Origin: Macrostomum lignano | Lineage: Eukaryota | Direction of reading: 5' to 3' | Assembly: GCA_002269645.1 (NCBI GenBank) | Contig: NIVC01000404.1 | Coordinates: forward strand, 124,001-188,000 | DNA: 64,000 nt | Shown: in pieces, positions 1 to 64,000 of the stretch | Layout of the letters: every line of letters begins with the position of its first letter | Position numbering within the stretch: the stretch's first letter is position 1 | Program-made: the position numbers and the translations under genes | The notes under the pieces: generated by a model | Seen by the model: the letters and a program-made list of their open reading frames with translations, nothing else | Told to the model about the DNA's origin: nothing | Database searches by the model: none

Positions 1-906
1 GAGACTCTATGCCACTAGGATATGGAGACTCTATGCCACTAGGATATGGAGACTATTATGCCACTAGAATATGGAGACTCTATGCCACTAGAATATGGAG
101 ACTCTATGCCACTAGAATATGGAGACTCTATGCCACTAGAATATGGAGACTCTATGCCACTAGAATATGGAGACTCTATGCCACTAGAATATGGAGACTC
201 TATGCCACTAGGATATGGAGACTCTATGCCACTAGGATATGGAGACTCTATGCCACTAGAATATGGAGACTCTATGCCACTAGAATATGGAGACTCTATG
301 CCACTAGAATATGGAGACTCTATGCCACTAGAATATGGAGACTCTATGCCACTAGGATATGGAGACTCTATGCCACTAGGATATGGAGACTATTATGCCA
401 CTAGAATATGGAGACTCTATGCCACTAGAATATGGAGACTCTATGCCACTAGAATATGGAGACTCTATGCCACTAGAATATGGAGACTATTATGCCACTA
501 GAATATGGAGACTCTATGCCACTAGAATATGGAGACTCTATGCCACTAGAATATGGAGACTCTATGCCACTAGAATATGGAGACTCTATGCCACTAGAAT
601 ATGGAGACTCTATGCCACTAGAATATGGAGACTATTATGCCACTAGAATTTGGAGACTATGCCACTAGAATATGGAGACTCTATGCCACTAGAATATGGA
701 GACTCTATGCCACTAGAATATGGAGACTCTATGCCACTAGAATATGGAGACTCTATGCCACTAGAATATGGAGACTATATGCCACTAGAATATGGAGACT
801 CTATGCCACTAGAATATGGAGACTATTATGCCACTAGAATATGGAGACTATGCCACTAGAATATGGAGACTATTATGCCACTAGAATATGGAGACTCTAT
901 GCCACA
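1..906. repeat. 24-bp tandem minisatellite (GAGACTCTATGCCACTAGAATATG), runs off the window start
   Basis: Directly visible periodicity with occasional 23/25-bp variants. The overlapping MPLEYGDS/YATRIWRL ORFs are artefacts of the repeat. Confidence 0.97.
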
Positions 907-2042
907 TGCCATTAGAACGAATCCTAGAGTTAATATCTATGCAAATTATAGGAAAACGGAAGTAATAAAACCATAAAAGCGCTAAAATTCAAACACGATA
1001 CTCGAGCAGACACGGGACCAAGAGATTTAGTCAACCTGGTAAATCCAGGCTATTTATTTTTGCATTCCGTAATGCTTGTAATTGTAAAGATAATATAGAA
1101 ATATAATAATAAAAAGAACTCAATAAAAATAAACAAGCGCATTTTTGACTACTTAAAATAGGAATTACCGGATAATCGACACTATTATTTGTGGGAAGAA
1201 ATGTGAGAATAATAATTCAATATTTATTAAAAAACAATATTTTTGCAATTTAAAATATGATACTCGACATGGGGCAAAAGTTATATTCAGGCACTGAAAG
1301 CATTTTTATTATTTAATACAAAACGCTGACAAACGTTTGCAGGAATGAAAGTTTTGGCTTTTGCACAAGTTAGATTACAACTATTAATTAAGAAAATGTA
1401 TTATTTCAAATGACTGGTTTATTGCTAGTACTGGTACTGCTACTAATAGGAAATGCCGAACAATCTAAAAAAATAATTTAAACTGTTCATTACTTAATAA
1501 AGAACAAAGTGGAAGCTAAAAAGTATATTTGTTTTACTATATTGATTTTATAAAACGAAAAAAATAAAAATACTTTTAAACTTGGATTTTTTAAAACTGC
1601 AAATGGTATTAGATACAGTTATTAAAATCTTGCCTAGTTACCAACAGAAAAATCAACTACAACTTCATCAGCCTTGAAACATAAAAGTCAAGAAATCGAA
1701 GATTACTAGTGACGTTTTTTTAAATAGGAAAAAAATAGAACTTCACTTAGAACTTCGTATATGATAATTTAGCAAGAAGTGGAGCTTACTTATTTAGTGG
1801 GCCTAATTAGTGACCATTAAGTGGACTGTATACAAGCTTATAAAATCAGTCTAGTCAGTCTATACAATGGATTGAATGCTTCAAGGCTAAACGTTGTTTG
1901 TCACGGCGAGACAGTCTATGGTAAAAACCTTGTTGGCGTTCCATAAACCCTTAATGTTACGGTCTTAACGTCCTTTTGACTTAATAAATAGCAAACTGTA
2001 TATTTGTGCGTAGCCAAGCTACTCATAGTAGCAATCGCAAAT

Positions 2043-2390
2043 TCAACAACCAGACGAAGTAGATCCGCAATCGTTAGACTCCTGATGAGACGAGGTCGAG
2101 TCTTCAGACGATTCGCTCAACAACAGACGCTGACAAAGCCAGCGTACGGAGCGATTTAACAGCAACTGCTGATGCAGAGAACCGTGCACCCGGCGCATAG
2201 TGATTCGAAATCTACCAGGCAGAGACACGCCAGCAATTTGGGCTTTGTGCACCGATAGGGCGGCTAGGGAACAGGCGTCGTGACAGCCGTTGGGGCAGTT
2301 TGGCCATAGACTATTGCTCACTAGGCTGGTGGCTGGGTCACCACTCTTACTAGAAGCAGACGCACCATTTTTAACGGATGAAGAGTCCAT
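2043..2390 (-). CDS. Small single-exon protein (115 aa), IER/SERTA-like helical domain preceded by a CxxGCHDxC motif; paralogue A
   Basis: Gapless 55-aa alignment (22 identities) to the ORF at 4251-4874. The segment LSVHK...GSLHQQLLLNRSVR resembles the IER/SERTA S-x-x-K...L-H-x-x-L-L-x-N pattern. Family assignment is by eye. Confidence 0.65.
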   Translation of the reverse strand: MDSSSVKNGASASSKSGDPATSLVSNSLWPNCPNGCHDACSLAALSVHKAQIAGVSLPGRFRITMRRVHGSLHQQLLLNRSVRWLCQRLLLSESSEDSTSSHQESNDCGSTSSGC

Positions 2391-2553
2391 GTTGAACTTT
2401 TAATTAATGTGATCAGAAATTTATTTTTTGGAAAATATTTTGTGTATATGTATTTAATAATAGTTTATTCACATAAAACACAAATATCTAATAATCTAAT
2501 ACTGTAAATTACAAACAACATAAATGTTCTGGCCTTCTTTACCATTCGAAAGG

Positions 2554-3305
2554 CTGACTCCATTGACCCCTCTCAGAACTGACTCCATTAACCCCTCTCA
2601 GAACTGACTCCATTGACTCCTCTCAGAACTGACTCCATTGACCCCTCTCAGAACTGACTCCATTGACCCCTCTCAGAACTGACTCCATTGACCCCTCTTA
2701 GAACTAACCCCATTGACCCCTCTCAGAACTGACTCCATTGACCCCTCTCAGAACTGACTCCATTGACCCCTCTTAGAACTGACTCCATTGACCCCTCTCA
2801 GAACTGACTCCATTGACCCCTCTCAGAAATGACTCCATTGACCCCTCTCAGAACTGACTCCATTGACCCCTCTCAGAACTGACCCCATTGACCCCTCTCA
2901 GAACTGACTCCATTGACCCCTCTTAGAACTGACTCCATTGACCCCTCGGCCCTCTTAGAACTGACTCCATTGACCCCTCTCAGAACTGACTCCATTGACC
3001 CCTCGGCCCTCTTAGAACTGACTCCATTGACCCCTCTTAGAACTGAATCCATTGACCCCTCGGCCCTCTTAGAACTGACTCCATTGACCCCTCGGCCCTC
3101 TTAGAACTGACTCCATTGACCCCTCGGCTTTCTTAGAACTGACTCCATTCACACCTTTGTAAAACTGGCCCTTTGAACTCCTTCTTAGAACTGACCACCT
3201 AATACCTCTTAGAACTGAACCATTGACCCCCCTTAAAACTGACCCCTTGACCTCCCTCTTAAAACTGACTCCTTGACCTCCCTCTTAAAACTGACTCCTT
3301 GACCT
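2554..3305. repeat. 25-bp tandem minisatellite (CAGAACTGACTCCATTGACCCCTCT), with longer variants at the 3' end
   Basis: Visible periodicity; lies between the two paralogous small genes. Confidence 0.95.
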
Positions 3306-3579
3306 CCGTTTTATGCTACTAGGACTAAATATTGATCTGTAATGTAAAAAATAAAAAAAAATTAAAACTCAACAGCAAATGTTAAAATTCATACAGACAA
3401 AATCTTTTTACAGCGCATTTTTTATTTATGAATATTGATTACAATCCAATACAAAAAATTTGACAGTTAAACTACTACAAGTTAATGCTGTAGTTAGCAG
3501 AAAACTTTAAAATACAATAAGAATTATATTGAAAGCATGATTTGCATAACCAAACACAAGCTGACACATTGGGTTAACC

Positions 3580-4103
3580 CAGGGGTCGGCAAAAGGGGGG
3601 CCGTAGCCCAGCGGTAGCGCAGCTGCTCTGGTGTGCCAGCGACCCAGGCTCGATTCCAAGTGCAGTCACATTAATTTGGGGCTGAATTGGAATCTCGGCT
3701 TGGCTCTGCTCGTGCAATTAACGGCCTTGAGAGCCAACCGCCCAAGGCGCAGTGAAGTGTACATGCCTAACGATAAAATAAAGTTAGGGCCGCTGTACAC
3801 TCCTGTGTGAGTGTGTGCCTGCGTACGTATCCGCGCGCTTGTGTGCCTGCTCAGGGGAGTCGGCGGAATGGGCAGTAATGCCTCTCGCCGGTTGTGTGCC
3901 TATTTCGCTTAAAGTGCGCCAGGGTGCACACAACCCCCCTGCCTCTAATAAAAAAGGCAAACTTTTTTACCTCGAGGACCAGGGGAGAGGGGAGAGGAGA
4001 TGAAATTGAGAAGAGAGCTGAGAAGAGACAAACCTTGAACGGATTGCTATTATGAAGTTTCAAAGGACCCCCGAGTGTCGGATAGAGAGTTTGCCGACCC
4101 CTG
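3580..4103. mobile_element. Non-autonomous hAT-type MITE (~524 bp)
   Basis: Perfect 14-bp TIR CAGGGGTCGGCAAA (3580-3593) / TTTGCCGACCCCTG (4090-4103). Flanking 8-mers GGTTAACC / GGTTAAAT match at 6/8. CAG termini and 8-bp TSDs are typical of hAT. Confidence 0.8.
3596..3822 (+). mobile_element. tRNA-derived SINE, nested inside the hAT MITE
   Basis: Pol III A-box TAGCCCAGCGG and B-box-like GGCTCGATTCC. The body is homologous to the minus-strand copy at 51767-51985 and the fragment at 18866-18901. Ends in GTGTGTGCCTGC. Confidence 0.8.
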
Positions 4104-4250
4104 GGTTAAATGATCAATTAAAAGCCAAATATCGTATGATGCATAAAATCAAGATTTACAAGTCAATGGTTATACTCAAAGACAAAAGAAATGTGCAGAC
4201 ACCCAACTATTAACACATCGTCATTAAAATAGGGCAATTGTTTACATTAG

Positions 4251-4874
4251 TCAGATTTCCCTCCCGCCAACCAGCTCCCTCAGTTGACGCTGGCGCAGAC
4301 GCTGACGCAATCGTTGAAGCCGCCTACGTCGAGTTCTTCCCAATTTGTTGTTGCCACCGGCTCTCTTCTTCATGTTCTTCTTCTCCTCCAAAGACGATGG
4401 CGAAGATGCTGGGGTCAGTCGGACCGGCTGGTAATTCTCAGTCACCAATACTAGGGAGTTTAAGCGTCGATGCTGAAATTTGCTGTTACCATGGTTACTG
4501 TTATCAGTATGATTATTTTTGTCATTAGACAGGCAAATCTTCTTAGTTTCAATTGAGCATTCGCTTTCATAAGTGTCACTGCGAGACTGGGCCTCCTCAA
4601 CAGGACGCTTCCTACTGACATCTTCATCGGCTAATCCAGCCTCCTTAGTCATGATGTCGCACAGCCGCCGGAGGCAATTATTAACCAGCATGCGGTCCAG
4701 AAACGGCCTGGCCTCGCGTCGCATTTGCGGACGAAATCGGCCACGGATTGGTTTGTCAAATTTCTGCAATTTAGTCATGGAGGTTAATAGCAGGTCGCAC
4801 ACATCGTGACAGCCTAAGTCGCAGGTTTTGTAGGCAAACTTGCCAGCCTTCATCGAGTCTGAAGAGAGACACAT
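4251..4874 (-). CDS. Small protein (207 aa), IER/SERTA-like domain with CxxGCHDxC motif and basic C-terminal tail; paralogue B
   Basis: LLTSMTKLQK...FLDRMLVNNCLRRL resembles the SERTA/IER pattern. Aligns without gaps to 2043-2390. The ATG is directly preceded by a TTTCAG acceptor. Confidence 0.7.
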   Translation of the reverse strand: MCLSSDSMKAGKFAYKTCDLGCHDVCDLLLTSMTKLQKFDKPIRGRFRPQMRREARPFLDRMLVNNCLRRLCDIMTKEAGLADEDVSRKRPVEEAQSRSDTYESECSIETKKICLSNDKNNHTDNSNHGNSKFQHRRLNSLVLVTENYQPVRLTPASSPSSLEEKKNMKKRAGGNNKLGRTRRRRLQRLRQRLRQRQLRELVGGREI

Positions 4875-5381
4875 CTGAAATATGGAATTAAAAAAACGAG
4901 GGTGTGTGTGTTAGAAGCGAAACAGTTTTCGAAATAAAAGTCATAATTATTGGTTTTGTCACGTGGCCCGAATTTTTCGACGAAACGAATTTCGAATTAA
5001 CGATCCAACAGCATTGCAACCAGTTAGCTGTCTGCAAAAATATGAGCAGCTGTTTCGGGGTGGCGCGGGTAAAATTGAGAAAAAAATTGTAAATAAACAA
5101 TCTAAAATATCCTAACTAAACTATAACTATCCTAGTTGTCAATCATTGAATAATTATTGCAGAATAATTTTGTTTTCAATATATTAAAAACATTTTCAAA
5201 CCTGTCGCTTCGTTTAATAAATAACTCGATGAGCAACAGACACAGGTGAGGTAGAGGCGATTTCTCTACAAAATAGAAACAAAAAATAATAACAATTTCG
5301 TGGTAGTAGATTAACAAAAAAGCATTCTAAGAAATGAAGCCTAAACGATATTTTTTCAAGATGAATAGGACTAAAGTTGCC

Positions 5382-6177
5382 TCAGCACCAAGAGGCGCCA
5401 GCACCAAGAGGCGCCAGCACAAAGAGGCGCCAGCACCAAGGGGCGCCAGCACCAAGGGGCGCCAGCACCAAGAGGCGCCAGCACCAAGGGGCGCCAGCAC
5501 CAAGGGGCGCCAGCATCAAAGGGGCGCCAGCACCAAGAGGCGCCAGCACCAAGAGGCGCCAGCACCAAGTGGCGCCAGCACCAAGGGGCGCCAGCACCAA
5601 GGGGCGCCAGCACCAAGGGGCGCCAGCACCAAGTGGCGCCAGCATCAAAGGGGCGCCAGCACCAAGAGGCGCCAGCACCAAGTGGCGCCAGCACCAAGGG
5701 GCGCCAGCACCAAGAGGCGCCAGCACCAAGGGGCGCCAGCACCAAGGGGCGCCAGCATCAAAGGGGCGCCAGCACCAAGAGGCGCCAGCACCAAGAGGCG
5801 CCAGCACCAAGTGGCGCCAGCACCAAGAGGCGCCAGCACCAAGAGGCGCCAGCACCAAGGGGCGCCAGCACCAAGAGGCGCCAGCACCAAGGGGCGCCAG
5901 CACCAAGAGGCGCCAGCACCAAGGGGCGCCAGCACCAAGAGGCGCCAGCACCAAGGGGCGCCAGCACCAAGGGGCGCCAGCATCAAAGGGGCGCCAGCAC
6001 CAAGAGGCGCCAGCACCAAGAGGCGCCAGCACCAAGTGGCGCCAGCACCAAGAGGCGCCAGCACCAAGGGGCGCCAGCACCAAGAGGCGCCAGCACCAAG
6101 TGGCGCCAGCACCAAGTGGCGCCAGCACCAAGAGGCGCCAGCACCAAGGGGCGCCAGCATCAAAGGGGCGCCAGCAC
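5382..6177. repeat. 16-bp GC-rich tandem minisatellite (GCGCCAGCACCAAGAG)
   Basis: Visible periodicity; all six frames are open as a consequence. Confidence 0.97.
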
Positions 6178-7471
6178 TAACGTCCAGGCTTCATTTAAAA
6201 GAATGTTTTGTTTTTTTGTTCTACTAAACATTTCGTGGAAAATAACCTGACAGTTGATCAACCGTCTCCTCAGAGATGACGCAGCTTAGGCCCGGCTCCA
6301 ATCGACCGGTTTTGCAGATTGCAACTTTTGACGAGACAAAAGTAACGACAAAGGAAAGGGTGGGTAGGATGATGTCAAATATGATGTCAAACAACTATAG
6401 ACAACAGCCTAACTATTTCTAAATAAAAAAACGTTTGGGAAAAATGAAAACACACTGTAAGAGACGCGAGTCGTCTCCATTGAAAAAAAGGCAGCACACC
6501 GCTGCTCTTAGATAGCATATTTATTAGGTTGAGTAGGCAGGCATAAGCCACCATGTGTAATTCAAATTAAGAACAAAATTGCCTCTCTTCAAAGGCTACA
6601 AAAGACTGATTTACAGGAAAACCCACCTGATTGGAGCTTTTGTCTCGTCTAAGCCCAGCTGATAACCTACAATTATATAATTTCTGAGCAGACCATTTCC
6701 AACACACAGAGCACCTGAGATAGAATAACTGATGAGGAATGTGAATGTTTACGAATACTAAAAATTTCATACGTATTATATTAATTACAAATACAAACAT
6801 TCACCCAGATTCATCCAAATTTGCAAGCACCTCGTTCCGCCGCAACCGCCGACTGCAATGCAATGAAATGCAAATCAAATAGAGAAAGTTTTTTTATTTT
6901 TTACTACATACATACTACTATAAATAGTGAAAAGGCCAGACATTAGAGTTTGTCGTTTCACGACCGAGGAAGCACTCTGCTTCGCAGGCCAAATAAATTA
7001 GACAACAGTTGAGTCATCAGTTGGCAGTCGCATTTCAAGTTTGTTGCATAAATTATTAATAAAATAAAGAAACCTAAAAATAGAATGAGAATTAATAAAC
7101 TAATAAATACTATGTATAGATTATTAAAACAATTTGGGAGTTATAAAAACTTAAAATCTTTGCAAAACTTAAGACGTCATAATTATCGAAAATTTTAAGT
7201 TTATTTTAATTTTATAATAGTCTTAACCATAATCTATGCATCTATCTAACACAGTCTAAAAGAGAAAAATAAATACTAAATAGTAGTCAATATTAGTTTA
7301 GATTATTTTGCAAGTGTATTTTTGTTCAGTAGGAAATGTTGAATCGAATCACAAAAAACTTGGACGGAGAACAACGAAGTTTCAAAACAGAAATAGTTAA
7401 AAATTTATGCTCAAAAGACGCTACTAACGCTGTTAGTAGTATAAAAACAAGTAGTCAACAGTTGCAGAAAA

Positions 7472-7867
7472 TCATTTCTGCATTTGAAAATGATCAATAA
7501 AATCGTTCTGCTCCTTAGCCGTAGCCTCCAACGAGCGAAGCTGTTTCTGCAGCCGATCTAAGCTAGCCTGCTTCTCCAATATCTGAGCCTGCAACTGCTG
7601 CACCTGCTCCTGACGCTGGGTGCTCACGCATTTCAATTGGTTCAGCGCACCAATGCGTATCATTTTCTCTTTTTCAACTTCAGTAGCAGCAACATCCACA
7701 GCCTGTAGCAGGTTGGACACTAAGCGTTGAAAGTCTTCAACAGTGATGGTAAACTGGCCACATTTGTCTTTGAGATCAGTAGACTCAGTTGACACTTCTG
7801 GTTCGATAATGTGCAGTGTGTTTAATTCATCAATATTTAAACCAAGCTTTGCTAGAATATCGTCCAT
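7472..7867 (-). CDS. IFT20: Intraflagellar transport protein 20 (131 aa, intronless CDS)
   Basis: MDDILAKLGLNIDELNTLHIIEPEV...EVEKEKMIRIGALNQLK...QLQAQILEK...EQNDFIDHFQMQK is collinear with human IFT20 (GLHFDELNKLRVLDPEV...EAENEKMKAIGARNLLK...EQNEFIDQFIFQK). The second ATG (7867) gives the canonical length. Confidence 0.96.
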   Translation of the reverse strand: MDDILAKLGLNIDELNTLHIIEPEVSTESTDLKDKCGQFTITVEDFQRLVSNLLQAVDVAATEVEKEKMIRIGALNQLKCVSTQRQEQVQQLQAQILEKQASLDRLQKQLRSLEATAKEQNDFIDHFQMQK

Positions 7868-10800
7868 GACTTTTCTTTCGATGCTGTCTTTTATTTCTCT
7901 CTCATGCATTGTTTTAATCAGTATAAATTAGGTTCTATTATATAATACATTAATACAATATATAGCCTTACAATCCAACTGGGGCTATTTCTACAGATTT
8001 TAGATCATATTTCTATGCATATATGTGTGTATATCAAGTATCTTAAAGTTGTTAAACATTAAATGGCTTACTTTATCAAATTCCCATGCACATAGACTAT
8101 CAAAATATGCAAATTAATTTCTATATAAGAGAAATCAAATGTTTGAAAATATAAGTTATATTGATATACATTAATAAATAGTTGTTTTATGACTGTTTTA
8201 TAAAATTTGTTTAAAAAGTGCTTTATATATCATGTAAGTCTTTCTTACTTTAAAAATTTTGTTGTTTCTAGATGCTTTAGTTTTTTATAAATATTAAGTT
8301 CTTTATTTATTTATTTCTTTTTCAAACCTTTTCTTATTAGGTTTTGATATTTGCCTTTTGACCCATTTTATTTTACAAAACTTTTAGTTTGACTATGCTA
8401 ATAATATTATCCTATAATAGAAACAGGTTTTGGCTAAGCTGGTAATATTGCAAGACTTACTTTTATATAGATAATAGAGAAAAAAGCAAAAACATACTTA
8501 GGACAAATATTAGTTAAGTATAAATAATTATATAGAAAACATGCAAAAAAACTTTTTGGGCAAAATGAACATAAAACATAATGAATGAATAAAATGCATT
8601 ACAAGACATGAAATTATAAAAAAGAACAGAAATTTTATAACTTTAATTATTGACAATTTATGTAACAACCAAATATCAAGATACAGAGATATCTAAATAA
8701 TATATAGTACAATATAATATATGTGTTAGATCATATTGAAGGCTGAAGCCAAGGTCTAAATTATGCTAGATTCTCTTTTTCATATGCCAGACTGCATCTA
8801 CATTGCCAGGGGCTAATCTGCATTAGAACTGTCTACAATAATAGCCATTAGGCACATAGCCAGGATCTACATCAATGGGGGGACAGAGGCATCAATATCT
8901 CTGATGTTAGAGATAGAAGCAAAATATAAAAGCAGTAAAAAATTTCAGCTCTAAGGGGGACATATCCATAGTGACCCCATAGCTATGTCCTTAATGGCCA
9001 TTGGTTGCAATAAGGGTGCTAGACAGATGGCTAATATGGCTAATAAGAATATAGACTTATTCTTATTTATTAATTTACTTACTTACTTATTTACTTACTT
9101 ATTGATTATTAATTGTTTTTTAATAAGTTCAAATTGTTCAAAACACAAAAAGTAAGCTAATAAGTTAATATTAAATAGTTTTTCATTAAAAAATAATGCT
9201 AAAAGTAAGATTTTTATTTGAAAATTGTTGAAATAAAATTTGTTAGAAATTTGTCTAAATATAACTTAAACAATTGGCTTAAACTTTGTCATTCTATGAC
9301 CTCAAATCTAGGTTTATTCACCGATCTCAGGTTATTTTTGTTTTAAGGTTTTTTAAGTTTTTTTCTAGGTTGCAGACACCTTACACTAATATAGTAAGAT
9401 ATTAAAATCAATTAAGACATAAGTAAAATGCCTGTAATCAATTAGTATTATTAATTTAAGTAAACAAACAACAAAATAACTATTTGTTTAACATTAATTA
9501 AATGAATAAAGAAATGGCCATTTATATAGTTACTAGGCCTAATAATTCAATTAATAACACCATATCTAGAATCTAAATGATATATATGTATGCCAGAATT
9601 TTCTGGTATATAGAGGGATCTATTAGTAAAAACACCATTGGTATACAAATTGGCATATAGAAGAGCATATCTCTTGGTACATAGCTTAGTGTATAGAGAT
9701 TGCCAAGACAACAAATAGGACTAAAGTTCTAAGTCCCAATTAATGTATATAGTTAATGTAAAAAATTCTTAAGTTCAGTTTGGCAATCTCCGCCAGACTC
9801 TGGAAGGTTACATGTACACAAGAATTTCCGGCATACAAATGACCCCTTTCAAAGTCGGTGTATAAATTTTGGTGTACAAACAAAGTCTTACCACTTTTGG
9901 CATATAAACAAAGTCTTGCCATTTTTGGCATACAAACAAAGTCTTGCCATTTTTGGTGTATAAATTTTGGCCTACAAACTTATGCTATGTGACTTGTGCA
10001 TGAAAATTTTAACATAAATTACATAATTTATATTAAAAAATTCCAAGAACTATTTCAAAATGAGTTTAACTTTTTTAAAATGCTTTTTTGACCCGAATGA
10101 CCTTTTTAGAAATTTTGGCATACATAGTAGGAGAATTGTTACCCCTTTTTGGTGTAGGACTAAGATTGTCACACACCGAGACTGCCACACTTGGGGGAGC
10201 TAAGGGAGAAATTTGACTCAATGTGCTATTAGATGGTGCTAGAGAGAAGATGAGTAAGTAGGAGAGCCAGCAGGACAAGGCTGCAAGAAAAGAACCTATG
10301 AGAGGAATAACAATGCTAGAAGATTAGTAGCTTGTAGTAGTCTTTGTGTGTGGCAGTCTTAGTCATGTATCCCCTTGTTGATGTACACTGGCATACATTT
10401 AGATGAGCTAGGATTCTTGTTCTGGCATATACTACTATACAATCCAGACCCTAAAGTCTCTTTATATACCACAGTCAGGAAGGTGGCCTTTTTCATCGAA
10501 AATTCCAGCTAAATTTTGATAAAAAAGAATAGTTTTTAATCCTTTCTACTTAATAATAGAAAACTAAATAAAAAAATTGTTTCATTTTTCTAGAAAGTTA
10601 AAAGTTAAAGTTAAACAAAAATAGTTTAAAAAATAGTTCCTGATGCTTTAGTAAAAAATTAAACTGTTTTTTTCTAATCATTTTTTAAATTTTGAAACTT
10701 TGTAAACCTTTAATATTATATAGGTCATAGTTTATAAATTATTTTTTGTATACTCTTATTTTTGTATGCAATAAAAGTCTATTCAGATAATTCAGAGTGG

Positions 10801-11249
10801 GAAACCAAAGGATTCAGGATTGCAAAAATGTGAAACATGTCATTGTTAGGGCTTATCTAAAAGATTGTCACCCGAATATCTTGTCATAGAAATTTCTAGG
10901 CACTATATAATGTACATTGACATTACACATTCATTGTCCTTGTCAATGTCATTTTCAACATTGTCATTGTCAAACAATATCATTGAAAGTTATTACACTT
11001 TAAACTGAAAGTAAATGTGATAACTTTACAATCACATTTAGTACTATCACATTTTATAATCAAATTATGCTATTGATGGAGGATCATGGAATGGAGCCAT
11101 TCTTAGTTCCCACTCATTTCCATTAGGCATAGGCCTACCCTATATGGCTAAAAAACTTTACAGTCTTTAACTGTTTATACAAGAACAAATACAAAGTAAA
11201 TCATAGGCCGCCTAGTCTCATCTCATCATCTCACAAAAGTCACAATGGG

Positions 11250-11760
11250 TTTAATTCAAATCGTGTTCATGTATGAAGGAAGAGATATAAATTATGCACT
11301 AAATTTAAACATTTACCGAATTCAAACGATTTGACAACAATATCTTAGACTACCATATGTCCTATCTGCATTTTTCAGTCACTTTAACTTTAACGAACTT
11401 AGACTTAGAGTTAACAAACAACGTATGAAAGAATTTTCTCGAAAATACAAGGTTTACGCAATTCAAATTTTACATTTCATATTATACAAAGCTTTTAAAA
11501 AACTGTCTAATTTCAAATACGTTTTTTGTTATTTGTTTTTATATTTAAGTAAAAAAAATTAACTAACAAAATATGCTTTAAACTATTTTGTGTTTGTTAT
11601 ATTCTTTTAAATTCAAAAGCATAGCAACAGTTTAATTTCGACAACATGTGCAACATTTTGATTCGTCATTTTCAAGTGCTTCTGGATACGGAAGGCACAG
11701 GCAGTCAGGACAATTGTGTTCGGTTCTTTGCAAATGTTGCAACATTATGTCGAAATTATC
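11250..11760. promoter_or_regulatory. CpG-retaining patch between head-to-head IFT20 and RO60; candidate shared promoter
   Basis: A dozen or more CpGs in ~500 bp, flanked on both sides by nearly CpG-free DNA. Contains a CATAGCAAC X-box half-site and an imperfect inverted repeat (11634-11757). Promoter function is inferred. Confidence 0.35.
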
Positions 11761-12934
11761 TGCCTGATACTATATAAGACACACTTTGGATAGCTAATAA
11801 GACTATGGTATGCTATAAGTTAAGGCATTAAAGAAGTTAAAAATTATTATAGTAGGCCTATTGGCGCATGACCAGGATGGGCTGGATGGCCACACACCAA
11901 GATGGCATTAGCCACAGCTCTAAATGTCTAAATAGATAAATATGCCTAGGTTTTTATATTTCATTTATTTTTTGGCAGCAATTTGTATTAGGTGTACTGT
12001 AGATATTCAAGTCTTAAGGAGATAGATACTATGATGGAATTATGTTACATGATAAAAATTCCTTTGTCTTTGCTTTTTAAGTTTAATTTATTTATAACTA
12101 GTCCTAATAATTATAGCAAAAATCAAGAATAAATTTTGTCAGATTTTTAGCTAATCTTAATATCTTAGGGCCTATGTCCCATGACTAGGCCTAGCCTAGC
12201 CTTAGACCTATAGTAGGATGTAGGTCACTAGTCACCTAGCTACTGTGTTTTTGGCCTTTTGATTATACTTAGATTGGCCTATCCAAGTTCTATTTTTAGT
12301 ATTTAATTATTAACTATAACCTTACCCAACAGACCTAGGGCCTATGCTGATTTTGCAAATTATAATAAAATTAAAAATACATTACCTTGTCTTGACTATT
12401 ATTTTTATTTTTTTCATTTCTATGCCTATGGCTATAGCAAGTCTGTTATTAGGCTAATTCTTGTAGCTAGGCTGTATACCTAGGCTGTAAGCTTGATTTG
12501 TAGGCCTCATTTTACTTTTCACTTTGTTTATATATTTTAGGTCTTTTATTTATCAAATAGATTTTTTGTTTAATTAATCAATCATGAAATTATTTGCTAG
12601 GCCCCATATATAAGATTTATCTAAAGTCTATTTAGGCCTAGGTATGGTTATAGGTAAATAAAAAAGGCTTTTTAAATAAGACACATGCAAGTGTTAGCCA
12701 ATCTAGCCAATATAAATTATCTAAGCAAATCAATTAGCAGTAACCAACAAGGAACCAAGTAAGCAAAATAGAATAGGCAAAACAAGAAGAAGCAAAATGA
12801 GAAAAACAAATGATGTACAAATGAAGTGGCATTATAGCATTGCTAATGTTCTTATTTTCAAAATTTATGACATTCAATAAACACATTCCTTTCTTTTAAA
12901 TGTTTCAGCTTAGAATAGCTGCACTAAGGTCATC

Positions 12935-14967
12935 ATGCCCAGACGCAAATCCAAGCAAGCCAAGAGAAACTATGCTGCAGCTGCTGCTGCTTCCTCAATT
13001 ACTCCGAGTCCCTTTGGAATGCCATCTTATCCTAATACCCGCTGGAATCACCGACATAGAAGTTCCAGCAGTAGCAGCAACTCAATGGAAGTGGACTCTC
13101 AGCAGATGGGATCAATTCCACAGACTCAGCCAGTCAGTGTTGATCAGGTTGAGAACAGTGCAGGTGGCTATGTATTCCAAGTGACTGACATCCAGCAGCT
13201 CAAGCGCTTCATCTGCATTGGATGCGAGTCTGGCACCTACTATGCTAGTGAGAATGAACTCACAGTTACTAACATTCTAGCGCTGCAGAACCTCATCCAA
13301 GCCGGCCAAGGACCAGAAGCTGTAGCCACTATTCGACAGTATAGTGTCGAAGGTCGAACTGCTAAACAGGATGGCATACAAATTGCTTTGGCTCTGTGTG
13401 CCCATAGCAACGATCCGGCCACTAAACGAGCGGCCTACGCTTGCCTAGACGAGGTGTGCCGCATACCAACTCACCTGTTCCAGTTTGTCGACATCGGGCA
13501 GAAGGCCTGCCAGCCTGCTGGCACAGGCTGGGGTCGGGCTCAACGCCGGGCAGTCGCTAAATGGTACCTGCAGTTTGCCGACACGCCAAAACGTCTGGCC
13601 TACATGGTGACAAAATATCGCAACAGAGGCGGCTGGACTCATCGCGATCTGCTGCGACTTTGCCACGCTAAAACTGACAAACCATTGCTTAACTGCCTAT
13701 TGCGCTACTGCGTTAAAGGTATCGAAGCTGTTCGCGATAACTGGCCTAGCGAGTCTGACTCGGCCAACGTGCTGGCCTATCTAGAGGCCATCGAACAGCT
13801 GCATAAGATGGACAACGGCGAGGAGTTTGTAGCTGCCGGGCTCATTGAAAAATTTGGCCTAGTTCGCGAGCACGTGCCCGCACCTCTGCTAGGGTCAAAG
13901 CAGGTGAGATTTTACCCCCTTATCCGCTTAACTCAAAAACTCTCCAGGCCTCTCGCCAATGTACACTCGCTCCCGACCAACCTCTTAACTCCCTAACCAT
14001 CCAAAACAAGCCTCTCCGCCAATGTACACTCGCTCCCGACCAACCCAAACCCTCCAAAACAAGTCTCTCCCAATGTACACTCGCTCCCCTTAAAATTTTA
14101 CGACCTATTTTATCGCTGACGCACTGCTATCTTATTAATAAATCTTCAACTTTACCTTTCAGGTCATGGCGGCCCTGCTCACTAACATGCCGCTGACAGC
14201 TATGCTCCGTTCCCTAGCCAAATACCTCAGCTCGGGCCTATTCACCGACAAGCCCGACCTTCTAGACACTGTTATCGAACGTATAACCAACGCCGACCTG
14301 CTGCACAAAGCAATGATTCATCCGATCAACGTTCTAGCCGCCTGGCGCATTGTTGACTCCGGTCGGGGCTTTCGCGGCGGTTTGACTTGGCAACCCGAGC
14401 CTCGACTAGTGACCGCGCTTGAGAAAGCGTTCTACCTGTCATTTAAAAATGTGAAGCCAACCGGTAAAAGAATCCTACTGGCTCTGGACGTTAGCGGCAG
14501 TATGAGTTCGCCAGCTAATCCTATTCAGTGCATCAGTTGCGCAGAAGCTGCTGCAGCTCTGGCTATGGTCACAGTTCGAATCGAACCTGCCAACACCTGC
14601 CAAGTGGTTGGTTTCTGCTCCAAACTAGTCAATTTAAACATCTGCTCTGGCTAAAACTAGCAAACGTAATTTTGGTTCAACAGACTGCGCCCAGCCGATG
14701 CTGTGGGCGCTGAAGCAACGTCGCCAATTCGATCTTTTTGCTGTCCTGACTGACAATGAGACCTACTTTGGCCGCGTGCATCCACACGAAGCTCTGGTAA
14801 AGTATAGGAATCGGATGAATCTGCCAGAAAGCCGCCTAGCCGTGATGGCAATGACGGCTAGCAAATTCAGCATTGCCGATCCCAAAGATCCCGGCATGCT
14901 CGATCTGGTCGGCTTTGACGCTTCCGTGCCGGAGATTCTGCGCGAATTCGCTCTGGGAGAATTTTGA
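12935..14967 (+). CDS. RO60: Ro60/TROVE2 RNA-binding protein. Exon 1 12935-13903, exon 2 14163-14967, with a frameshift at ~14640 (possible pseudogene or assembly error)
   Basis: TROVE motifs QVENSAGGYVF, LKRFICIGCESGTYY, TKYRNRGGWTHRDLLRLCH, REHVP. Phase-0 GT-AG intron (SKQ|VMA). vWA MIDAS motif ALDVSGSM. The C-terminus TDCAQPMLWA...VLTDNET...IADPKDPGMLDLVGFD lies in a different frame. Confidence 0.95.
13940..14090. repeat. Three degenerate repeat units inside the RO60 intron
   Basis: Core CCAATGTACACTCGCTCCC occurs three times and is related to the 48-bp satellite downstream. Confidence 0.8.
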
Positions 14968-15144
14968 TTCACTTTTATAGATTGAGCTACTCTGTCTGAC
15001 CATTAACTACTTTGTTGATTTAGAAAAGTTGAATACGCTATGCTTTGGGTGCAGTTGTATGTGTTTAATATATCCAGTTTTTAGTTTACGATCTCAACTA
15101 TTTTTTACGATTAGCTCAAATTTTTCACTTCACAGTCTTTGAGC

Positions 15145-16110
15145 ATTATCTCTCTCTCTCGCTCTCTATCCGACCAACTCCTCACCCGTCTCCGCCAATG
15201 TACATTCTCTCTCTTTCCGACCAATTCCTCGCACCGTCTCCAACAATGTACATTCTCTCTCTATTTGACCAACTCCTCACCCGTCTCCAACAATGTACAT
15301 TCTCTCTCTATCCGACTAACTCCTCAACCCCGTCTCCAACAATGTACATTCTCTCTCTCTATCCGACTAACTCCTCAACCCCGTCTTCAACAATGTACAT
15401 TCTCTCTCTATCCAACCAACTCCTCACCCGTCTCCGCCAATGTACATTCTCTCTCTCTCTTTCCGACCAATTCCTCACCCCGTCTCTACCAATGTACATT
15501 CTCTCTCTATCCGACCAATTCCTCATCCCGTCTCCGCCAATGTACATTCTCTCTCTATCCGACCAATTCCTCACCCCGTCTCCAACAATGTACATTCTCT
15601 CTCTATCCGACCAATTCCTCACCCCGTCTCCAACAATGTACATTCTCTCTCTATCCGACCAATTCCTCATCCCGTATCCGCCAATGTACATTCTCTCTCT
15701 ATCCGACCAATTCCTCACCTCGTCTCCAACATTGTACATTCTCTCTCTATCCGACCAATTCCTCACCCCGTCTCCAACAATGTACATTCTCTCTCTATCC
15801 GACCAATTCCTCACCCCGTCTCCAACAATGTACATTCTCTCTCTATCCGACCAATTCCTCACCCCGTCTCCAACAATGTACATTCTATCTCTATCCGACC
15901 AATTCCTCACCCCGTCTCCAACAATGTACATGCTCTCTCTATCCGACCAACTGCTCAACCCCGTCTCCAACAATTTACATGCTCTTTTTTCCGACCAATT
16001 CCTCACCCGGCTCTTCCAATGTACGTTCTCTCTCTATCCGACCAACTCCTCACCCCGTCTCCAACAATGTACATTCTCTCTCTATCCGACCAACTCCTCA
16101 ACCCCGTCTC
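15145..16110. repeat. 48-bp pyrimidine-rich tandem minisatellite
   Basis: Unit TCTCTCTATCCGACCAATTCCTCACCCCGTCTCCAACAATGTACATTC, about 20 copies. Confidence 0.96.
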
Positions 16111-16924
16111 GATTTGGTTCGGGTTTCAATTTTTTATTTACTTTGTTAATCACTTCAAAGAATATCCAGGCGAAAAGCTCTACTAGAGCTGCCTTAGTTA
16201 TATATTATATTTTCTTTATATTTTAAAGTTTGGTTATAAAAATCAAACATTGTGTGCCATGCGTTTTGCTATTATTTTTTCTGCTTCTAGCCTAACAGAA
16301 ACAAAAAACGATATATGTTTGTACATAAAGTTCTCTAGTGTGCTGTCTAACTCTATTAAAATTTTAATAAACGTTCTATTCAATCAAATAAATATCCTTG
16401 TTTATGCAACGTTTTTTCATCAATTTATATAAATCAGAAAATTCAAACTGCTGTTTATTAAAAGATTGAATTCATTTTATGAAGTTGTTTTCGATACATA
16501 TCGGCCAAATTAAACTAAATTATAAATCTGCAGTTAAATGGTATTTACTGAACTCTCGCTGCATGAGGAATACTTCACTTTCTACTGTGATAATCCTGAT
16601 AAGGTAAATATAAACTAATTTAATTCAATTCATATCCGACACCTTTGCTAGTTGCTTAATTCTCATTTTAAAGTTGTATTAATAAAACTATCATCATTTT
16701 GTCTTGTAGTGCGATAAAACCCAGTTTTTCCATCAAACTGTAATTTAACAGTTCCTCAAGTTCAGTTGTTGGGAAAACTAAATTTATTGACAAACTTTGT
16801 TATTTACTGGCAGACAGGCGGCCAAAAATAATCTTTGAGAAGTTAGTTTTGAAAAAAGGCTTTGGGTTATTGTGCACACTCTGGGGATGCAATGAAATCC
16901 CACCTATTAAAAAATCCCATCAAG

Positions 16925-17560
16925 CTAGTGAAATCCCACACAGTAAAATCCCACCTATTGAAATCCCACACCGTGAAATCCCACCTGTTGAAATCCCACA
17001 CAGTAAAATCCCACCTATTGAAATCCCACACCGTGAAATCCCACCTGTTGAAATCTCACTCAGTGAAATCTCACCTAATGAAATCCCTCACAGTGAAATC
17101 CCACTCGTTGGAATCCCACCTGTTGAAATCCCACCTAATGAAATCCCACACAGTAAAATCCCACCTATTAAAATCCCACACCGTGAAATCCCACCTGTTG
17201 AAATCTCACTCAGTGAAATCTCACCTAATGAAATCCCTCACAGTGAAATCCCACTCGTTGGAATCCCACCTGTTGAAATCCCACCTAATGAAATCCCACA
17301 CAGTAAAATCCCACCTATTGAAATCCCACACAGTGAAATCCCACCTAATGAAATCTCACACAGTAAAATCTCACCTAATGAAATCCCACACAGTAAAATC
17401 CCACCTATTGAAATCCCACACAGTGAAATCCCACCTAATGAAATCTCACACAGTAAAATCTCACCTAATGAAATCTCACACAGTAAAATCTCACCTATTG
17501 AAATCCCACACAGTAAAATCCCACCTATTGAAATCCCACACAGTAAAATCCCACCTAGAG
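16925..17560. repeat. 15-bp tandem minisatellite (GAAATCCCACCTATT / AAAATCCCACACAGT) with higher-order structure
   Basis: Visible periodicity; a 150-bp block recurs at 17041 and 17191. Confidence 0.95.
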
Positions 17561-17656
17561 AAATCCCAGTTAGGGAACTCGAACTCAACGGAATTCAGTA
17601 TTCAACACTGTCCTATCCTATTTTTTCATCTACATGTACGTCTACTTGTATACCAA

Positions 17657-18188
17657 ATGGCCAATCAGTCCCAGCAGCAGCTCGTCTGCCTTGACGATTT
17701 CGAGCGCTGGGCCCTGGCAACCCTGCCACGCAAGACTCTCGATTATTACCGCAGCGGCGCCAACTGCGAACGAACTTTACGCGACAATGTTAACGCATTT
17801 CAAGACTGGCTACTGATGCCGCGAATGCTGGTTGGCGTTGCTAACAGGAGCGTGGCAACTACGTTGCTAGGGCAACCGGTTTTTGCGCCGATTGGAGTTG
17901 CGCCGACTGCGATGCAGAGGCTGGCTAGTGATAGAGGCGAGCTGGATACGGCAGAGGCTGCCGCGGAGGCTGGGGTGTGCCTCACTGTCAGCACCATCGC
18001 CACTTGCAGCCTGGAGAGTGTAAGATGCGTGTGACATGTCTGTCTGTCTGTCTGTCTGCCTGTCTGTCTGCCTGTCTGTCTGTCTGCCTGTCTGTCTGTC
18101 TGTCTGTCTGTCTGACTGTCTGTCTGTCTGTCTGTCTGTCTGCCTGTCTGTCTGTCTGTCTGTCTGACTGTCTGTCTGTCTGTCTGCC

Positions 18189-18221
<33 letters not shown>

Positions 18222-18223
18222 GA

Positions 18224-18265
<42 letters not shown>

Positions 18266-20582
18266 TATAGTATCTTGTTGTCAGTGAACATTGCCCTTCC
18301 ACATACCCAACCCTCGCGCATTGACCAGATCGCCCAAGCCAACGGTCCCAGCGGTCTGCGCTGGTTCCAGCTGTACGTGTACAAAGACCGTGAGCTGACT
18401 AAGCGCATGGTGTCGCGAGTGGAACAGGCGGGCTACAAAGCACTGGTGCTGACGGTGGACACTCCGATATTCGGTCAGAGATACGCGGACGCGAGGAACG
18501 GCTTCGGGCTGCCGGGACATCTCAAGATGGCCAATTTTGAAGCGGAAGGAGGCAAAGAGGCTGAAGGCATGGGCGGCAGCGACGGTGGCAGCGACGGTGT
18601 GTCGGCTCTGACCCGCTACTCAAGCCAGCTGTTCGATACCAACCTGAGCTGGGCTGACGTTAAATGGCTGACTGAGATTTCTAAGCTGCCGGTGAGTTTT
18701 TTGCGTCAAGAGAGGCAGGAGGACTGTAGCCTCGGGCACCTGGCATGGAGCAACGCGAATCGTTAAGGTGCCCGCAACCAGTGCGCTGAGGCAATTCTGA
18801 CTCCTGAGCAGTCGTACACACGCTTGCACAGGGTGTTCAGTAGCCATAGATTTCTAATTTCCAGACATGTACACCCTCCGTGCCTTGGGGGTTGGCCCTC
18901 ATCCCGAAATGTTAAAATCCCGCAATTTCCCTAAACCCGAAATTTCCCGAACTCAAAGTTTCCAAACCGAAAATTTCCCAAGTCCGAAATTTTTTTTTCA
19001 AATCGGAAATTTCCCTAAACCCAAAATTCTTATAAATCCGAAATTTTACAGCACCGAATCTCGCACTGGTAGCATATGAGACTTAACAAACCCGAACTTT
19101 CAAAAACCCGAAATTACAAAAATTCGAAATTTCAAAAACCCGAAATTTCAAAAACCCGAAATTTCAAAAACCCGAAATTTCAAAAACCCGAAATTTCAAA
19201 AACCCGAAATTACAAAAATTCGAAATATCACAAACCCGAAATTTCACAAACCCGAAATTTTACAAACCCGAAATTTCACAAACCCGAAATTTCACAAACC
19301 CGAAATTTAAAAAACCCGAAATTTCACAAACCCGAACATTCACTCGAATGTTTACCTTATGGTCTGGTACATGGTATGTAGCTGGGGCTAAGCGTTAACG
19401 TATCATGTAAAGTCAAGAAAATAAAAGAATTAAATTTTGTTACACATTTTACAATAAGCGCCTTGCGTGTATGAAAGTAAGATACTTCAAGTATATGCAG
19501 ATAATTTAGCTATAATTATTTCTGCTTTGGCATACACAAATATTCGTCGTGTTGCTTCTTTATTTCAATTATTATCTAATATTGCTTTTGTTAAAATTTA
19601 CAAAATAACAAATCTAGCCGCACAAAACACACATCTTAAGGTGCCCGATTACCCTCGAAAAGTATAAAATTCTCTTAAATTTGAAAATTTGTGGAATTTC
19701 ATGTTTGTGAACTCTCGAATTTTTGAAATTTCGGGTAGTTAAAATTTTGGATTTTTGAAATTTCGGGTTTTTTAAATTTCGGGTTTTTTCAAATTTCGAG
19801 TTTTTGAAATTTCAGGTTTGTAAAATTTTGGGATTGTAAAATTTCAGGTTTGTGAAATTTTGGGTTTTGAAATTTTGGGTTTTGAAATTTCGGGTTTGTA
19901 AAATTTCAGGTTTGTGAAATTTCGGGTTTGTGAAATTTCCGGCTTTTGAAATTTCGGGCTTTTGAAATTTCGGTTTTTTTAATTTCGAGTTTTTGAAATT
20001 TCGGGTTTGTAAAATTTCGGGATTGTAAAATTTCAGGTTTGTGAAATTTCGGTTTTTGAAATTTCAGGTTTGTAAAATTTCAGATTTGTGGAGTTTTGGG
20101 TTTGTGAAATTTCGGGTTTGGGAAATTTCTGTCCGTAATGACCTTTTATCGACCTCGCCCCCCAGGTGATAGTAAAAGGCATCGTCCGTCCGGAGGACGC
20201 CCAATTAGCGCTCGACTCCGGCGCCTCAGCAATCTGGGTGTCGAACCACGGCGCCCGCCAATTGGACACTGTCCCGGCCAGCATCGACACGCTGCCGGCT
20301 ATTGTGTCCGCCGTGTCCGGCCGAGCCGAGATCTATCTGGACGGCGGCATTCGGACAGGTACGGACGTTTTGAAAGCGCTGGCACTCGGCGCCAGAGCGG
20401 TGTTCCTTGGCAGGCCGGTGCTGTGGGGCCTGTCCCACAGCGGCCGGTCAGGCGTCCGTCGCGTGCTGGACATTGCGATCAAGGAGCTCGACTTGGCCAT
20501 GGCGCTCAGCGGCGAGACCTGCGCGCGGACTGTTCGACCGGAACTGGTGGTGCACAGGCGCAGGATGAAGAGCAAGCTGTGA
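17657..20582 (+). CDS. HAO1: Peroxisomal FMN-dependent (S)-2-hydroxy-acid oxidase (glycolate oxidase). Exons 17657-18019, 18329-18691, 20166-20582; 380 aa
   Basis: LDDFE...[69 protein letters not shown]-terminal PTS1 SKL. Both introns are phase-0 GT-AG and restore collinearity. HAO1 versus HAO2 cannot be resolved by eye. Confidence 0.95.
18038..18265. repeat. (TGTC)n microsatellite in HAO intron 1
   Basis: Directly visible. Confidence 0.97.
18866..18901 (-). mobile_element. Short fragment of the SINE family found at 3596 and 51767
   Basis: CATGTACAC...GTGCCTTGGGGGTTGGCCCTCA matches the 51767-51985 copy. Confidence 0.6.
18910..20130. mobile_element. Foldback-type element in HAO intron 2: inverted arrays of a 15-bp unit around an AT-rich spacer
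   Basis: Left arm (AAACCCGAAATTTCA)n at ~18910-19336; right arm is its reverse complement (TGAAATTTCGGGTTT)n at ~19690-20130. Confidence 0.8.
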
Positions 20583-20607
20583 GCAACCGCCTCTCTTCCC
20601 TAGACAT

Positions 20608-21140
20608 TTGGGGGAATGTGACATTTTGGTGGAATGTGACATTTTGGTGGAATGTGACATTTTGGTGGAATGTGACATTTTGGTGGAATGTGACATTTTG
20701 GTGGAATGTGACATTTTGGTGGAATGTGACATTTGGATGGAATGTGACATTTTGGTGGAATGTGACATTTTGGGGGAATGTGACATTTTGGTGGAATGTG
20801 ACATTTGGATGGAATGTGACATTTTGGTGGAATGTGACATTTTGGTGGAATGTGACATTTTGGTGGAATGTGACATTTTGGGGGAATGTGACATTTTGGT
20901 GGAATGTGACATTTGGATGGAATGTGACATTTTGGTGGAATGTGACATTTGGATGGAATGTGACATTTTGGTGGAATATGACATTTGGATGGAATGTGAC
21001 ATTTGGATGCAATGTGACATTGTGGGGAATGTAAAGTTATAAGGAATGTGACGTTATGGGAAATGTGACATTGTGGGGAATGTGACATTGTGGGGAATGT
21101 GAAGTTATAAGGAATGTGACGTTATGGGAAATGTGACACT
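20608..21140. repeat. 18-bp tandem minisatellite (GGAATGTGACATTTTGGT) immediately 3' of HAO
   Basis: Visible periodicity. Confidence 0.96.
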
Positions 21141-21587
21141 TTTGGATCGGGATATTCAGGGATTGGGAACTTTTTGAAACGAACGAGAGTCAAGTCAGTT
21201 CGATAGATTTAGCCCTAGCCAATTTATAATTTGTTATAATTTTTTCATTTTAAAGTTGATTTTTTGCCATTTTTTAAATTGATTTATAGCAATCTTGCAA
21301 AATTTATGAAGCAGAGGCTGATAATAATTTCTATAATTTTTAGAAAGTTAGACAGCAGGTCACCTTGTTTTGGCAATAATAAACAATTGTATGCAACAGC
21401 ATAGTTATCATTATCATCAATAAATAATATTTAATAGTTTAGTTATTCAATAACTGAATGTTTATTTCGCTTGTTTAATCGTGCTTAAACAAAAAAGCCA
21501 CTATTTAACTGGGTTAAAAGCATACCTTAGCTATAACATTGTTTTAAGCAGGTTTTTTGTAATTAATGTTTTGGAGGAGTCCCTGAG

Positions 21588-22065
21588 GACATCACCCCAA
21601 GGACAGCACCCCGAGGACATCACCCCACATGGACAGCACCCCATATGGACAGCAACCCATATGGACAGCACCTTATACGTATGGACACCACCCCACATGT
21701 GGGATCAGCACCCCACATGGACAACACCCCATATTGATAGCTTCACATATGGACAGCTTCCCATATGGACAGCACCCCACATGGACAACACCCCATATTG
21801 ATAGCTTCACATATGGGCAGCTTCCCACATGGACATCACCCCAAATGGACAGCATCCCACATGGACATCACCCCACATGGACAGCACCCCATATGGACAG
21901 CACCCCACATGGACATCACCCCAAATGGACAGCACCCCACATGGACAGCACCCATATGGACAGCACCCCATACCCCATATGGACAGCACCCCATATGGAC
22001 AGCACCCCACATGGACAGCACCCCACCTGAACATTACCCCACCTGAACATCACCCCCAAGGACAG
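21588..22065. repeat. 16-bp tandem minisatellite (ATGGACAGCACCCCAT)
   Basis: Visible periodicity, degenerate. Confidence 0.92.
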
Positions 22066-22170
22066 CTCACAGTGTAGCGCTCCTCTCCCAGAGCAATTTA
22101 ACAACCCAAACCCAAAGCGAATGGAGAGAGTTACAGAGAGGCAGTACACACTGCAGCGGACGGGATCAAC

Positions 22171-23868
22171 TCAAATGCAGTCAGGCGATGCCAGGTACAC
22201 TAATCTGTCTAGTTTGTTCATAAATCTGCAGCAGCACTGCTGCCTTGGTCTATTACCGACTCCATCTTCGCTGTTTCTACCGCATAAAACTGCTCGATCT
22301 CCGCCGACGCCCTTCGCCGACGACGTTCCATTCCGACGTCGACGAATCCATTCGGCAATGCCGGCTACGGTGGAAGCGACATCTTTGCCTAAATTTGAGC
22401 CGCTATGAGTTTTAGTGAGCTGCTCAACCAACAGGTCGGTCATCTCTGGAGCGCCTAACGACCATAGCAACAGATGGTTGCTAGGTATGCTTAGGCGCGG
22501 CGTTTCTACAGATGCTGCTGCACTGTATGCTGTAGTCGTTACTGGCGTGAGCTCTCCGACAACAAACACTGGAGGTAGGCGGCCTCGCTGACCAACAGCC
22601 AGAGTTGCTAGAATGTCCGTCAGGGTCACGCTGCCGCCACTGGCCGCTTCGAAGTGTTCTCGACCGCCGCGGCCCAGGCAGAACACGAAGCAGCAGTCGC
22701 GTCCACTTTCAGACATCGCCGAGGCCGTCTGCCGCAGCAGCCGTAGCGTCTCTCTGCGCGACTTGTTCCAGTGGATAAACACGGTGAACTCCAGCCGGCT
22801 GTTGAACAGGCGGCCGATTGCCGCTGCCGCGTCACGAATCTGATTGGCTCGGGCCAGCAGCTGGCGCGGACTGCCGCCGTCCGCTGCGGCAGCATCCATA
22901 TCGGCTTCTTCATCAGAGGCAGGGTCAGCTTCAGCAGTTGGTTGTGTACCGCTTGTTGTTGTACCATTGGCAGGCGTTGGACAGTTTGAGTTGCTGTTCA
23001 GAGCGGCGGTCGATGCGGGCAAAAGGCTGGCATAGTTGGCAAACACAACGCATAGGCCGTTACACGCCTGCAGCTCAAGGGGCGGCTCCTGCGGCTGCTG
23101 CGGCTCTGAATGTGCTGTCAGTCTCTGCGTGCTGGCTGACCTATTGCTGGATGGTTGAATTCGGATCAAGAATGTTGCTTCAGTTGATACAGAGAGACAG
23201 AGAGTAGTTACAGGCTTTTTCCCACCTAAATTTTAGTTGTAGACCAATTCTTTCTGAACCACCCTCATTGACAATGTGCGAATCAGGCTATACTACTCGT
23301 AGTTAGGCAACCTATAGCGCAAAGCCAGAGCGTCCCATAGCCAGTTATGAGGCACTTCTGCCCATTTCGCTGACTCTTGAGCATATAATCCTGGACACAC
23401 AAGCCCCGCTTGTGAGAGTGAGATCTTGTCACAATTATTGTCTGCATACTTCGCACAAGTACAGCATTGAATATCTTACCTTGTTGATGAGCTGGCGTCA
23501 TTAAAACTGCGAGCACTGTTCGTGATTTCGATATTGTTGACTTCATCCGTCTGCAGTCGGTTTCCGTTTGAGTTTGTCTTCGACGATTTCGCCGCAGATG
23601 CTCCTACTGGTGCTGCTGTTGTCGGCGAGTTCAACAGGTCCTGCAGTTCCGCTATCAACTGTCTAGCTTTGGACACCACAGTCGAAGGATTGTCAGCATC
23701 TTCTGGCTGCAGGGGCGCGTATAATGATTGCCTTTGTCGTGGCGAGGTCCTGCAGTTACTATTTGTAGTATGAGTGTAGCTGCTTGCTGAGTCCTGTATA
23801 GCTCCAGTCGCAGTTCTTGCCGATGTTGAGGCTAAGCTAGTGACCTCGGAGCTGTTACAACTTGTCAT
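22171..23868 (-). CDS. Caspase-fold protein lacking catalytic His and Cys (pseudo-caspase) with a Ser/Thr-rich N-terminal region. Probable exons 23868-23480 and ~23146-22171
   Basis: Caspase elements in order: GLCVVFANY (beta1), DAAAAIGRLFNSRLEFTVFIHWNKSRRETLRLL, DCCFVFCLGRG (SHG site, H to R), LPPVFVVGEL (KPKLFIIQAC site, C to L), IPSNHLLLWS, terminal MNKLDRLVYL. Donor AG|GTAAG at 23480; the exact acceptor is uncertain. Confidence 0.7.
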
Positions 23869-24901
23869 TGTGTTGATGATGAGTGTTGTTCTTTTCTTCT
23901 GTTGTGCTGGCCTATTTAGTTATAATGATTTCTAGACATATTGATACAATTACGAGTGAAATAGCTCTCAGAGTTCTGCTTAAGTATAGTGGCAGGCTGC
24001 AGAAGTGTTTGGCAATGCACATATAGACATAGTAATACACGGTCCGCTCGCTGACACATCGTGATTCTCTTCTCCCCGTTGTGCTCCTCCCGTGCCTCCT
24101 CTTCTGTACAGCTCATTCTTTACCTGGGGCGCTTGGTTGCGTACATTCTCTAACCGCGCGTATTAACAGACTTAGCTACAGTGTAGCTATCTCAAGTTTA
24201 CACTGTCAGTTATTGACTGCTGGGAGCTAGGAAAAGAGGGAGAGAGAATGAAAGAAGAGAGCAAGAGCGCTAGGTTTTGGTAGAAATGTATGAATAGTTA
24301 ATGTACTCACTCACTCACAGTGGTCTGGTCTGGGTCTGATACTCTGATACACCGCTTCGCTTTGCGATTAATTATTAGCTATTTTCTTTAAAATTTACCT
24401 TATTTACAGTGTTCGTGTTGCAACCAATAGGCAGCTACAGTGTTATTTCAAGGTATTGTGTTACATGCGTGCAAGTACTCGTACATATACGGCAATTCCA
24501 GTTTATCTATACCATCTTAAATTGACAGCCAACCAAAATGTTGTAAAATGCATCTATATATGATTTTGGGTCGAAAATCACTCAGCTCTTCATTTTTTAG
24601 CATTTTTATGATAAAATAATCATAAATTTTTTTTATGCTTTTCGTAAAGTATGATGAAGACCGTAAAGTATACAGCTAGTCTGCTTTATTATAATTGCTG
24701 ATCAGATGCATGCAATGCCCTGTAAACTTACAGTATTGTGTATGGTCACTCTCAGCACTGTATTTTACCCAAGAAGAGCCTCAGAACAATGAAATGGTTT
24801 AATCGATAGTAAAAATGCATGGTATAGTGAGACAGCGCGGTTTTTTTTAAGTTTCATAATTACAAATATCAATTGCAGACTGAGTACTGAGTAGTTGCAA
24901 G

Positions 24902-25021
24902 CAATAATGTAACGATATATACCGATTTTTTTCGGCAGCAATTGCGTAAGCTGAAGCCGCGTAGCGGCTGAAGCTTAGTAGAGCAATTGCTGCCGAAAAA
25001 AATCGGTACATGTCATTATTG
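24902..25021. repeat. ~120-bp palindrome / hairpin (MITE-like)
   Basis: Perfect 25-bp inverted repeat at 24921-24945 / 24983-25007, inner paired TAAGCT/AGCTTA and GCCGC/GCGGC, outer CAATAATG/CATTATTG. No TSD found. Confidence 0.85.
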
Positions 25022-25304
25022 TACCCTTTTGACTTCCCTTGTCTATGGCCCAGACATAGTGCGGATGCTGAGTATGAAATGCGATTGTTGCCGGAATGCG
25101 CTTTGAAAGGTTTGTAGAGATAATCAATCGTCTATGGCAAATTTAGTTGCTCTCTAAATGAAAGGGTTGTAGAGATAATTAATCGTTTATGGCAAATTTA
25201 AAGGACAGTGAAGACAGCTAGCCTGGCTGCCATGAGTTAATTCTCAAGTTGATTTTGAGCTTGAATTAATTCTCCTATTCGGAGTGCAAATAGGAAAAGT
25301 AGCT

Positions 25305-25631
25305 ATGACTCGCTACGCAAACATTCCTGGCGGAGAAATATGTGGACTCTCCACGGACGAGTTGGCTTTTGTCACCCGAGAGTCGAGCACGCGCTACGTT
25401 CTGGAGATGGACAACCTGGATGCGTCGTCCAGTTCCAACGGGCTGCCTGAGCTAGGTAGCGAAGATCTGGAAATGTTGGACCGACTTGAGAGTGACTCAG
25501 TGCCGAAATCGACCGAGACGCAACGGAAGCTTCACGTGGCAAGGTTCCGACAGTTCCTCAACGAGAAGGGGCTCTGCCAGGAGTTTGAGCGTGTTCCGGA
25601 TCGATTTTTGAACGATTATCTGAGGCTTTGA
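25305..25631 (+). pseudogene. N-terminal fragment of a Crypton-type tyrosine recombinase (KCTD1/QRICH1/ZMYM-related), truncated
   Basis: LDRLESDSVPKSTETQRKLHVARFRQFLNEKG..EFERVPDRFLNDYLRL resembles the segment preceding the DUF3504 domain (S-V-P-K-N-T...F..W/FL....F......LN..LR.FY). It stops where FY is expected, and no catalytic domain is seen downstream. Confidence 0.55.
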
Positions 25632-27089
25632 TAGCCAAATACATTCGTCTGAAATCCGGCAACAATCGAAAAAAGCCAACAATTAACAATTAAATTGTTA
25701 CCGCAAGTATGAATGCCGGAAACCATAGACAAAAGGGAACAATGTTCGATTGAGGCTCGTTTTCATGTACGTCCAATTGTAGCGGAAGATTATATAGCGC
25801 AAGCATGCACATAGACTGGGGATTTTCGTCTGGAATCTGGATGTTAGGTGCTATTGTTACTTAACAACAGTATTTTGACTCGAAATATAATATTTAGCTT
25901 ATATTTAGATTTATTCTGATTTTAGCTAGAGTGTGACGGCCAAATTTTTATATTATTACTTATTCGCCATCTCAAGTAGAAATGGTTTTGTTATACGTTA
26001 CGGACATTTTAAATATATTGTTCGCCTGTATTTTTAGTGTGGAGCGCCGACAGTTGCTAGGATGTTTTAAGGTGATTGTTGTTGTTCTCCATGGCAATAT
26101 TTACATTACATAATTCTTGTTTTGCAATGATTAAACTTGAATGCAGAATTAGTTGTGAATTAAATTTAATGTACTAGTGAAAAAAATAGAACTGAATCTC
26201 AGTAGGCACTTGTATTTGTGTTGCTGTTGTATGTTGAATGTTGCATTTTATAATCATAACGATCCATGCATTCATAGGCCTATAATTTACTAGGAGCCCA
26301 TACTAAACATTTAGAAGTAAGGCAATAAGTCAATCACTCAATGACCAAGGTTTAACCGAATATATAGGCCTACCATATTATATATGAATATTTTTCATTA
26401 ATCTTGTCTAGTCAGATCATTCCAGGATTCAACCAAGACCAAATTATGCAAAATGTGTTAGAATCAGATGCCATTCCACACTTTGGAAGGTTATATGTAT
26501 GCCAGAAATTCCTAGTATATTAGTGAATAGGCTAGTTTAGTTGTTTTGGATTGGAATGGAATACCACTTTGCTATACCACTTTGCACTTTGAGCTCAAGT
26601 AAATTTTTAGCATAGGCCTACTAATATTATTACTAACTTATGCTTGTCAAAACTAACTTTGACAAATATGAAGTTACACATTAGCAAGAATTTATAATTT
26701 ATGAAAAAATATACTCTAAGCCCCTATAACTTATAAGAGTTTCAAAGAATTTAAATGCTAAATAATATTACAATAATAATGCTATTAAGACAAATAGTAC
26801 TTTTGTAATATAAACTTTCAGTTTTAAAAGATTTTCTATAATTCAAAGTTAATTAGTACTACTAATAGTAGATTTCATCATTTTTTGTAGGTAAATTAAT
26901 ATTGGAAAGTTTTGTTAGGGGCCTAAAATAAATAGGCCTATTTCTTAAAAAAATAAAATAAGTTTTTTTTATTGCATTTTTAGCTTCAACATGTATTGTA
27001 CATAGTGCAGTGGCAGTACAAGGGGAGAGGGCAGGGGGGAGGGCAGTTGCCCTAAGGTGATCACAGGTCACTGCTTCAAGGGGGATGAC

Positions 27090-27292
27090 TATCCTACTAG
27101 GTACCCGGTAAAATGCGGAATCCGCAACGGAATCGGAATGGAATAGTACGGTAAAACGCGGAATCCGCAGTGGAATGGTAAACTGCGGAACGAAGTGCGG
27201 ATTCCGCACATTAAAGTAAAATGTGGAACGCGAAAATGAAAAAAGTAAAATGCGGAATGAAAACTAACTGAATTATACTTTTATTCATCAAC
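27090..27292 (-). mobile_element. Dispersed ~200-bp repeat rich in TTCCGC/GCGGAA motifs, copy 1
   Basis: Near-identical inverted copy at 36822-36995. Confidence 0.85.
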
Positions 27293-27851
27293 ATCAACAT
27301 GTACTAGAGACTACAAATAGCTATCTAGCTACATGTATATATAGCTTAATTTATTTAGAAGCTGATTTTTTGTAGTGTCAAATAAAGTTTCTATCATCGG
27401 AATGTATATTAACAACATATTGTGCAGTTTTCGGAAATAAGTATATGCTAAAAATACAGAAATAAATTTCTTTGCAAGAAATGTTTAAATATTCCATTTG
27501 CCTATCTTGCAAATGCATTCGGAAGTGTTACCATGATGCTCACTTGCGCTAGGCTTCTGCGCCAGTTTATCACAATATATCATGATATTAAAAAGTGCTT
27601 ATGCATGGACCTGGCCTGATTTCCAAGTGCCAAAATGTGCTACAAGGGAACCTAACGTACAAGCAAAACCCTTTCCTGGACACCCTTTTTGATGCGACCA
27701 ACTATTAACAGCTAATTTTCTAAATGTACTGTTTGATTGAATCTATGCATTAACTTTTCTGTGGACAAAGCCCACGAGATTAAGTTCCGAAGAGGGTTTA
27801 CAGGCGACAACAACCCGCTTTACGGGTGTGCGGGTAGAGCCTCTATGTGAC

Positions 27852-28023
27852 CATGCTTGGGCGCAACCTTGGGATTCCCTCGGCCATTTCTATTGGCAAC
27901 ACACACATGTAAGTCGCTATTGGACGGAATAGTAGTCACGTGACTGCTCTCAGCCAATAGCGACTTACATGTGTGTGTTGCCAATAGAAACGGCCGGGTG
28001 ATTCCCAAAGTTGCGCATGTATG
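27852..28023. mobile_element. 172-bp hairpin MITE, P-element-like, same family as 39234-39509
   Basis: Perfect 8-bp TSD TATGTGAC (27844-27851 / 28024-28031). Right end GTTGCGCATGTATG is identical to the TIR of the 39234 element. 37-bp perfect inner inverted repeat; shared GCGACTTAC motif. Confidence 0.85.
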
Positions 28024-29249
28024 TATGTGACTATGACCCGAAACAACAGCCCAGCAGTTGAACAACAGCCGTAGGCTTTAATCAGTCACAAGCATAATCA
28101 GCTTGGCTTCAATTTCAGTTCCCTCACCCAACTCTAAAAGACTGCAGTCTGTAATTACTAGTTAAACGTCGACAAAAAACTAAATAACTAATAAAAAAGC
28201 GCATTGCAAATTTGATTGGTGCACGAGTTAGGAGGCTGCTGACAAGGGTCCAACTAAAAGAAACTAGAAAGCGACCAAGCCACGTTTATAGACTAGATCC
28301 TTTTTGACAATTTAAATGGAATGGACAGTAAATTTAGCACACGAACATGATTTAACCAATTTTAGTAGTCATTTAGTAGTCGTTCCAAAAAGGAATTGGT
28401 TACTATTTCGAAAGATTAATCTAATTGTCTTTTTTCAGTTAGCTTAGGTCACTTTGTTTCCTTTAGTAGTTTGACATACTAACAAAAACTTATTTGTCGA
28501 ATATATTGTGCCATGGCCATCGGATATTAATCTCTAATCTCTCATAACCAAATAGTAAATGACCCAATAAGGATGATGAATACAATACATGAAAACTAAG
28601 CCAAACAATCTTTACAATATAATCACCATTACAGTTGCGCAGGGATTTTAGCTTGTGCAAAACAAAAAAATGTCATACAAAATTGTCTAATCAAATTATT
28701 AAGGCGTCAGTGTTTTACAACAAAAATTTAGAAACCAAAAGATGGAAAATTTAGCAAAATATGCTCTCACATACAAAACAAAAATAATAATAACTCCATC
28801 ATTAAAGTTACTGTGTATAAAAAGAACAATCATATTTTCTTCAGTTGTCTGAGTGCGATAGCGCAGTATTTTCAAATGACCCTATTAGTGGTTTTGAAGA
28901 ATGGAAAAGAAAACCAGCGCATTTCGTCAGAAATTCACTAAAAAAGGCTTCCCTTCTGGCTGCTGTACTGTGGGTCCTTAGATACAACCGGTTTAGTTTA
29001 TGGCCAAGCCATCAAGACTTACGCTGATTGTGAATGCAAAAGTATTTATAATTAAAATATACGCGACACGCAAGGCCAATCAATAGCCAGATAAACACCA
29101 AACACTATGGCACTAAGAAGATAGCATCAGCAGGTAGCAGGTAGGTATTGAGGATTCAAGGGATTATCGGCACGCTTTGAGCAGGTTACTGGTAGCATCT
29201 GCAGGTAGGTATTGAGGATTTAAGGGATTATCGGCGCGTAGGACTAGCA

Positions 29250-32200
29250 CTAAAGATGGCAATGAGAACAGAAGAAGTTCGGCTGCTTTGCAGCTTTAGC
29301 GAAGTCAGCGTCACTCAAGCCTAAGCAGTTGGCATGGTACCACTTGCTACAGTGGTCGCACATAATTGACAAGTCAATGGAGAAATATGGCGTTCTGCAG
29401 TCGCAGATGAGGTCAGTGCGAAAACATCGAATTGACAAATTTCGCACTTTCCGTGAAGAATCTATTGGAAACGGTAGCATCTTCTTTTCATCAAAACAGC
29501 GGATAAGATGCTGTCGTAGCTTCGTTGCACTAAATAGGCAATTAACGGGGTTGGTTTGCGTGGCGATGGCTACTGCGTAGGCAATAGTATAAAGGCCACA
29601 ATCGTGAGCACTCTTTTGGTGAGCCACGTTTGCATACTGCAGAGTAATAGATGAGCATTCAAGTCTTAAAAAAGACGTTATGTCGCGCAGTAGTGAAGAC
29701 GACATCTTTGGTGGATGCGAGTCAAAAACCGTCAGACCTTCAGGGTAGTTTGATAGCAGGATCCAGTGATCACAACCAGATTCGTGGAAAATCTGGACAA
29801 AGGTTTCTTCTAAAAATGTTTTTTTAACGTGGGGGGACAGGTTACGAACTAAATAGCTTCAGTTTCCTAAAATTCTAAGCTAAAACCGCTAAACATTGTT
29901 ACATCTGATATAATTGATAGGATAAAATCAAATATATTAGGCAAACGCCTACAATTAAATTATTAAATGTACTAGCTTTATCGTCTTTGAAAATGAACAC
30001 TACATATAAAGTTATGTATATTTGCTTTTGTTTAATTTTTGTTTAAAATACTTCATACTTAGATCATTTCTATGGTTTAGATTGCTGTATTATAGTACTT
30101 ACAATAGTTTAAGGATATTACTCACCCTCTTTGACATGCACGTTGCGATCCTTCAATAAGGACGGATTCAGTAAGCCGGCAATTTTTGGCCATCTCGATC
30201 TGATAAGGCAAGAGGCTGCTGCCATGACATCTCCAGTCAGTTGACCATGGGGAGACTGAATGGACTGTCTTAAGAATTAATGTGAAAGAGTTCAATGTAT
30301 ACACTTTCGAAAATAGAGAATGATAGAAAAAAATAAAATAACTTTGTTTCATACCTGTCAGCATTTCGTAATCCCAAGATGGGAATCCATGCGTCAGACT
30401 CGGCCACGAGCACATCAGGCCCCATAAAGTCAATTCCAGAGGTTAAATAAATGCCTCTAGGGGCCGAACGAAAGTAATCATTTACTGTAGGCTGTACGTT
30501 AAGAGCTCCAGTAAACGTAGCATTGACCTTTCCAGCGGCCTCTGTCCCAGCGCATCGATCTTCAGTGGAGCCGGCGCATCGATCTTCAGCGGAGCCGGCG
30601 CATTGATCTTCAGCGGAGCCGGCGCATCGATCTTCAGTGGAGCCGGCGCATCGATCTTCAGCGGAGCCGGCGCATCGATCTTCAGCGGAGCCGGCGCATC
30701 GATCTTCAGTGGAGCCGGCGCATCGATCTTCAGTGGAGCCGGCGCATCGATCTTCAGCGGAGCCGGCGCATCGATCTTCAGTGGAGCCGGCGCATCGATC
30801 TTCAGCGGAGCCGGCGCATCGATCTTCAGTGTAGCCGGCGCATCGATCTTCAGCAGACTTAGCTGTACATTCTTCAGCAAGAGCGGCATTATTATCACTA
30901 GAAGGCTCCGCGTCAGATTGGTCGCTTGCGCTCTCAATATGGCAGACTTTCTTGATGCCACGAACTTCAACGTCGGAGTCGGATGCCGACTTGTCTAAGT
31001 CAATATCCCTTGGACGCTTTCTCCCTGATCGTCTATTTTTTTTGGGAGCAAGTTGCGTCGAAGCAGTTGAGCATTGCCTGCTTTAAAGTTTCCCTTAAGG
31101 TTAATTGACAGTCGACAAGCAATAATGTGGTAGCACGTCCCACTTGCGGGGCAGGTACATTTCTCCTTTGGAAAAAGGCGCACACTGTGACAATCACCTG
31201 TTGTACCAATCACAGTAAATGATCCTGTACTAGGAACACCAACAACTTTATTCTGGCGAATTAAATCTTCCGCGCGGGCCATCTGAGACTTAGGAACGTG
31301 ACAGCTTGGTGTCTTAGCTTTTCTATCGCTCGCATCGTTTTCATCGACTGGCCTCCTGCGATGCTTGATTCGCTGTACGACTTCGGCTGGTTCAATGAAT
31401 GGGTGTGAATTGACTGCTGGCACCGCCTGGGCTAACTGTTGAAATTCCGGATGCAGCCGAAAGCTACCGAGGTTTGCAAAGGCCCGATTCGTTTCGTGCA
31501 GTAAATATGCTTGAAGATAGTACACGGTTAGTATCGCCTCGTCCAAACGAACTTCTTTCCAGTTCTGAGCACGCTTAACAACAGTGTTGAACGCCTCGGC
31601 TTGATTAATAGTCACTCCACTAAAGGCATTGTACAAACCAAGTGGCTCAAGTACCCAGCGACCGACTTTGCACTGAACCATGGCATGCCACTGAGAAAAG
31701 TAATAATCACAAAGTTTTGCACTCCACCTAGACGAGACATCCTCAAGCTTGCTGCAATACTCTTCGAGAGTTTGAGAGCGCCAAAGATCCTCGAGTTGGG
31801 ATTTGATACCATTTTCTTCAGAGGAACATCCGTTCTTATGCAGCCAAAACTTGACATCGCGAACGATGTGGATCCAGCATTGAAGGTGGCTCATGTCACT
31901 CAAAACACGGTTCACCGCGTTACTTATTGCTACTTCACAATCCGTGACAAGAACACCTCGATTAGTAGACAGGGAAGGTATCTTGCGCAACATCAGTGAA
32001 AAAAATCACTGTGGATGGCTTCTAGCTTGCGGTCATGAAGTAAAAATGCAACTGGCAAAACAGGCATTACATCTTGTTGAGAAAGAAGCAATGGATGGCG
32101 AAAGGTCAGGGTCGAAAGAAAAAATCACCTAGGTTAAAAGTGGTATCGTACGCAAGTAAGTTCTTGCATGGCAAATTTTGGCACTGCAAAATTTGGTCGA

Positions 32201-33390
32201 GCATTGTTAGCATTTCAGGAAGTGCAACAATTACACCAAGATGCGGTAGAAAATCCATCTGATGAATGCAGTTAACAAGATCCGCTCCAAGTTCGATACA
32301 GTTTACAACGTCGTCATTTGATAATCGAAGATTCTGTAGGACTACTTTTCGTACATTAGCCACTTGGTAGTGATCACGCGGCTTTAACACTGCTTCGTGT
32401 TGAGGATCAACAGAGGCAGACGTTGTGGCAGTCTGATACACCTGGCTCGGAGAACTGCCTTTTTCAGCCAGGCGCTGCTGCAATTCCTTCAGAACACTAG
32501 GACACGTTTGTTGAAATGGATTGGCAGAAGGGCTGCGACAATTGCCATGGGGCTCAAGACTGCCTTGGCTATGGTCACCAATATAAACAATAAGCCGTCG
32601 GCGAAGCAGCTCTGAGCTACTACTGTCAATGAGTTGGTAGACATTTCGACGAAAGAGCGGCTGACCTTGCTTATCTGAATCCTTGACTCGAGGAATAAAA
32701 TAAGTTTTCTTAACAAGAGGTGACTGGGCTGGAAGCAATTTAAATGCGCCATTGTTCCGCCACTGATATTGGTCACAGAGATAGTCGTTGCACTCTAAAA
32801 TAAATGGGTTGGGTGGATTCATATATACAATTAAATAGCATAAGTGCATTATTTTGAGAACTAATTTTTTAATTTAAATTGGCACTCTAGACATGCAAAC
32901 GAATAATTTAAATATTTGGCTAATTCATTATACATTTGGCAAAAAAAGATTTGCCATTAATTTTGGACCCACAAAGGTACATTTGTACTATATATCCAGT
33001 TAAAGCAGTTTGCAATCAATAGGACAAGTTGAGGAAGTGAAAAAGGTGCCATATAAAAAGAAAGTTGAAAAATGGACATAAAAAGTGGCATGAGTCAGTC
33101 ACACCTCAGCTTAACTGTCAGGTTGGCTGGGTGTACCAAACCCCAGCAGGTAGGCCAGAGCCAGAGCCAGAGCCATATTAACAAATCAAAGTAGAAAGTA
33201 AAAGCAATGTGCACTGAAAATGATGTTTTCACTTACTGCTCTCATCATCAAAGTAGTACAGATAAACTTCTCCACCTTTTGGACTCACTGGTGGAAGAGT
33301 GATACAAGAATCTTGGCTAGTTTCAATAATTATCTTTTGAGCTTCTTCTGGGCTGAAGTCCCCTTGAATGACTTCCAATGGGGCAATCAT
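29250..33390 (-). mobile_element. Mutator-like (MULE) transposase gene fused to SWIM, a tandem-repeat linker, Ulp1/C48 protease and PHD finger. Exons 33390-33237, 32794-30355 (three frameshifts), 30268-30126, 29848-29250; ~1112 aa if corrected
   Basis: PPVSPKGGEVYLY, DYLCDQYQWRNNG, YDTTFNLGDF and VTDCEVAISNA...HLQCWIH (MULE DDE region); CTCPASGTCYHIIA (SWIM); RSGRKRPR; VQIFH..DHWILLS..VFDS..QKSAHDCGLY (Ulp1 His/Asp/Gln/Cys); CDCR...CDHCSKWYHANC...FFCSHC (PHD). All three introns are GT-AG with compatible phases. Element termini were not located. Confidence 0.9.
30551..30852 (-). repeat. 24-bp in-frame coding minisatellite (DRCAGSTE x ~12) inside the MULE gene
   Basis: Unit GATCGATGCGCCGGCTCCACTGAA on the minus strand; the frame stays open between the RKRPR motif and the Ulp1 exons. 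Confidence 0.85.
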
Positions 33391-33470
33391 GTGCTAGCAT
33401 GAGAGCAAGGGTGCTGCAAAGAAAGAAAATGTTAAGAGCTTTGGATGCAAAGTAATTGAAGCAGACATAA

Positions 33471-33506
<36 letters not shown>

Positions 33507-36500
33507 TTTCTCTCTCTATTATAATCTTGAAATTCTCAATAAATAAATGAATAAATATTTCATAGAACATAGTCAACATGGAATGTTCCATGCTCATGTT
33601 CCATGCTCCATGTTCATGTTCTGTGGAGCACATTACCAAAGTCAAAGATGAGATAAAAACATGCTTAAATAATAACTTGGAAAGGGATAATCAATAACAC
33701 TCATGGGCAGCAAAGCCTTGCAGCAACATGGGCATGTGTCCCCTGAAATGGAAACCTATATAGCAAATAGTACACTGTGCCACCTTGAAATTAGTCACAA
33801 CTTTGCTAATGACCAAAATTGCAATCAAAGTAGAGAATAAGAGTACTTCAATGTTCTTTTTTTCATGTATTTTATAATATTATTTTATAATTTATATTTT
33901 TTTCATTTGAATGATTAAATACCATTCAGTGATTATTGAGACAATAACTTAATATAATTCAAAGCATAACCATTTTGATTTTAAGTCTAGAGGATACAAA
34001 TAAATGGGACAAAATAGCATCAACTATAAATTGACTAGAGATTTGGTTTTCATGAAGTGAAACCAACTAATAATTTTGTTTTGCTGAAGTGATATTTTGG
34101 AAGTAAAACCCCTAAACAAGACACCTTAAATGTCTAAAATATATTCCCTGCTTTTTTTGGTAAAAAGACAACTCTTTACTCTGTCTCCCAAGTCTCAACC
34201 TTACCCAGGGTCCCAGATTCTATTTGTCCAATATTTTCCAATTTATCCACATATTGTAGATTGGCTGGTGACTTTCAATTTTCTTAAACTATAAAGGTGA
34301 CCCTTTAGTACATATTGCACTATAACTTTTGAAATAATTTATGAAGTGAAATGAATCTTAAGCCAAAATACAGAATAATAAAGCTGCTTTCCTAGCTGCT
34401 TTCAAGATTGTTATGATCAGTTAAGTAGATTTTTAGCAGCATGCAAAGATCCAAAAGTATAAGTATAGAACATTTGCATAGATCCTAGATCACATAGAAC
34501 TATTTTATAGGATTAAAGCTTAAGAAGTCCTAGGCAGGCAGTTGGCTAATAAAATAGCTAGCTATTCCTTCATTTCTCCTTGACATGGTGTCAAAATGGT
34601 CTTTAGTTTGCTTAACCTAGTGACCTGGCTAGTTTAGTATATGTTAGAAAAATGCAAAGCCAAAAATGCATTAAAATTCAATGCATAGACAAAGAAAACA
34701 AGTTTAAAAATATATATATAGGCCATATCCTATCAAAAGAATATAATGCAAAGGCTAGACTATTATAATTTTATATAGCTATTGAAAAAATTATGAACAT
34801 TAATATATATTAATGCTCTTTTTAGCTTGACTTAAAACAATAGATATTATTGATTTAGTGGCCATGCAAGCAAATTAATTATAACTAATTATAACTAACT
34901 TTTCTTATCCAATTGTCATAGTAATAGGCCCCCTAGTAGAAGGGAAGAGTGGAATAATAAAATCTTTAGGTCTAATATAAGTTTATACAAGCAATACTAG
35001 ATTTTTGCAATATAAAATTGCAAATATACATAAAGATATAATAGTTATCAAGTTATACCAATTACTAACTAATAACTAATATAACTAATTCAAATTATTT
35101 GCCACAATTTTGGCCTAATCAACCATTTATTTTGGAACCCAAAGATGAAAGTGTTACTAAACAAACTGATAAGCAATTGATAATTTATATACTACTATGG
35201 CTTTGCAATTTAAATAATGCATCAATACAGCAATGTAGTTCTAAATCTAGTTAACATTAGTTACATAACTAATTTTCCAAAATAAGAAACACGGCCCAGA
35301 ATATCACAGTTCAAAGCCAAGCCATCACCCATTAGCATTAGATGAAAAAATTGTTCCAATTTAAAATATAGCCAAATTACACTGATTACACTGACAATGA
35401 CATTGGTAGACTGTCTAATCTATACTATAGGCTTGCACGCCTTCCATAGGATAGTCCAAAGAACGGCCTAGTTACAGAAAGCACTGACAGTATAATTTTA
35501 AATTATAGAGCATATAGGTATATTTAATTCAGTGCTACACTGTAATTGGAAAAAGAGGCTCGTCTGCTTAATTAGATCCTGTAAAGCTAGACATCCACAG
35601 GTAGCTAACAAAAATGGTGTAGCTAGCTACAGTAAAGCTAGACAGCTTCAAACGGTATCATATCAATAGAGAAAACATTTTAAGCATCTTATTATATAGA
35701 TTTTGTCTAGTTACAACGGAACAAGCGCAAACACATTTGAATTGCTCCTGTCAGCCATTGTTGAAAAATAAGTATTTAAACAAGGCAAAAAGATCGGCCA
35801 ATTGATTTGTGTCCTTAGAAGTAAGCACTATTTGCAGGCATAGATTAATAAAGTTAACAAAAAGGTTGCGATAAAAACAATGCCCATTTTTGTAATAGAT
35901 ACTCCGGAACCCGATGTGCAACTATAAATATAAACGTATGCCCAGATTGATAATTTCCATACTATGACTTGACTTCGCGATTCAAACACTGCATCAACAT
36001 TACAATTCGGGGAGTCGAATTTCTTGGGTTTGTCCTCCAGTGGAGGAGTTCCACTCGTTATACCTAACTTTCTATTGCCTAGAGAAGTCACTATATATGA
36101 TTTATCTGATTCATACCCCCAAGCAGTGGTTAATTCGATAGAATAGAATGAAGGGATTGTTATGCAAGTGAGAAATCAAATAATTTTATACATTTTCTTA
36201 TATTTACTAGCAAAATAGAGCCCCAATAATAAATAATCAAGCACTTATTCGCCAGCGATTCGCTGTCCTGTCGCTGGCGAAAAGTCGCTGGCGAAACTTC
36301 GCTAATGTTCCGCTGACGATTTGCCAATGCGACCGAGGTGGAAAAACTATATTTTATGCTGCAGGAAGAAAAGTTCCAGACAAATACAGCTATTTATTGC
36401 CTTTCTTGACACTAAAAACGTAAAAGCGTCTTGCAAATCGTAATTTTAGCTTCGCTAAAATCTATCTTGTCCTAAAGTTTCGGATATAATTTTTTTTAAG

Positions 36501-36821
36501 AAATGCACATTTAATGCTACGATTTTTTTTGACAGCAATAGGATGTAGGATGACTTCTCGCCACATGTCAGCGGGCACTTTTGAAATACATTAAATATAA
36601 AAATTGTACGTAGTATGCACTTTCGCTTCTAGAGTATGAATTTACCTTAAATAAGTTGCCAAAGCTCTATCTTCATTCCAAAAATTACTCCATCTTAACC
36701 ATTCTGCTGAGGATTTTGCTAAGGGAAGATCAACAGATTTGATTTGAGTGTCATAGTGACAATGAAAAACAATTTGTTCAGCAAAAATGTACATAAATTT
36801 CAGATGTTTTTTTAAATATAA

Positions 36822-36995
36822 GGTGATGAATAAAAGTATAATTCAGTTAGTTTTCATTCCGCATTTTACTTTAATGTGCGGAATCCGCACTTTGTTCCGC
36901 AGTTTACCATTCCGCTGCGGATTCCGCGTTTTACCGTACTATTCCATTCCGATTCCATTGCGGATTCCGCATTTTACCGGGTACCATCCTACTAT
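36822..36995 (+). mobile_element. Dispersed TTCCGC-rich repeat, copy 2
   Basis: Inverted homologue of 27090-27292; lacks a ~28-bp internal duplication present in copy 1. Confidence 0.85.
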
Positions 36996-37524
36996 CCCCA
37001 TGGCCCTCAAAAAATCATAAGGAAGGCAGATAGTCTCTCCCTGTTATACAACTTGCATCAATGATTAAAAATGAATTTTTAAAAGAAACTTTGTGTTGTA
37101 CATTTATTTTGTAAGAAGTGTATCATAATTTGTTAATAATTTTTTACTTTCTTAAAAGAGGGCTAACCACCTAATTACTGCACTAGAGATACTATGCCGC
37201 CACTGAGTCAGCATACAAAAAAGCTGAATTCAGGACTGATGTAATTGTATAGGCCTAGTTAAATATCAAGCAACAAAAGCTCTTTTAAAATATTAAAAAC
37301 TAGAATAAAAATATTAATGCAGTTTATGGGAAAAACTAAATTAAAACAAAGAATATCAGTTTTTAGCAAAAAGCAACCCTGCTAAAGTTTAGTTAAACAT
37401 ATTTATGTTTTTTTAATTATATATTCTTAAAAAAAATTGTGCACAAACATTTCTGAGCTTGGAATAATTTTTTTATAATATGCCTAGCTGCATAGTATAT
37501 TCACAAATGCATACATTTGTCAAT

Positions 37525-38705
37525 TAGTAAACTTGTCAACTGGTAAATTTGTCAACTATTAAAATTGTCAACTGGTAAATTTGTCAACTAGTAAAATTGT
37601 CAACTGTTAAATTTGTCAACTAGCTAAACATGTAGTAGCTATAACTGTCAATTGGTAAATTTGTCGGACTTCTTCAAGTTTATGTTGATAAAATAGTTTC
37701 AATTTGGATAGGATCATAATTTTGTCTCTATAGGGGTTTTTGATGGTGCTGATTTCAAATTTGAGCTCCATTTTTAGGTAGCTTTAACCCAATTATATGT
37801 AGCTTAAAACCAACCACCGGGGCATTGGGAATGGGGGTTTTAGAGTGGGGAGATTCTTCATGGGGATTGATTTTATCAACATAAACTTGAATAGAGGCAT
37901 AGAGACCTTTTCAAGATTGTGTTGATAAATTCCAATTCTAATAGGGGGGGGGGGGTTGAAACATAACTTTATCTAAATTAATTTGCTTACCAAAATTAAG
38001 TGCTGTTACTGCCTTAATACAATAGAATTAGTAATCTAGCCTTGTACAGTAGTTGGTTTTAAGGTGCGAAATACAAGTGCGAGTTTTGAACGTTGCTTTG
38101 GCTGGGTGCAGTGAAAGTGCAAGTGCAAAGATTGAGCAGGTTGTGATGTGGCAGTTTTTAAAAAAAAGCACACAATGACATGGCATTGTCTATGCATTAT
38201 AACTAAATTGAAAAACTATAATCTGCAAACATAAAAAACATTCTGCATATTAATTTGTAGATATTAATATTCATCTTTAATTGGCCTAATGAAGTTCTAG
38301 CACATGTGCCATAAAATTAAAAGTCAAGTGGATACACTTTTAAAAATGTATTTGTAGAAACTTTTTCTCACTGAACCTCATTAAGAGAATAGGGAATCAA
38401 GTAAATCATCATTGCATCAACCGTACAGGTAACTTTCTACACTTTTTTTTGCATTTTTGTAATTTTGGGTGCCCCATAAGTCTCCACCGCAAGTTTCAGA
38501 AAAATCGAAAAATCGGAAGTATTTTATCAACATAAACTTGAAGAAGTCCAATTTGTCACCTAGCTATATATGTAGTAGCTATAACTGTCAATTGGTAAAT
38601 TTGTCACCTAGCTATATATGTAGTAGCCATAACTGTCAACTAGTAAATTTGTCAACTAGCTATATATGTAGTAGCTACAACTATCAACTGGTAAATTTGT
38701 TAGTA
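37525..38705. repeat. Degenerate ~20-bp array (AAATTTGTCAACTRGT) split by a transposon insertion
   Basis: The array is visible at 37525-37665 and resumes at 38550-38705. Confidence 0.8.
37666..38549. mobile_element. 884-bp non-autonomous TIR element, Merlin-like
   Basis: Perfect 30-bp TIR GGACTTCTTCAAGTTTATGTTGATAAAATA and perfect 8-bp TSD AATTTGTC. GG termini with an 8-bp TSD fit Merlin; the superfamily call is inference. Confidence 0.8.
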
Positions 38706-39233
38706 CAGTATAGTATATGTAGTTGTTTTAATCCATTGTTTATCTAGTGAGTCAAATTGTCTTATAATTTGTTTTATTGTATAAAATGCATGCTATTCAA
38801 ATGGTTGGAAATAAATATCCATGTATCTACTATTAAGACTTAACAAATTAACAATTATCAATTATCAACAAAATTAACAATCAACAAATTGCTTACAATC
38901 AAATCAACAAATTTCATTAATTGAAGTCAACAAATTAAACAAATTGGTTGCCCTCTGTAACAGAAACAAATCCAGCAATAAATCAATTATATCTGCATAG
39001 AACAGCTACTATAATGAAGTCCTGGTAAAAATTTGAAAGTGATGCATGCTCACATGCAAGCAATAAAGTTTTCAATTTTAATTCATTATTAAAGTTCATT
39101 AGTAAGAAGTTGTTATATTTGCATGTTTATTGTTTTAAACAAAAATATTAGTTAGCCATTTAAGTAAATTCAAATACATTCATAATGTTGTAACTTCTTG
39201 TCAGACTTTTTTTGTTCTTTCCTGTGTCTTTGG

Positions 39234-39509
39234 CATACATGCGCAACCCCCCTGATTTACACTGGCCATGCGACTTACTTTTTGACCAAAAATGCGACTT
39301 ACCTGTGAAAGAAACCCTAAAGCAAAATAAACGCTTATTTGGGTAAACGGCAGGAGTAACTATGACCGTCTTATCAGGCTTAAATGCCTCGGCATCTAAT
39401 TAGTACTACGTCCGTATTCTTTGGGGTGGCATTTTTGCGACTTACCCCTGGTCCACCACAATTTATAGTGGCCAGATCGGCCAGGTCGGCCAGCAGTTGC
39501 GCATGTATG
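39234..39509. mobile_element. 276-bp P-element-like MITE carrying a 28S rDNA fragment
   Basis: Perfect 14-bp TIR CATACATGCGCAAC and perfect 8-bp TSD GTCTTTGG (39226-39233 / 39510-39517). Three internal GCGACTTAC motifs. CAT..ATG termini with an 8-bp TSD fit the P superfamily. Confidence 0.9.
39341..39404 (+). other. 64-nt 28S rRNA-derived fragment (helix 69-71 region, R2/I-PpoI target); not an rRNA gene
   Basis: 52/64 identical to the conserved eukaryotic 28S sequence GGGTAAACGGCGGGAGTAACTATGACTCTCTTAAGGTAGCCAAATGCCTCGTCATCTAATTAGT (recalled). Eight of the 12 mismatches are contiguous at AGGTAGCC. Confidence 0.9.
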
Positions 39510-39970
39510 GTCTTTGGTTATTAACTTTGTCATTACCATTAACAATGAATTTGTTGTTGACTTACAAAATTATTAACACAAATTTGTTAATCTATTAGTA
39601 CAAAAAATCTTAATGGCAGTCTGGTAATGTACACCTAAAATGTAATGTAGCATAAAATCTTAATGTTTATTAATGCTTTTTAATAGATTAATGCATATTA
39701 ATGGACTGGTGCCCAACACTGATAATCTATGTAAATCCGTGGGATATATATTGCTGATGTATATATAGTATAATAGTTTCTATGTTATTATTTATTATAA
39801 ATGCCTATAAAAGCTATATAAAAGATATAATGGTTAAACATTAAAAATATAAAGACAAAGCAAAAATGATAAATATTTAACAAGTATTACTATAAAAATA
39901 AAAAGAAGAAAGGAGAAATGTAGAAAAATACATTTAAAACAAGAAACCAAAATGTTATAGTCTATAAGAA

Positions 39971-40740
39971 GCTCTATTGGAATAAGTTGACAAAACGCGG
40001 ACAACCGTCCGTCGCATTTTTGGATTCTCCTGGTGTTGTGTCGCGCGACAGTGGTGTCAAGTGGTGTGTTGCGTCGCGTGACATTGTGGAAACCTGGTGT
40101 TGTCATGCGTCGCCTCGCGTGACACTGTGGAAACCTGGTATTGTCATGCGTCGCGTCGCGCAACGCGACAGTGTGGCAACTTGGCGGCTGGCATCGTCAT
40201 GTGTCGCATTGCAGCCTGGATCTGCAGCCAAAACCTCGCAAACTGTGTTTCATTCATTGTAATATGTTCACGGTTGTTTCTCGGTATTTAAATGTTTCAA
40301 ACATGTTTGATAATAACTAGTTCTTGAACTTTTCTTTTTTATTTTGACGGTAAAGTAACTAATACTTCAAATATAATTTTTAGAAATGTTACTTGTTATT
40401 TACAATGCATGCGCTTTTTTTCTAAGTGTTGTACCTTTATTGTTTTACTGTTTATTCTTTTTAAATTTCATTTCTTTTTCCGCGAAGTTGAAAGGAATAC
40501 TCTTATCCATCGTCCCATGGTCTCGGTGTCGGGAGTGAACGGCAGAATGGGAATTGTCAATTGCAACGTGGCTGCTGTGGTGTCCTCCCCCCTGGTCATT
40601 TGGTCAACAGACATCGGTGTTGCGTCACATGTCGCCACCCCCCAGTCAACAAAATTTGGTGTCATGTTGCGCTTTTGAGGGCACAATTTTGGCACCCGTG
40701 TCGCGCGTCCGCGGGTTTTTGAAACTTGTTCCAATAGGGA
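39971..40740. mobile_element. ~770-bp non-autonomous TIR element with internal CG-rich repeats
   Basis: Imperfect ~35-bp TIR (GCTCTATTGGAATAAGTT...CGCGGAC versus reverse complement TCCCTATTGGAACAAGTT...CGCGGAC). A further CCCTATTGGAA end lies at ~41222. Superfamily not determined. Confidence 0.65.
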
Positions 40741-42557
40741 CAAGAAGTGGAATCTAAATTGAATCAGAGCTAGATTGCAATAAAAAAGAATTTGGTTGCA
40801 ATTAAAAAATAGAAAAAAAGTAAATATATAAAAGTTATAAACTAAGAAAACTAAGTCATAATCAATATAAGATATGTTACAAAAAGATTTTCATAATGTG
40901 CTATACTATAAGAAGTAAATTAAAAAAGTTTACTTTTTTAGTTCAAATATGATATTTGTAGAAAAGAAGATTTTTTCTATGTTCTCTAATCAAAAGCTGT
41001 AAGTTGTTGTTAATGACCTCTAAAAGCATTATTTTGAGTGACTTTAAAGCCAACCAATAATATATTGCTTTAGTTTAAATTTACTAAATGATAATTTATT
41101 AATGAAAATCCATAATAAATGTTTTAGAGCTTTTAGTCTTTTTGTTTGTCATCCAATTTTTTATCTTCTAGAAAAAAAAATTTAATCAGCAAACAAACTA
41201 ATGTTCTATTTTATATATTTACCCTATTGGAATAAATGTTGCAATCCTCTGGATGCACACTTTAGAATAGAGTTAAAATTATTTTACTGCACTTTAGCAT
41301 TATTAGAGATGTTCCAAAAGAGCATTTTCTGTCAAAATCAAAATTTGCTAACTTTTTGAAATTGAAATTTTCCAAAGTCAAAATTCTGAAAAACAAAGTT
41401 AAGTATGACCAACACACACTTTTTAAATTTTGATTTACTGCTTATGCAAAGCTAAAAACATGTATATGTAGCAGAAATTAGTTTATTTTTAGCCATTTTT
41501 AGACACTTCCAAAATTTTGATATGCAATATTTTTCTAAATTAAAATTTGCTCTTAAAAATTATAAGTTTTGAAAAATCAAAATCAAAATTTTGGAATATC
41601 TCTAAACATTATAAATGACAAGTGTATAGGCCCCTTTCATAGAGGTATTAGGCCCCTTTCTATGCTGCATGCCTGTGCCCACACTGCACTTCAGAAAAAA
41701 TTAAATGTGTGCCAGATGCTATCCACAGTTTTACAACTTTTCCCTATAAGGTCTATTTAGCAGACAAATTGAATGATATGACAAAAGGATAAATTAAGTA
41801 TGGTTTCAAATGCTTTATTCATGATATGATAAAATTTGTTTTATATGCTCTTAAAGAGGTTTGTGAGAAATCAATTTTAGTTCTTTAAGCATCCCAAGTT
41901 AGTAAGCCATCAAAGTTATTCTAGGTCTACTATTGCAATTTTATAGGTATCATAAAGTTTTTATAGTGCTATTTTCACTTCTAAAAATTCTTAGAACATA
42001 GTTGGTAATTAGTAGTTTCTTAGTATATGCCTAGGATTTATTAAAGATATTTAATTTTAAGCTTTTAATTTAGTGTTGGCATAACTCCTGGTATGAGTAT
42101 GACACCTCCTTGAGCTTATGCAGATGTACACAGAGTAATCAGTACAAGTCCAGGACACATGAAGTCTGCAAAACTTCTGCATTATGCACTCGACCCAGTA
42201 CAACATTAGTATTGTAAAATCTGGTCTGTTCTTGAAGTTGATGGATTGTATAGCCCATGGACCCAATGATTATATTCTATTCTCGTTTCTCTTGATCCCC
42301 TCCTTCCCTCCTCTCTTCCCGCCCCTTCCTTCTCTCTTCACTCCCCTCTACAGTACCAAATACACAGGCGTTCGTTTAGTTTGTCTTCAATTAATATGTA
42401 AAATTCATTGTTCTGCCTCATAATCAGTGTTTATCTATATTATATGGATTTTTATTAAATATCTTTGTATCTCTACTAATAAGTAGCTAATCGTTAAACT
42501 TATCCTTTTTGTATCAAAATGACAAAAAATGCTGCATGATTTTTTGGGGAGTACGAC

Positions 42558-43383
42558 GTTTGCTTGCCGAAGTTTGCTTGCGGAATTTTGCCTGCCGAAC
42601 TTTGCTTGCCGAACTTTGCTTGCGGAATTTTGCTTGCTGAAGTTTGCTTGCCGAACTTTGCTTGCAGGAAATTTGCTTGCAGGAACTTTGCCTGCCGAAG
42701 TTTGCTTGCCGAGCTTTGCTTGCAAAATTTTGATGTCTGCTTTCTAGAAATTTGCAATCACACAATCGCAAGGTTTTAACTTGCAGAATTATTTTCTTGT
42801 TTGCTTGGTTGTTTTGATTGCTTGTAAAGTTGGTCAGTCAATTATTACTTACTACAGATGCTTTGCAAGTGGATTCTTATCAGGGTCGACGTAAACTGAC
42901 TTGACACTAAGCTTTCAAACTAGGCTTATAGAGTTTCATTCTAAGAATGTAGTATATAGAATGCTTAGAGATTTAGTATAGGTAGATAGGGATCGGTAAC
43001 AGTATAAATATTTGTAGTTCCTGATTTCAGCACGATTGAGCAGGTATTATAATTGCAGTGATGCTAATGTAATATGCATATACTAATAATATTTTAGTAT
43101 ATAAAATGTAATTAATAATCCGCCATATCCTCATACAAAGTCATAAAACTATAAACGACTTCCACGAATCTTAGAAAATGAAAATTAGAAATACAAGAGC
43201 TCAAAAGCAAAGTTCGGCAAGCAAAGCTCGGCAAGCAAAGTTCGGCAAGCAAAGTTCGGCAAGCAAAGCTCGGCAAGCAAAGTTCGGCAAGCAAAGCTCG
43301 GCAAGCAAAATTCCGCAAGCAGACTTCAGCAAGCAAAATTCGGCAAGCAGACTTCGGCAAGCAAATTTCCGCAAGCAAATTTC
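42558..43383. mobile_element. Foldback-type element: inverted arrays of a 15-bp unit around a ~470-bp spacer
   Basis: (TTTGCTTGCCGAACT)n at 42558-42725 and the reverse complement (AGTTCGGCAAGCAAA)n at 43204-43383. Confidence 0.8.
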
Positions 43384-44220
43384 ATAGACCCGATTTTTTG
43401 TATTTTTTTCGTTTCTGTTTAGAACAAACTAGCATCCAACGATGCTAATCTGTCTTTTTTGTCCTGCTATTCTGTCACGAGTCTATACTTTTTAGTGCAG
43501 TAATATGGCTTTGATTATATCGTACTTTAGTTCCTTTATTATAGCTGCAAGCGAATTCTTTCACTGCATGGTTTTCTTTGCTTTACTAACATTTGCTAGT
43601 GATTTCAAGCGCTCTGACGGGAGGGGGAAAACATTCCCCCCTTTTCCCTTGTCCCCGCGAAGTAAGTATGAATGGCTTATGCCCCAGGGGGAGGGTGACA
43701 CGAAAGTGAAAGAGTTGTAGTTTCTGAAGAAAAAATAAATTGAAATCCATGGGCAGTTGTCCAATTTTCTTTTGGTCTAGTAATGTGAACACAACTTATG
43801 CTATATAGAATAGTATGAATAAAGTATTAAGCGTTTTTTCGTATTTTCAAACATGCTTCATGTTATTTGCCTTACTTCCTAGTTCCATAAAATGATAATT
43901 ATTTAGTCGAACAAAAACTGCCTCTGTTATTGCCTTAATTACTATTGGTTTAGTCCAATGGCTTTCTATATGCTTTTATTGCACTGTAAGCTTGGCACAG
44001 TGTTGCGCTGTATGCTCCTTGTAAGTAGAAGCGTACGGATTGGCCTAAAGCTGCTATTGCAGTAGGACTGTAGCTATTGGCTAACTCTCTTATTTCAAGT
44101 GCTAAATCTTTGCTACAAGCACGCTGTACGTAGTATATATCTGATAACTCTTGAACACACGTTGCAGTGTCAGTAAGCAAACAAAAGAAACAACGAAACT
44201 TCTACAATCAGTACTCGAAG

Positions 44221-45540
44221 ATGCTGCTTAGCCAGTTGCTTTTCTTAACCACCTTGGCCATCCTGTCTCCAATAACAAAGTCGGCAAAATCATCGATCAA
44301 TTGCAAGCCAGCTAGCCAGGCATTTGCCAGCCTAGGCATCCTAGACTCAGTCAAAGGTGGACCAAGCGGACCAATTTGTAGCGGTGAATGTTGCGCTTCT
44401 CAACTAGAAGCTTCGCTAATTAAGGTTGCTCGCAAACAATTGGCAGATCTATTGCGCAATCATCTGACAGTGATTAATTCCAATACTTGCTCCAATAATC
44501 GTATTAAACGATACTATCGCCAGTTGGATTATGTCAGACAAGAGCTGCCTATCAGTGCCGCGGCTGCAGCTCCTTCAGATTGTCTCACTGTTCATCTAAA
44601 ATCCTCCGGATTCTGTAGCCTCTGCCGCGGTGAAGCTGGCACAGAAACTGTTGTCAATGCCGGTTGGAATTCCACGAATTTAAAGCTCTGTTTAAAACCG
44701 CTATTTGAGCTGTCTAAAGTTTGGGATCGAGTGATTGATAAAGCTAATTCTATTCGTTACAACGCCTGTTTGAGCTCATTTCGCGGTCTGCTCAATTGGC
44801 AGAGCCTGTTTGACAAGTGCAATGCAGTGCCCTGCTTGGCTCCTCCGTCCGTTAGTTACTATCTGAGCAGGCCGCTGCCTATCTCGAGTCTGTTATCGAC
44901 TCTAAATGAATTAACTTTGTCAAGGCGGAGACGCCTTCGTAGACAATACTTCGACTTGACATCGAGCGGATCAGCTCCGCCGCCTCCTCCTCCGAAGCTG
45001 CCTACGATACTTTCTTCCGGCGATGGGGCGCCGCCAACTTTAATAACGAATGGATCTTTGAATAATTATAACAAAATTATCGAACAAACGTCTGGCGACT
45101 CGAAGCCAACTCTTATACCACCGCCTTTTCGTCCGTCTTCGTTGACGCCAGTAAATCCCGGCAATGACGTCGAACCGTCTGGGGACCTGGAGCCTCCGCC
45201 GCCGCCACGTCGTGAGCGACCGCCGCAGCCGGGCGGCAACCAGATCATCGACATGTACCCGCCATTGCCCGATCCGCGGGCTCCGCCGCCGCCAGATCTC
45301 TGGCTGCCCAAGACTTATCCCGATGGCGAGCCAGATTCTGGCGGCGCTGTACGCAATCGCGGCGAAGGCTCCGTACACGGGCCGCAGATGGTTGCTATGC
45401 GAGGCCAGCAAAGGGAGTGCCTCTATTCAGATACGTCTAGATGCCACTCGGCCAGCGCCAGATTAGCGTTTAATCCGATTAGCGTGTTAATCTGTGCGGC
45501 TCTCGGCTATGCGGCTATCAGGCTGAGGATTGCGCGCTGA
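44221..45540 (+). CDS. Single-exon secreted, probably GPI-anchored, glypican-like protein (439 aa) with a Pro-rich stalk
   Basis: Signal peptide MLLSQLLFLTTLAILSP; glypican-like Cys pattern NCK..F...G....ICSGECCASQLE..L, DCL......FCSLCRG, CLKPL.EL...W, LFDKC; several Ser-Gly GAG sites near acidic residues; hydrophobic C-terminal GPI-type signal. Confidence 0.65.
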   Translation: MLLSQLLFLTTLAILSPITKSAKSSINCKPASQAFASLGILDSVKGGPSGPICSGECCASQLEASLIKVARKQLADLLRNHLTVINSNTCSNNRIKRYYRQLDYVRQELPISAAAAAPSDCLTVHLKSSGFCSLCRGEAGTETVVNAGWNSTNLKLCLKPLFELSKVWDRVIDKANSIRYNACLSSFRGLLNWQSLFDKCNAVPCLAPPSVSYYLSRPLPISSLLSTLNELTLSRRRRLRRQYFDLTSSGSAPPPPPPKLPTILSSGDGAPPTLITNGSLNNYNKIIEQTSGDSKPTLIPPPFRPSSLTPVNPGNDVEPSGDLEPPPPPRRERPPQPGGNQIIDMYPPLPDPRAPPPPDLWLPKTYPDGEPDSGGAVRNRGEGSVHGPQMVAMRGQQRECLYSDTSRCHSASARLAFNPISVLICAALGYAAIRLRIAR

Positions 45541-45724
45541 CGGAAATCAAAATAGGTTTTTTGTTTTGTTTTCAAGAAGAATAACACAAGATATGTTTTA
45601 GGTATTTTAAGTATTTTGTAAATGTATGTGAAATAAGTGTAATATTCTGTGCGTTCTGCTTGATAGTTAATTTTTTTCAGCTTTTTCAGTTTTTCTTTCA
45701 TTTTTTCATCCTCTTTTTCTTAAG

Positions 45725-46735
45725 TTTATCCCCTTCCTCTCTGAAGTTTATCCTCTTTCTCCCTGAAGTTTATCTTCTCCCTCTGAAGTTTATCCTCTTT
45801 CTCCCTGTTGTTTATCGCCTCCCTCTCTGAAGCTTATCTTCTCCGTCTCTGAAGTTTATCCCCTCCCTCTCTGAAGTTTATACTCTTTCTCCTTGAAGTT
45901 TATCCTCTCCCTCTCTGAAGCTTATCTTCTCCCCTCTAAAGCTTATCCTCTTTCTCCCTGAAGTTTATCCTCTCCCTCTCTGAAGTTTATCTTCTCCCTC
46001 TAAAGCTTATCCTCTTTCTCCCTGAAGTTTATCCTCTCCCTCTCTGAAGCTTATCTTCTCCCCTCTAAAGCTTATCCTCTTTCTCCCTGAAGTTTATCCT
46101 CTCCCTCTCTGAAGTTTATCTTCTCCCTCTAAAGCTTATCCTCTTTCTCCCTGAAGTTTATCTTCTCCCTCTCTGAAGCTTATCGTCTTTCTCCCTGGAG
46201 TTTATCCCCTCCCTGAAGTTTATCCCCTCCCTGAAGTTTATCCCCTCCCTCTGAAGTTTATCCCCTCCCTCTCTAAAGTTTATATTCTCCCTCTGAAGTT
46301 TATCCTCTCCCTCCCTGAAGTTTATCCTCTCTCCCTCTCTGAAGCTTATCGTCTTTCTCCCTGAAGTTTATCCCCTCCCACTCTAGAGTTGATCTTCTCC
46401 TTCTGAAGTTTATCCTCTCCCTCCCTGAAGTTTAACTTCTCCCTATGAAGTTTATCCTCTTTCTCCCTGTAGTTTATCCCCTCCCTCCATGAAGTTTATC
46501 CTCTCTCCGAAGTTTATCCTCTTTCTCCATGTAGTTTATCCCCTCCTCCTCTGAAGTTTATCCTCTCCCTCCCTGAAGTTTATCCTCTCCCTCTCTGAAG
46601 TTTATCCTCTCTCTCTGAAGTTTATCCTCTTTCTCCCTGTAGTTTATCCCCTCCTCCTCTGAAGTTTATTCTCCCCGTTTCTAAGGTCTATCCTCTTCTT
46701 CCATGAAGTTTATCATCTTCCATTCTGAAGTTTTT
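45725..46735. repeat. Pyrimidine-rich ~20-25-bp degenerate minisatellite (CTGAAGTTTATCCTCT...)
   Basis: Visible recurrence of GAAGTTTATC. Confidence 0.93.
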
Positions 46736-47532
46736 TATCTTTCTATAGCGTCGCTTTGACCTTCTCAGATCTTTAAAGCTTTGTGTTTCTAAAGTTTGAT
46801 CAACGAAGAAAAGCTACAGAAGCTTTGTAGTTAAATTCTGCAACGATTTTTGTTTCATATAATATTTACCTGAATGTTAATTGTTGTGTTAATTCTGTTT
46901 CAACCTCGGATGTGACTATCAAGAAAGTCTACCTGTGTTATGTTACAGTATCGACAAGTGTTTTTACAGTCAGTTCTCTAATATGCAAACCATATTTTTC
47001 CATAGTTATTTTTCATACAAAGCTTAGCTTTGCTGTTTATCTATCAATCAATCAATCAAGTTATCATCTATTTTATTGATCTGTTGATTCAGTGTCGATT
47101 TATGCATCATTTAATAATTACATCACCTATAATGCTTGTATTATTGTATATAATATCTAATAAATCATTTAGTGTTATCAATGGCATTTTTCACTGCTCC
47201 ATTCTGTGCACTTAGCGACCACTTTTGCAGTTTTTTTCTACTGCTAATAGTATACTAACATAATTATTATTACTAATAACTTGATTCTAATATAATATTT
47301 TTATATAAGATTATTATTCATATTTATAGCTGTCACACTTAGAGAACGCGTCTGTTGTGAAAGTTGCTCTCTTATTTTTCTTCAACCTGGTTTTACAGCA
47401 GCGCAATTTTTTTGTGAAGCTTATAATATTAATATTGATATAACATAACTATGTAGTTATATGTGCATTATTACTGTGTCTTTCTTCTTATGTCTACTTT
47501 TGGGGTTTACAGTTTTAAGGAGAAGTATTGTC

Positions 47533-47606
47533 AGTCTGTGCCTGTGTCCGTCAGTCTGTCCGTCTGTCTGTCCGTCAGTCTGTCTGTCCGTCTGTCTGTC
47601 CGTCCA

Positions 47607-47647
<41 letters not shown>

Positions 47648-47649
47648 GC

Positions 47650-47690
<41 letters not shown>

Positions 47691-47808
47691 GTTCTGTCTG
47701 TCTGTCTGTCTGTCTCTCTGTCTGTGTCTGTATGTCTGTGTCTGTCTGTCTGTATGTCTGTCTGTCTTTCTGTCTGTCTGTCTGTCTGTCTGTCTATCCG
47801 TCTGTCTC
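47533..47808. repeat. (TGTC)n microsatellite
   Basis: Directly visible. Confidence 0.96.
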
Positions 47809-48389
47809 ATTCAATTTTAGAGTCTAGAAGATTCATTGTCAAACAGTTTTATGACGCAGAGAAGTGTTTAAATTGCTATTAGTTACATGAAAGTCTGCCT
47901 GTAATTTAGGCTCCGTAATTTAGCTGTCCGCATGTGTGCGAGCGAGTTGAACTAGTAAATTCTGTGGATGGATGATGGAAGAGAGAAAGTAAAGACAGGT
48001 CTCTATTTTTTAAGCGTCTCTAAGAGTAGCTCGTTGGGGTTGGGTGCCAGTAGTAAAAAGAGAATTTTGCACGGCTCTTAGTGCCAACTTTCATCTGGAG
48101 AGGGGAGTGGAAAGTCTTGGACGAACTTGGCCAAGAGGAAGCTTAATATATACCTATTTGTCTATTTGCAATTCAGCAAATCCTTACTTGGCAAGTGTAT
48201 GAAATTGTGTCTCTTCTCAAGATAGGAAACTTGGGGAAGCTCAAGCGAAGATTATATCGATCGTTTTTTGCCTGTCTTCTTGAGGGCATCGAAAAAATGA
48301 AAACTGTTTCTAATTCGAGGGTGCTAGGCCTGGGAGTAAGCTACTTTATAAGTTTTTTTCTTAGCAACTGCATAGCAACGGGATAATTT

Positions 48390-48700
48390 TGCATAGCCTC
48401 TACTGGATTTACCATAGCAACGGGAGTATTTTACATAGCAACTCGGTGCTTTATCATAGCAACTGAAGTATTTTGCATAGCAACCAGATTATTTACCATA
48501 GCAACGGGAGTAATTTGCCATAGCAACGGGAGTAATTTACATAGCAACTCGGTGCTTGATCATAGCAACTTAAGTATTTTGCATAGCAACCAGATTATTT
48601 ACCATAGCAACGGGAGGAATTTACATAGCGGTATGATTTACCATAGCAACAGGGGCAATTTACATAGCCACTGGATGATATACCATAGCAACCGTTCCGA
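48390..48700. repeat. ~22-bp tandem array built on CATAGCAAC (resembles an RFX X-box), upstream of NCOA5
   Basis: About a dozen CATAGCAAC cores, several as TTTACCATAGCAAC; further dispersed WAGCAAC motifs to ~48800. Confidence 0.85.
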
Positions 48701-49011
48701 AATTAAGAGATAATCCTGCTTAGCGACCTATGGATTTTAGCTTGGCAACAGTGGAAAAAAATCAACATAGCAACAAAAGCAAGCCACCTAGCAACGAAAG
48801 GATTTAACTTAGCAAGCGGGCAACATTGTATAGAAGCAAATCAGACAGCAATAGATCGCTGTTGCTTCCGCTAATCATTTCTATGTTTCATTATTATTAT
48901 GTGTGCAAACATTTTTCCAGCAAGTAAAGAACACAAACTGAATACTAAAAATACAGACTAATATTTTTATTCCTAAAGTGTAGAGTTTGAGCCAAAACAA
49001 GGTCAATTTTA

Positions 49012-51127
49012 ATGGCTACAAACCAGAAGCAGCAACAGCAGGAACAGCAGCAGGCTCTGCAACAGCCGGGGTCGCAATCGCAATCTCAGAACGGCGGCCG
49101 CGGCGCTACCGGTAGAAGCGGCAGCGGCAGCTACAGCAGAAGTCGCGACAGAAGTCGCAGCCCGCCGCCTCGGCGTCCAGGCAGTCGAGATCGGGATCGA
49201 GACAGGGATAGGGATAGAGACAGGGACCGGGATAGAGGCAGAGACAGAGATCGAGAGAGGTCTCGAGACAGCAGAGATCGAGATCGTGACAGGGACAGAG
49301 GAGGCAGACGCGGCCCTTCGTTTAATCGCGACCGAGACCGGGACGAGAGAAGCAGCGTCGGTGCAGCTCAGGCGATCGGCTCATCCATGGTGCCACCGAG
49401 TTTCCCTCAGCAGCAGCAGCAGCAACCTGCACCAGAATCGACGCCTCATCAATCCAATCAGAGTCAGCATCAGGTGCCTTTGCAGCGTCATCCGCCGTTG
49501 CATCCAACTGAGCGAGCATATGACGCTGCCGTAATCGCCTCGTCAACTGAAGTTCGGTAGGTTTTTGTATAATTCTACTATGAGCCTGTCTTCAAGGTCC
49601 TAATTATTGTCTAGATGTGTTTTAATTAGGTCCTGGTTTTAAATGGTTTTAAAAGGACCTGTCTAATAGTATAAAAATGCGTTTTATGATGTAGAATCTG
49701 TGTTTATGTCCTTGACAGTAGAATTGTGTCTTAATGTGTCCTTGACAGTGAAAATGTGTCTCAAAGTGTCCTTGACAGTAGAATTGTGTCTTAATGTGTC
49801 CTTGACAGTGAAAATGTGTCTCAAAGTGTCCTTGACAGTAGAATTGTGTCTTAATGTGTCCTTGACAGTAGAATTGTGTCTTAATGTGTCCTTGACAGTA
49901 GAATTGTGTCTTAATGTGTCCTTGACGGTAGAAACGTGCCTTAATCTGTCCTTGACAGTAGAATTGTGTCTTAATGTGTCCTTGACGGTAGAAACGTGCC
50001 TTAATGTGTCCTTGACAGTAGAATTGTGTCTTAATGTGTCCTTGACGGTAGAAACGTGCCTTAATGTGTCCTTGACAGTAGAAATGTGTCTCAATGTGTC
50101 CTTGACAGTAGAATTGTGTCTCAGTGTGTCCTTGACAGTAGAATTGTGTCTCACTGTGTCCTTGACGGTGGAAATGTGTCTCAATGTGTCCTTGACAATA
50201 GAATTGTGTCTCAGTGTGTCCTTGACAGTAGAATTGTGTCTCAATGTGTCCTTGACAGTGGAAATGTGTCTCACTGTGTCCTTGACGGTGGAAATGTGTC
50301 TCAATGTGTCCTTGACAATAGAATTGTGTCTCAGTGTGTCCTTGACAATAGAATTGTGTCTCAGTGTGTCCTTGACAGTAGAATTGTGTCTCACTGTGTC
50401 CTTGATGGTGGAAATGTGTCTCAATATGTCCTTGACAATAGAATTGTGTCTCAGTGTGTCCTTGACAGTAGAATTGTGTCTCAATGTGTCCTTGACAGTG
50501 GAAATGTGTCTCACTGTGTCCTTGACGGTGGAAATGTGTCTCAATGTGTCCTTGACAATAGAATTGTGTCTCAGTGTGTCCTTGACAGTAGAATTGTGTC
50601 TCAATGTGTCCTTGACAGTAGAATTGTGTCTCACTAGATTGTATAAATGTATCCTCAACAATAGAATTGTGTCTCAATAGATTGCAGGAATGTGTCCTTG
50701 ACAGTAAACATTTGTGGACTGGGATCTAAGAGTGGAATGTCTTATAGTAGATTTTATACATGATACTGTTTCTTGAGTAGATACGAGCGTTGTCTTTCAT
50801 AGCTCTTCACGACTGCCATGTAGGAGAATATGATGGATGTTTGATTTCAATTTTCAATTTTCAGACAGTAAAATACTTAATAGTACATCTGTAATGTAGT
50901 ATACACATTGTGGGATATTTCTCAGTCAGTATTTATCAACCCCTCCCCGTTCTCTTTAATCCTGATAAGATGTCTTGCATTTTAATTACAGTTGGCCAAA
51001 TTTTTAAGTTCACGGAGCTGAATTGGAAGCCATCAGCATTTTGATCGTTTGAATTGCAATCATGGTAGACTTATAAGTACTCGTATATATATGTAGTGGC
51101 TAAATCTACATTCTACATTTCACTAGA

Positions 51128-51190
<63 letters not shown>

Positions 51191-54125
51191 GGGAATGTAG
51201 CCCTGCTTTGGTGTGTGGGCGGGTGTGTTGACATGCGTATACGAGTAGCCCTTAGACGAGGGAACATAACATGCATGCGCACGCGCAATTGCAATGATTA
51301 ATAAGATGTTTTATAACTGGTTACACTTAGCTTCTGATATATGATTTATTATATGAAAAACTAAAAAAAACATTTTTGTAATTTCATCCTAGTTGGATGA
51401 CAATTTTCATTAGCCTGTAAAACGAGTTTTTCTAATTATTCGAGTTGGTTATTAAAATACCTTAACGTGATAGACAGCTTCTTTATTGCATTATGTCTGT
51501 GCAACTCTTATTGTGTAGGCAATAGTTGTCACGAAATATACAAAAAAGTAGAAGTGCAGAAAGAACTACCTGAGTTTTGATTTCGTGACAATTTCCACCG
51601 ATGCGTTAATTACTTTTTCTCTCTTACCTAAATGAGAAAAAGTATTACTGCTAAAATAAAAATCAATTTTCTTGCTGCTTGCGTGACAATCATTCTGCAT
51701 CAATGTGTCGTTTTACATACATATCGTATAACTATACATATCGGCAGTCTGTTTAGTTTAATTATAGCAGGCACACACTCCGGAGTGTACAGCGGCCCGA
51801 ACTTTATTGATCGTTAGGCATGTACACTTCACACTGTGCCTTGGGGGTTGGCCCTCAAAGGCGATAATTTGCCAAGCCAAGCCGAGATTCCAATTTCGCC
51901 CCAAATAATGTGACTGCACTTGGCATCGAGCCTGGGCAGCTGGTACATTTTAAAGTGCCGCGCCAGACCACTGCTTCCCTTACAGCTTACAGCTTCTCCC
52001 GAGCTAGACGCGTTACCTCAGTGCTAGTATGCCACCTCCAGCTGACCCTTGAAACTATTTTAATACGTGTAAATGATGCGATACTACGACAGTTTTCATT
52101 TAACACCACGCCACAGGCCCTATGCTGAAAGTGTCGAACGTCGGTTAAACCGGCTCTCCCTGAGCACTAATCTAATCGTGCTCAAACACGAATCGCTAAT
52201 GCCGTTGGCTATGGAAGATCTGGCCAGGACTGGCGTGCTCTACGCTGTGATTTTGAATCGGCAGAACGAGTTGCACCAATCGTGTACTGTTAGAATCTTC
52301 TATGGCCAGCAGCCCTTTGGTGAGTTTAGAGATGGGTCTGACTAGTAGTAGTCCAATTGAGACGTAAAGAGAGAATTAGGAGATAAAGAGAAAAAGACAG
52401 AGAGTTAAGCAAAGACAGGTAGAGAGCGGGAAGAGACAGGTAGACAGCGGAAAGAGACAGGTAGACAGCGGAAAGAGACAGGTAGACAGCGGAAAGAGAC
52501 AGGTAGACAGCGAAAGAGACAGGTAGACAGCGGAAAAGAGACAGGTAGACAGCGAAAGAGACAGGTAGACAGCGGAAAAGAGACAGGTAGACAGCGGAAA
52601 AGAGACAGGTAGACAACGGAAAAGAGACAAGCAGACAGCGGCAAGAGACAGACAGACAGCGGGAAGAGCCAGAGAGTCCCGACATCGAGCTGCCATCTCG
52701 AAGACTCGCCACCCCCCCCCCTCGCAGAGCACCGCAACATGCCCATAGACGACGCCCAGTCCATGCTGGGCCGTCATTTCGAGACGGTGCTTCGCGACCT
52801 TCGCGAGCTGCCGCCTCCGGCTTCGGTGGCGGCGCCAACCGGCAACGAGCGGCTGCCGGCGGGTTTCGTGCGGCCGACGCCTCGGCTGATGCACCTGCTG
52901 CACCTGCTGGCCGATCATCGGATGCTCAGCGGCCGGGAGCTGGACGAGCTGGCCGAGTTCATTTCGGCCAGGCGGGAGCGGCTGGCGGCTGGTGCCGGCT
53001 CCGTGCAGGATAGGAGCTGTGAGTTGGGTGCTCAGCTCACCGGCATGGGCTGCTCACGAAGGTTAATGAGCTGCCCGTTTAAGCAGCTTTTGAACTTCAC
53101 AAATCAAATCCGCCATCCCCTTGAGCATGGCCTCAAATCCGCCTTCCCCTTGAGCATGGTCTCAAATCCGCCATCCCCTTGAGCATGGCCTCAAATCCGC
53201 CATCCCCTTGAGCATGGTCTCAAATCCGCCATCCCCTTGAGCATGGCCTCAAATCCGCCATCCCCTTGAGCATGGTCTCAAATCCGCCATCCCCTTGAGC
53301 ATGGCCTCAAATCCGCCATCCCCTTGAGCATGGTCTCAAATCCGCCATCCCCTTGAGCATGGCCTCAAATCCGCCATCCCCTTGAGCATTGTCTCAAATC
53401 CGCCATCAACTTAAGCATGGTCTCAAATTCGTTTCCCACACTCCATTCCAGACTCCAGCCATCATCAATCGGGTGCCCCAGTCTCCGTTGCGTCAAACCA
53501 ATCCATCGGCCAGCTTCCTCAAAATCCACCGCAGCATCATCAGCAGCAGCCGGCTCAGCATCCTCCCATAATGATGCAGCAGCATAATCGTTCCAATCCC
53601 AATATTCCGCCTCATCAAAGCCAGCAGCCTCAGCATCCCCAGCATCTACAGCAGGCTCAGCATCATCAGCAGCCTAAGCAACCTCAGAATCCTCACCAGC
53701 AGGCGCCTCAGAGAACGCCGGAGCAGCAGAAGCAGCCGGCAGCCCCAGCAGCCAGCATTCTGCAGCAGCAAGCCGACTTGCAGGCAAAAATTCTCAGCTT
53801 ATTGAATCCGGCAGCGGCTGGTGCGGTTGGCCAGCAGCCTCAGCCTCATCAGTCCAAGCAGCAGCCTCCCCAGCCAAATATTGGCCAGATTCAGAAGGCT
53901 CTCGACTCGCTCTTCGGCGGCAGCGGGGGTGGCGGAAGTGGCGCAGGTGCGGGAGGTGCCGGAGGTGGCGGCGGTCCGTCTCTGCCTCCGCTGCCCACTT
54001 TGCCAGCCCAGCAGCAGCCGCAGCCTCAGCCGCAGTCCCGCCAGCCCAGCGGCGCGGACCCCAGACTGGCTCGGTACGGCGGCTTTCCACGCGGTGGCGG
54101 CAGCGGCGGTCACGAAAACTGGTGA
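49012..54125 (+). CDS. NCOA5: Nuclear receptor coactivator 5. Exons 49012-49556, 52117-52319, 52728-53018, 53452-54125; 570 aa
   Basis: RD-repeat N-terminus; YAESVERRL...LAMEDLAR...HQSCTVRIFYG...EHRNMP; LLHLLADHRMLS..ELD; DLQAKILSLLN; IQKALDSLF, all collinear with human NCOA5. Intron phases 2, 1, 1 are compatible and the exon total of 1713 nt is divisible by 3. Confidence 0.93.
49705..50705. repeat. 30-bp minisatellite in NCOA5 intron 1
   Basis: Unit CCTTGACAGTAGAATTGTGTCTCAATGTGT. Confidence 0.97.
51129..51186. repeat. (GA)n microsatellite
   Basis: Directly visible. Confidence 0.97.
51767..51985 (-). mobile_element. SINE copy, same family as 3596-3822
   Basis: Reverse complement shares CCAGGCTCGATxCCAAGTGCAGTCACATTA, AATTGGAATCTCGGCTTGGCT, GCCAACCxCCAAGGCxCAGT, GAAGTGTACATGCCTAACGAT and GGGCCGCTGTACACTCC with the first copy. 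Confidence 0.85.
52410..52660. repeat. 21-22-bp minisatellite in NCOA5 intron 2
   Basis: Unit GAGACAGGTAGACAGCGGAAA. Confidence 0.93.
53100..53430. repeat. 29-bp minisatellite in NCOA5 intron 3
   Basis: Unit CAAATCCGCCATCCCCTTGAGCATGGTCT. Confidence 0.95.
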
Positions 54126-54182
54126 TCTTGTGCGGTGCACTGTGGGACTGCTGTGGTCCAGTTTCTGTGAGATATTGGCTGG

Positions 54183-54880
54183 TAGATCATCTGATAGATG
54201 TGTGACCAGATTGTGGATCATCTGATAGATGTGTGACCAGATTGTGGATCATCTGATAGATCTGTGACCAGATTGTGGATAGTCTGATAGATCTGTGACC
54301 AGATTGTGGATCATCTGATAGATCTGTCACCAGATTGTGGATAATCTGATAGATGTGTGACCAGATTGTGGATAATCTGATAGATGTGTGACCAGATTGT
54401 GGATAGTCTGATAGATCTGTGACCAGATTGTGGATCATCTGATAGATCTGTCTCCAGATTGTGGATAATCTTATAGATCTGTGACCAGATTGAGGATAAT
54501 CTGATAGATCTATGACCAGATTGTGGATAATCTGATAGATCTGTGGCCAGATTGTGGATCATCTGATAGATCTGTGACCAGATTGTGGATAGTCTGATAG
54601 ATCTATGACCAGATTGTGGATCATCTGATAGATCTGTGACCAGATTGTGGATAATCTGATAGATCTTTGACCAGATTGTGGATCATTTGATAGATCTTTG
54701 ACCAGATTGTGGATCATCTGATAGATCTATGACCACATTGTGGATCATCTGATAGATCTATGACCAGATTGTGGATCATCTGATAGATCTATGACCAGAT
54801 TATGGATCATCTGATAGATCTATGACCAGATTGTGGATAATCTGATAGATCTATGACCAGATTGTGAATAATCTGATAGA
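54183..54880. repeat. 31-bp minisatellite 3' of NCOA5
   Basis: Unit GATAGATCTGTGACCAGATTGTGGATCATCT. Confidence 0.96.
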
Positions 54881-55577
54881 CTAATCTTAGCCTCAGAAAC
54901 CCTAATATTCACGTCACTCAGTCCCGAATGCTTAATAAAGATTCAATGCATTTTAAAAGCTCATAAGTCATTAAATATTTCAAGCACATATTCCTGTATC
55001 TGCAGCTTAACCCATCAGCCACAAATGCTGTTATGAATTTTGTAAGCCAGTCAAAGTTATCATCTATAAGTACATTATGTACTTTGTCACTGTTTTGTTA
55101 TTAACAGTAGCGACTTGTCAATAAGAGGCTTGAATAATCGACCTTCATTTGTCCTCAATATGCATGTCTGTTGTTGAATACCCCAGTCCCTTTGCATTAG
55201 TTTAAGTTTTAATATTGATACTGTTCTCATCATTTAGTCTCCGAATGTACTTTAATCTGCGGTAGGTTTCTAAGCTGGTGTGTCACTTCCCTACTACTGT
55301 TAGTAGTCAGTAGCGTTTTCCTTATTGTAATTTTCATGCATTCTGTCAAAAGCTGAGCAATACCAGTGCATGATTTCTGTTGCCTGTCAATTATAGCCAA
55401 TCGGCCATCGCTTTGCTGCAGTGTCGGTGAGTCTGAATACAAATTGGCATGCGAGCTGTGCCTGCATCTGGTCAGCAACTGCAGCTTGTAGGCAGATTTT
55501 TCCCTGCTTCAGTGCGACTGTGAAACTGAAGCCTTGAGTGTTCAATTTATTTGATAATTGTTAGCATGATTAGTGTC

Positions 55578-55966
55578 AGTCAGTGCCATATTTAGGTGTC
55601 AATCAGTGCGATATTCAGGTGCCATATTCAGGGGTCAATCAGTGCCATATTCAGGTGTCAATTAGTGCCATATTCAGGTGTCAATCAGTGCCATATTCAG
55701 GTGTCAATCAGTGCCATATTCAGTTGTCAATCAGTGCCATATTCAGGTGTCAATCAGTGCCATATTCAGGTGTCAATCAGTGCCATATTCAGTTGTCAAT
55801 CAGTGCCATATTCAGGTGTCAATCAGTGCCATATTTAGGTGTCAATCAGTGCCATATTCAGGTGTCAATCAGTGCCATATTCAGGTGTCAATCAGTGCCA
55901 TATTCAGGTGTCAATCAGTGCCATATTCAGGTGTCAATCAGTGCCATATTCAGGTATCAATCAGTC
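55578..55966. repeat. 23-bp minisatellite immediately upstream of GLO1
   Basis: Unit TCAGTGCCATATTCAGGTGTCAA. Confidence 0.96.
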
Positions 55967-56033
55967 ACATTCAGCACTCCAATCCCAACCCCAATCCCCC
56001 ACCTGGCAACCAGCTGTCACCTGTCAATCAATC

Positions 56034-56982
56034 ATGGCCCTATCAAAATCCGAGCTCGCCGCTCTGTGCAAGCCGCCACCGCCTGAGACCAGCGGCTTCA
56101 TCATGCAGCAGACGATGCTGCGAGTCAAGGACCCTCGCCGGTCGCTGGACTTTTATTCCTCAGTGCTGGGGATGCGGCTGCTCGGCAAGTTCGACTTCCC
56201 CAGCATGGCGTTCTCGCTGTACTTCATGGGCTACGCTGAGGAGGCCAGCATTCCTAAGGGCGACACGGAGCGCATCGCCTACCTGTTCAGGCTGCCGGGG
56301 ACTGTGGAGCTGACCCACAACTATGGGACAGAGTCTGACCCTGACCAGGTGTGTGTTCATGGACTGCTGAGTCCCAGTGTCTGGACTGCTGAATCCCATT
56401 GCCATCCCACACCAGTCCCATTGCCATCCCACACCCATCCCATTGCCATCCCACACCAATCCCATTGCCATCCCACACCAATCCCATTGCCATCCCACAC
56501 CAATCCCATTGCCATCCCACACCAATCCCATTGCCATCCCACACCAATCCCATTGCCATCCCACACCAGTCCCATTGCCATCCCACACCAGTCCCATTGC
56601 CATCCCACACCAATCCCATTGCCATCCCACACCAATCCCACTGCCATCCCACACCAGTCCCATTGCCATCCCACACCAACCCCATTGCCATCCCACACCA
56701 ATCCCACTGCCATCCCACACCAATCCCATTGCCATCCCACACCAATCCCATTGCCAGGCCTACCACAACGGCAACTCGGACCCCCGCGGCTTCGGCCACA
56801 TCGGCATCAGCGTCCCGGATGTCGCCGAGGCCTGCAGGCGTTTCGACCGACTCGGCGTGAAGTTCGCCAAGAAGCCGGACGACGGCAAGATGAAGGGCCT
56901 CGCCTTCATTCTGGACCCTGACGGCTACTGGATTGAAATCCTCAATGCCGGCAGGATGGTGGAGATCGCCAAGGTGGACTGA
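56034..56982 (+). CDS. GLO1: Lactoylglutathione lyase (glyoxalase I). Exons 56034-56348 and 56758-56982; 179 aa
   Basis: [20 protein letters not shown]; FSLYFMGY; [12 protein letters not shown]|[22 protein letters not shown]; [24 protein letters not shown]. Metal ligands Q, E, H, E are present. Phase-0 GT-AG intron. Confidence 0.97.
56392..56756. repeat. 22-bp minisatellite filling the GLO1 intron
   Basis: Unit ATCCCATTGCCATCCCACACCA. Confidence 0.96.
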
Positions 56983-57384
56983 CAAGGATGCTCAGCTTCA
57001 GCTCATAAATCTGACCGAACAGCCCACAGCAGCAGTGACTGCAGCCGTCAATCCTCCTCTCTGCTCTTCTGTGCTGCACCGCCCTTTGTGCCGTCAACTG
57101 TTAGCAAACTCTGATGTACCGCACTGCACCAAATCAGTGACTGTCTTTGCCTTAAAACTGATCATTTTATACCTGCCTTTCTGCAGTTCACCTTCAAGTT
57201 GTTGCTGACAAAGGCGAACTTTAATCTGAATTCCGAATAATTAAAATATATTCAGTTCATCCCAATGAGAAATATTTTACTAATAAATCTGATTGCTCAA
57301 ATATTGTCAATCATAAAAAAAAAAGTTGTTTTCACAACTCAGTTTTGACTCTGAAGCCAATTGGAAATAATTCTGGGCAGATGG

Positions 57385-57630
57385 AGACTGTGTGTTAATG
57401 GAGCTGATGAAACACTGGGTGTTGATGGAGCTGATGAGAGACTGGGTGTTGATGGAGCTAATGAGAGACTGGGTGTTGATGGAGCTGATGAAACACTGGG
57501 TGTTGATGGAGCTGATGAAACACTGGGTGTTGATGGAGCTGATGAAACACTGGGTGTTGATGGAGCTGATGAGAGACTGGGTGTTGATGGAGCTGATGAG
57601 AGACTGGGTGTTGATGGAGCTAATGAGAGA
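57385..57630. repeat. 27-bp minisatellite
   Basis: Unit GGGTGTTGATGGAGCTGATGAAACACT. Confidence 0.95.
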
Positions 57631-58014
57631 AACTGGGAGGCTTTATGCGCTGGACAACCTTTCCAGATCCTTATCACAGATCCCCATGCTAGAATTCCAT
57701 CATAGACCCTATCCCAGATTCCTTTGATTAGATCTCCTACTCCAGTTTAAGGCATTATTTTCTACTTTCCAAAGCACTCATATTTTAACAACAATTTCCC
57801 AGCTAAAAATACCTGTGCCCATGCACACAGCAGTGACCCATTGAGGAAAATGCAACACAGAAGCGAGCGCTGAGTCTGCAGCGAGTGAGGAGAATTAAAG
57901 CAAACTGCATGCCATTTTTGCAGAAATTCAATTCAAAGTCAAGTCCCATTGCTGGTGCTGAAACTTCTAGAAATAGAAAAACATTGAGAGAAGTTATGAG
58001 GACTACGAGGTAAG

Positions 58015-59511
58015 TTATGAAAATTCACTCACGAACAGGCGGCCTCTGCTGTCGACGGCCACATCATATGGAAATTTAAACTGTTGGAGGTCGGAACGCT
58101 GAGTCGGGAAGGAGGCGACCAGCTGCTGGGTGTCGATGCGCACTCTGTGCACCTGATCGTGCTCCCAGTCTGTCACCAGAATGCAGTTGTCGTGAGTCGC
58201 CAGGTTGCCCAGTCGAGCACGAGGAAGCTGAGACAGCGTGATGACCGTCTCCATCTGCCAAGTCGCTTTGCTGAATGCAGCAATTTTGTTTCCACTGGAC
58301 ACAAACACGGAGGCTGCGTTGCCGCCGATTCCCCTGATGTCACCGAAGCCCTCAATGTGTGGGCGGACTCGACGCACCGCGCGACCGCTCAGGTCCGTCA
58401 CTGTCACTGCGTCAGGCTGAGCAATGAACAGCAGCTGACGGTCGCAGTGAAGGCCACAGATGCGCTGCTTCCAGTCGATGTCGCAGTGGCACCGCAGCTT
58501 CTGTGAACCGTCCACAGACAGCAGCAGTAGGTGATCCTTGTTACTAAAGCAAAGGAATGATGCAATGATGCTGGGCTAAGGCAGAGCCTTGCTGCAATCT
58601 ACCGCTGAGTCGGCGGGAACCACACGGCCTGAGCGGTCACCAACGAATCCGCTGGTGTCGCTGCACACAGCAAGGCAATCAACGAGGCCATCCAGCTTCA
58701 CCTTGTGACTGAATACCATCGGCTCTTTCATTCTCTCTCTCTCAGCAGCAGCTATTTCTCTGTCTATCTCCTCGGATGTGGCGGTCACCGCAGCGTCTCT
58801 CAACCAGTCACCCTGATCTTCACTGCGTCCCGCACAAATGCCGACCAGCCGCTCGAGCTGGCCCAGAAGCCGCACCTGCAGCTCCTCATTGTCGCTCTGG
58901 TCTCTGAGCAGGCGCTCTGACCTCTCAAAGTCGGCCTCCAAGTCTCCAAGCGATTTGTGCATGGACTGGACCAGGCGAAGCAGCTCCGCCATGTCGCCTG
59001 CAGCCTCCGCCGTGGCCACCTCCTGCTTGTAGCTGGAGACGTCCTCGAGGTCCCGCTCGCACACACGCACTGCCTCAAGCACACCTGAGAGCTGGCCCGT
59101 CACCCTGCTACGAAACGAGTCGATGTGTTGCTGTACCAAATCGAATTTGTGATTGACCTCTTGCAGCTGCTGTTGGATGTCGAGAGCGAGACGACGCAGC
59201 GACTCAGCGTCTTGTCTTGGTCGCAGCAGCGCTGCACGGCTAGCTGCACCTTCTGCGCCTTGCGACTCTTGTGAATCTTGTGACTCTTGTGACTCTTGTG
59301 GCTCTTGTGAGTAGGCACGCAGCAGCTCTTCGACCTCCTCCTTGAGCTTGAATAGATTGGCCACATCGACACTGAGGTGTTGACTGCACATGTGGCAGCG
59401 GGAGAACGGAGCCACACCGACTGCAGCTTGGTCGCAGATGATGCAGAGAGGAGTTGGGGTAGCGGGAGGCGCGTCCGAACTCGAGCTGTCACTGGAGTCT
59501 TCAAGACTCAT
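58015..59511 (-). CDS. Zn-finger / coiled-coil / beta-propeller (NHL) protein, TRIM-NHL-like. Probable exons 59511-58603 and 58536-58015; 3' end uncertain
   Basis: CIIC..RCHMC zinc motif, long coiled coil, then propeller-like blades ending in an NHL repeat FKFPYDVAVDSRGRLFVSEFS. A 66-nt phase-0 GT-AG intron joins the two ORFs. Confidence 0.7.
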
Positions 59512-59647
59512 TGTTGGATTTTCTGTGAGGAGATGACTCACCAGTCAAATGCAATCAGTTATGCTATCCACAATTTCAGTGCTCAGTCAGGCAGCTCTTA
59601 GCAGCTATTATATAGCCTTGTATTCACAACACAATTTTTGTTTCACT

Positions 59648-59661
59648 GTTGCCATGGAAAC
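59648..59661. promoter_or_regulatory. RFX X-box GTTGCCATGGAAAC
   Basis: Full match to the established X-box consensus, 137 bp upstream of the ATG at 59511. Confidence 0.55.
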
Positions 59662-60434
59662 CAACACAGAGTCAGTGTGTGCCTGCCTTAATAGCAGCCC
59701 GCTACCCAAGGCCCAGTGGAAATGTTTTCTTCTAGAAGACAAGATAATCAGAATTAAAATGTGTAGCTTTGAATTGAAAAATTCCAATCTCTCAGAATGC
59801 AGTTATTACAAAATTGCCATTTTAAAATACTTTTTAAACCATATTGGATCCAGCAAACTAAAGGCACTTTAAGTTTATCAGTGAGTGACAGTTGTTTTAC
59901 AATGTCTTTTCATGGTATATTATGTATTTTGATATGTATATATTTGATGTTAACTGAGTGTAAGTCAAAAATCGCTGCTAACAAGGCGCATGGTGCTACT
60001 ACAGTATTCGATTAGCGATGATCAAAGGTGTGAATAGAGTATGCTAGCCACTATTAGGTGAACTCATCATAGTCTCAAAGTCGGTCAGGCTGCTGCGAGG
60101 TACTCCGTGATGCAGAAGTCGGAATCTGCACATCCTGACTGACGCTCTAGGAGCTCCACTGCTTGCGAGGTGCTCTGGAAGGTCGGCGGGTTGAGGAGAG
60201 AAATTCTGGAATGACCCGCAATTCTAGCCAATCAGCGAGCAGCGGAGGCTAGATAGATAGCCAACCACAATTCCCTTTGGATCACGTCCCCAGCCAGCCA
60301 ATCAGCGAGCAGCGGGGGATAGAAAGATAGCCAACAACGATTCCCATTGATCTCGTCCCTTGGATCAGTGGGCAAGAGGGGGTAGATACCCAATAATCGC
60401 CCAGCCAGCCAATCAGTGCTGACCAAACTTTCAC

Positions 60435-63664
<3,230 letters not shown>

Positions 63665-63671
63665 CTGGCGA

Positions 63672-64000
63672 GGAGGATTAGAGATTAAGGATTAAGGATT
63701 AGGGATAAAGGATTAGGGATTAGGGATTAGGGATTAGGGTATAGGGATTAGAGATTAAGTATTAGGGCATAGGGATTAGGGATTAGGGAATAGGGTATAT
63801 GGATTAAAGACTAGGGTATAGGGATTAGGGATTAGAGATTAGGGTATAGGGGTTAGGGATTAGAAATTAGGGTATAGGGATTAGGGATTAGAAATTAGGG
63901 TATAGGGATTAGGGATTAGAGATTAGGGTAAAGGGATTAGGGATTAAGGATTAGGGTAAAGGGATTAGGGATTAAGGATTAGGGTAAAGGGGTTAGGGAT
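63672..64000. repeat. 7-bp telomere-like repeat (TTAGGGA)n, intronic, runs off the window end
   Basis: Degenerate GGGATTA periodicity. Confidence 0.9.

What the first reader, a model, noticed from the sequence alone, without database searches (positions are those of the whole stretch)
2043..4874. Tandem pair of small paralogues sharing an unannotated-looking Cys/His plus IER/SERTA-like domain
Seen: the two minus-strand ORFs align without gaps over 55 aa with 22 identities: CPNGCHDACSLAALSVHKAQ.......GRFRITMRR.....LHQQLLLNRSVRWLC versus CDLGCHDVCDLLLTSMTKLQ.......GRFRPQMRR.....LDRMLVNNCLRRLC. The rest of each protein is unrelated low-complexity sequence, which implies selection on this domain. 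Established: IER and SERTA proteins share an S-x-x-K helix followed by an L-x-x-x-L-L/V-x-N helix, and IER genes are intronless immediate-early genes that regulate PP2A. Inference: this is a lineage-specific variant with an added CxxxCHxxC putative metal site and a GRFRxxMRR insert. An AP-1 site (TGAGTCA, ~7009) and a CRE-like TGACGCA (~6276) upstream would fit stimulus- or wound-induced expression.
Basis: partly seen in the sequence, partly recalled or inferred. Interest (0 to 1): 0.75.

Follow-up and report, generated by a model that had tools for sequence, protein, structure and literature searches.

The report
Flatworm gene pair with IER/SERTA-like hairpin
Two small neighbouring genes of the flatworm Macrostomum lignano share a strongly conserved 58-residue Cys/His-plus-two-helix block found nowhere else so far; it weakly but specifically resembles the hairpin by which IER and SERTA proteins grip the PP2A-B55 phosphatase, so the pair may be a lineage-specific version of those regulators.

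Summary
ORF1 (2043-2390, minus strand, 115 aa) and ORF2 (4251-4874, minus strand, 207 aa) align without gaps over 58 aa with 22 identities (E=5e-12). The window is Macrostomum lignano contig NIVC01000404.1.

Two other copies of the locus carry both genes as transcript-based "hypothetical protein" models, placed in one transcriptional unit with IFT20 and a prefoldin subunit.

Against the diverged duplicate locus, the shared block has 1 nonsynonymous and 7 synonymous changes (omega 0.04). The tails have 16 and 5 (omega 0.93; Fisher p=0.003). These are real genes, and selection acts on the block.

No relatives turned up among 1.84 billion representative proteins. Neither ORF passes the Pfam SERTA or IER threshold. 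However:
- SERTA is the only Pfam family that ORF2's block touches (E=0.068; 0.0014 with 11 loop residues removed).
- hhalign against a small SERTA alignment gives P=0.005 (0 of 300 shuffles reach it).
- ORF1 exactly fits the published two-helix IER/SERTAD consensus for B55 binding, the only such match in the window (0.005 expected).

My best reading, at about 45%, is a divergent PP2A-B55-binding hairpin with a loop about 10 residues longer and more basic, and an added Cys3His/Cys4 clamp.

The immediate-early promoter idea is not supported: the AP-1 and CRE 7-mers occur at chance frequency.

The parts
4251..4874 (-). ORF2: single-exon CDS of 207 aa (N-terminal conserved block, acidic middle, Arg-rich C-terminal tail)
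   Evidence: 100% identical in L003, which is the same contig. The orthologous model PAA88178.1 (206 aa, Mlig010213g3) at the duplicate locus keeps the same frame and length. The L001 copy has a 1-bp deletion at window 4414 that changes the tail.
4659..4832 (-). ORF2 conserved block, residues 15-72
   Evidence: BLASTP and tblastn. Against L002 it has 4 synonymous changes and 1 conservative nonsynonymous change, M62I.
4797..4823 (-). ORF2 Cys/His cluster C18-x3-C22-H23-x2-C26 (putative metal ligands together with C72)
   Evidence: Invariant between the paralogues. The metal site itself is an inference.
4767..4793 (-). ORF2 helix-1 motif L28-L36, LLLTSMTKL (S32 and K35 correspond to IER5 S14 and K17)
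   Evidence: Comparison with the consensus [I/L][aliphatic or aromatic]x[aliphatic]S[aliphatic]xK[aliphatic] in bioRxiv 10.1101/2023.08.29.555174: one mismatch (T31). AF2 predicts a helix over ORF2 residues 23-38 at low confidence.
4716..4742 (-). ORF2 basic loop motif G45-R53 (GRFRPQMRR), the 'insert' relative to SERTA and IER
   Evidence: GRFRxxMRR is invariant between the paralogues. hhalign places an 11-residue gap here against SERTA.
4659..4703 (-). ORF2 helix 2, F58-C72 (FLDRMLVNNCLRRLC)
   Evidence: The Pfam SERTA HMM matches residues 50-62 of the 76-aa block to profile positions 20-33 of 36, E=0.068, and is the only family hit.
4278..4382 (-). ORF2 Arg/Lys-rich C-terminal tail K165-R199 (NLS-like; inferred)
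   Evidence: Read directly from the sequence. The tail evolves nearly neutrally and is frameshifted in L001.
4875..4880 (-). TTTCAG immediately 5' of ORF2's ATG: a candidate SL trans-splice acceptor
   Evidence: Fits the [T/C]TNCAG trans-splice acceptor motif of PMC8629364 and is conserved in all three locus copies. The gene models at the duplicate loci start 3 and 24 nt downstream.
2043..2390 (-). ORF1: single-exon CDS of 115 aa (Ser-rich N-terminus, conserved block, acidic/Ser-rich tail ending in Cys)
   Evidence: Identical protein P0002 is annotated in L001; PAA88179.1 (Mlig010213g4) is annotated at the duplicate locus.
2133..2306 (-). ORF1 conserved block, residues 29-86, containing LAALSVHKA (helix 1), GRFRITMRR (loop) and LHQQLLLNRSVRWLC (helix 2)
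   Evidence: Against L002 it has 3 synonymous and 0 nonsynonymous changes. It is the only place in the six-frame translation of the window that matches both published IER/SERTAD helix consensus motifs (1 found, 0.005 expected).
7472..7909 (-). IFT20 gene, upstream neighbour on the same strand. At the diverged duplicate locus (L002) it is g1 of the unit that also holds the ORF2-type (g3), ORF1-type (g4) and prefoldin (g5) genes; at L001 it is g1 of the unit holding the ORF2-type gene (g3).
   Evidence: Pfam IFT20 E=2e-33. Names Mlig010213g1 and Mlig027659g1.
5383..6177 (.). 16-bp minisatellite (49 copies) in the IFT20-ORF2 spacer
2554..3304 (.). 25-bp minisatellite in the ORF2-ORF1 spacer
3574..4109 (.). 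536-bp MITE-like element with perfect 20-nt terminal inverted repeats in the ORF2-ORF1 spacer

Best explanation
ORF1 and ORF2 are two real, expressed, single-exon genes of Macrostomum lignano. They are old tandem paralogues of a family so far seen only in this species.

The functional part of each protein is the 58-residue block. It most likely folds as helix 1, a basic loop and helix 2, forming a hairpin. The open end of the hairpin would be clamped by a metal site or disulfides formed by C18/C22/H23/C26, at the start of helix 1, and C72, at the end of helix 2.

The two helices carry the signature of the IER/SERTAD hairpin that docks on the B55 regulatory subunit of PP2A. That signature is the helix-1 S-x-x-K with its hydrophobic face, and the helix-2 L/F, L/M, L, L/V, N and R positions. 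The conserved GRFRxxMRR loop would take the role of IER5's basic loop on B55's acidic surface.

I therefore propose that the pair are divergent PP2A-B55 adaptors or inhibitors. ORF2 repeats the IER layout of an N-terminal hairpin with a C-terminal basic, NLS-like tail. ORF1 has a SERTAD-like acidic tail.

They are not stand-alone immediate-early genes. They sit inside a multi-gene transcriptional unit resolved by SL trans-splicing: IFT20, g2 (unidentified), ORF2, ORF1, prefoldin.

Shown: the paralogy, the purifying selection on the block, the synteny and annotation, the taxonomic restriction, and the sub-threshold SERTA/IER similarity. Inferred: the hairpin fold, the metal clamp, B55 binding, nuclear localisation, and use of the trans-splice acceptor.
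For: Paralogy: 22/58 identities, ungapped, E=5e-12.

Real genes under selection: both ORFs are intact at all three locus copies, except for one 1-bp indel in the tail of one copy. Against the diverged duplicate L002, the block has 1 nonsynonymous and 7 synonymous changes (omega 0.044), and the tails have 16 and 5 (omega 0.93); Fisher p=0.0033. Flanking intergenic DNA is 90-94% identical with many indels, whereas the CDSs are about 97% identical with none.

Transcription: the Mlig_3_7 gene models are built from RNA-seq, SL reads and polyA reads (PMC5730564). The models are PAA62906.1, P0002, PAA88178.1 and PAA88179.1. The names g1, g3, g4, g5 place IFT20, ORF2, ORF1 and prefoldin in one transcriptional unit. 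TTTCAG directly precedes ORF2's ATG, matching the acceptor motif [T/C]TNCAG (PMC8629364).

IER/SERTA likeness:
- Pfam SERTA is the only family hit by ORF2's block, at E=0.068; with 11 loop residues removed it is E=0.0014, 18.7 bits, covering profile positions 5-33 of 36.
- hhalign of the block against a SERTA alignment gives P=0.0048 and score 17.3. The column-shuffle null has mean 8.6, sd 1.85, max 16.0, with 0 of 300 reaching the observed score.
- As a yardstick, SERTA against IER gives P=6e-5.
- The published consensus is [I/L][aliphatic or aromatic]x[aliphatic]S[aliphatic]xK[aliphatic] followed by [HKR]xxL[LI]x[SN] (bioRxiv 10.1101/2023.08.29.555174). It matches once in 128,000 six-frame residues of the window, in ORF1, against 0.005 expected.
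- The three IER5 positions whose mutation abolishes B55 binding are S14, K17 and L30. They correspond to S, K and L/F in both ORFs. I10, L34 and L35 are also conserved in type.

The comparison sequences were validated. The recalled SERTA sequences score 57-69 bits on Pfam SERTA. The recalled IER5 N50 sequence is identical to PDB 8UO5 chain D.

AF2 gives two helices separated by a loop.
Against: - Neither ORF reaches the Pfam gathering score for SERTA (13.3 bits for ORF2's block against 25; ORF1 gives no hit) or for IER (no hit). The SERTA hit disappears when full-length ORF2 is scanned.
- hhalign against IER is not significant: P=0.11, with 19 of 300 shuffles reaching it.
- A small SERTA HMM ranks ORF2 first of 1041 ORF fragments in the window, but at only 6.9 bits, and ORF1 is not in the top eight.
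- The most strongly conserved parts of the block, C..GCHD.C and GRFR..MRR, have no counterpart in IER or SERTA.
- The loop is about 10 residues longer than in IER5.
- The basic residue at the i+2 position of helix 2 (IER5 K32, CDCA4 R58) is Q in ORF1 and D in ORF2. The position matching IER5 V39 is S or C.
- The AF2 model is of low confidence (pLDDT 52), and Foldseek against the PDB returned nothing.
- The similarity was first noticed by eye, so the motif statistics are partly post hoc. Column shuffling also destroys helical periodicity, which makes that null too lenient.
- No expression or interaction data were found.
Confidence: 0.45

Rival explanations
1. An orphan Macrostomum-specific domain unrelated to IER/SERTA. 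It would be a small Cys3His/Cys4 metal-binding module with an arginine-rich motif (GRFRxxMRR, plus ORF2's RRRRLQRLRQRLRQR tail) that binds nucleic acid or some other partner. On this view the SERTA/IER resemblance is a chance or convergent property of amphipathic helices.
For: No relatives among 1.84 billion representatives other than the two ORFs themselves and spurious repeat-protein hits. The best-conserved residues are the Cys/His cluster and the Arg motif, neither of which occurs in IER or SERTA. ORF1's only Pfam hit is the arginine-rich C-terminus of poly(A) polymerase, below threshold (E=0.005-0.012, 16-17 bits against a cutoff of 22). All SERTA and IER scores are below threshold.
Against: SERTA is the single Pfam family picked out for ORF2 from 24,736. 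The exact two-motif consensus match in ORF1 falls inside the selected block and is expected 0.005 times per window. hhalign against SERTA exceeds all 300 shuffles. Serine and lysine, the two residue types most critical for B55 binding in IER5, are invariant in both paralogues and in the duplicate locus.
Confidence: 0.4
2. One reading: stand-alone intronless immediate-early genes of IER type, driven by their own AP-1/CRE-containing promoter and induced by wounding or other stimuli.
For: The CDSs are single-exon. Some IER/SERTA-like sequence features are present. The two 7-mers do exist at 7010-7016 and 6277-6283.
Against: Both 7-mers occur at chance frequency in the window (7 against 9.6 expected; 9 against 5.5 expected). 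They lie 1.4-2.1 kb upstream of ORF2, beyond a 795-bp minisatellite, in the 3' flank of IFT20. The genes are annotated as g3 and g4 of a transcriptional unit that starts with IFT20 and ends with prefoldin. ORF2's ATG abuts a trans-splice-type acceptor.
Confidence: 0.1
3. The ORFs are not functional genes. They would be chance open frames, pseudogenes or transposon-derived fragments in repeat-rich intergenic DNA.
For: The spacers are full of minisatellites and contain a MITE-like element. The genes are not annotated on this contig. One copy has a frameshift in ORF2's tail. The tails evolve at omega of about 0.9.
Against: The block has omega 0.044 with 7 synonymous changes against 1 nonsynonymous. 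Both frames are intact and of identical length at a locus whose intergenic DNA has diverged 6-10% with many indels. Transcript-based gene models exist at two loci. Copies occur only at the three syntenic loci, and there are no transposon-family hits.
Confidence: 0.04

Closest known systems
IER family N-terminal domain (IER2/IER5/IER5L; Pfam PF05760; structure: IER5-N50 bound to PP2A/B55alpha, PDB 8UO5)
   Same: Both have a two-helix hairpin near the N-terminus of a small, otherwise low-complexity protein. Helix 1 carries S-x-x-K (IER5 S14 and K17) on a hydrophobic face. The loop between the helices is basic. ORF1's helix 2 (L-H-x-x-L-L-L-N-x-x-V-R) is in register with IER5 L30-H31-x-x-L34-L35-V36-S37-x-x-L40-R41. 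ORF2 also has a C-terminal basic, NLS-like tail, and IER5 function needs N50 plus its NLS. The CDS is single-exon.
   Different: There is no Pfam IER hit, and hhalign gives P=0.11. The loop is about 10 residues longer. An extra C-x3-C-H-x2-C cluster sits at the start of helix 1, with a conserved Cys at the end of helix 2. IER5 K32 and V39 are not conserved. The genes lie inside a polycistronic unit rather than behind an immediate-early promoter. The family is restricted to Macrostomum.
SERTA domain (SERTAD1-4, CDCA4, Drosophila Taranis; Pfam PF06031), shown to bind PP2A-B55 as a helix-loop-helix (PMC11446282)
   Same: ORF2's helix 2, MLVNNCLRRL, resembles SERTAD2 VLINNMLRRI. SERTA is the only Pfam family that ORF2's block hits. 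hhalign gives P=0.005 with the S-x-K-L helix aligned. Both families have acidic regions after the domain.
   Different: Scores are below the gathering threshold (13.3 to 18.7 bits against 25). The conserved E-P before helix 2 is missing. The loop carries an 11-residue basic insert. The Cys/His cluster is absent from SERTA. ORF1 gives no SERTA hit.
Bacterial Big_9 / cadherin-like adhesin repeats (Pfam PF17963, PF17803)
   Same: They share the spacing F-x-Y-x-x-C-D-x-G-x4-C-D with ORF2 residues 13-27. This produced the only non-self hits in the exhaustive search.
   Different: These are extracellular all-beta repeats in giant bacterial proteins. The score is the sum of 5-16 weak repeat matches covering only the first 26-40 profile positions. 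The ORFs do not hit Big_9 in Pfam. I judge this a chance match.

Membership tests
Pfam SERTA (PF06031) | Score at or above the curated gathering threshold (25 bits) on the SERTA HMM | tested here: not met
   Full-length ORFs give no hit at E<=10. ORF2's 76-aa block scores 13.3 bits, E=0.068; with 11 loop residues deleted it scores 18.7 bits, E=0.0014. ORF1 gives no hit.
Pfam SERTA (PF06031) | Contiguous motif S-[LV]-x-K-L ... E-P-x-L-x-[RK]-x-V-L-[IV]-x-N-[TM]-[LV]-R-x-[IV], about 36 residues without long insertions | tested here: not met
   S-x-x-K and [LM]-[LV]-x-N..[LV]-R are present. The E-P is absent, and an 11-residue insert is needed.
Pfam IER (PF05760) | Score at or above the gathering threshold (22.6 bits) on the IER HMM | tested here: not met
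   No hit at E<=10. hhalign against an alignment of three IER N-termini gives P=0.11.
IER/SERTAD hairpin superfamily (bioRxiv 10.1101/2023.08.29.555174) | Helix-1 consensus [I/L][aliphatic or aromatic]x[aliphatic]S[aliphatic]xK[aliphatic] | tested here: met
   ORF1 LAALSVHKA fits fully. ORF2 LLLTSMTKL has one mismatch, T31.
IER/SERTAD hairpin superfamily (bioRxiv 10.1101/2023.08.29.555174) | Helix-2 consensus [H/K/R]xxL[L/I]x[S/N] downstream of helix 1 | tested here: inconclusive
   ORF1 HQQLLLN fits fully. ORF2 LDRMLVN fits at [L/I] and [S/N] only, with L in place of H/K/R and M in place of L. The spacing from helix 1 is about 10 residues longer than in IER5.
IER/SERTAD hairpin superfamily (bioRxiv 10.1101/2023.08.29.555174) | Helical-hairpin fold | tested here: inconclusive
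   AF2 with a 2-sequence alignment predicts helices at block positions 14-29 and 40-74, but mean pLDDT is 52 and pTM 0.27. Foldseek against the PDB gives no matches.
IER/SERTAD hairpin superfamily (bioRxiv 10.1101/2023.08.29.555174) | Binding to the B55 subunit of PP2A, sensitive to mutation of the helix-1 Ser and Lys | not testable with these tools
   Complex prediction with B55 is not available here, and no interaction data were found.
Immediate-early genes (IER sense) | Own promoter and rapid stimulus-induced transcription | tested here: not met
   Induction itself could not be tested, because no expression data were found. The only promoter evidence offered, the AP-1 and CRE 7-mers, is at chance frequency. 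The annotation places the genes inside a multi-gene transcriptional unit.
M. lignano SL trans-spliced operon genes (PMC8629364) | Same-strand neighbours in one annotated transcriptional unit, with a [T/C]TNCAG acceptor at the 5' end of a downstream gene | tested here: met
   Mlig010213 g1 (IFT20), g3, g4 and g5 (prefoldin) lie on one strand. TTTCAG abuts ORF2's ATG in all copies. No such acceptor is evident directly upstream of ORF1. SL reads themselves were not available.

The most novel reading that the evidence does not exclude
Platyhelminths, or at least Macrostomum, carry a previously unrecognised branch of the IER/SERTAD family of PP2A-B55 regulators. In it the B55-binding helical hairpin has gained a Cys3His/Cys4 metal clamp and a long arginine-rich loop. 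It is encoded as an ancient tandem pair, expressed constitutively from an SL-trans-spliced operon together with IFT20 and a prefoldin subunit, rather than as immediate-early genes.
Probability: 0.35. Interest if true: 0.55.

Novelty: new variant of a known kind. Interest (0 to 1): 0.4.

Why it matters
If the block really docks on B55, three things follow:
- The IER/SERTAD hairpin family would extend into flatworms in a form that sequence profiles miss.
- It would be a natural example of that hairpin stabilised by a metal site and with an enlarged basic loop. That is useful for understanding how B55 recognises helices, and for designing binders.
- M. lignano, a regeneration and stem-cell model that can be made transgenic, would gain two small candidate regulators of PP2A-B55 that are easy to target.

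If it does not dock on B55, the pair is still a clean case of a taxonomically restricted gene family with one strongly constrained mini-domain and freely evolving tails. That case is of modest general interest.

Tried and rejected
- Word-indexed homologue search with both ORFs found only the M. lignano proteins themselves.
- The exhaustive HMM search of 1.84 billion representatives found only the two ORFs plus giant bacterial adhesins. Those hits are sums of weak matches of F-x-Y-x-x-C-D-x-G-x4-C-D to Big_9/cadherin-like repeats. I rejected them as chance.
- PDB sequence search with the block profile gave nothing significant; the best was a 22-residue match to engineered phospholamban, E=0.027.
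- AF2 on the block gave pLDDT 52. Foldseek of that model against the PDB gave zero matches. I did not use the second AF2 job, because no deeper alignment was available.
- An attempt to collect real SERTA proteins from the large protein collection returned one fragment, P0008. I therefore used recalled human SERTA and IER sequences as comparison sets, after validating them against Pfam and PDB 8UO5.
- A small SERTA or IER HMM run against all ORF fragments of the window gave ORF2 top rank for SERTA, but at an insignificant score, and nothing for IER.
- dN/dS between the two paralogues is uninformative because dS is about 1.7, which is saturated. I used the duplicate locus instead.
- Literature and supplement searches for Mlig027659, Mlig010213 and Mlig032216 returned no hits.
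- tRNA and Rfam scans of positions 1-10000 found nothing.
- I considered and dropped C-x3-C-H as a variant haem-c attachment motif. I saw nothing in the sequences resembling a cytochrome c, and nothing supports it.
- I considered and dropped a twin Cx3C (small Tim) fold. The second motif is Cx4C in ORF2 and is absent in ORF1.
- I could not explain why the NCBI 'partial' gene models of ORF2 start 3 nt (L002) and 24 nt (L001) after the first ATG. I did not build on this.


Full report
**Where the window comes from.** The window is genomic DNA of the flatworm Macrostomum lignano. A profile of the two ORFs finds only M. lignano proteins. Six unique (non-repeat) segments between positions 906 and 7910 are all 100% identical to contig NIVC01000404.1 of assembly GCA_002269645.1, held here as locus L003. 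On that contig nothing is annotated upstream of a prefoldin gene.

The assembly holds two more copies of the locus:
- NIVC01001890.1 (L001, the same contig as L004) is about 99.4% identical.
- NIVC01000200.1 (L002) is 90-96% identical, with many indels in non-coding DNA.

Both extra copies have the same gene order on one strand: IFT20, an ORF2-type gene, an ORF1-type gene, Prefoldin_2, and a RING/NHL gene. M. lignano is described as a neopolyploid with large duplicated genome fractions (PMC12896417 abstract; PMC5730564). I therefore treat L002 as a diverged duplicate and L001 as an allele or recent duplicate; this is an inference.

**The observation.**
- ORF1 is 2043-2390 on the minus strand (115 aa). 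ORF2 is 4251-4874 on the minus strand (207 aa).
- BLASTP gives one ungapped alignment of 58 residues with 22 identities, E=5e-12.
- In the whole window, each ORF finds only the other.
- The invariant residues fall into four clusters: C..GCHD.C.L, then S..K.Q, then GRFR..MRR, then L.N...R.LC.

**Are these genes?** Yes, on four lines of evidence.

First, both have transcript-derived gene models at the other loci:
- PAA62906.1 (Mlig027659g3) and P0002 in L001.
- PAA88178.1 (Mlig010213g3, 206 aa) and PAA88179.1 (Mlig010213g4, 119 aa) in L002.

The Mlig_3_7 annotation was built from RNA-seq, spliced-leader reads and polyA reads. It distinguishes transcriptional units from the genes (g1, g2 and so on) cut out of them (PMC5730564).

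Second, both frames are intact and of unchanged length in L002, although the surrounding DNA has diverged 6-10% with dozens of indels.

Third, the substitution pattern against L002 is decisive:

| Region | Codons | Nonsynonymous | Synonymous | dN | dS | omega |
|---|---|---|---|---|---|---|
| Shared blocks, both genes | 116 | 1 (M62I) | 7 | 0.004 | 0.087 | 0.044 |
| Rest of both genes | 206 | 16 | 5 | – | – | 0.93 |

Fisher's exact test on these counts gives p=0.0033.

Fourth, between the two paralogues dS is saturated at about 1.7, so the tandem duplication is old. It predates the duplication that produced L002, because both members are present at each locus.

In L001 a 1-bp deletion in a CCCC run (window 4414) replaces ORF2's last 53 residues with a different Arg-rich tail. 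Whether this is an allele or an assembly error is open.

**Expression context.** At L002 the products are named as follows:

| Gene | Model name |
|---|---|
| IFT20 | Mlig010213g1 |
| ORF2-type | Mlig010213g3 |
| ORF1-type | Mlig010213g4 |
| Prefoldin_2 | Mlig010213g5 |

That is one annotated transcriptional unit. The M. lignano spliced leader ends in ATG, and trans-splice acceptors show the motif [T/C]TNCAG (PMC8629364). ORF2's ATG is immediately preceded by TTTCAG in all three copies. Operon spacers in this species are often inflated by repeats. Here the spacers hold a 16-mer minisatellite, a 25-mer minisatellite and a MITE-like element.

They lie in the 3' flank of IFT20. Nothing supports a private, stimulus-responsive promoter. 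Induction itself could not be tested, because I found no expression tables that mention these genes.

**What is the block?**
- It has no detectable relatives. An exhaustive HMMER search of 1.84 billion representative proteins returned the two ORFs themselves plus giant bacterial adhesins.
- Those adhesin hits are sums of weak matches of an F-x-Y-x-x-C-D-x-G-x4-C-D string to Big_9/cadherin-like beta-sandwich repeats. I regard them as chance.
- Pfam gives no family above threshold, and PDB sequence search gives nothing.
- No transposon family is involved, and copies exist only at the three syntenic loci.

**Test of the IER/SERTA idea.** I could not retrieve a SERTA set from the large protein collection; the search returned one fragment. 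I therefore used recalled human sequences and checked them first:
- The four SERTA segments score 57-69 bits on Pfam SERTA. The IER2 and IER5 N-termini score 64 and 122 bits on Pfam IER.
- The IER5 N50 sequence is identical to chain D of PDB 8UO5.

Results:
- hhalign of the two-ORF block against SERTA gives score 17.3 and P=0.0048 over 41 columns. It aligns S-x-x-K-L/A-Q with the SERTA S-L-x-K-L, and L/M-L-V/L-N..L/V-R with V-L-I-x-N-T-L-R. It opens an 11-residue gap exactly over GRFRxxMRR.
- In 300 column shuffles of the block, none reached that score (mean 8.6, sd 1.85, max 16.0). The reversed block scores 9.2.
- Against IER the score is 11.9 (P=0.11), reached by 19 of 300 shuffles.
- As a yardstick, SERTA against IER gives P=6e-5.
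- In Pfam, ORF2's 76-residue block hits one family out of 24,736: SERTA, at E=0.068 (13.3 bits). With the 11 loop residues removed it is again the only hit, at E=0.0014 (18.7 bits, profile positions 5-33 of 36). The gathering score is 25 bits. ORF1 gives no SERTA hit.
- A small SERTA HMM ranks ORF2 first among 1041 ORF fragments of the window, but at an insignificant 6.9 bits.

**Comparison with the published mechanism.** The cryo-EM study of IER5-N50 on PP2A/B55alpha defines an IER/SERTAD superfamily of helical hairpins (bioRxiv 10.1101/2023.08.29.555174). Its helix-1 consensus is [I/L][aliphatic or aromatic]x[aliphatic]S[aliphatic]xK[aliphatic]. Its helix-2 consensus is [H/K/R]xxL[L/I]x[S/N]. 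The study reports that S14A, K17E and L30E abolish B55 binding. I10A, R25E, K29E, H31A, K32E, L35A and V39A reduce it. SERTA domains bind B55 in the same way (PMC11446282).

ORF1 fits both consensus motifs exactly (LAALSVHKA ... HQQLLLN). This is the only such match in the 128,000 residues of the six-frame translation of the window, against 0.005 expected from residue shuffles. I anchored helix 1 on S/K. I anchored helix 2 on the L-L/N/R pattern. The correspondence with IER5 is then:

| IER5 residue | ORF1 | ORF2 |
|---|---|---|
| I10 | L | L |
| I13 | L | T |
| S14 | S | S |
| K17 | K | K |
| L30 | L | F |
| H31 | H | L |
| K32 | Q | D |
| L34 | L | M |
| L35 | L | L |
| V36 | L | V |
| S37 | N | N |
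| V39 | S | C |
| L40 | V | L |
| R41 | R | R |

The three positions essential for binding are kept in both proteins, while K32 and V39 are not. The loop between K and the first hydrophobic residue of helix 2 is 22 residues, against 12 in IER5. It is rich in invariant arginines; IER5's shorter basic loop contacts B55's acidic surface.

In an IER5-like antiparallel hairpin, where S14 contacts the backbone at V39, the residue matching C26 (IER5 H8) lies next to the residue matching C72 (IER5 R44). C22 and C18 sit one and two helical turns further out. The conserved Cys/His residues could therefore clamp the open end of the hairpin through a metal ion or disulfides. This is a geometric inference, not a result.

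AF2 with only two sequences predicts two helices separated by a loop, but at pLDDT 52. Foldseek found nothing with that model.

**Verdict on identity.** Membership of Pfam SERTA or IER was tested and not met. A relationship to the broader IER/SERTAD hairpin superfamily is suggested by three partly independent signals:
- the single Pfam hit of ORF2;
- the hhalign score, which is above all shuffles;
- the exact consensus match of ORF1 inside the block under selection.

None of these is significant at a level that would survive a sceptical correction for post hoc choice. I put about 45% on a B55-binding hairpin of IER/SERTA type. I put about 40% on an unrelated orphan metal-binding and Arg-rich domain, for example one that binds nucleic acid. 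A few percent remain for the ORFs not being functional genes.

**Architecture parallels (inference).** ORF2 combines an N-terminal hairpin with a C-terminal Lys/Arg-rich tail (K165-R199). IER5 needs N50 plus its nuclear localisation sequence for function. ORF1 and ORF2 both continue after the block with acidic, Ser-rich segments, and SERTAD proteins carry acidic activation regions. These tails evolve almost neutrally here, so any function they have depends on composition rather than on exact sequence.

**Novelty and interest.** The gene pair is already in GenBank as hypothetical proteins at two loci, but the domain is undescribed. If the B55 reading holds, it is a new variant of a known kind: an IER/SERTAD hairpin with a metal clamp, a long basic loop and operon expression. 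Otherwise it is a small lineage-restricted family. Interest is moderate, at 0.4.

Noticed in passing
window 3574-4109: A 536-bp element bounded by perfect 20-nt terminal inverted repeats (TTAACCCAGGGGTCGGCAAA / TTTGCCGACCCCTGGGTTAA) sits between ORF2 and ORF1. TTAA lies at both outer ends followed by CCC...GGG, which looks like a piggyBac-type MITE. The surrounding segment aligns over its full length in all three locus copies, so the insertion is older than the duplications.
   Followed up: partly
window 1-905, 2554-3304, 5383-6177: Three minisatellite arrays are present: 24-mer x38, 25-mer x29 and 16-mer x49. The 16-mer array is open in several frames on both strands and produces spurious ORFs of up to 297 aa.
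   Followed up: partly
window 4414 (L001 10437): The near-identical copy NIVC01001890.1 lacks one C of a CCCC run. This frameshifts ORF2's last 53 codons into a different, also Arg-rich, 13-residue tail (annotated product PAA62906.1). It could be an allele or a long-read homopolymer error.
   Followed up: partly
window 7472-7909 (-) and L001 6400-6828: The IFT20 gene model at L001 is 'partial' and starts at codon 4, directly after genomic ...CATGAG. The spliced leader ends in ATG. Trans-splicing at that AG would therefore supply an in-frame start codon (M-REIKD...), which would explain the 'partial' flag.
   Followed up: partly
L002 between 7847 and 10001 (window about 4875-7471): The transcriptional unit Mlig010213 has genes g1, g3, g4 and g5 with proteins, but no g2 protein was seen. 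An unidentified, possibly non-coding or repeat-derived, gene model may lie somewhere in this unit, possibly between IFT20 and ORF2.
   Followed up: no
window 12935-13996 (+), 16862-18034 (+), 22171-23169 (-), 55839-56921 (+): Other exon-sized ORFs in the window have Pfam hits: TROVE domain (E=1e-22), FMN-dependent dehydrogenase (E=2e-30), caspase domain (E=3e-5) and glyoxalase/dioxygenase (E=1e-9).
   Followed up: no
window 2043-2048 (ORF1 C-terminus): ORF1 ends in a Cys in both the window (…STSSGC) and the diverged duplicate (…STSSRC), although neighbouring residues changed. This is too little evidence to call it a lipidation or metal site.
   Followed up: no

Follow-up and report, generated by a model that had tools for sequence, protein, structure and literature searches.

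A non-autonomous DNA transposon of Macrostomum lignano carrying a decayed 28S rDNA fragment with an eight-base replacement across the R2 cut site

The 64-kb stretch of Macrostomum lignano DNA analyzed here (the window) is metazoan in content, with ORFs for IFT20, TROVE/Ro60, a caspase and a glypican-like protein. Several of the host genes have unusually long uninterrupted exons, situated at 7472–7909 (minus strand), 12935–14654 (plus), 17700–20582 (plus) and 22171–23169 (minus); these long-exon genes include a complete IFT20 in one ORF and a caspase-domain ORF, and there are long-exon ORFs that resemble hydroxyacid oxidase as judged by eye. The TROVE/Ro60 ORF is 100% identical to M. lignano A0A1I8GVM1. 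Long minisatellite and microsatellite arrays are present at exceptional density (9–501, 5334–6250, 15139–16226, 16849–17700, 20600–21088, 30482–30998, 49649–50680, 55583–56985, 60282–61736 and 61820–62444). Simultaneous open frames are found in these arrays on several strands, a (GACA)n-type array at 61.8–62.4 kb included, and some of the arrays lie inside or beside genes, as at the glyoxalase-like exons at 55.8–57 kb. Two tandem arrays of 14-bp units, with about 12 copies each and approximately 480 bp apart, are found at 42559–42723 and 43205–43383, a short way upstream of 44167, where the glypican-like ORF is located; TTTGCTTGCCGAAC, the unit of one array, is the reverse complement of AAGCAAAGTTCGGC, the unit of the other, and the inverted pair could form a long fold-back. 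On the minus strand between 29250 and 32849 there are MULE/Mutator-like ORFs at 30995–31993 (with weak Pfam Transposase_mut/MULE matches) and 32106–32849, adjoined by a PHD-finger ORF at 29250–29705; we found no clear terminal inverted repeats for this MULE-like region.

The element of interest is 276 bp long and lies at 39234–39509; we will refer to it as MITE A. Its ends are 14-bp terminal inverted repeats (TIRs), CATACATGCGCAAC at 39234–39247 on the plus strand and GTTGCGCATGTATG at 39496–39509 on the minus strand, which are complementary at 14/14 positions. It is flanked on both sides by GTCTTTGG, a perfect 8-bp direct repeat (39226–39233 and 39510–39517) that constitutes its target-site duplication (TSD), and the 276-bp element with 14-bp TIR and perfect 8-bp TSD that had been proposed in a first-pass annotation of this DNA is thus confirmed. 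Its coding capacity is nil, with stops in all six frames. By its TIRs, TSD, small size and noncoding interior, MITE A is a bona fide non-autonomous TIR transposon. Subterminally it contains two direct copies of ATGCGACTTAC (39268–39278 and 39292–39302, plus strand), which include the 9-mer GTAAGTCGC on the minus strand, and a third copy, TTGCGACTTAC, at 39435–39445 on the plus strand, approximately 65 nt from the right end. Expressed as an 11-mer, (A/T)TGCGACTTAC occurs three times near the ends of the element, with 0.11 occurrences expected.

The non-coding DNA around MITE A is AT-rich and full of repeats, and neither an ORF nor an RNA family is found close by; the nearest long ORF is about 4.7 kb away, with MITE A upstream of it. 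An Rfam search of the whole window returned no family at gathering thresholds and, near MITE A, sub-threshold noise only, and no paralogous empty site for MITE A was found within the 64 kb. Approximately 500 bp downstream, at 39990–40240, a GC-rich island lies in the AT-rich DNA, with tandem units of 33 and 41 bp in which GCGTCGCG/GTGACA is frequent. The island includes a 13-nt identity, CCAAAAATGCGAC (40011–40023, minus strand), to the subterminal region of MITE A, and is without the termini of the MITE A family; it probably represents another repeat.

A second member of the same family, MITE B, is found at 27852–28023. It is 172 bp long and palindromic, with approximately 86% identity between its arms, and is flanked by a perfect 8-bp TSD, TATGTGAC, at 27844–27851 and 28024–28031. 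The right end of MITE B (28010–28023) is identical to the MITE A terminus, while its left end is degraded and reads CATGCTTGGGCGCAAC. The family terminus is thus identical over 14–15 nt at three ends in 64 kb, against 0.39 expected when up to 2 mismatches are allowed, and the 9-mer GTAAGTCGC occurs five times, against 0.27 expected, with all occurrences inside MITEs A and B. Copies of this 9-mer are placed roughly 55–65 nt from the right ends of the two elements, the position of the third copy in MITE A (39435–39445) being matched by an equivalent position in MITE B, and the subterminal motifs are presumably transposase-binding sites. The family is recognizable by the terminus CATACATGCGCAAC together with subterminal GTAAGTCGC.

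Comparison of the two elements is instructive in two further respects. The sequence that they have in common is the terminus and the 9-mer alone, so that no fewer than two non-autonomous lineages of the family, unrelated to each other, are present in the 64 kb. With terminus and 9-mer shared, the transposon family is real, and as MITE B has no rDNA-like segment of the sort described below, the 28S piece is cargo of one lineage, not part of the functional backbone of the family. The orientation of the subterminal motifs also differs: the two in MITE B form a symmetrical, inverted pair, whereas in MITE A all three are in one orientation, those in the left arm being the reverse of the arrangement in the left arm of MITE B. 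The left arm of MITE A is thus rearranged, a sign of aberrant repair in the history of this element.

The superfamily to which these elements belong is most simply stated as P or hAT, since both would fit the 8-bp TSD. The two independent duplications, GTCTTTGG and TATGTGAC, fit the P superfamily (7–8 bp) and fit hAT (8 bp). Elements of the hAT superfamily begin with 5'-YARNG and have the TSD pattern nTnnnnAn. Measured against that consensus, the terminus CATAC of our two elements is off at positions 3 and 5, and in this sample of two each TSD fits one of the two preferred positions of the nTnnnnAn pattern, on one strand. The description of MITE A as P-type in the first-pass annotation is a candidate assignment, since the 8-bp duplication and the CA start fit P but fit hAT equally, and no transposase, such as the THAP-domain enzyme by which P elements are mobilized, is linked to MITE A within the window. 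No ORF of the window resembles a transposase apart from the MULE-like ones, which lack the MITE termini, and the MULE-like element at approximately 29.2–32.9 kb was rejected as an autonomous partner as it has no matching termini. Membership of the piggyBac/Pokey group was likewise rejected, as neither GTCTTTGG nor TATGTGAC is TTAA and both insertions are outside rDNA.

The interior of MITE A includes a 64-nt segment derived from 28S rDNA, located at 39341–39404 in the sense (plus) orientation and corresponding to positions -36 to +28 relative to the R2 nick. As the 28S reference we used the published 84-bp 28S/R2 target duplex (bioRxiv 10.1101/2024.11.11.623112), aligned ungapped and in register. 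The nick, TTAAGG/TAGCC, is given by the sequences of cleaved oligonucleotides, in which the bottom strand reads ...GGCTA/CCTTAAG... (PMC13000458), and the insertion site as originally annotated, TTAAGG/TAGC, agrees with this. The segment is identical to 28S at 52/64 positions. The twelve mismatches are G-25A, T-10C, C-9G and T+16G, together with a single block of 8 nt from -3 to +5, and outside this block the match is 52/56, all of which bears out the earlier reading of the segment. The piece is also centered on the R2 site as had been claimed, with 36 nt upstream and 28 nt downstream of the nick. It occupies positions 108–171 of the 276, approximately 107 nt from either end of the element, and the homology ends sharply at -36 and +28, positions beyond being essentially unmatched; no extension into the flanks of the 64-nt segment was found. 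The rDNA origin of the segment is clear. Aligned locally, the 84-mer scores 34 at this segment, its highest value; the runner-up position in the window scores 12, and 30 shuffles averaged 12.3 with a maximum of 15, and chance resemblance is rejected on this basis. The Rfam LSU models give no hit on the segment, such short fragments not being reported by these models.

Helix 69 of LSU rRNA has a 5-bp stem, GGGAG/CUCUC, and AAGGUAGC is universally conserved. When placed on this structure, three of the four scattered substitutions (G-25A, T-10C and C-9G) map to the helix 69 stem, where each would break one pair without compensation, and the conserved AGGTAGCC is replaced. Because these pairs are broken and uncompensated and the conserved octamer is gone, the piece reads as decayed pseudo-rDNA and not as a functional rRNA variant; the same two features led us to reject a natural rRNA variant as unlikely. 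Outside the block the divergence is approximately 7%, if the host 28S is canonical. As divergence of this order is found beside perfect TIRs and a perfect TSD, the 28S piece is probably older than the insertion of MITE A at this site, and it may either have been carried within the element for a while or have originated in an old rDNA pseudogene. The combination of divergence and perfect ends is compatible with a propagating, multicopy subfamily of cargo-bearing elements.

The block of eight contiguous substitutions, at 39374–39381 on the plus strand, changes AGGTAGCC to TCAGGCTT, or, read more widely, TTAAGGTAGCC to TTATCAGGCTT. When 12 mismatches were distributed over 64 positions, a run of at least 8 contiguous mismatches was seen in 0/200,000 simulations, and the block is for this reason ascribed to one event. 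It replaces 8 nt by 8 nt, so that length is exactly preserved, and the nick, between -1 and +1, falls inside it, as it would for 7 of the 57 possible placements of an 8-nt block (~12%). A fold-back or templated origin from nearby sequence was considered and set aside, as by eye there are only 4–6-nt matches, which is the chance level. The I-PpoI site, the 15-bp CTCTCTTAAGGTAGC, corresponds in MITE A to CCGTCTTATCAGGCT and differs from it at 9/15 positions, and the TTAA used by Pokey at the 28S site reads TTAT.

The consequences of the block can be considered in terms of target recognition by R2Bm, as worked out by cryo-EM and biochemistry. Recruitment of this protein depends on the retrotransposon upstream motif (RUM; -34 to -22, consensus A-31WWWGCNNNA-22), whose distance to the cut matters, while nicking needs the insertion-site motif (RASIN), T-6TNANNT+1; mutation of T+1 abolishes nicking, and mutation of T-6, T-5 or A-3 severely reduces it (PMC10499050). 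In MITE A the RUM equivalent, at 39343–39355 on the plus strand, retains A-31, G-27, C-26 and A-22 and reads AACGGCAGGA from -31 to -22, the sole change being G-25A at an N position (native 28S also departs from the WWW of the RUM), and the spacing from RUM to cut site is unchanged. The RASIN, by contrast, reads TTATCAG from -6 to +1, with A-3 changed to T and T+1 to G, so that the nicking motif is lost. By the rules for R2Bm, which is one insect element of the D clade, other clades reading the target differently, the MITE A site is predicted to bind R2 protein yet to resist nicking. Because A-3 and T+1 are lost, the latter change being sufficient under these rules to abolish nicking, the cut site is very probably uncleavable, and to call it cleavage-resistant, as the first-pass annotation did, was a fair inference. 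We also considered whether the segment could be the remains of a 5'-truncated R2 insertion, but rejected this as target-primed reverse transcription leaves an exact /TAGCC on the downstream side, and the junction here lacks it.

Further copies were sought in several ways. A 55-aa open frame across the cargo gave no candidates when used as a protein probe, and a composite 320-aa probe of the remaining frames gave nothing at E <= 1, both in collections that are without M. lignano DNA. A literature search with the terminus and the variant string found no mention of either. The variant 21-mer CTTATCAGGCTTAAATGCCTC has two matches in JGI metagenome contigs, at L001 531–551 and L002 8104–8124, and both are attributed to chance because they have no rDNA context; an exact pattern of 21 nt is not specific enough in this collection.

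The reading that we prefer, at a probability of roughly 0.6, is that a piece of 28S was passively captured by a rearranged MITE and that one complex mutation accounts for the block. MITE A is a non-autonomous cut-and-paste transposon of M. lignano, belonging to a family with an 8-bp duplication, and in this model the 64-nt piece was most likely copied into its middle as filler. The capture may have involved a switch of template while the gap left by an excision was being repaired, or an equivalent transduplication; its source would be a unit of the rDNA or else a dispersed pseudogene of it, and the captured piece would be non-functional, decayed cargo. One complex mutation would have overwritten 8 nt across the R2/I-PpoI cut site. 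It could be the scar left in the donor rDNA by imprecise repair of a nuclease break, or a multinucleotide or patch mutation with no such connection. The sharp edges of homology at -36 and +28 fit a short copied patch, and the rearranged left arm points to the kind of aberrant-repair history that also brings in filler DNA. Also in favor are the non-coding location of the insertion, the lack of the piece in MITE B, the broken helix 69 pairs, the single-event block and the precedent of Pokey, a DNA transposon with rDNA-derived IGS repeats. A repaired cut scar captured as filler had in fact been mentioned in the first-pass annotation as a fallback, and this comes near to the reading given here; for a scar the positional evidence is weak, given the 7/57 noted above. 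Certain features run against passive capture. The center of the piece is the R2 site, the nick falls exactly within the block, and the exact length together with the intact RUM and its spacing form a combination that a passive history does not predict; the divergence beside perfect ends, too, leaves room for the propagating subfamily mentioned above. However, the location of the fragment is heavily ascertained, because an unaided reader of the sequence can recognize only the best-known and most conserved stretch of 28S, which is the R2 target, and the coincidence with the cut site is weaker than it appears.

A plausible but less likely alternative for the block is that it is specifically a nuclease scar. 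A 28S gene would have been cut at the R2/I-PpoI-type site and rejoined imprecisely, with 8 nt lost and 8 nt filled in. The nuclease could have been that of an R2 whose retrotransposition was not completed, or a different one specific for rDNA; the disabled unit, or part of it, would later have served as the template for filler in the MITE, so that here too the cargo would be passive. The position of the block, from -3 to +5 across the nick, and its origin in a single event are as this proposal would have them, and R2 is known in Platyhelminthes, with the target-specific R2Sm-A/B in a trematode and the non-specific R2NS in Schmidtea (a planarian) and Clonorchis (PMC5035012). Weighing against it, the positional coincidence has the ~12% chance given above, exact preservation of length is unusual for end joining, the downstream junction does not fit target-primed reverse transcription, and neither of two surveys of R2 (PMC5035012 being one) mentions Macrostomum, nor is there an R2 in the window.

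Three further proposals give the cargo a function. All three are unsupported, and even when taken together they are improbable. One is that MITE A belongs to a multicopy cargo-bearing subfamily that spreads many recruiting but unnickable 28S sites through the genome, dispersed and uncleavable mimics of the R2 binding site that would titrate R2 protein away from rDNA, by sequestering it or mis-targeting it. By the R2Bm rules the site has what this would call for, as -36 to +28 includes the whole of the RUM, which is intact and at its normal spacing, with the RASIN destroyed, and the divergence, apparently older than the insertion, makes a propagating subfamily possible. There is nevertheless only one cargo-bearing copy in 64 kb, MITE B being without the piece, and a very high copy number would be needed since rDNA itself supplies hundreds of genuine sites, as would an R2 in M. 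lignano. The substitutions between RUM and RASIN and the general decay of the piece argue against selection, the lack of R2 for Macrostomum in the surveys applies equally here, and the rules invoked are those of a D-clade insect element, with target reading differing in other clades. We consider this decoy proposal very unlikely.

The second functional proposal, which we find more doubtful still, is that transcription of the MITE yields a hairpin or antisense 28S-like RNA that feeds a piRNA or siRNA pathway. MITE A does fold more stably than shuffled sequences (z = -4.05), and M. lignano, being a free-living flatworm, has Piwi pathways (review PMC8191739). Such a role would, like that of a decoy, call for many copies and an R2 in this species. 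The fold, however, is driven by the 14-bp termini, with the 28S segment outside any long duplex, and the segment has 12 mismatches to 28S, the central block included. The third, that the family targets the 28S site and carries the piece to restore the target or to guide insertion in the manner of Dada or Pokey, is scarcely credible: although Pokey, which targets the TTAA of the same 28S site, has given rise to MITEs and includes sequence derived from rDNA, and some R2 lineages have a 3' UTR with a stretch resembling 28S (PMC5035012), both MITE insertions lie outside rDNA with unrelated 8-bp duplications (GTCTTTGG and TATGTGAC) that are neither TTAA, which excludes piggyBac/Pokey, nor the 6–7 bp of Dada, MITE B has no such piece, and the piece in MITE A is internal, some 107 nt from the ends and out of register with any target. 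The Dada-like mimic suggested in the first-pass annotation is contradicted by these observations, the 28S piece being internal and not terminal and the element residing in AT-rich non-coding DNA and not in rDNA.

If the piece is passive cargo, as we prefer, then MITE A is one more DNA transposon with captured host sequence, and it would be useful mainly as an annotation marker for an undescribed family with 8-bp TSDs in a flatworm model that has a very repeat-rich genome. If, on the other hand, the cargo-bearing subfamily proved abundant and its R2-recruiting bases conserved, this would be the first mimic of an rDNA retrotransposon target to be borne by a DNA transposon. Were the block a true scar, it could be evidence of rDNA-specific nuclease activity in Macrostomorpha, for which the two surveys report no R2, and a fossil of such an attack that had been mobilized by a DNA transposon.

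Among known systems, the closest mechanistic precedent is found in rearranged non-autonomous elements of the P/hAT type, such as the deletion derivatives of the P element and of Ac/Ds, and in Pack-MULEs. The filler-bearing P/hAT elements are like MITE A in having short TIRs, an 8-bp TSD, subterminal motifs and a copied, unrelated interior, but in these elements the cargo is a fragment of a protein gene or nearby sequence and not core 28S. Dada carries a terminal fragment in register with the small-RNA gene that it interrupts, so restoring the target, and makes a 6–7 bp duplication. It resembles MITE A as a DNA transposon in which part of a multicopy, conserved RNA gene is found, whereas MITE A carries its fragment internally, lies away from the target that it would be supposed to have and duplicates 8 bp. 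Repeat annotation also lists dispersed rRNA pseudogene fragments, as 'LSU-rRNA' hits, and these are like the present piece short, decayed, non-functional and outside the rDNA array; the piece in MITE A differs from them in lying inside a mobile element with intact ends and is, in principle, multipliable. When compared with the R2 target site itself (PMC10499050), the piece extends from -36 to +28 and keeps both the RUM and its distance from the cut, but A-3 and T+1 are lost, the piece is not in rDNA, and no R2 sequence is present there or in its vicinity. In theme the nearest precedent is Pokey with its mPok MITEs in Daphnia (PMC3849761), a DNA transposon with MITE derivatives that is tied to the same region of 28S and has internal rDNA-derived sequence. 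Pokey, however, makes TTAA duplications, inserts in the 28S site and has IGS repeats as its cargo, whereas the duplications of MITE A are 8 bp long, it is not inserted in rDNA, and its cargo is the target region, in which TTAT replaces the TTAA.
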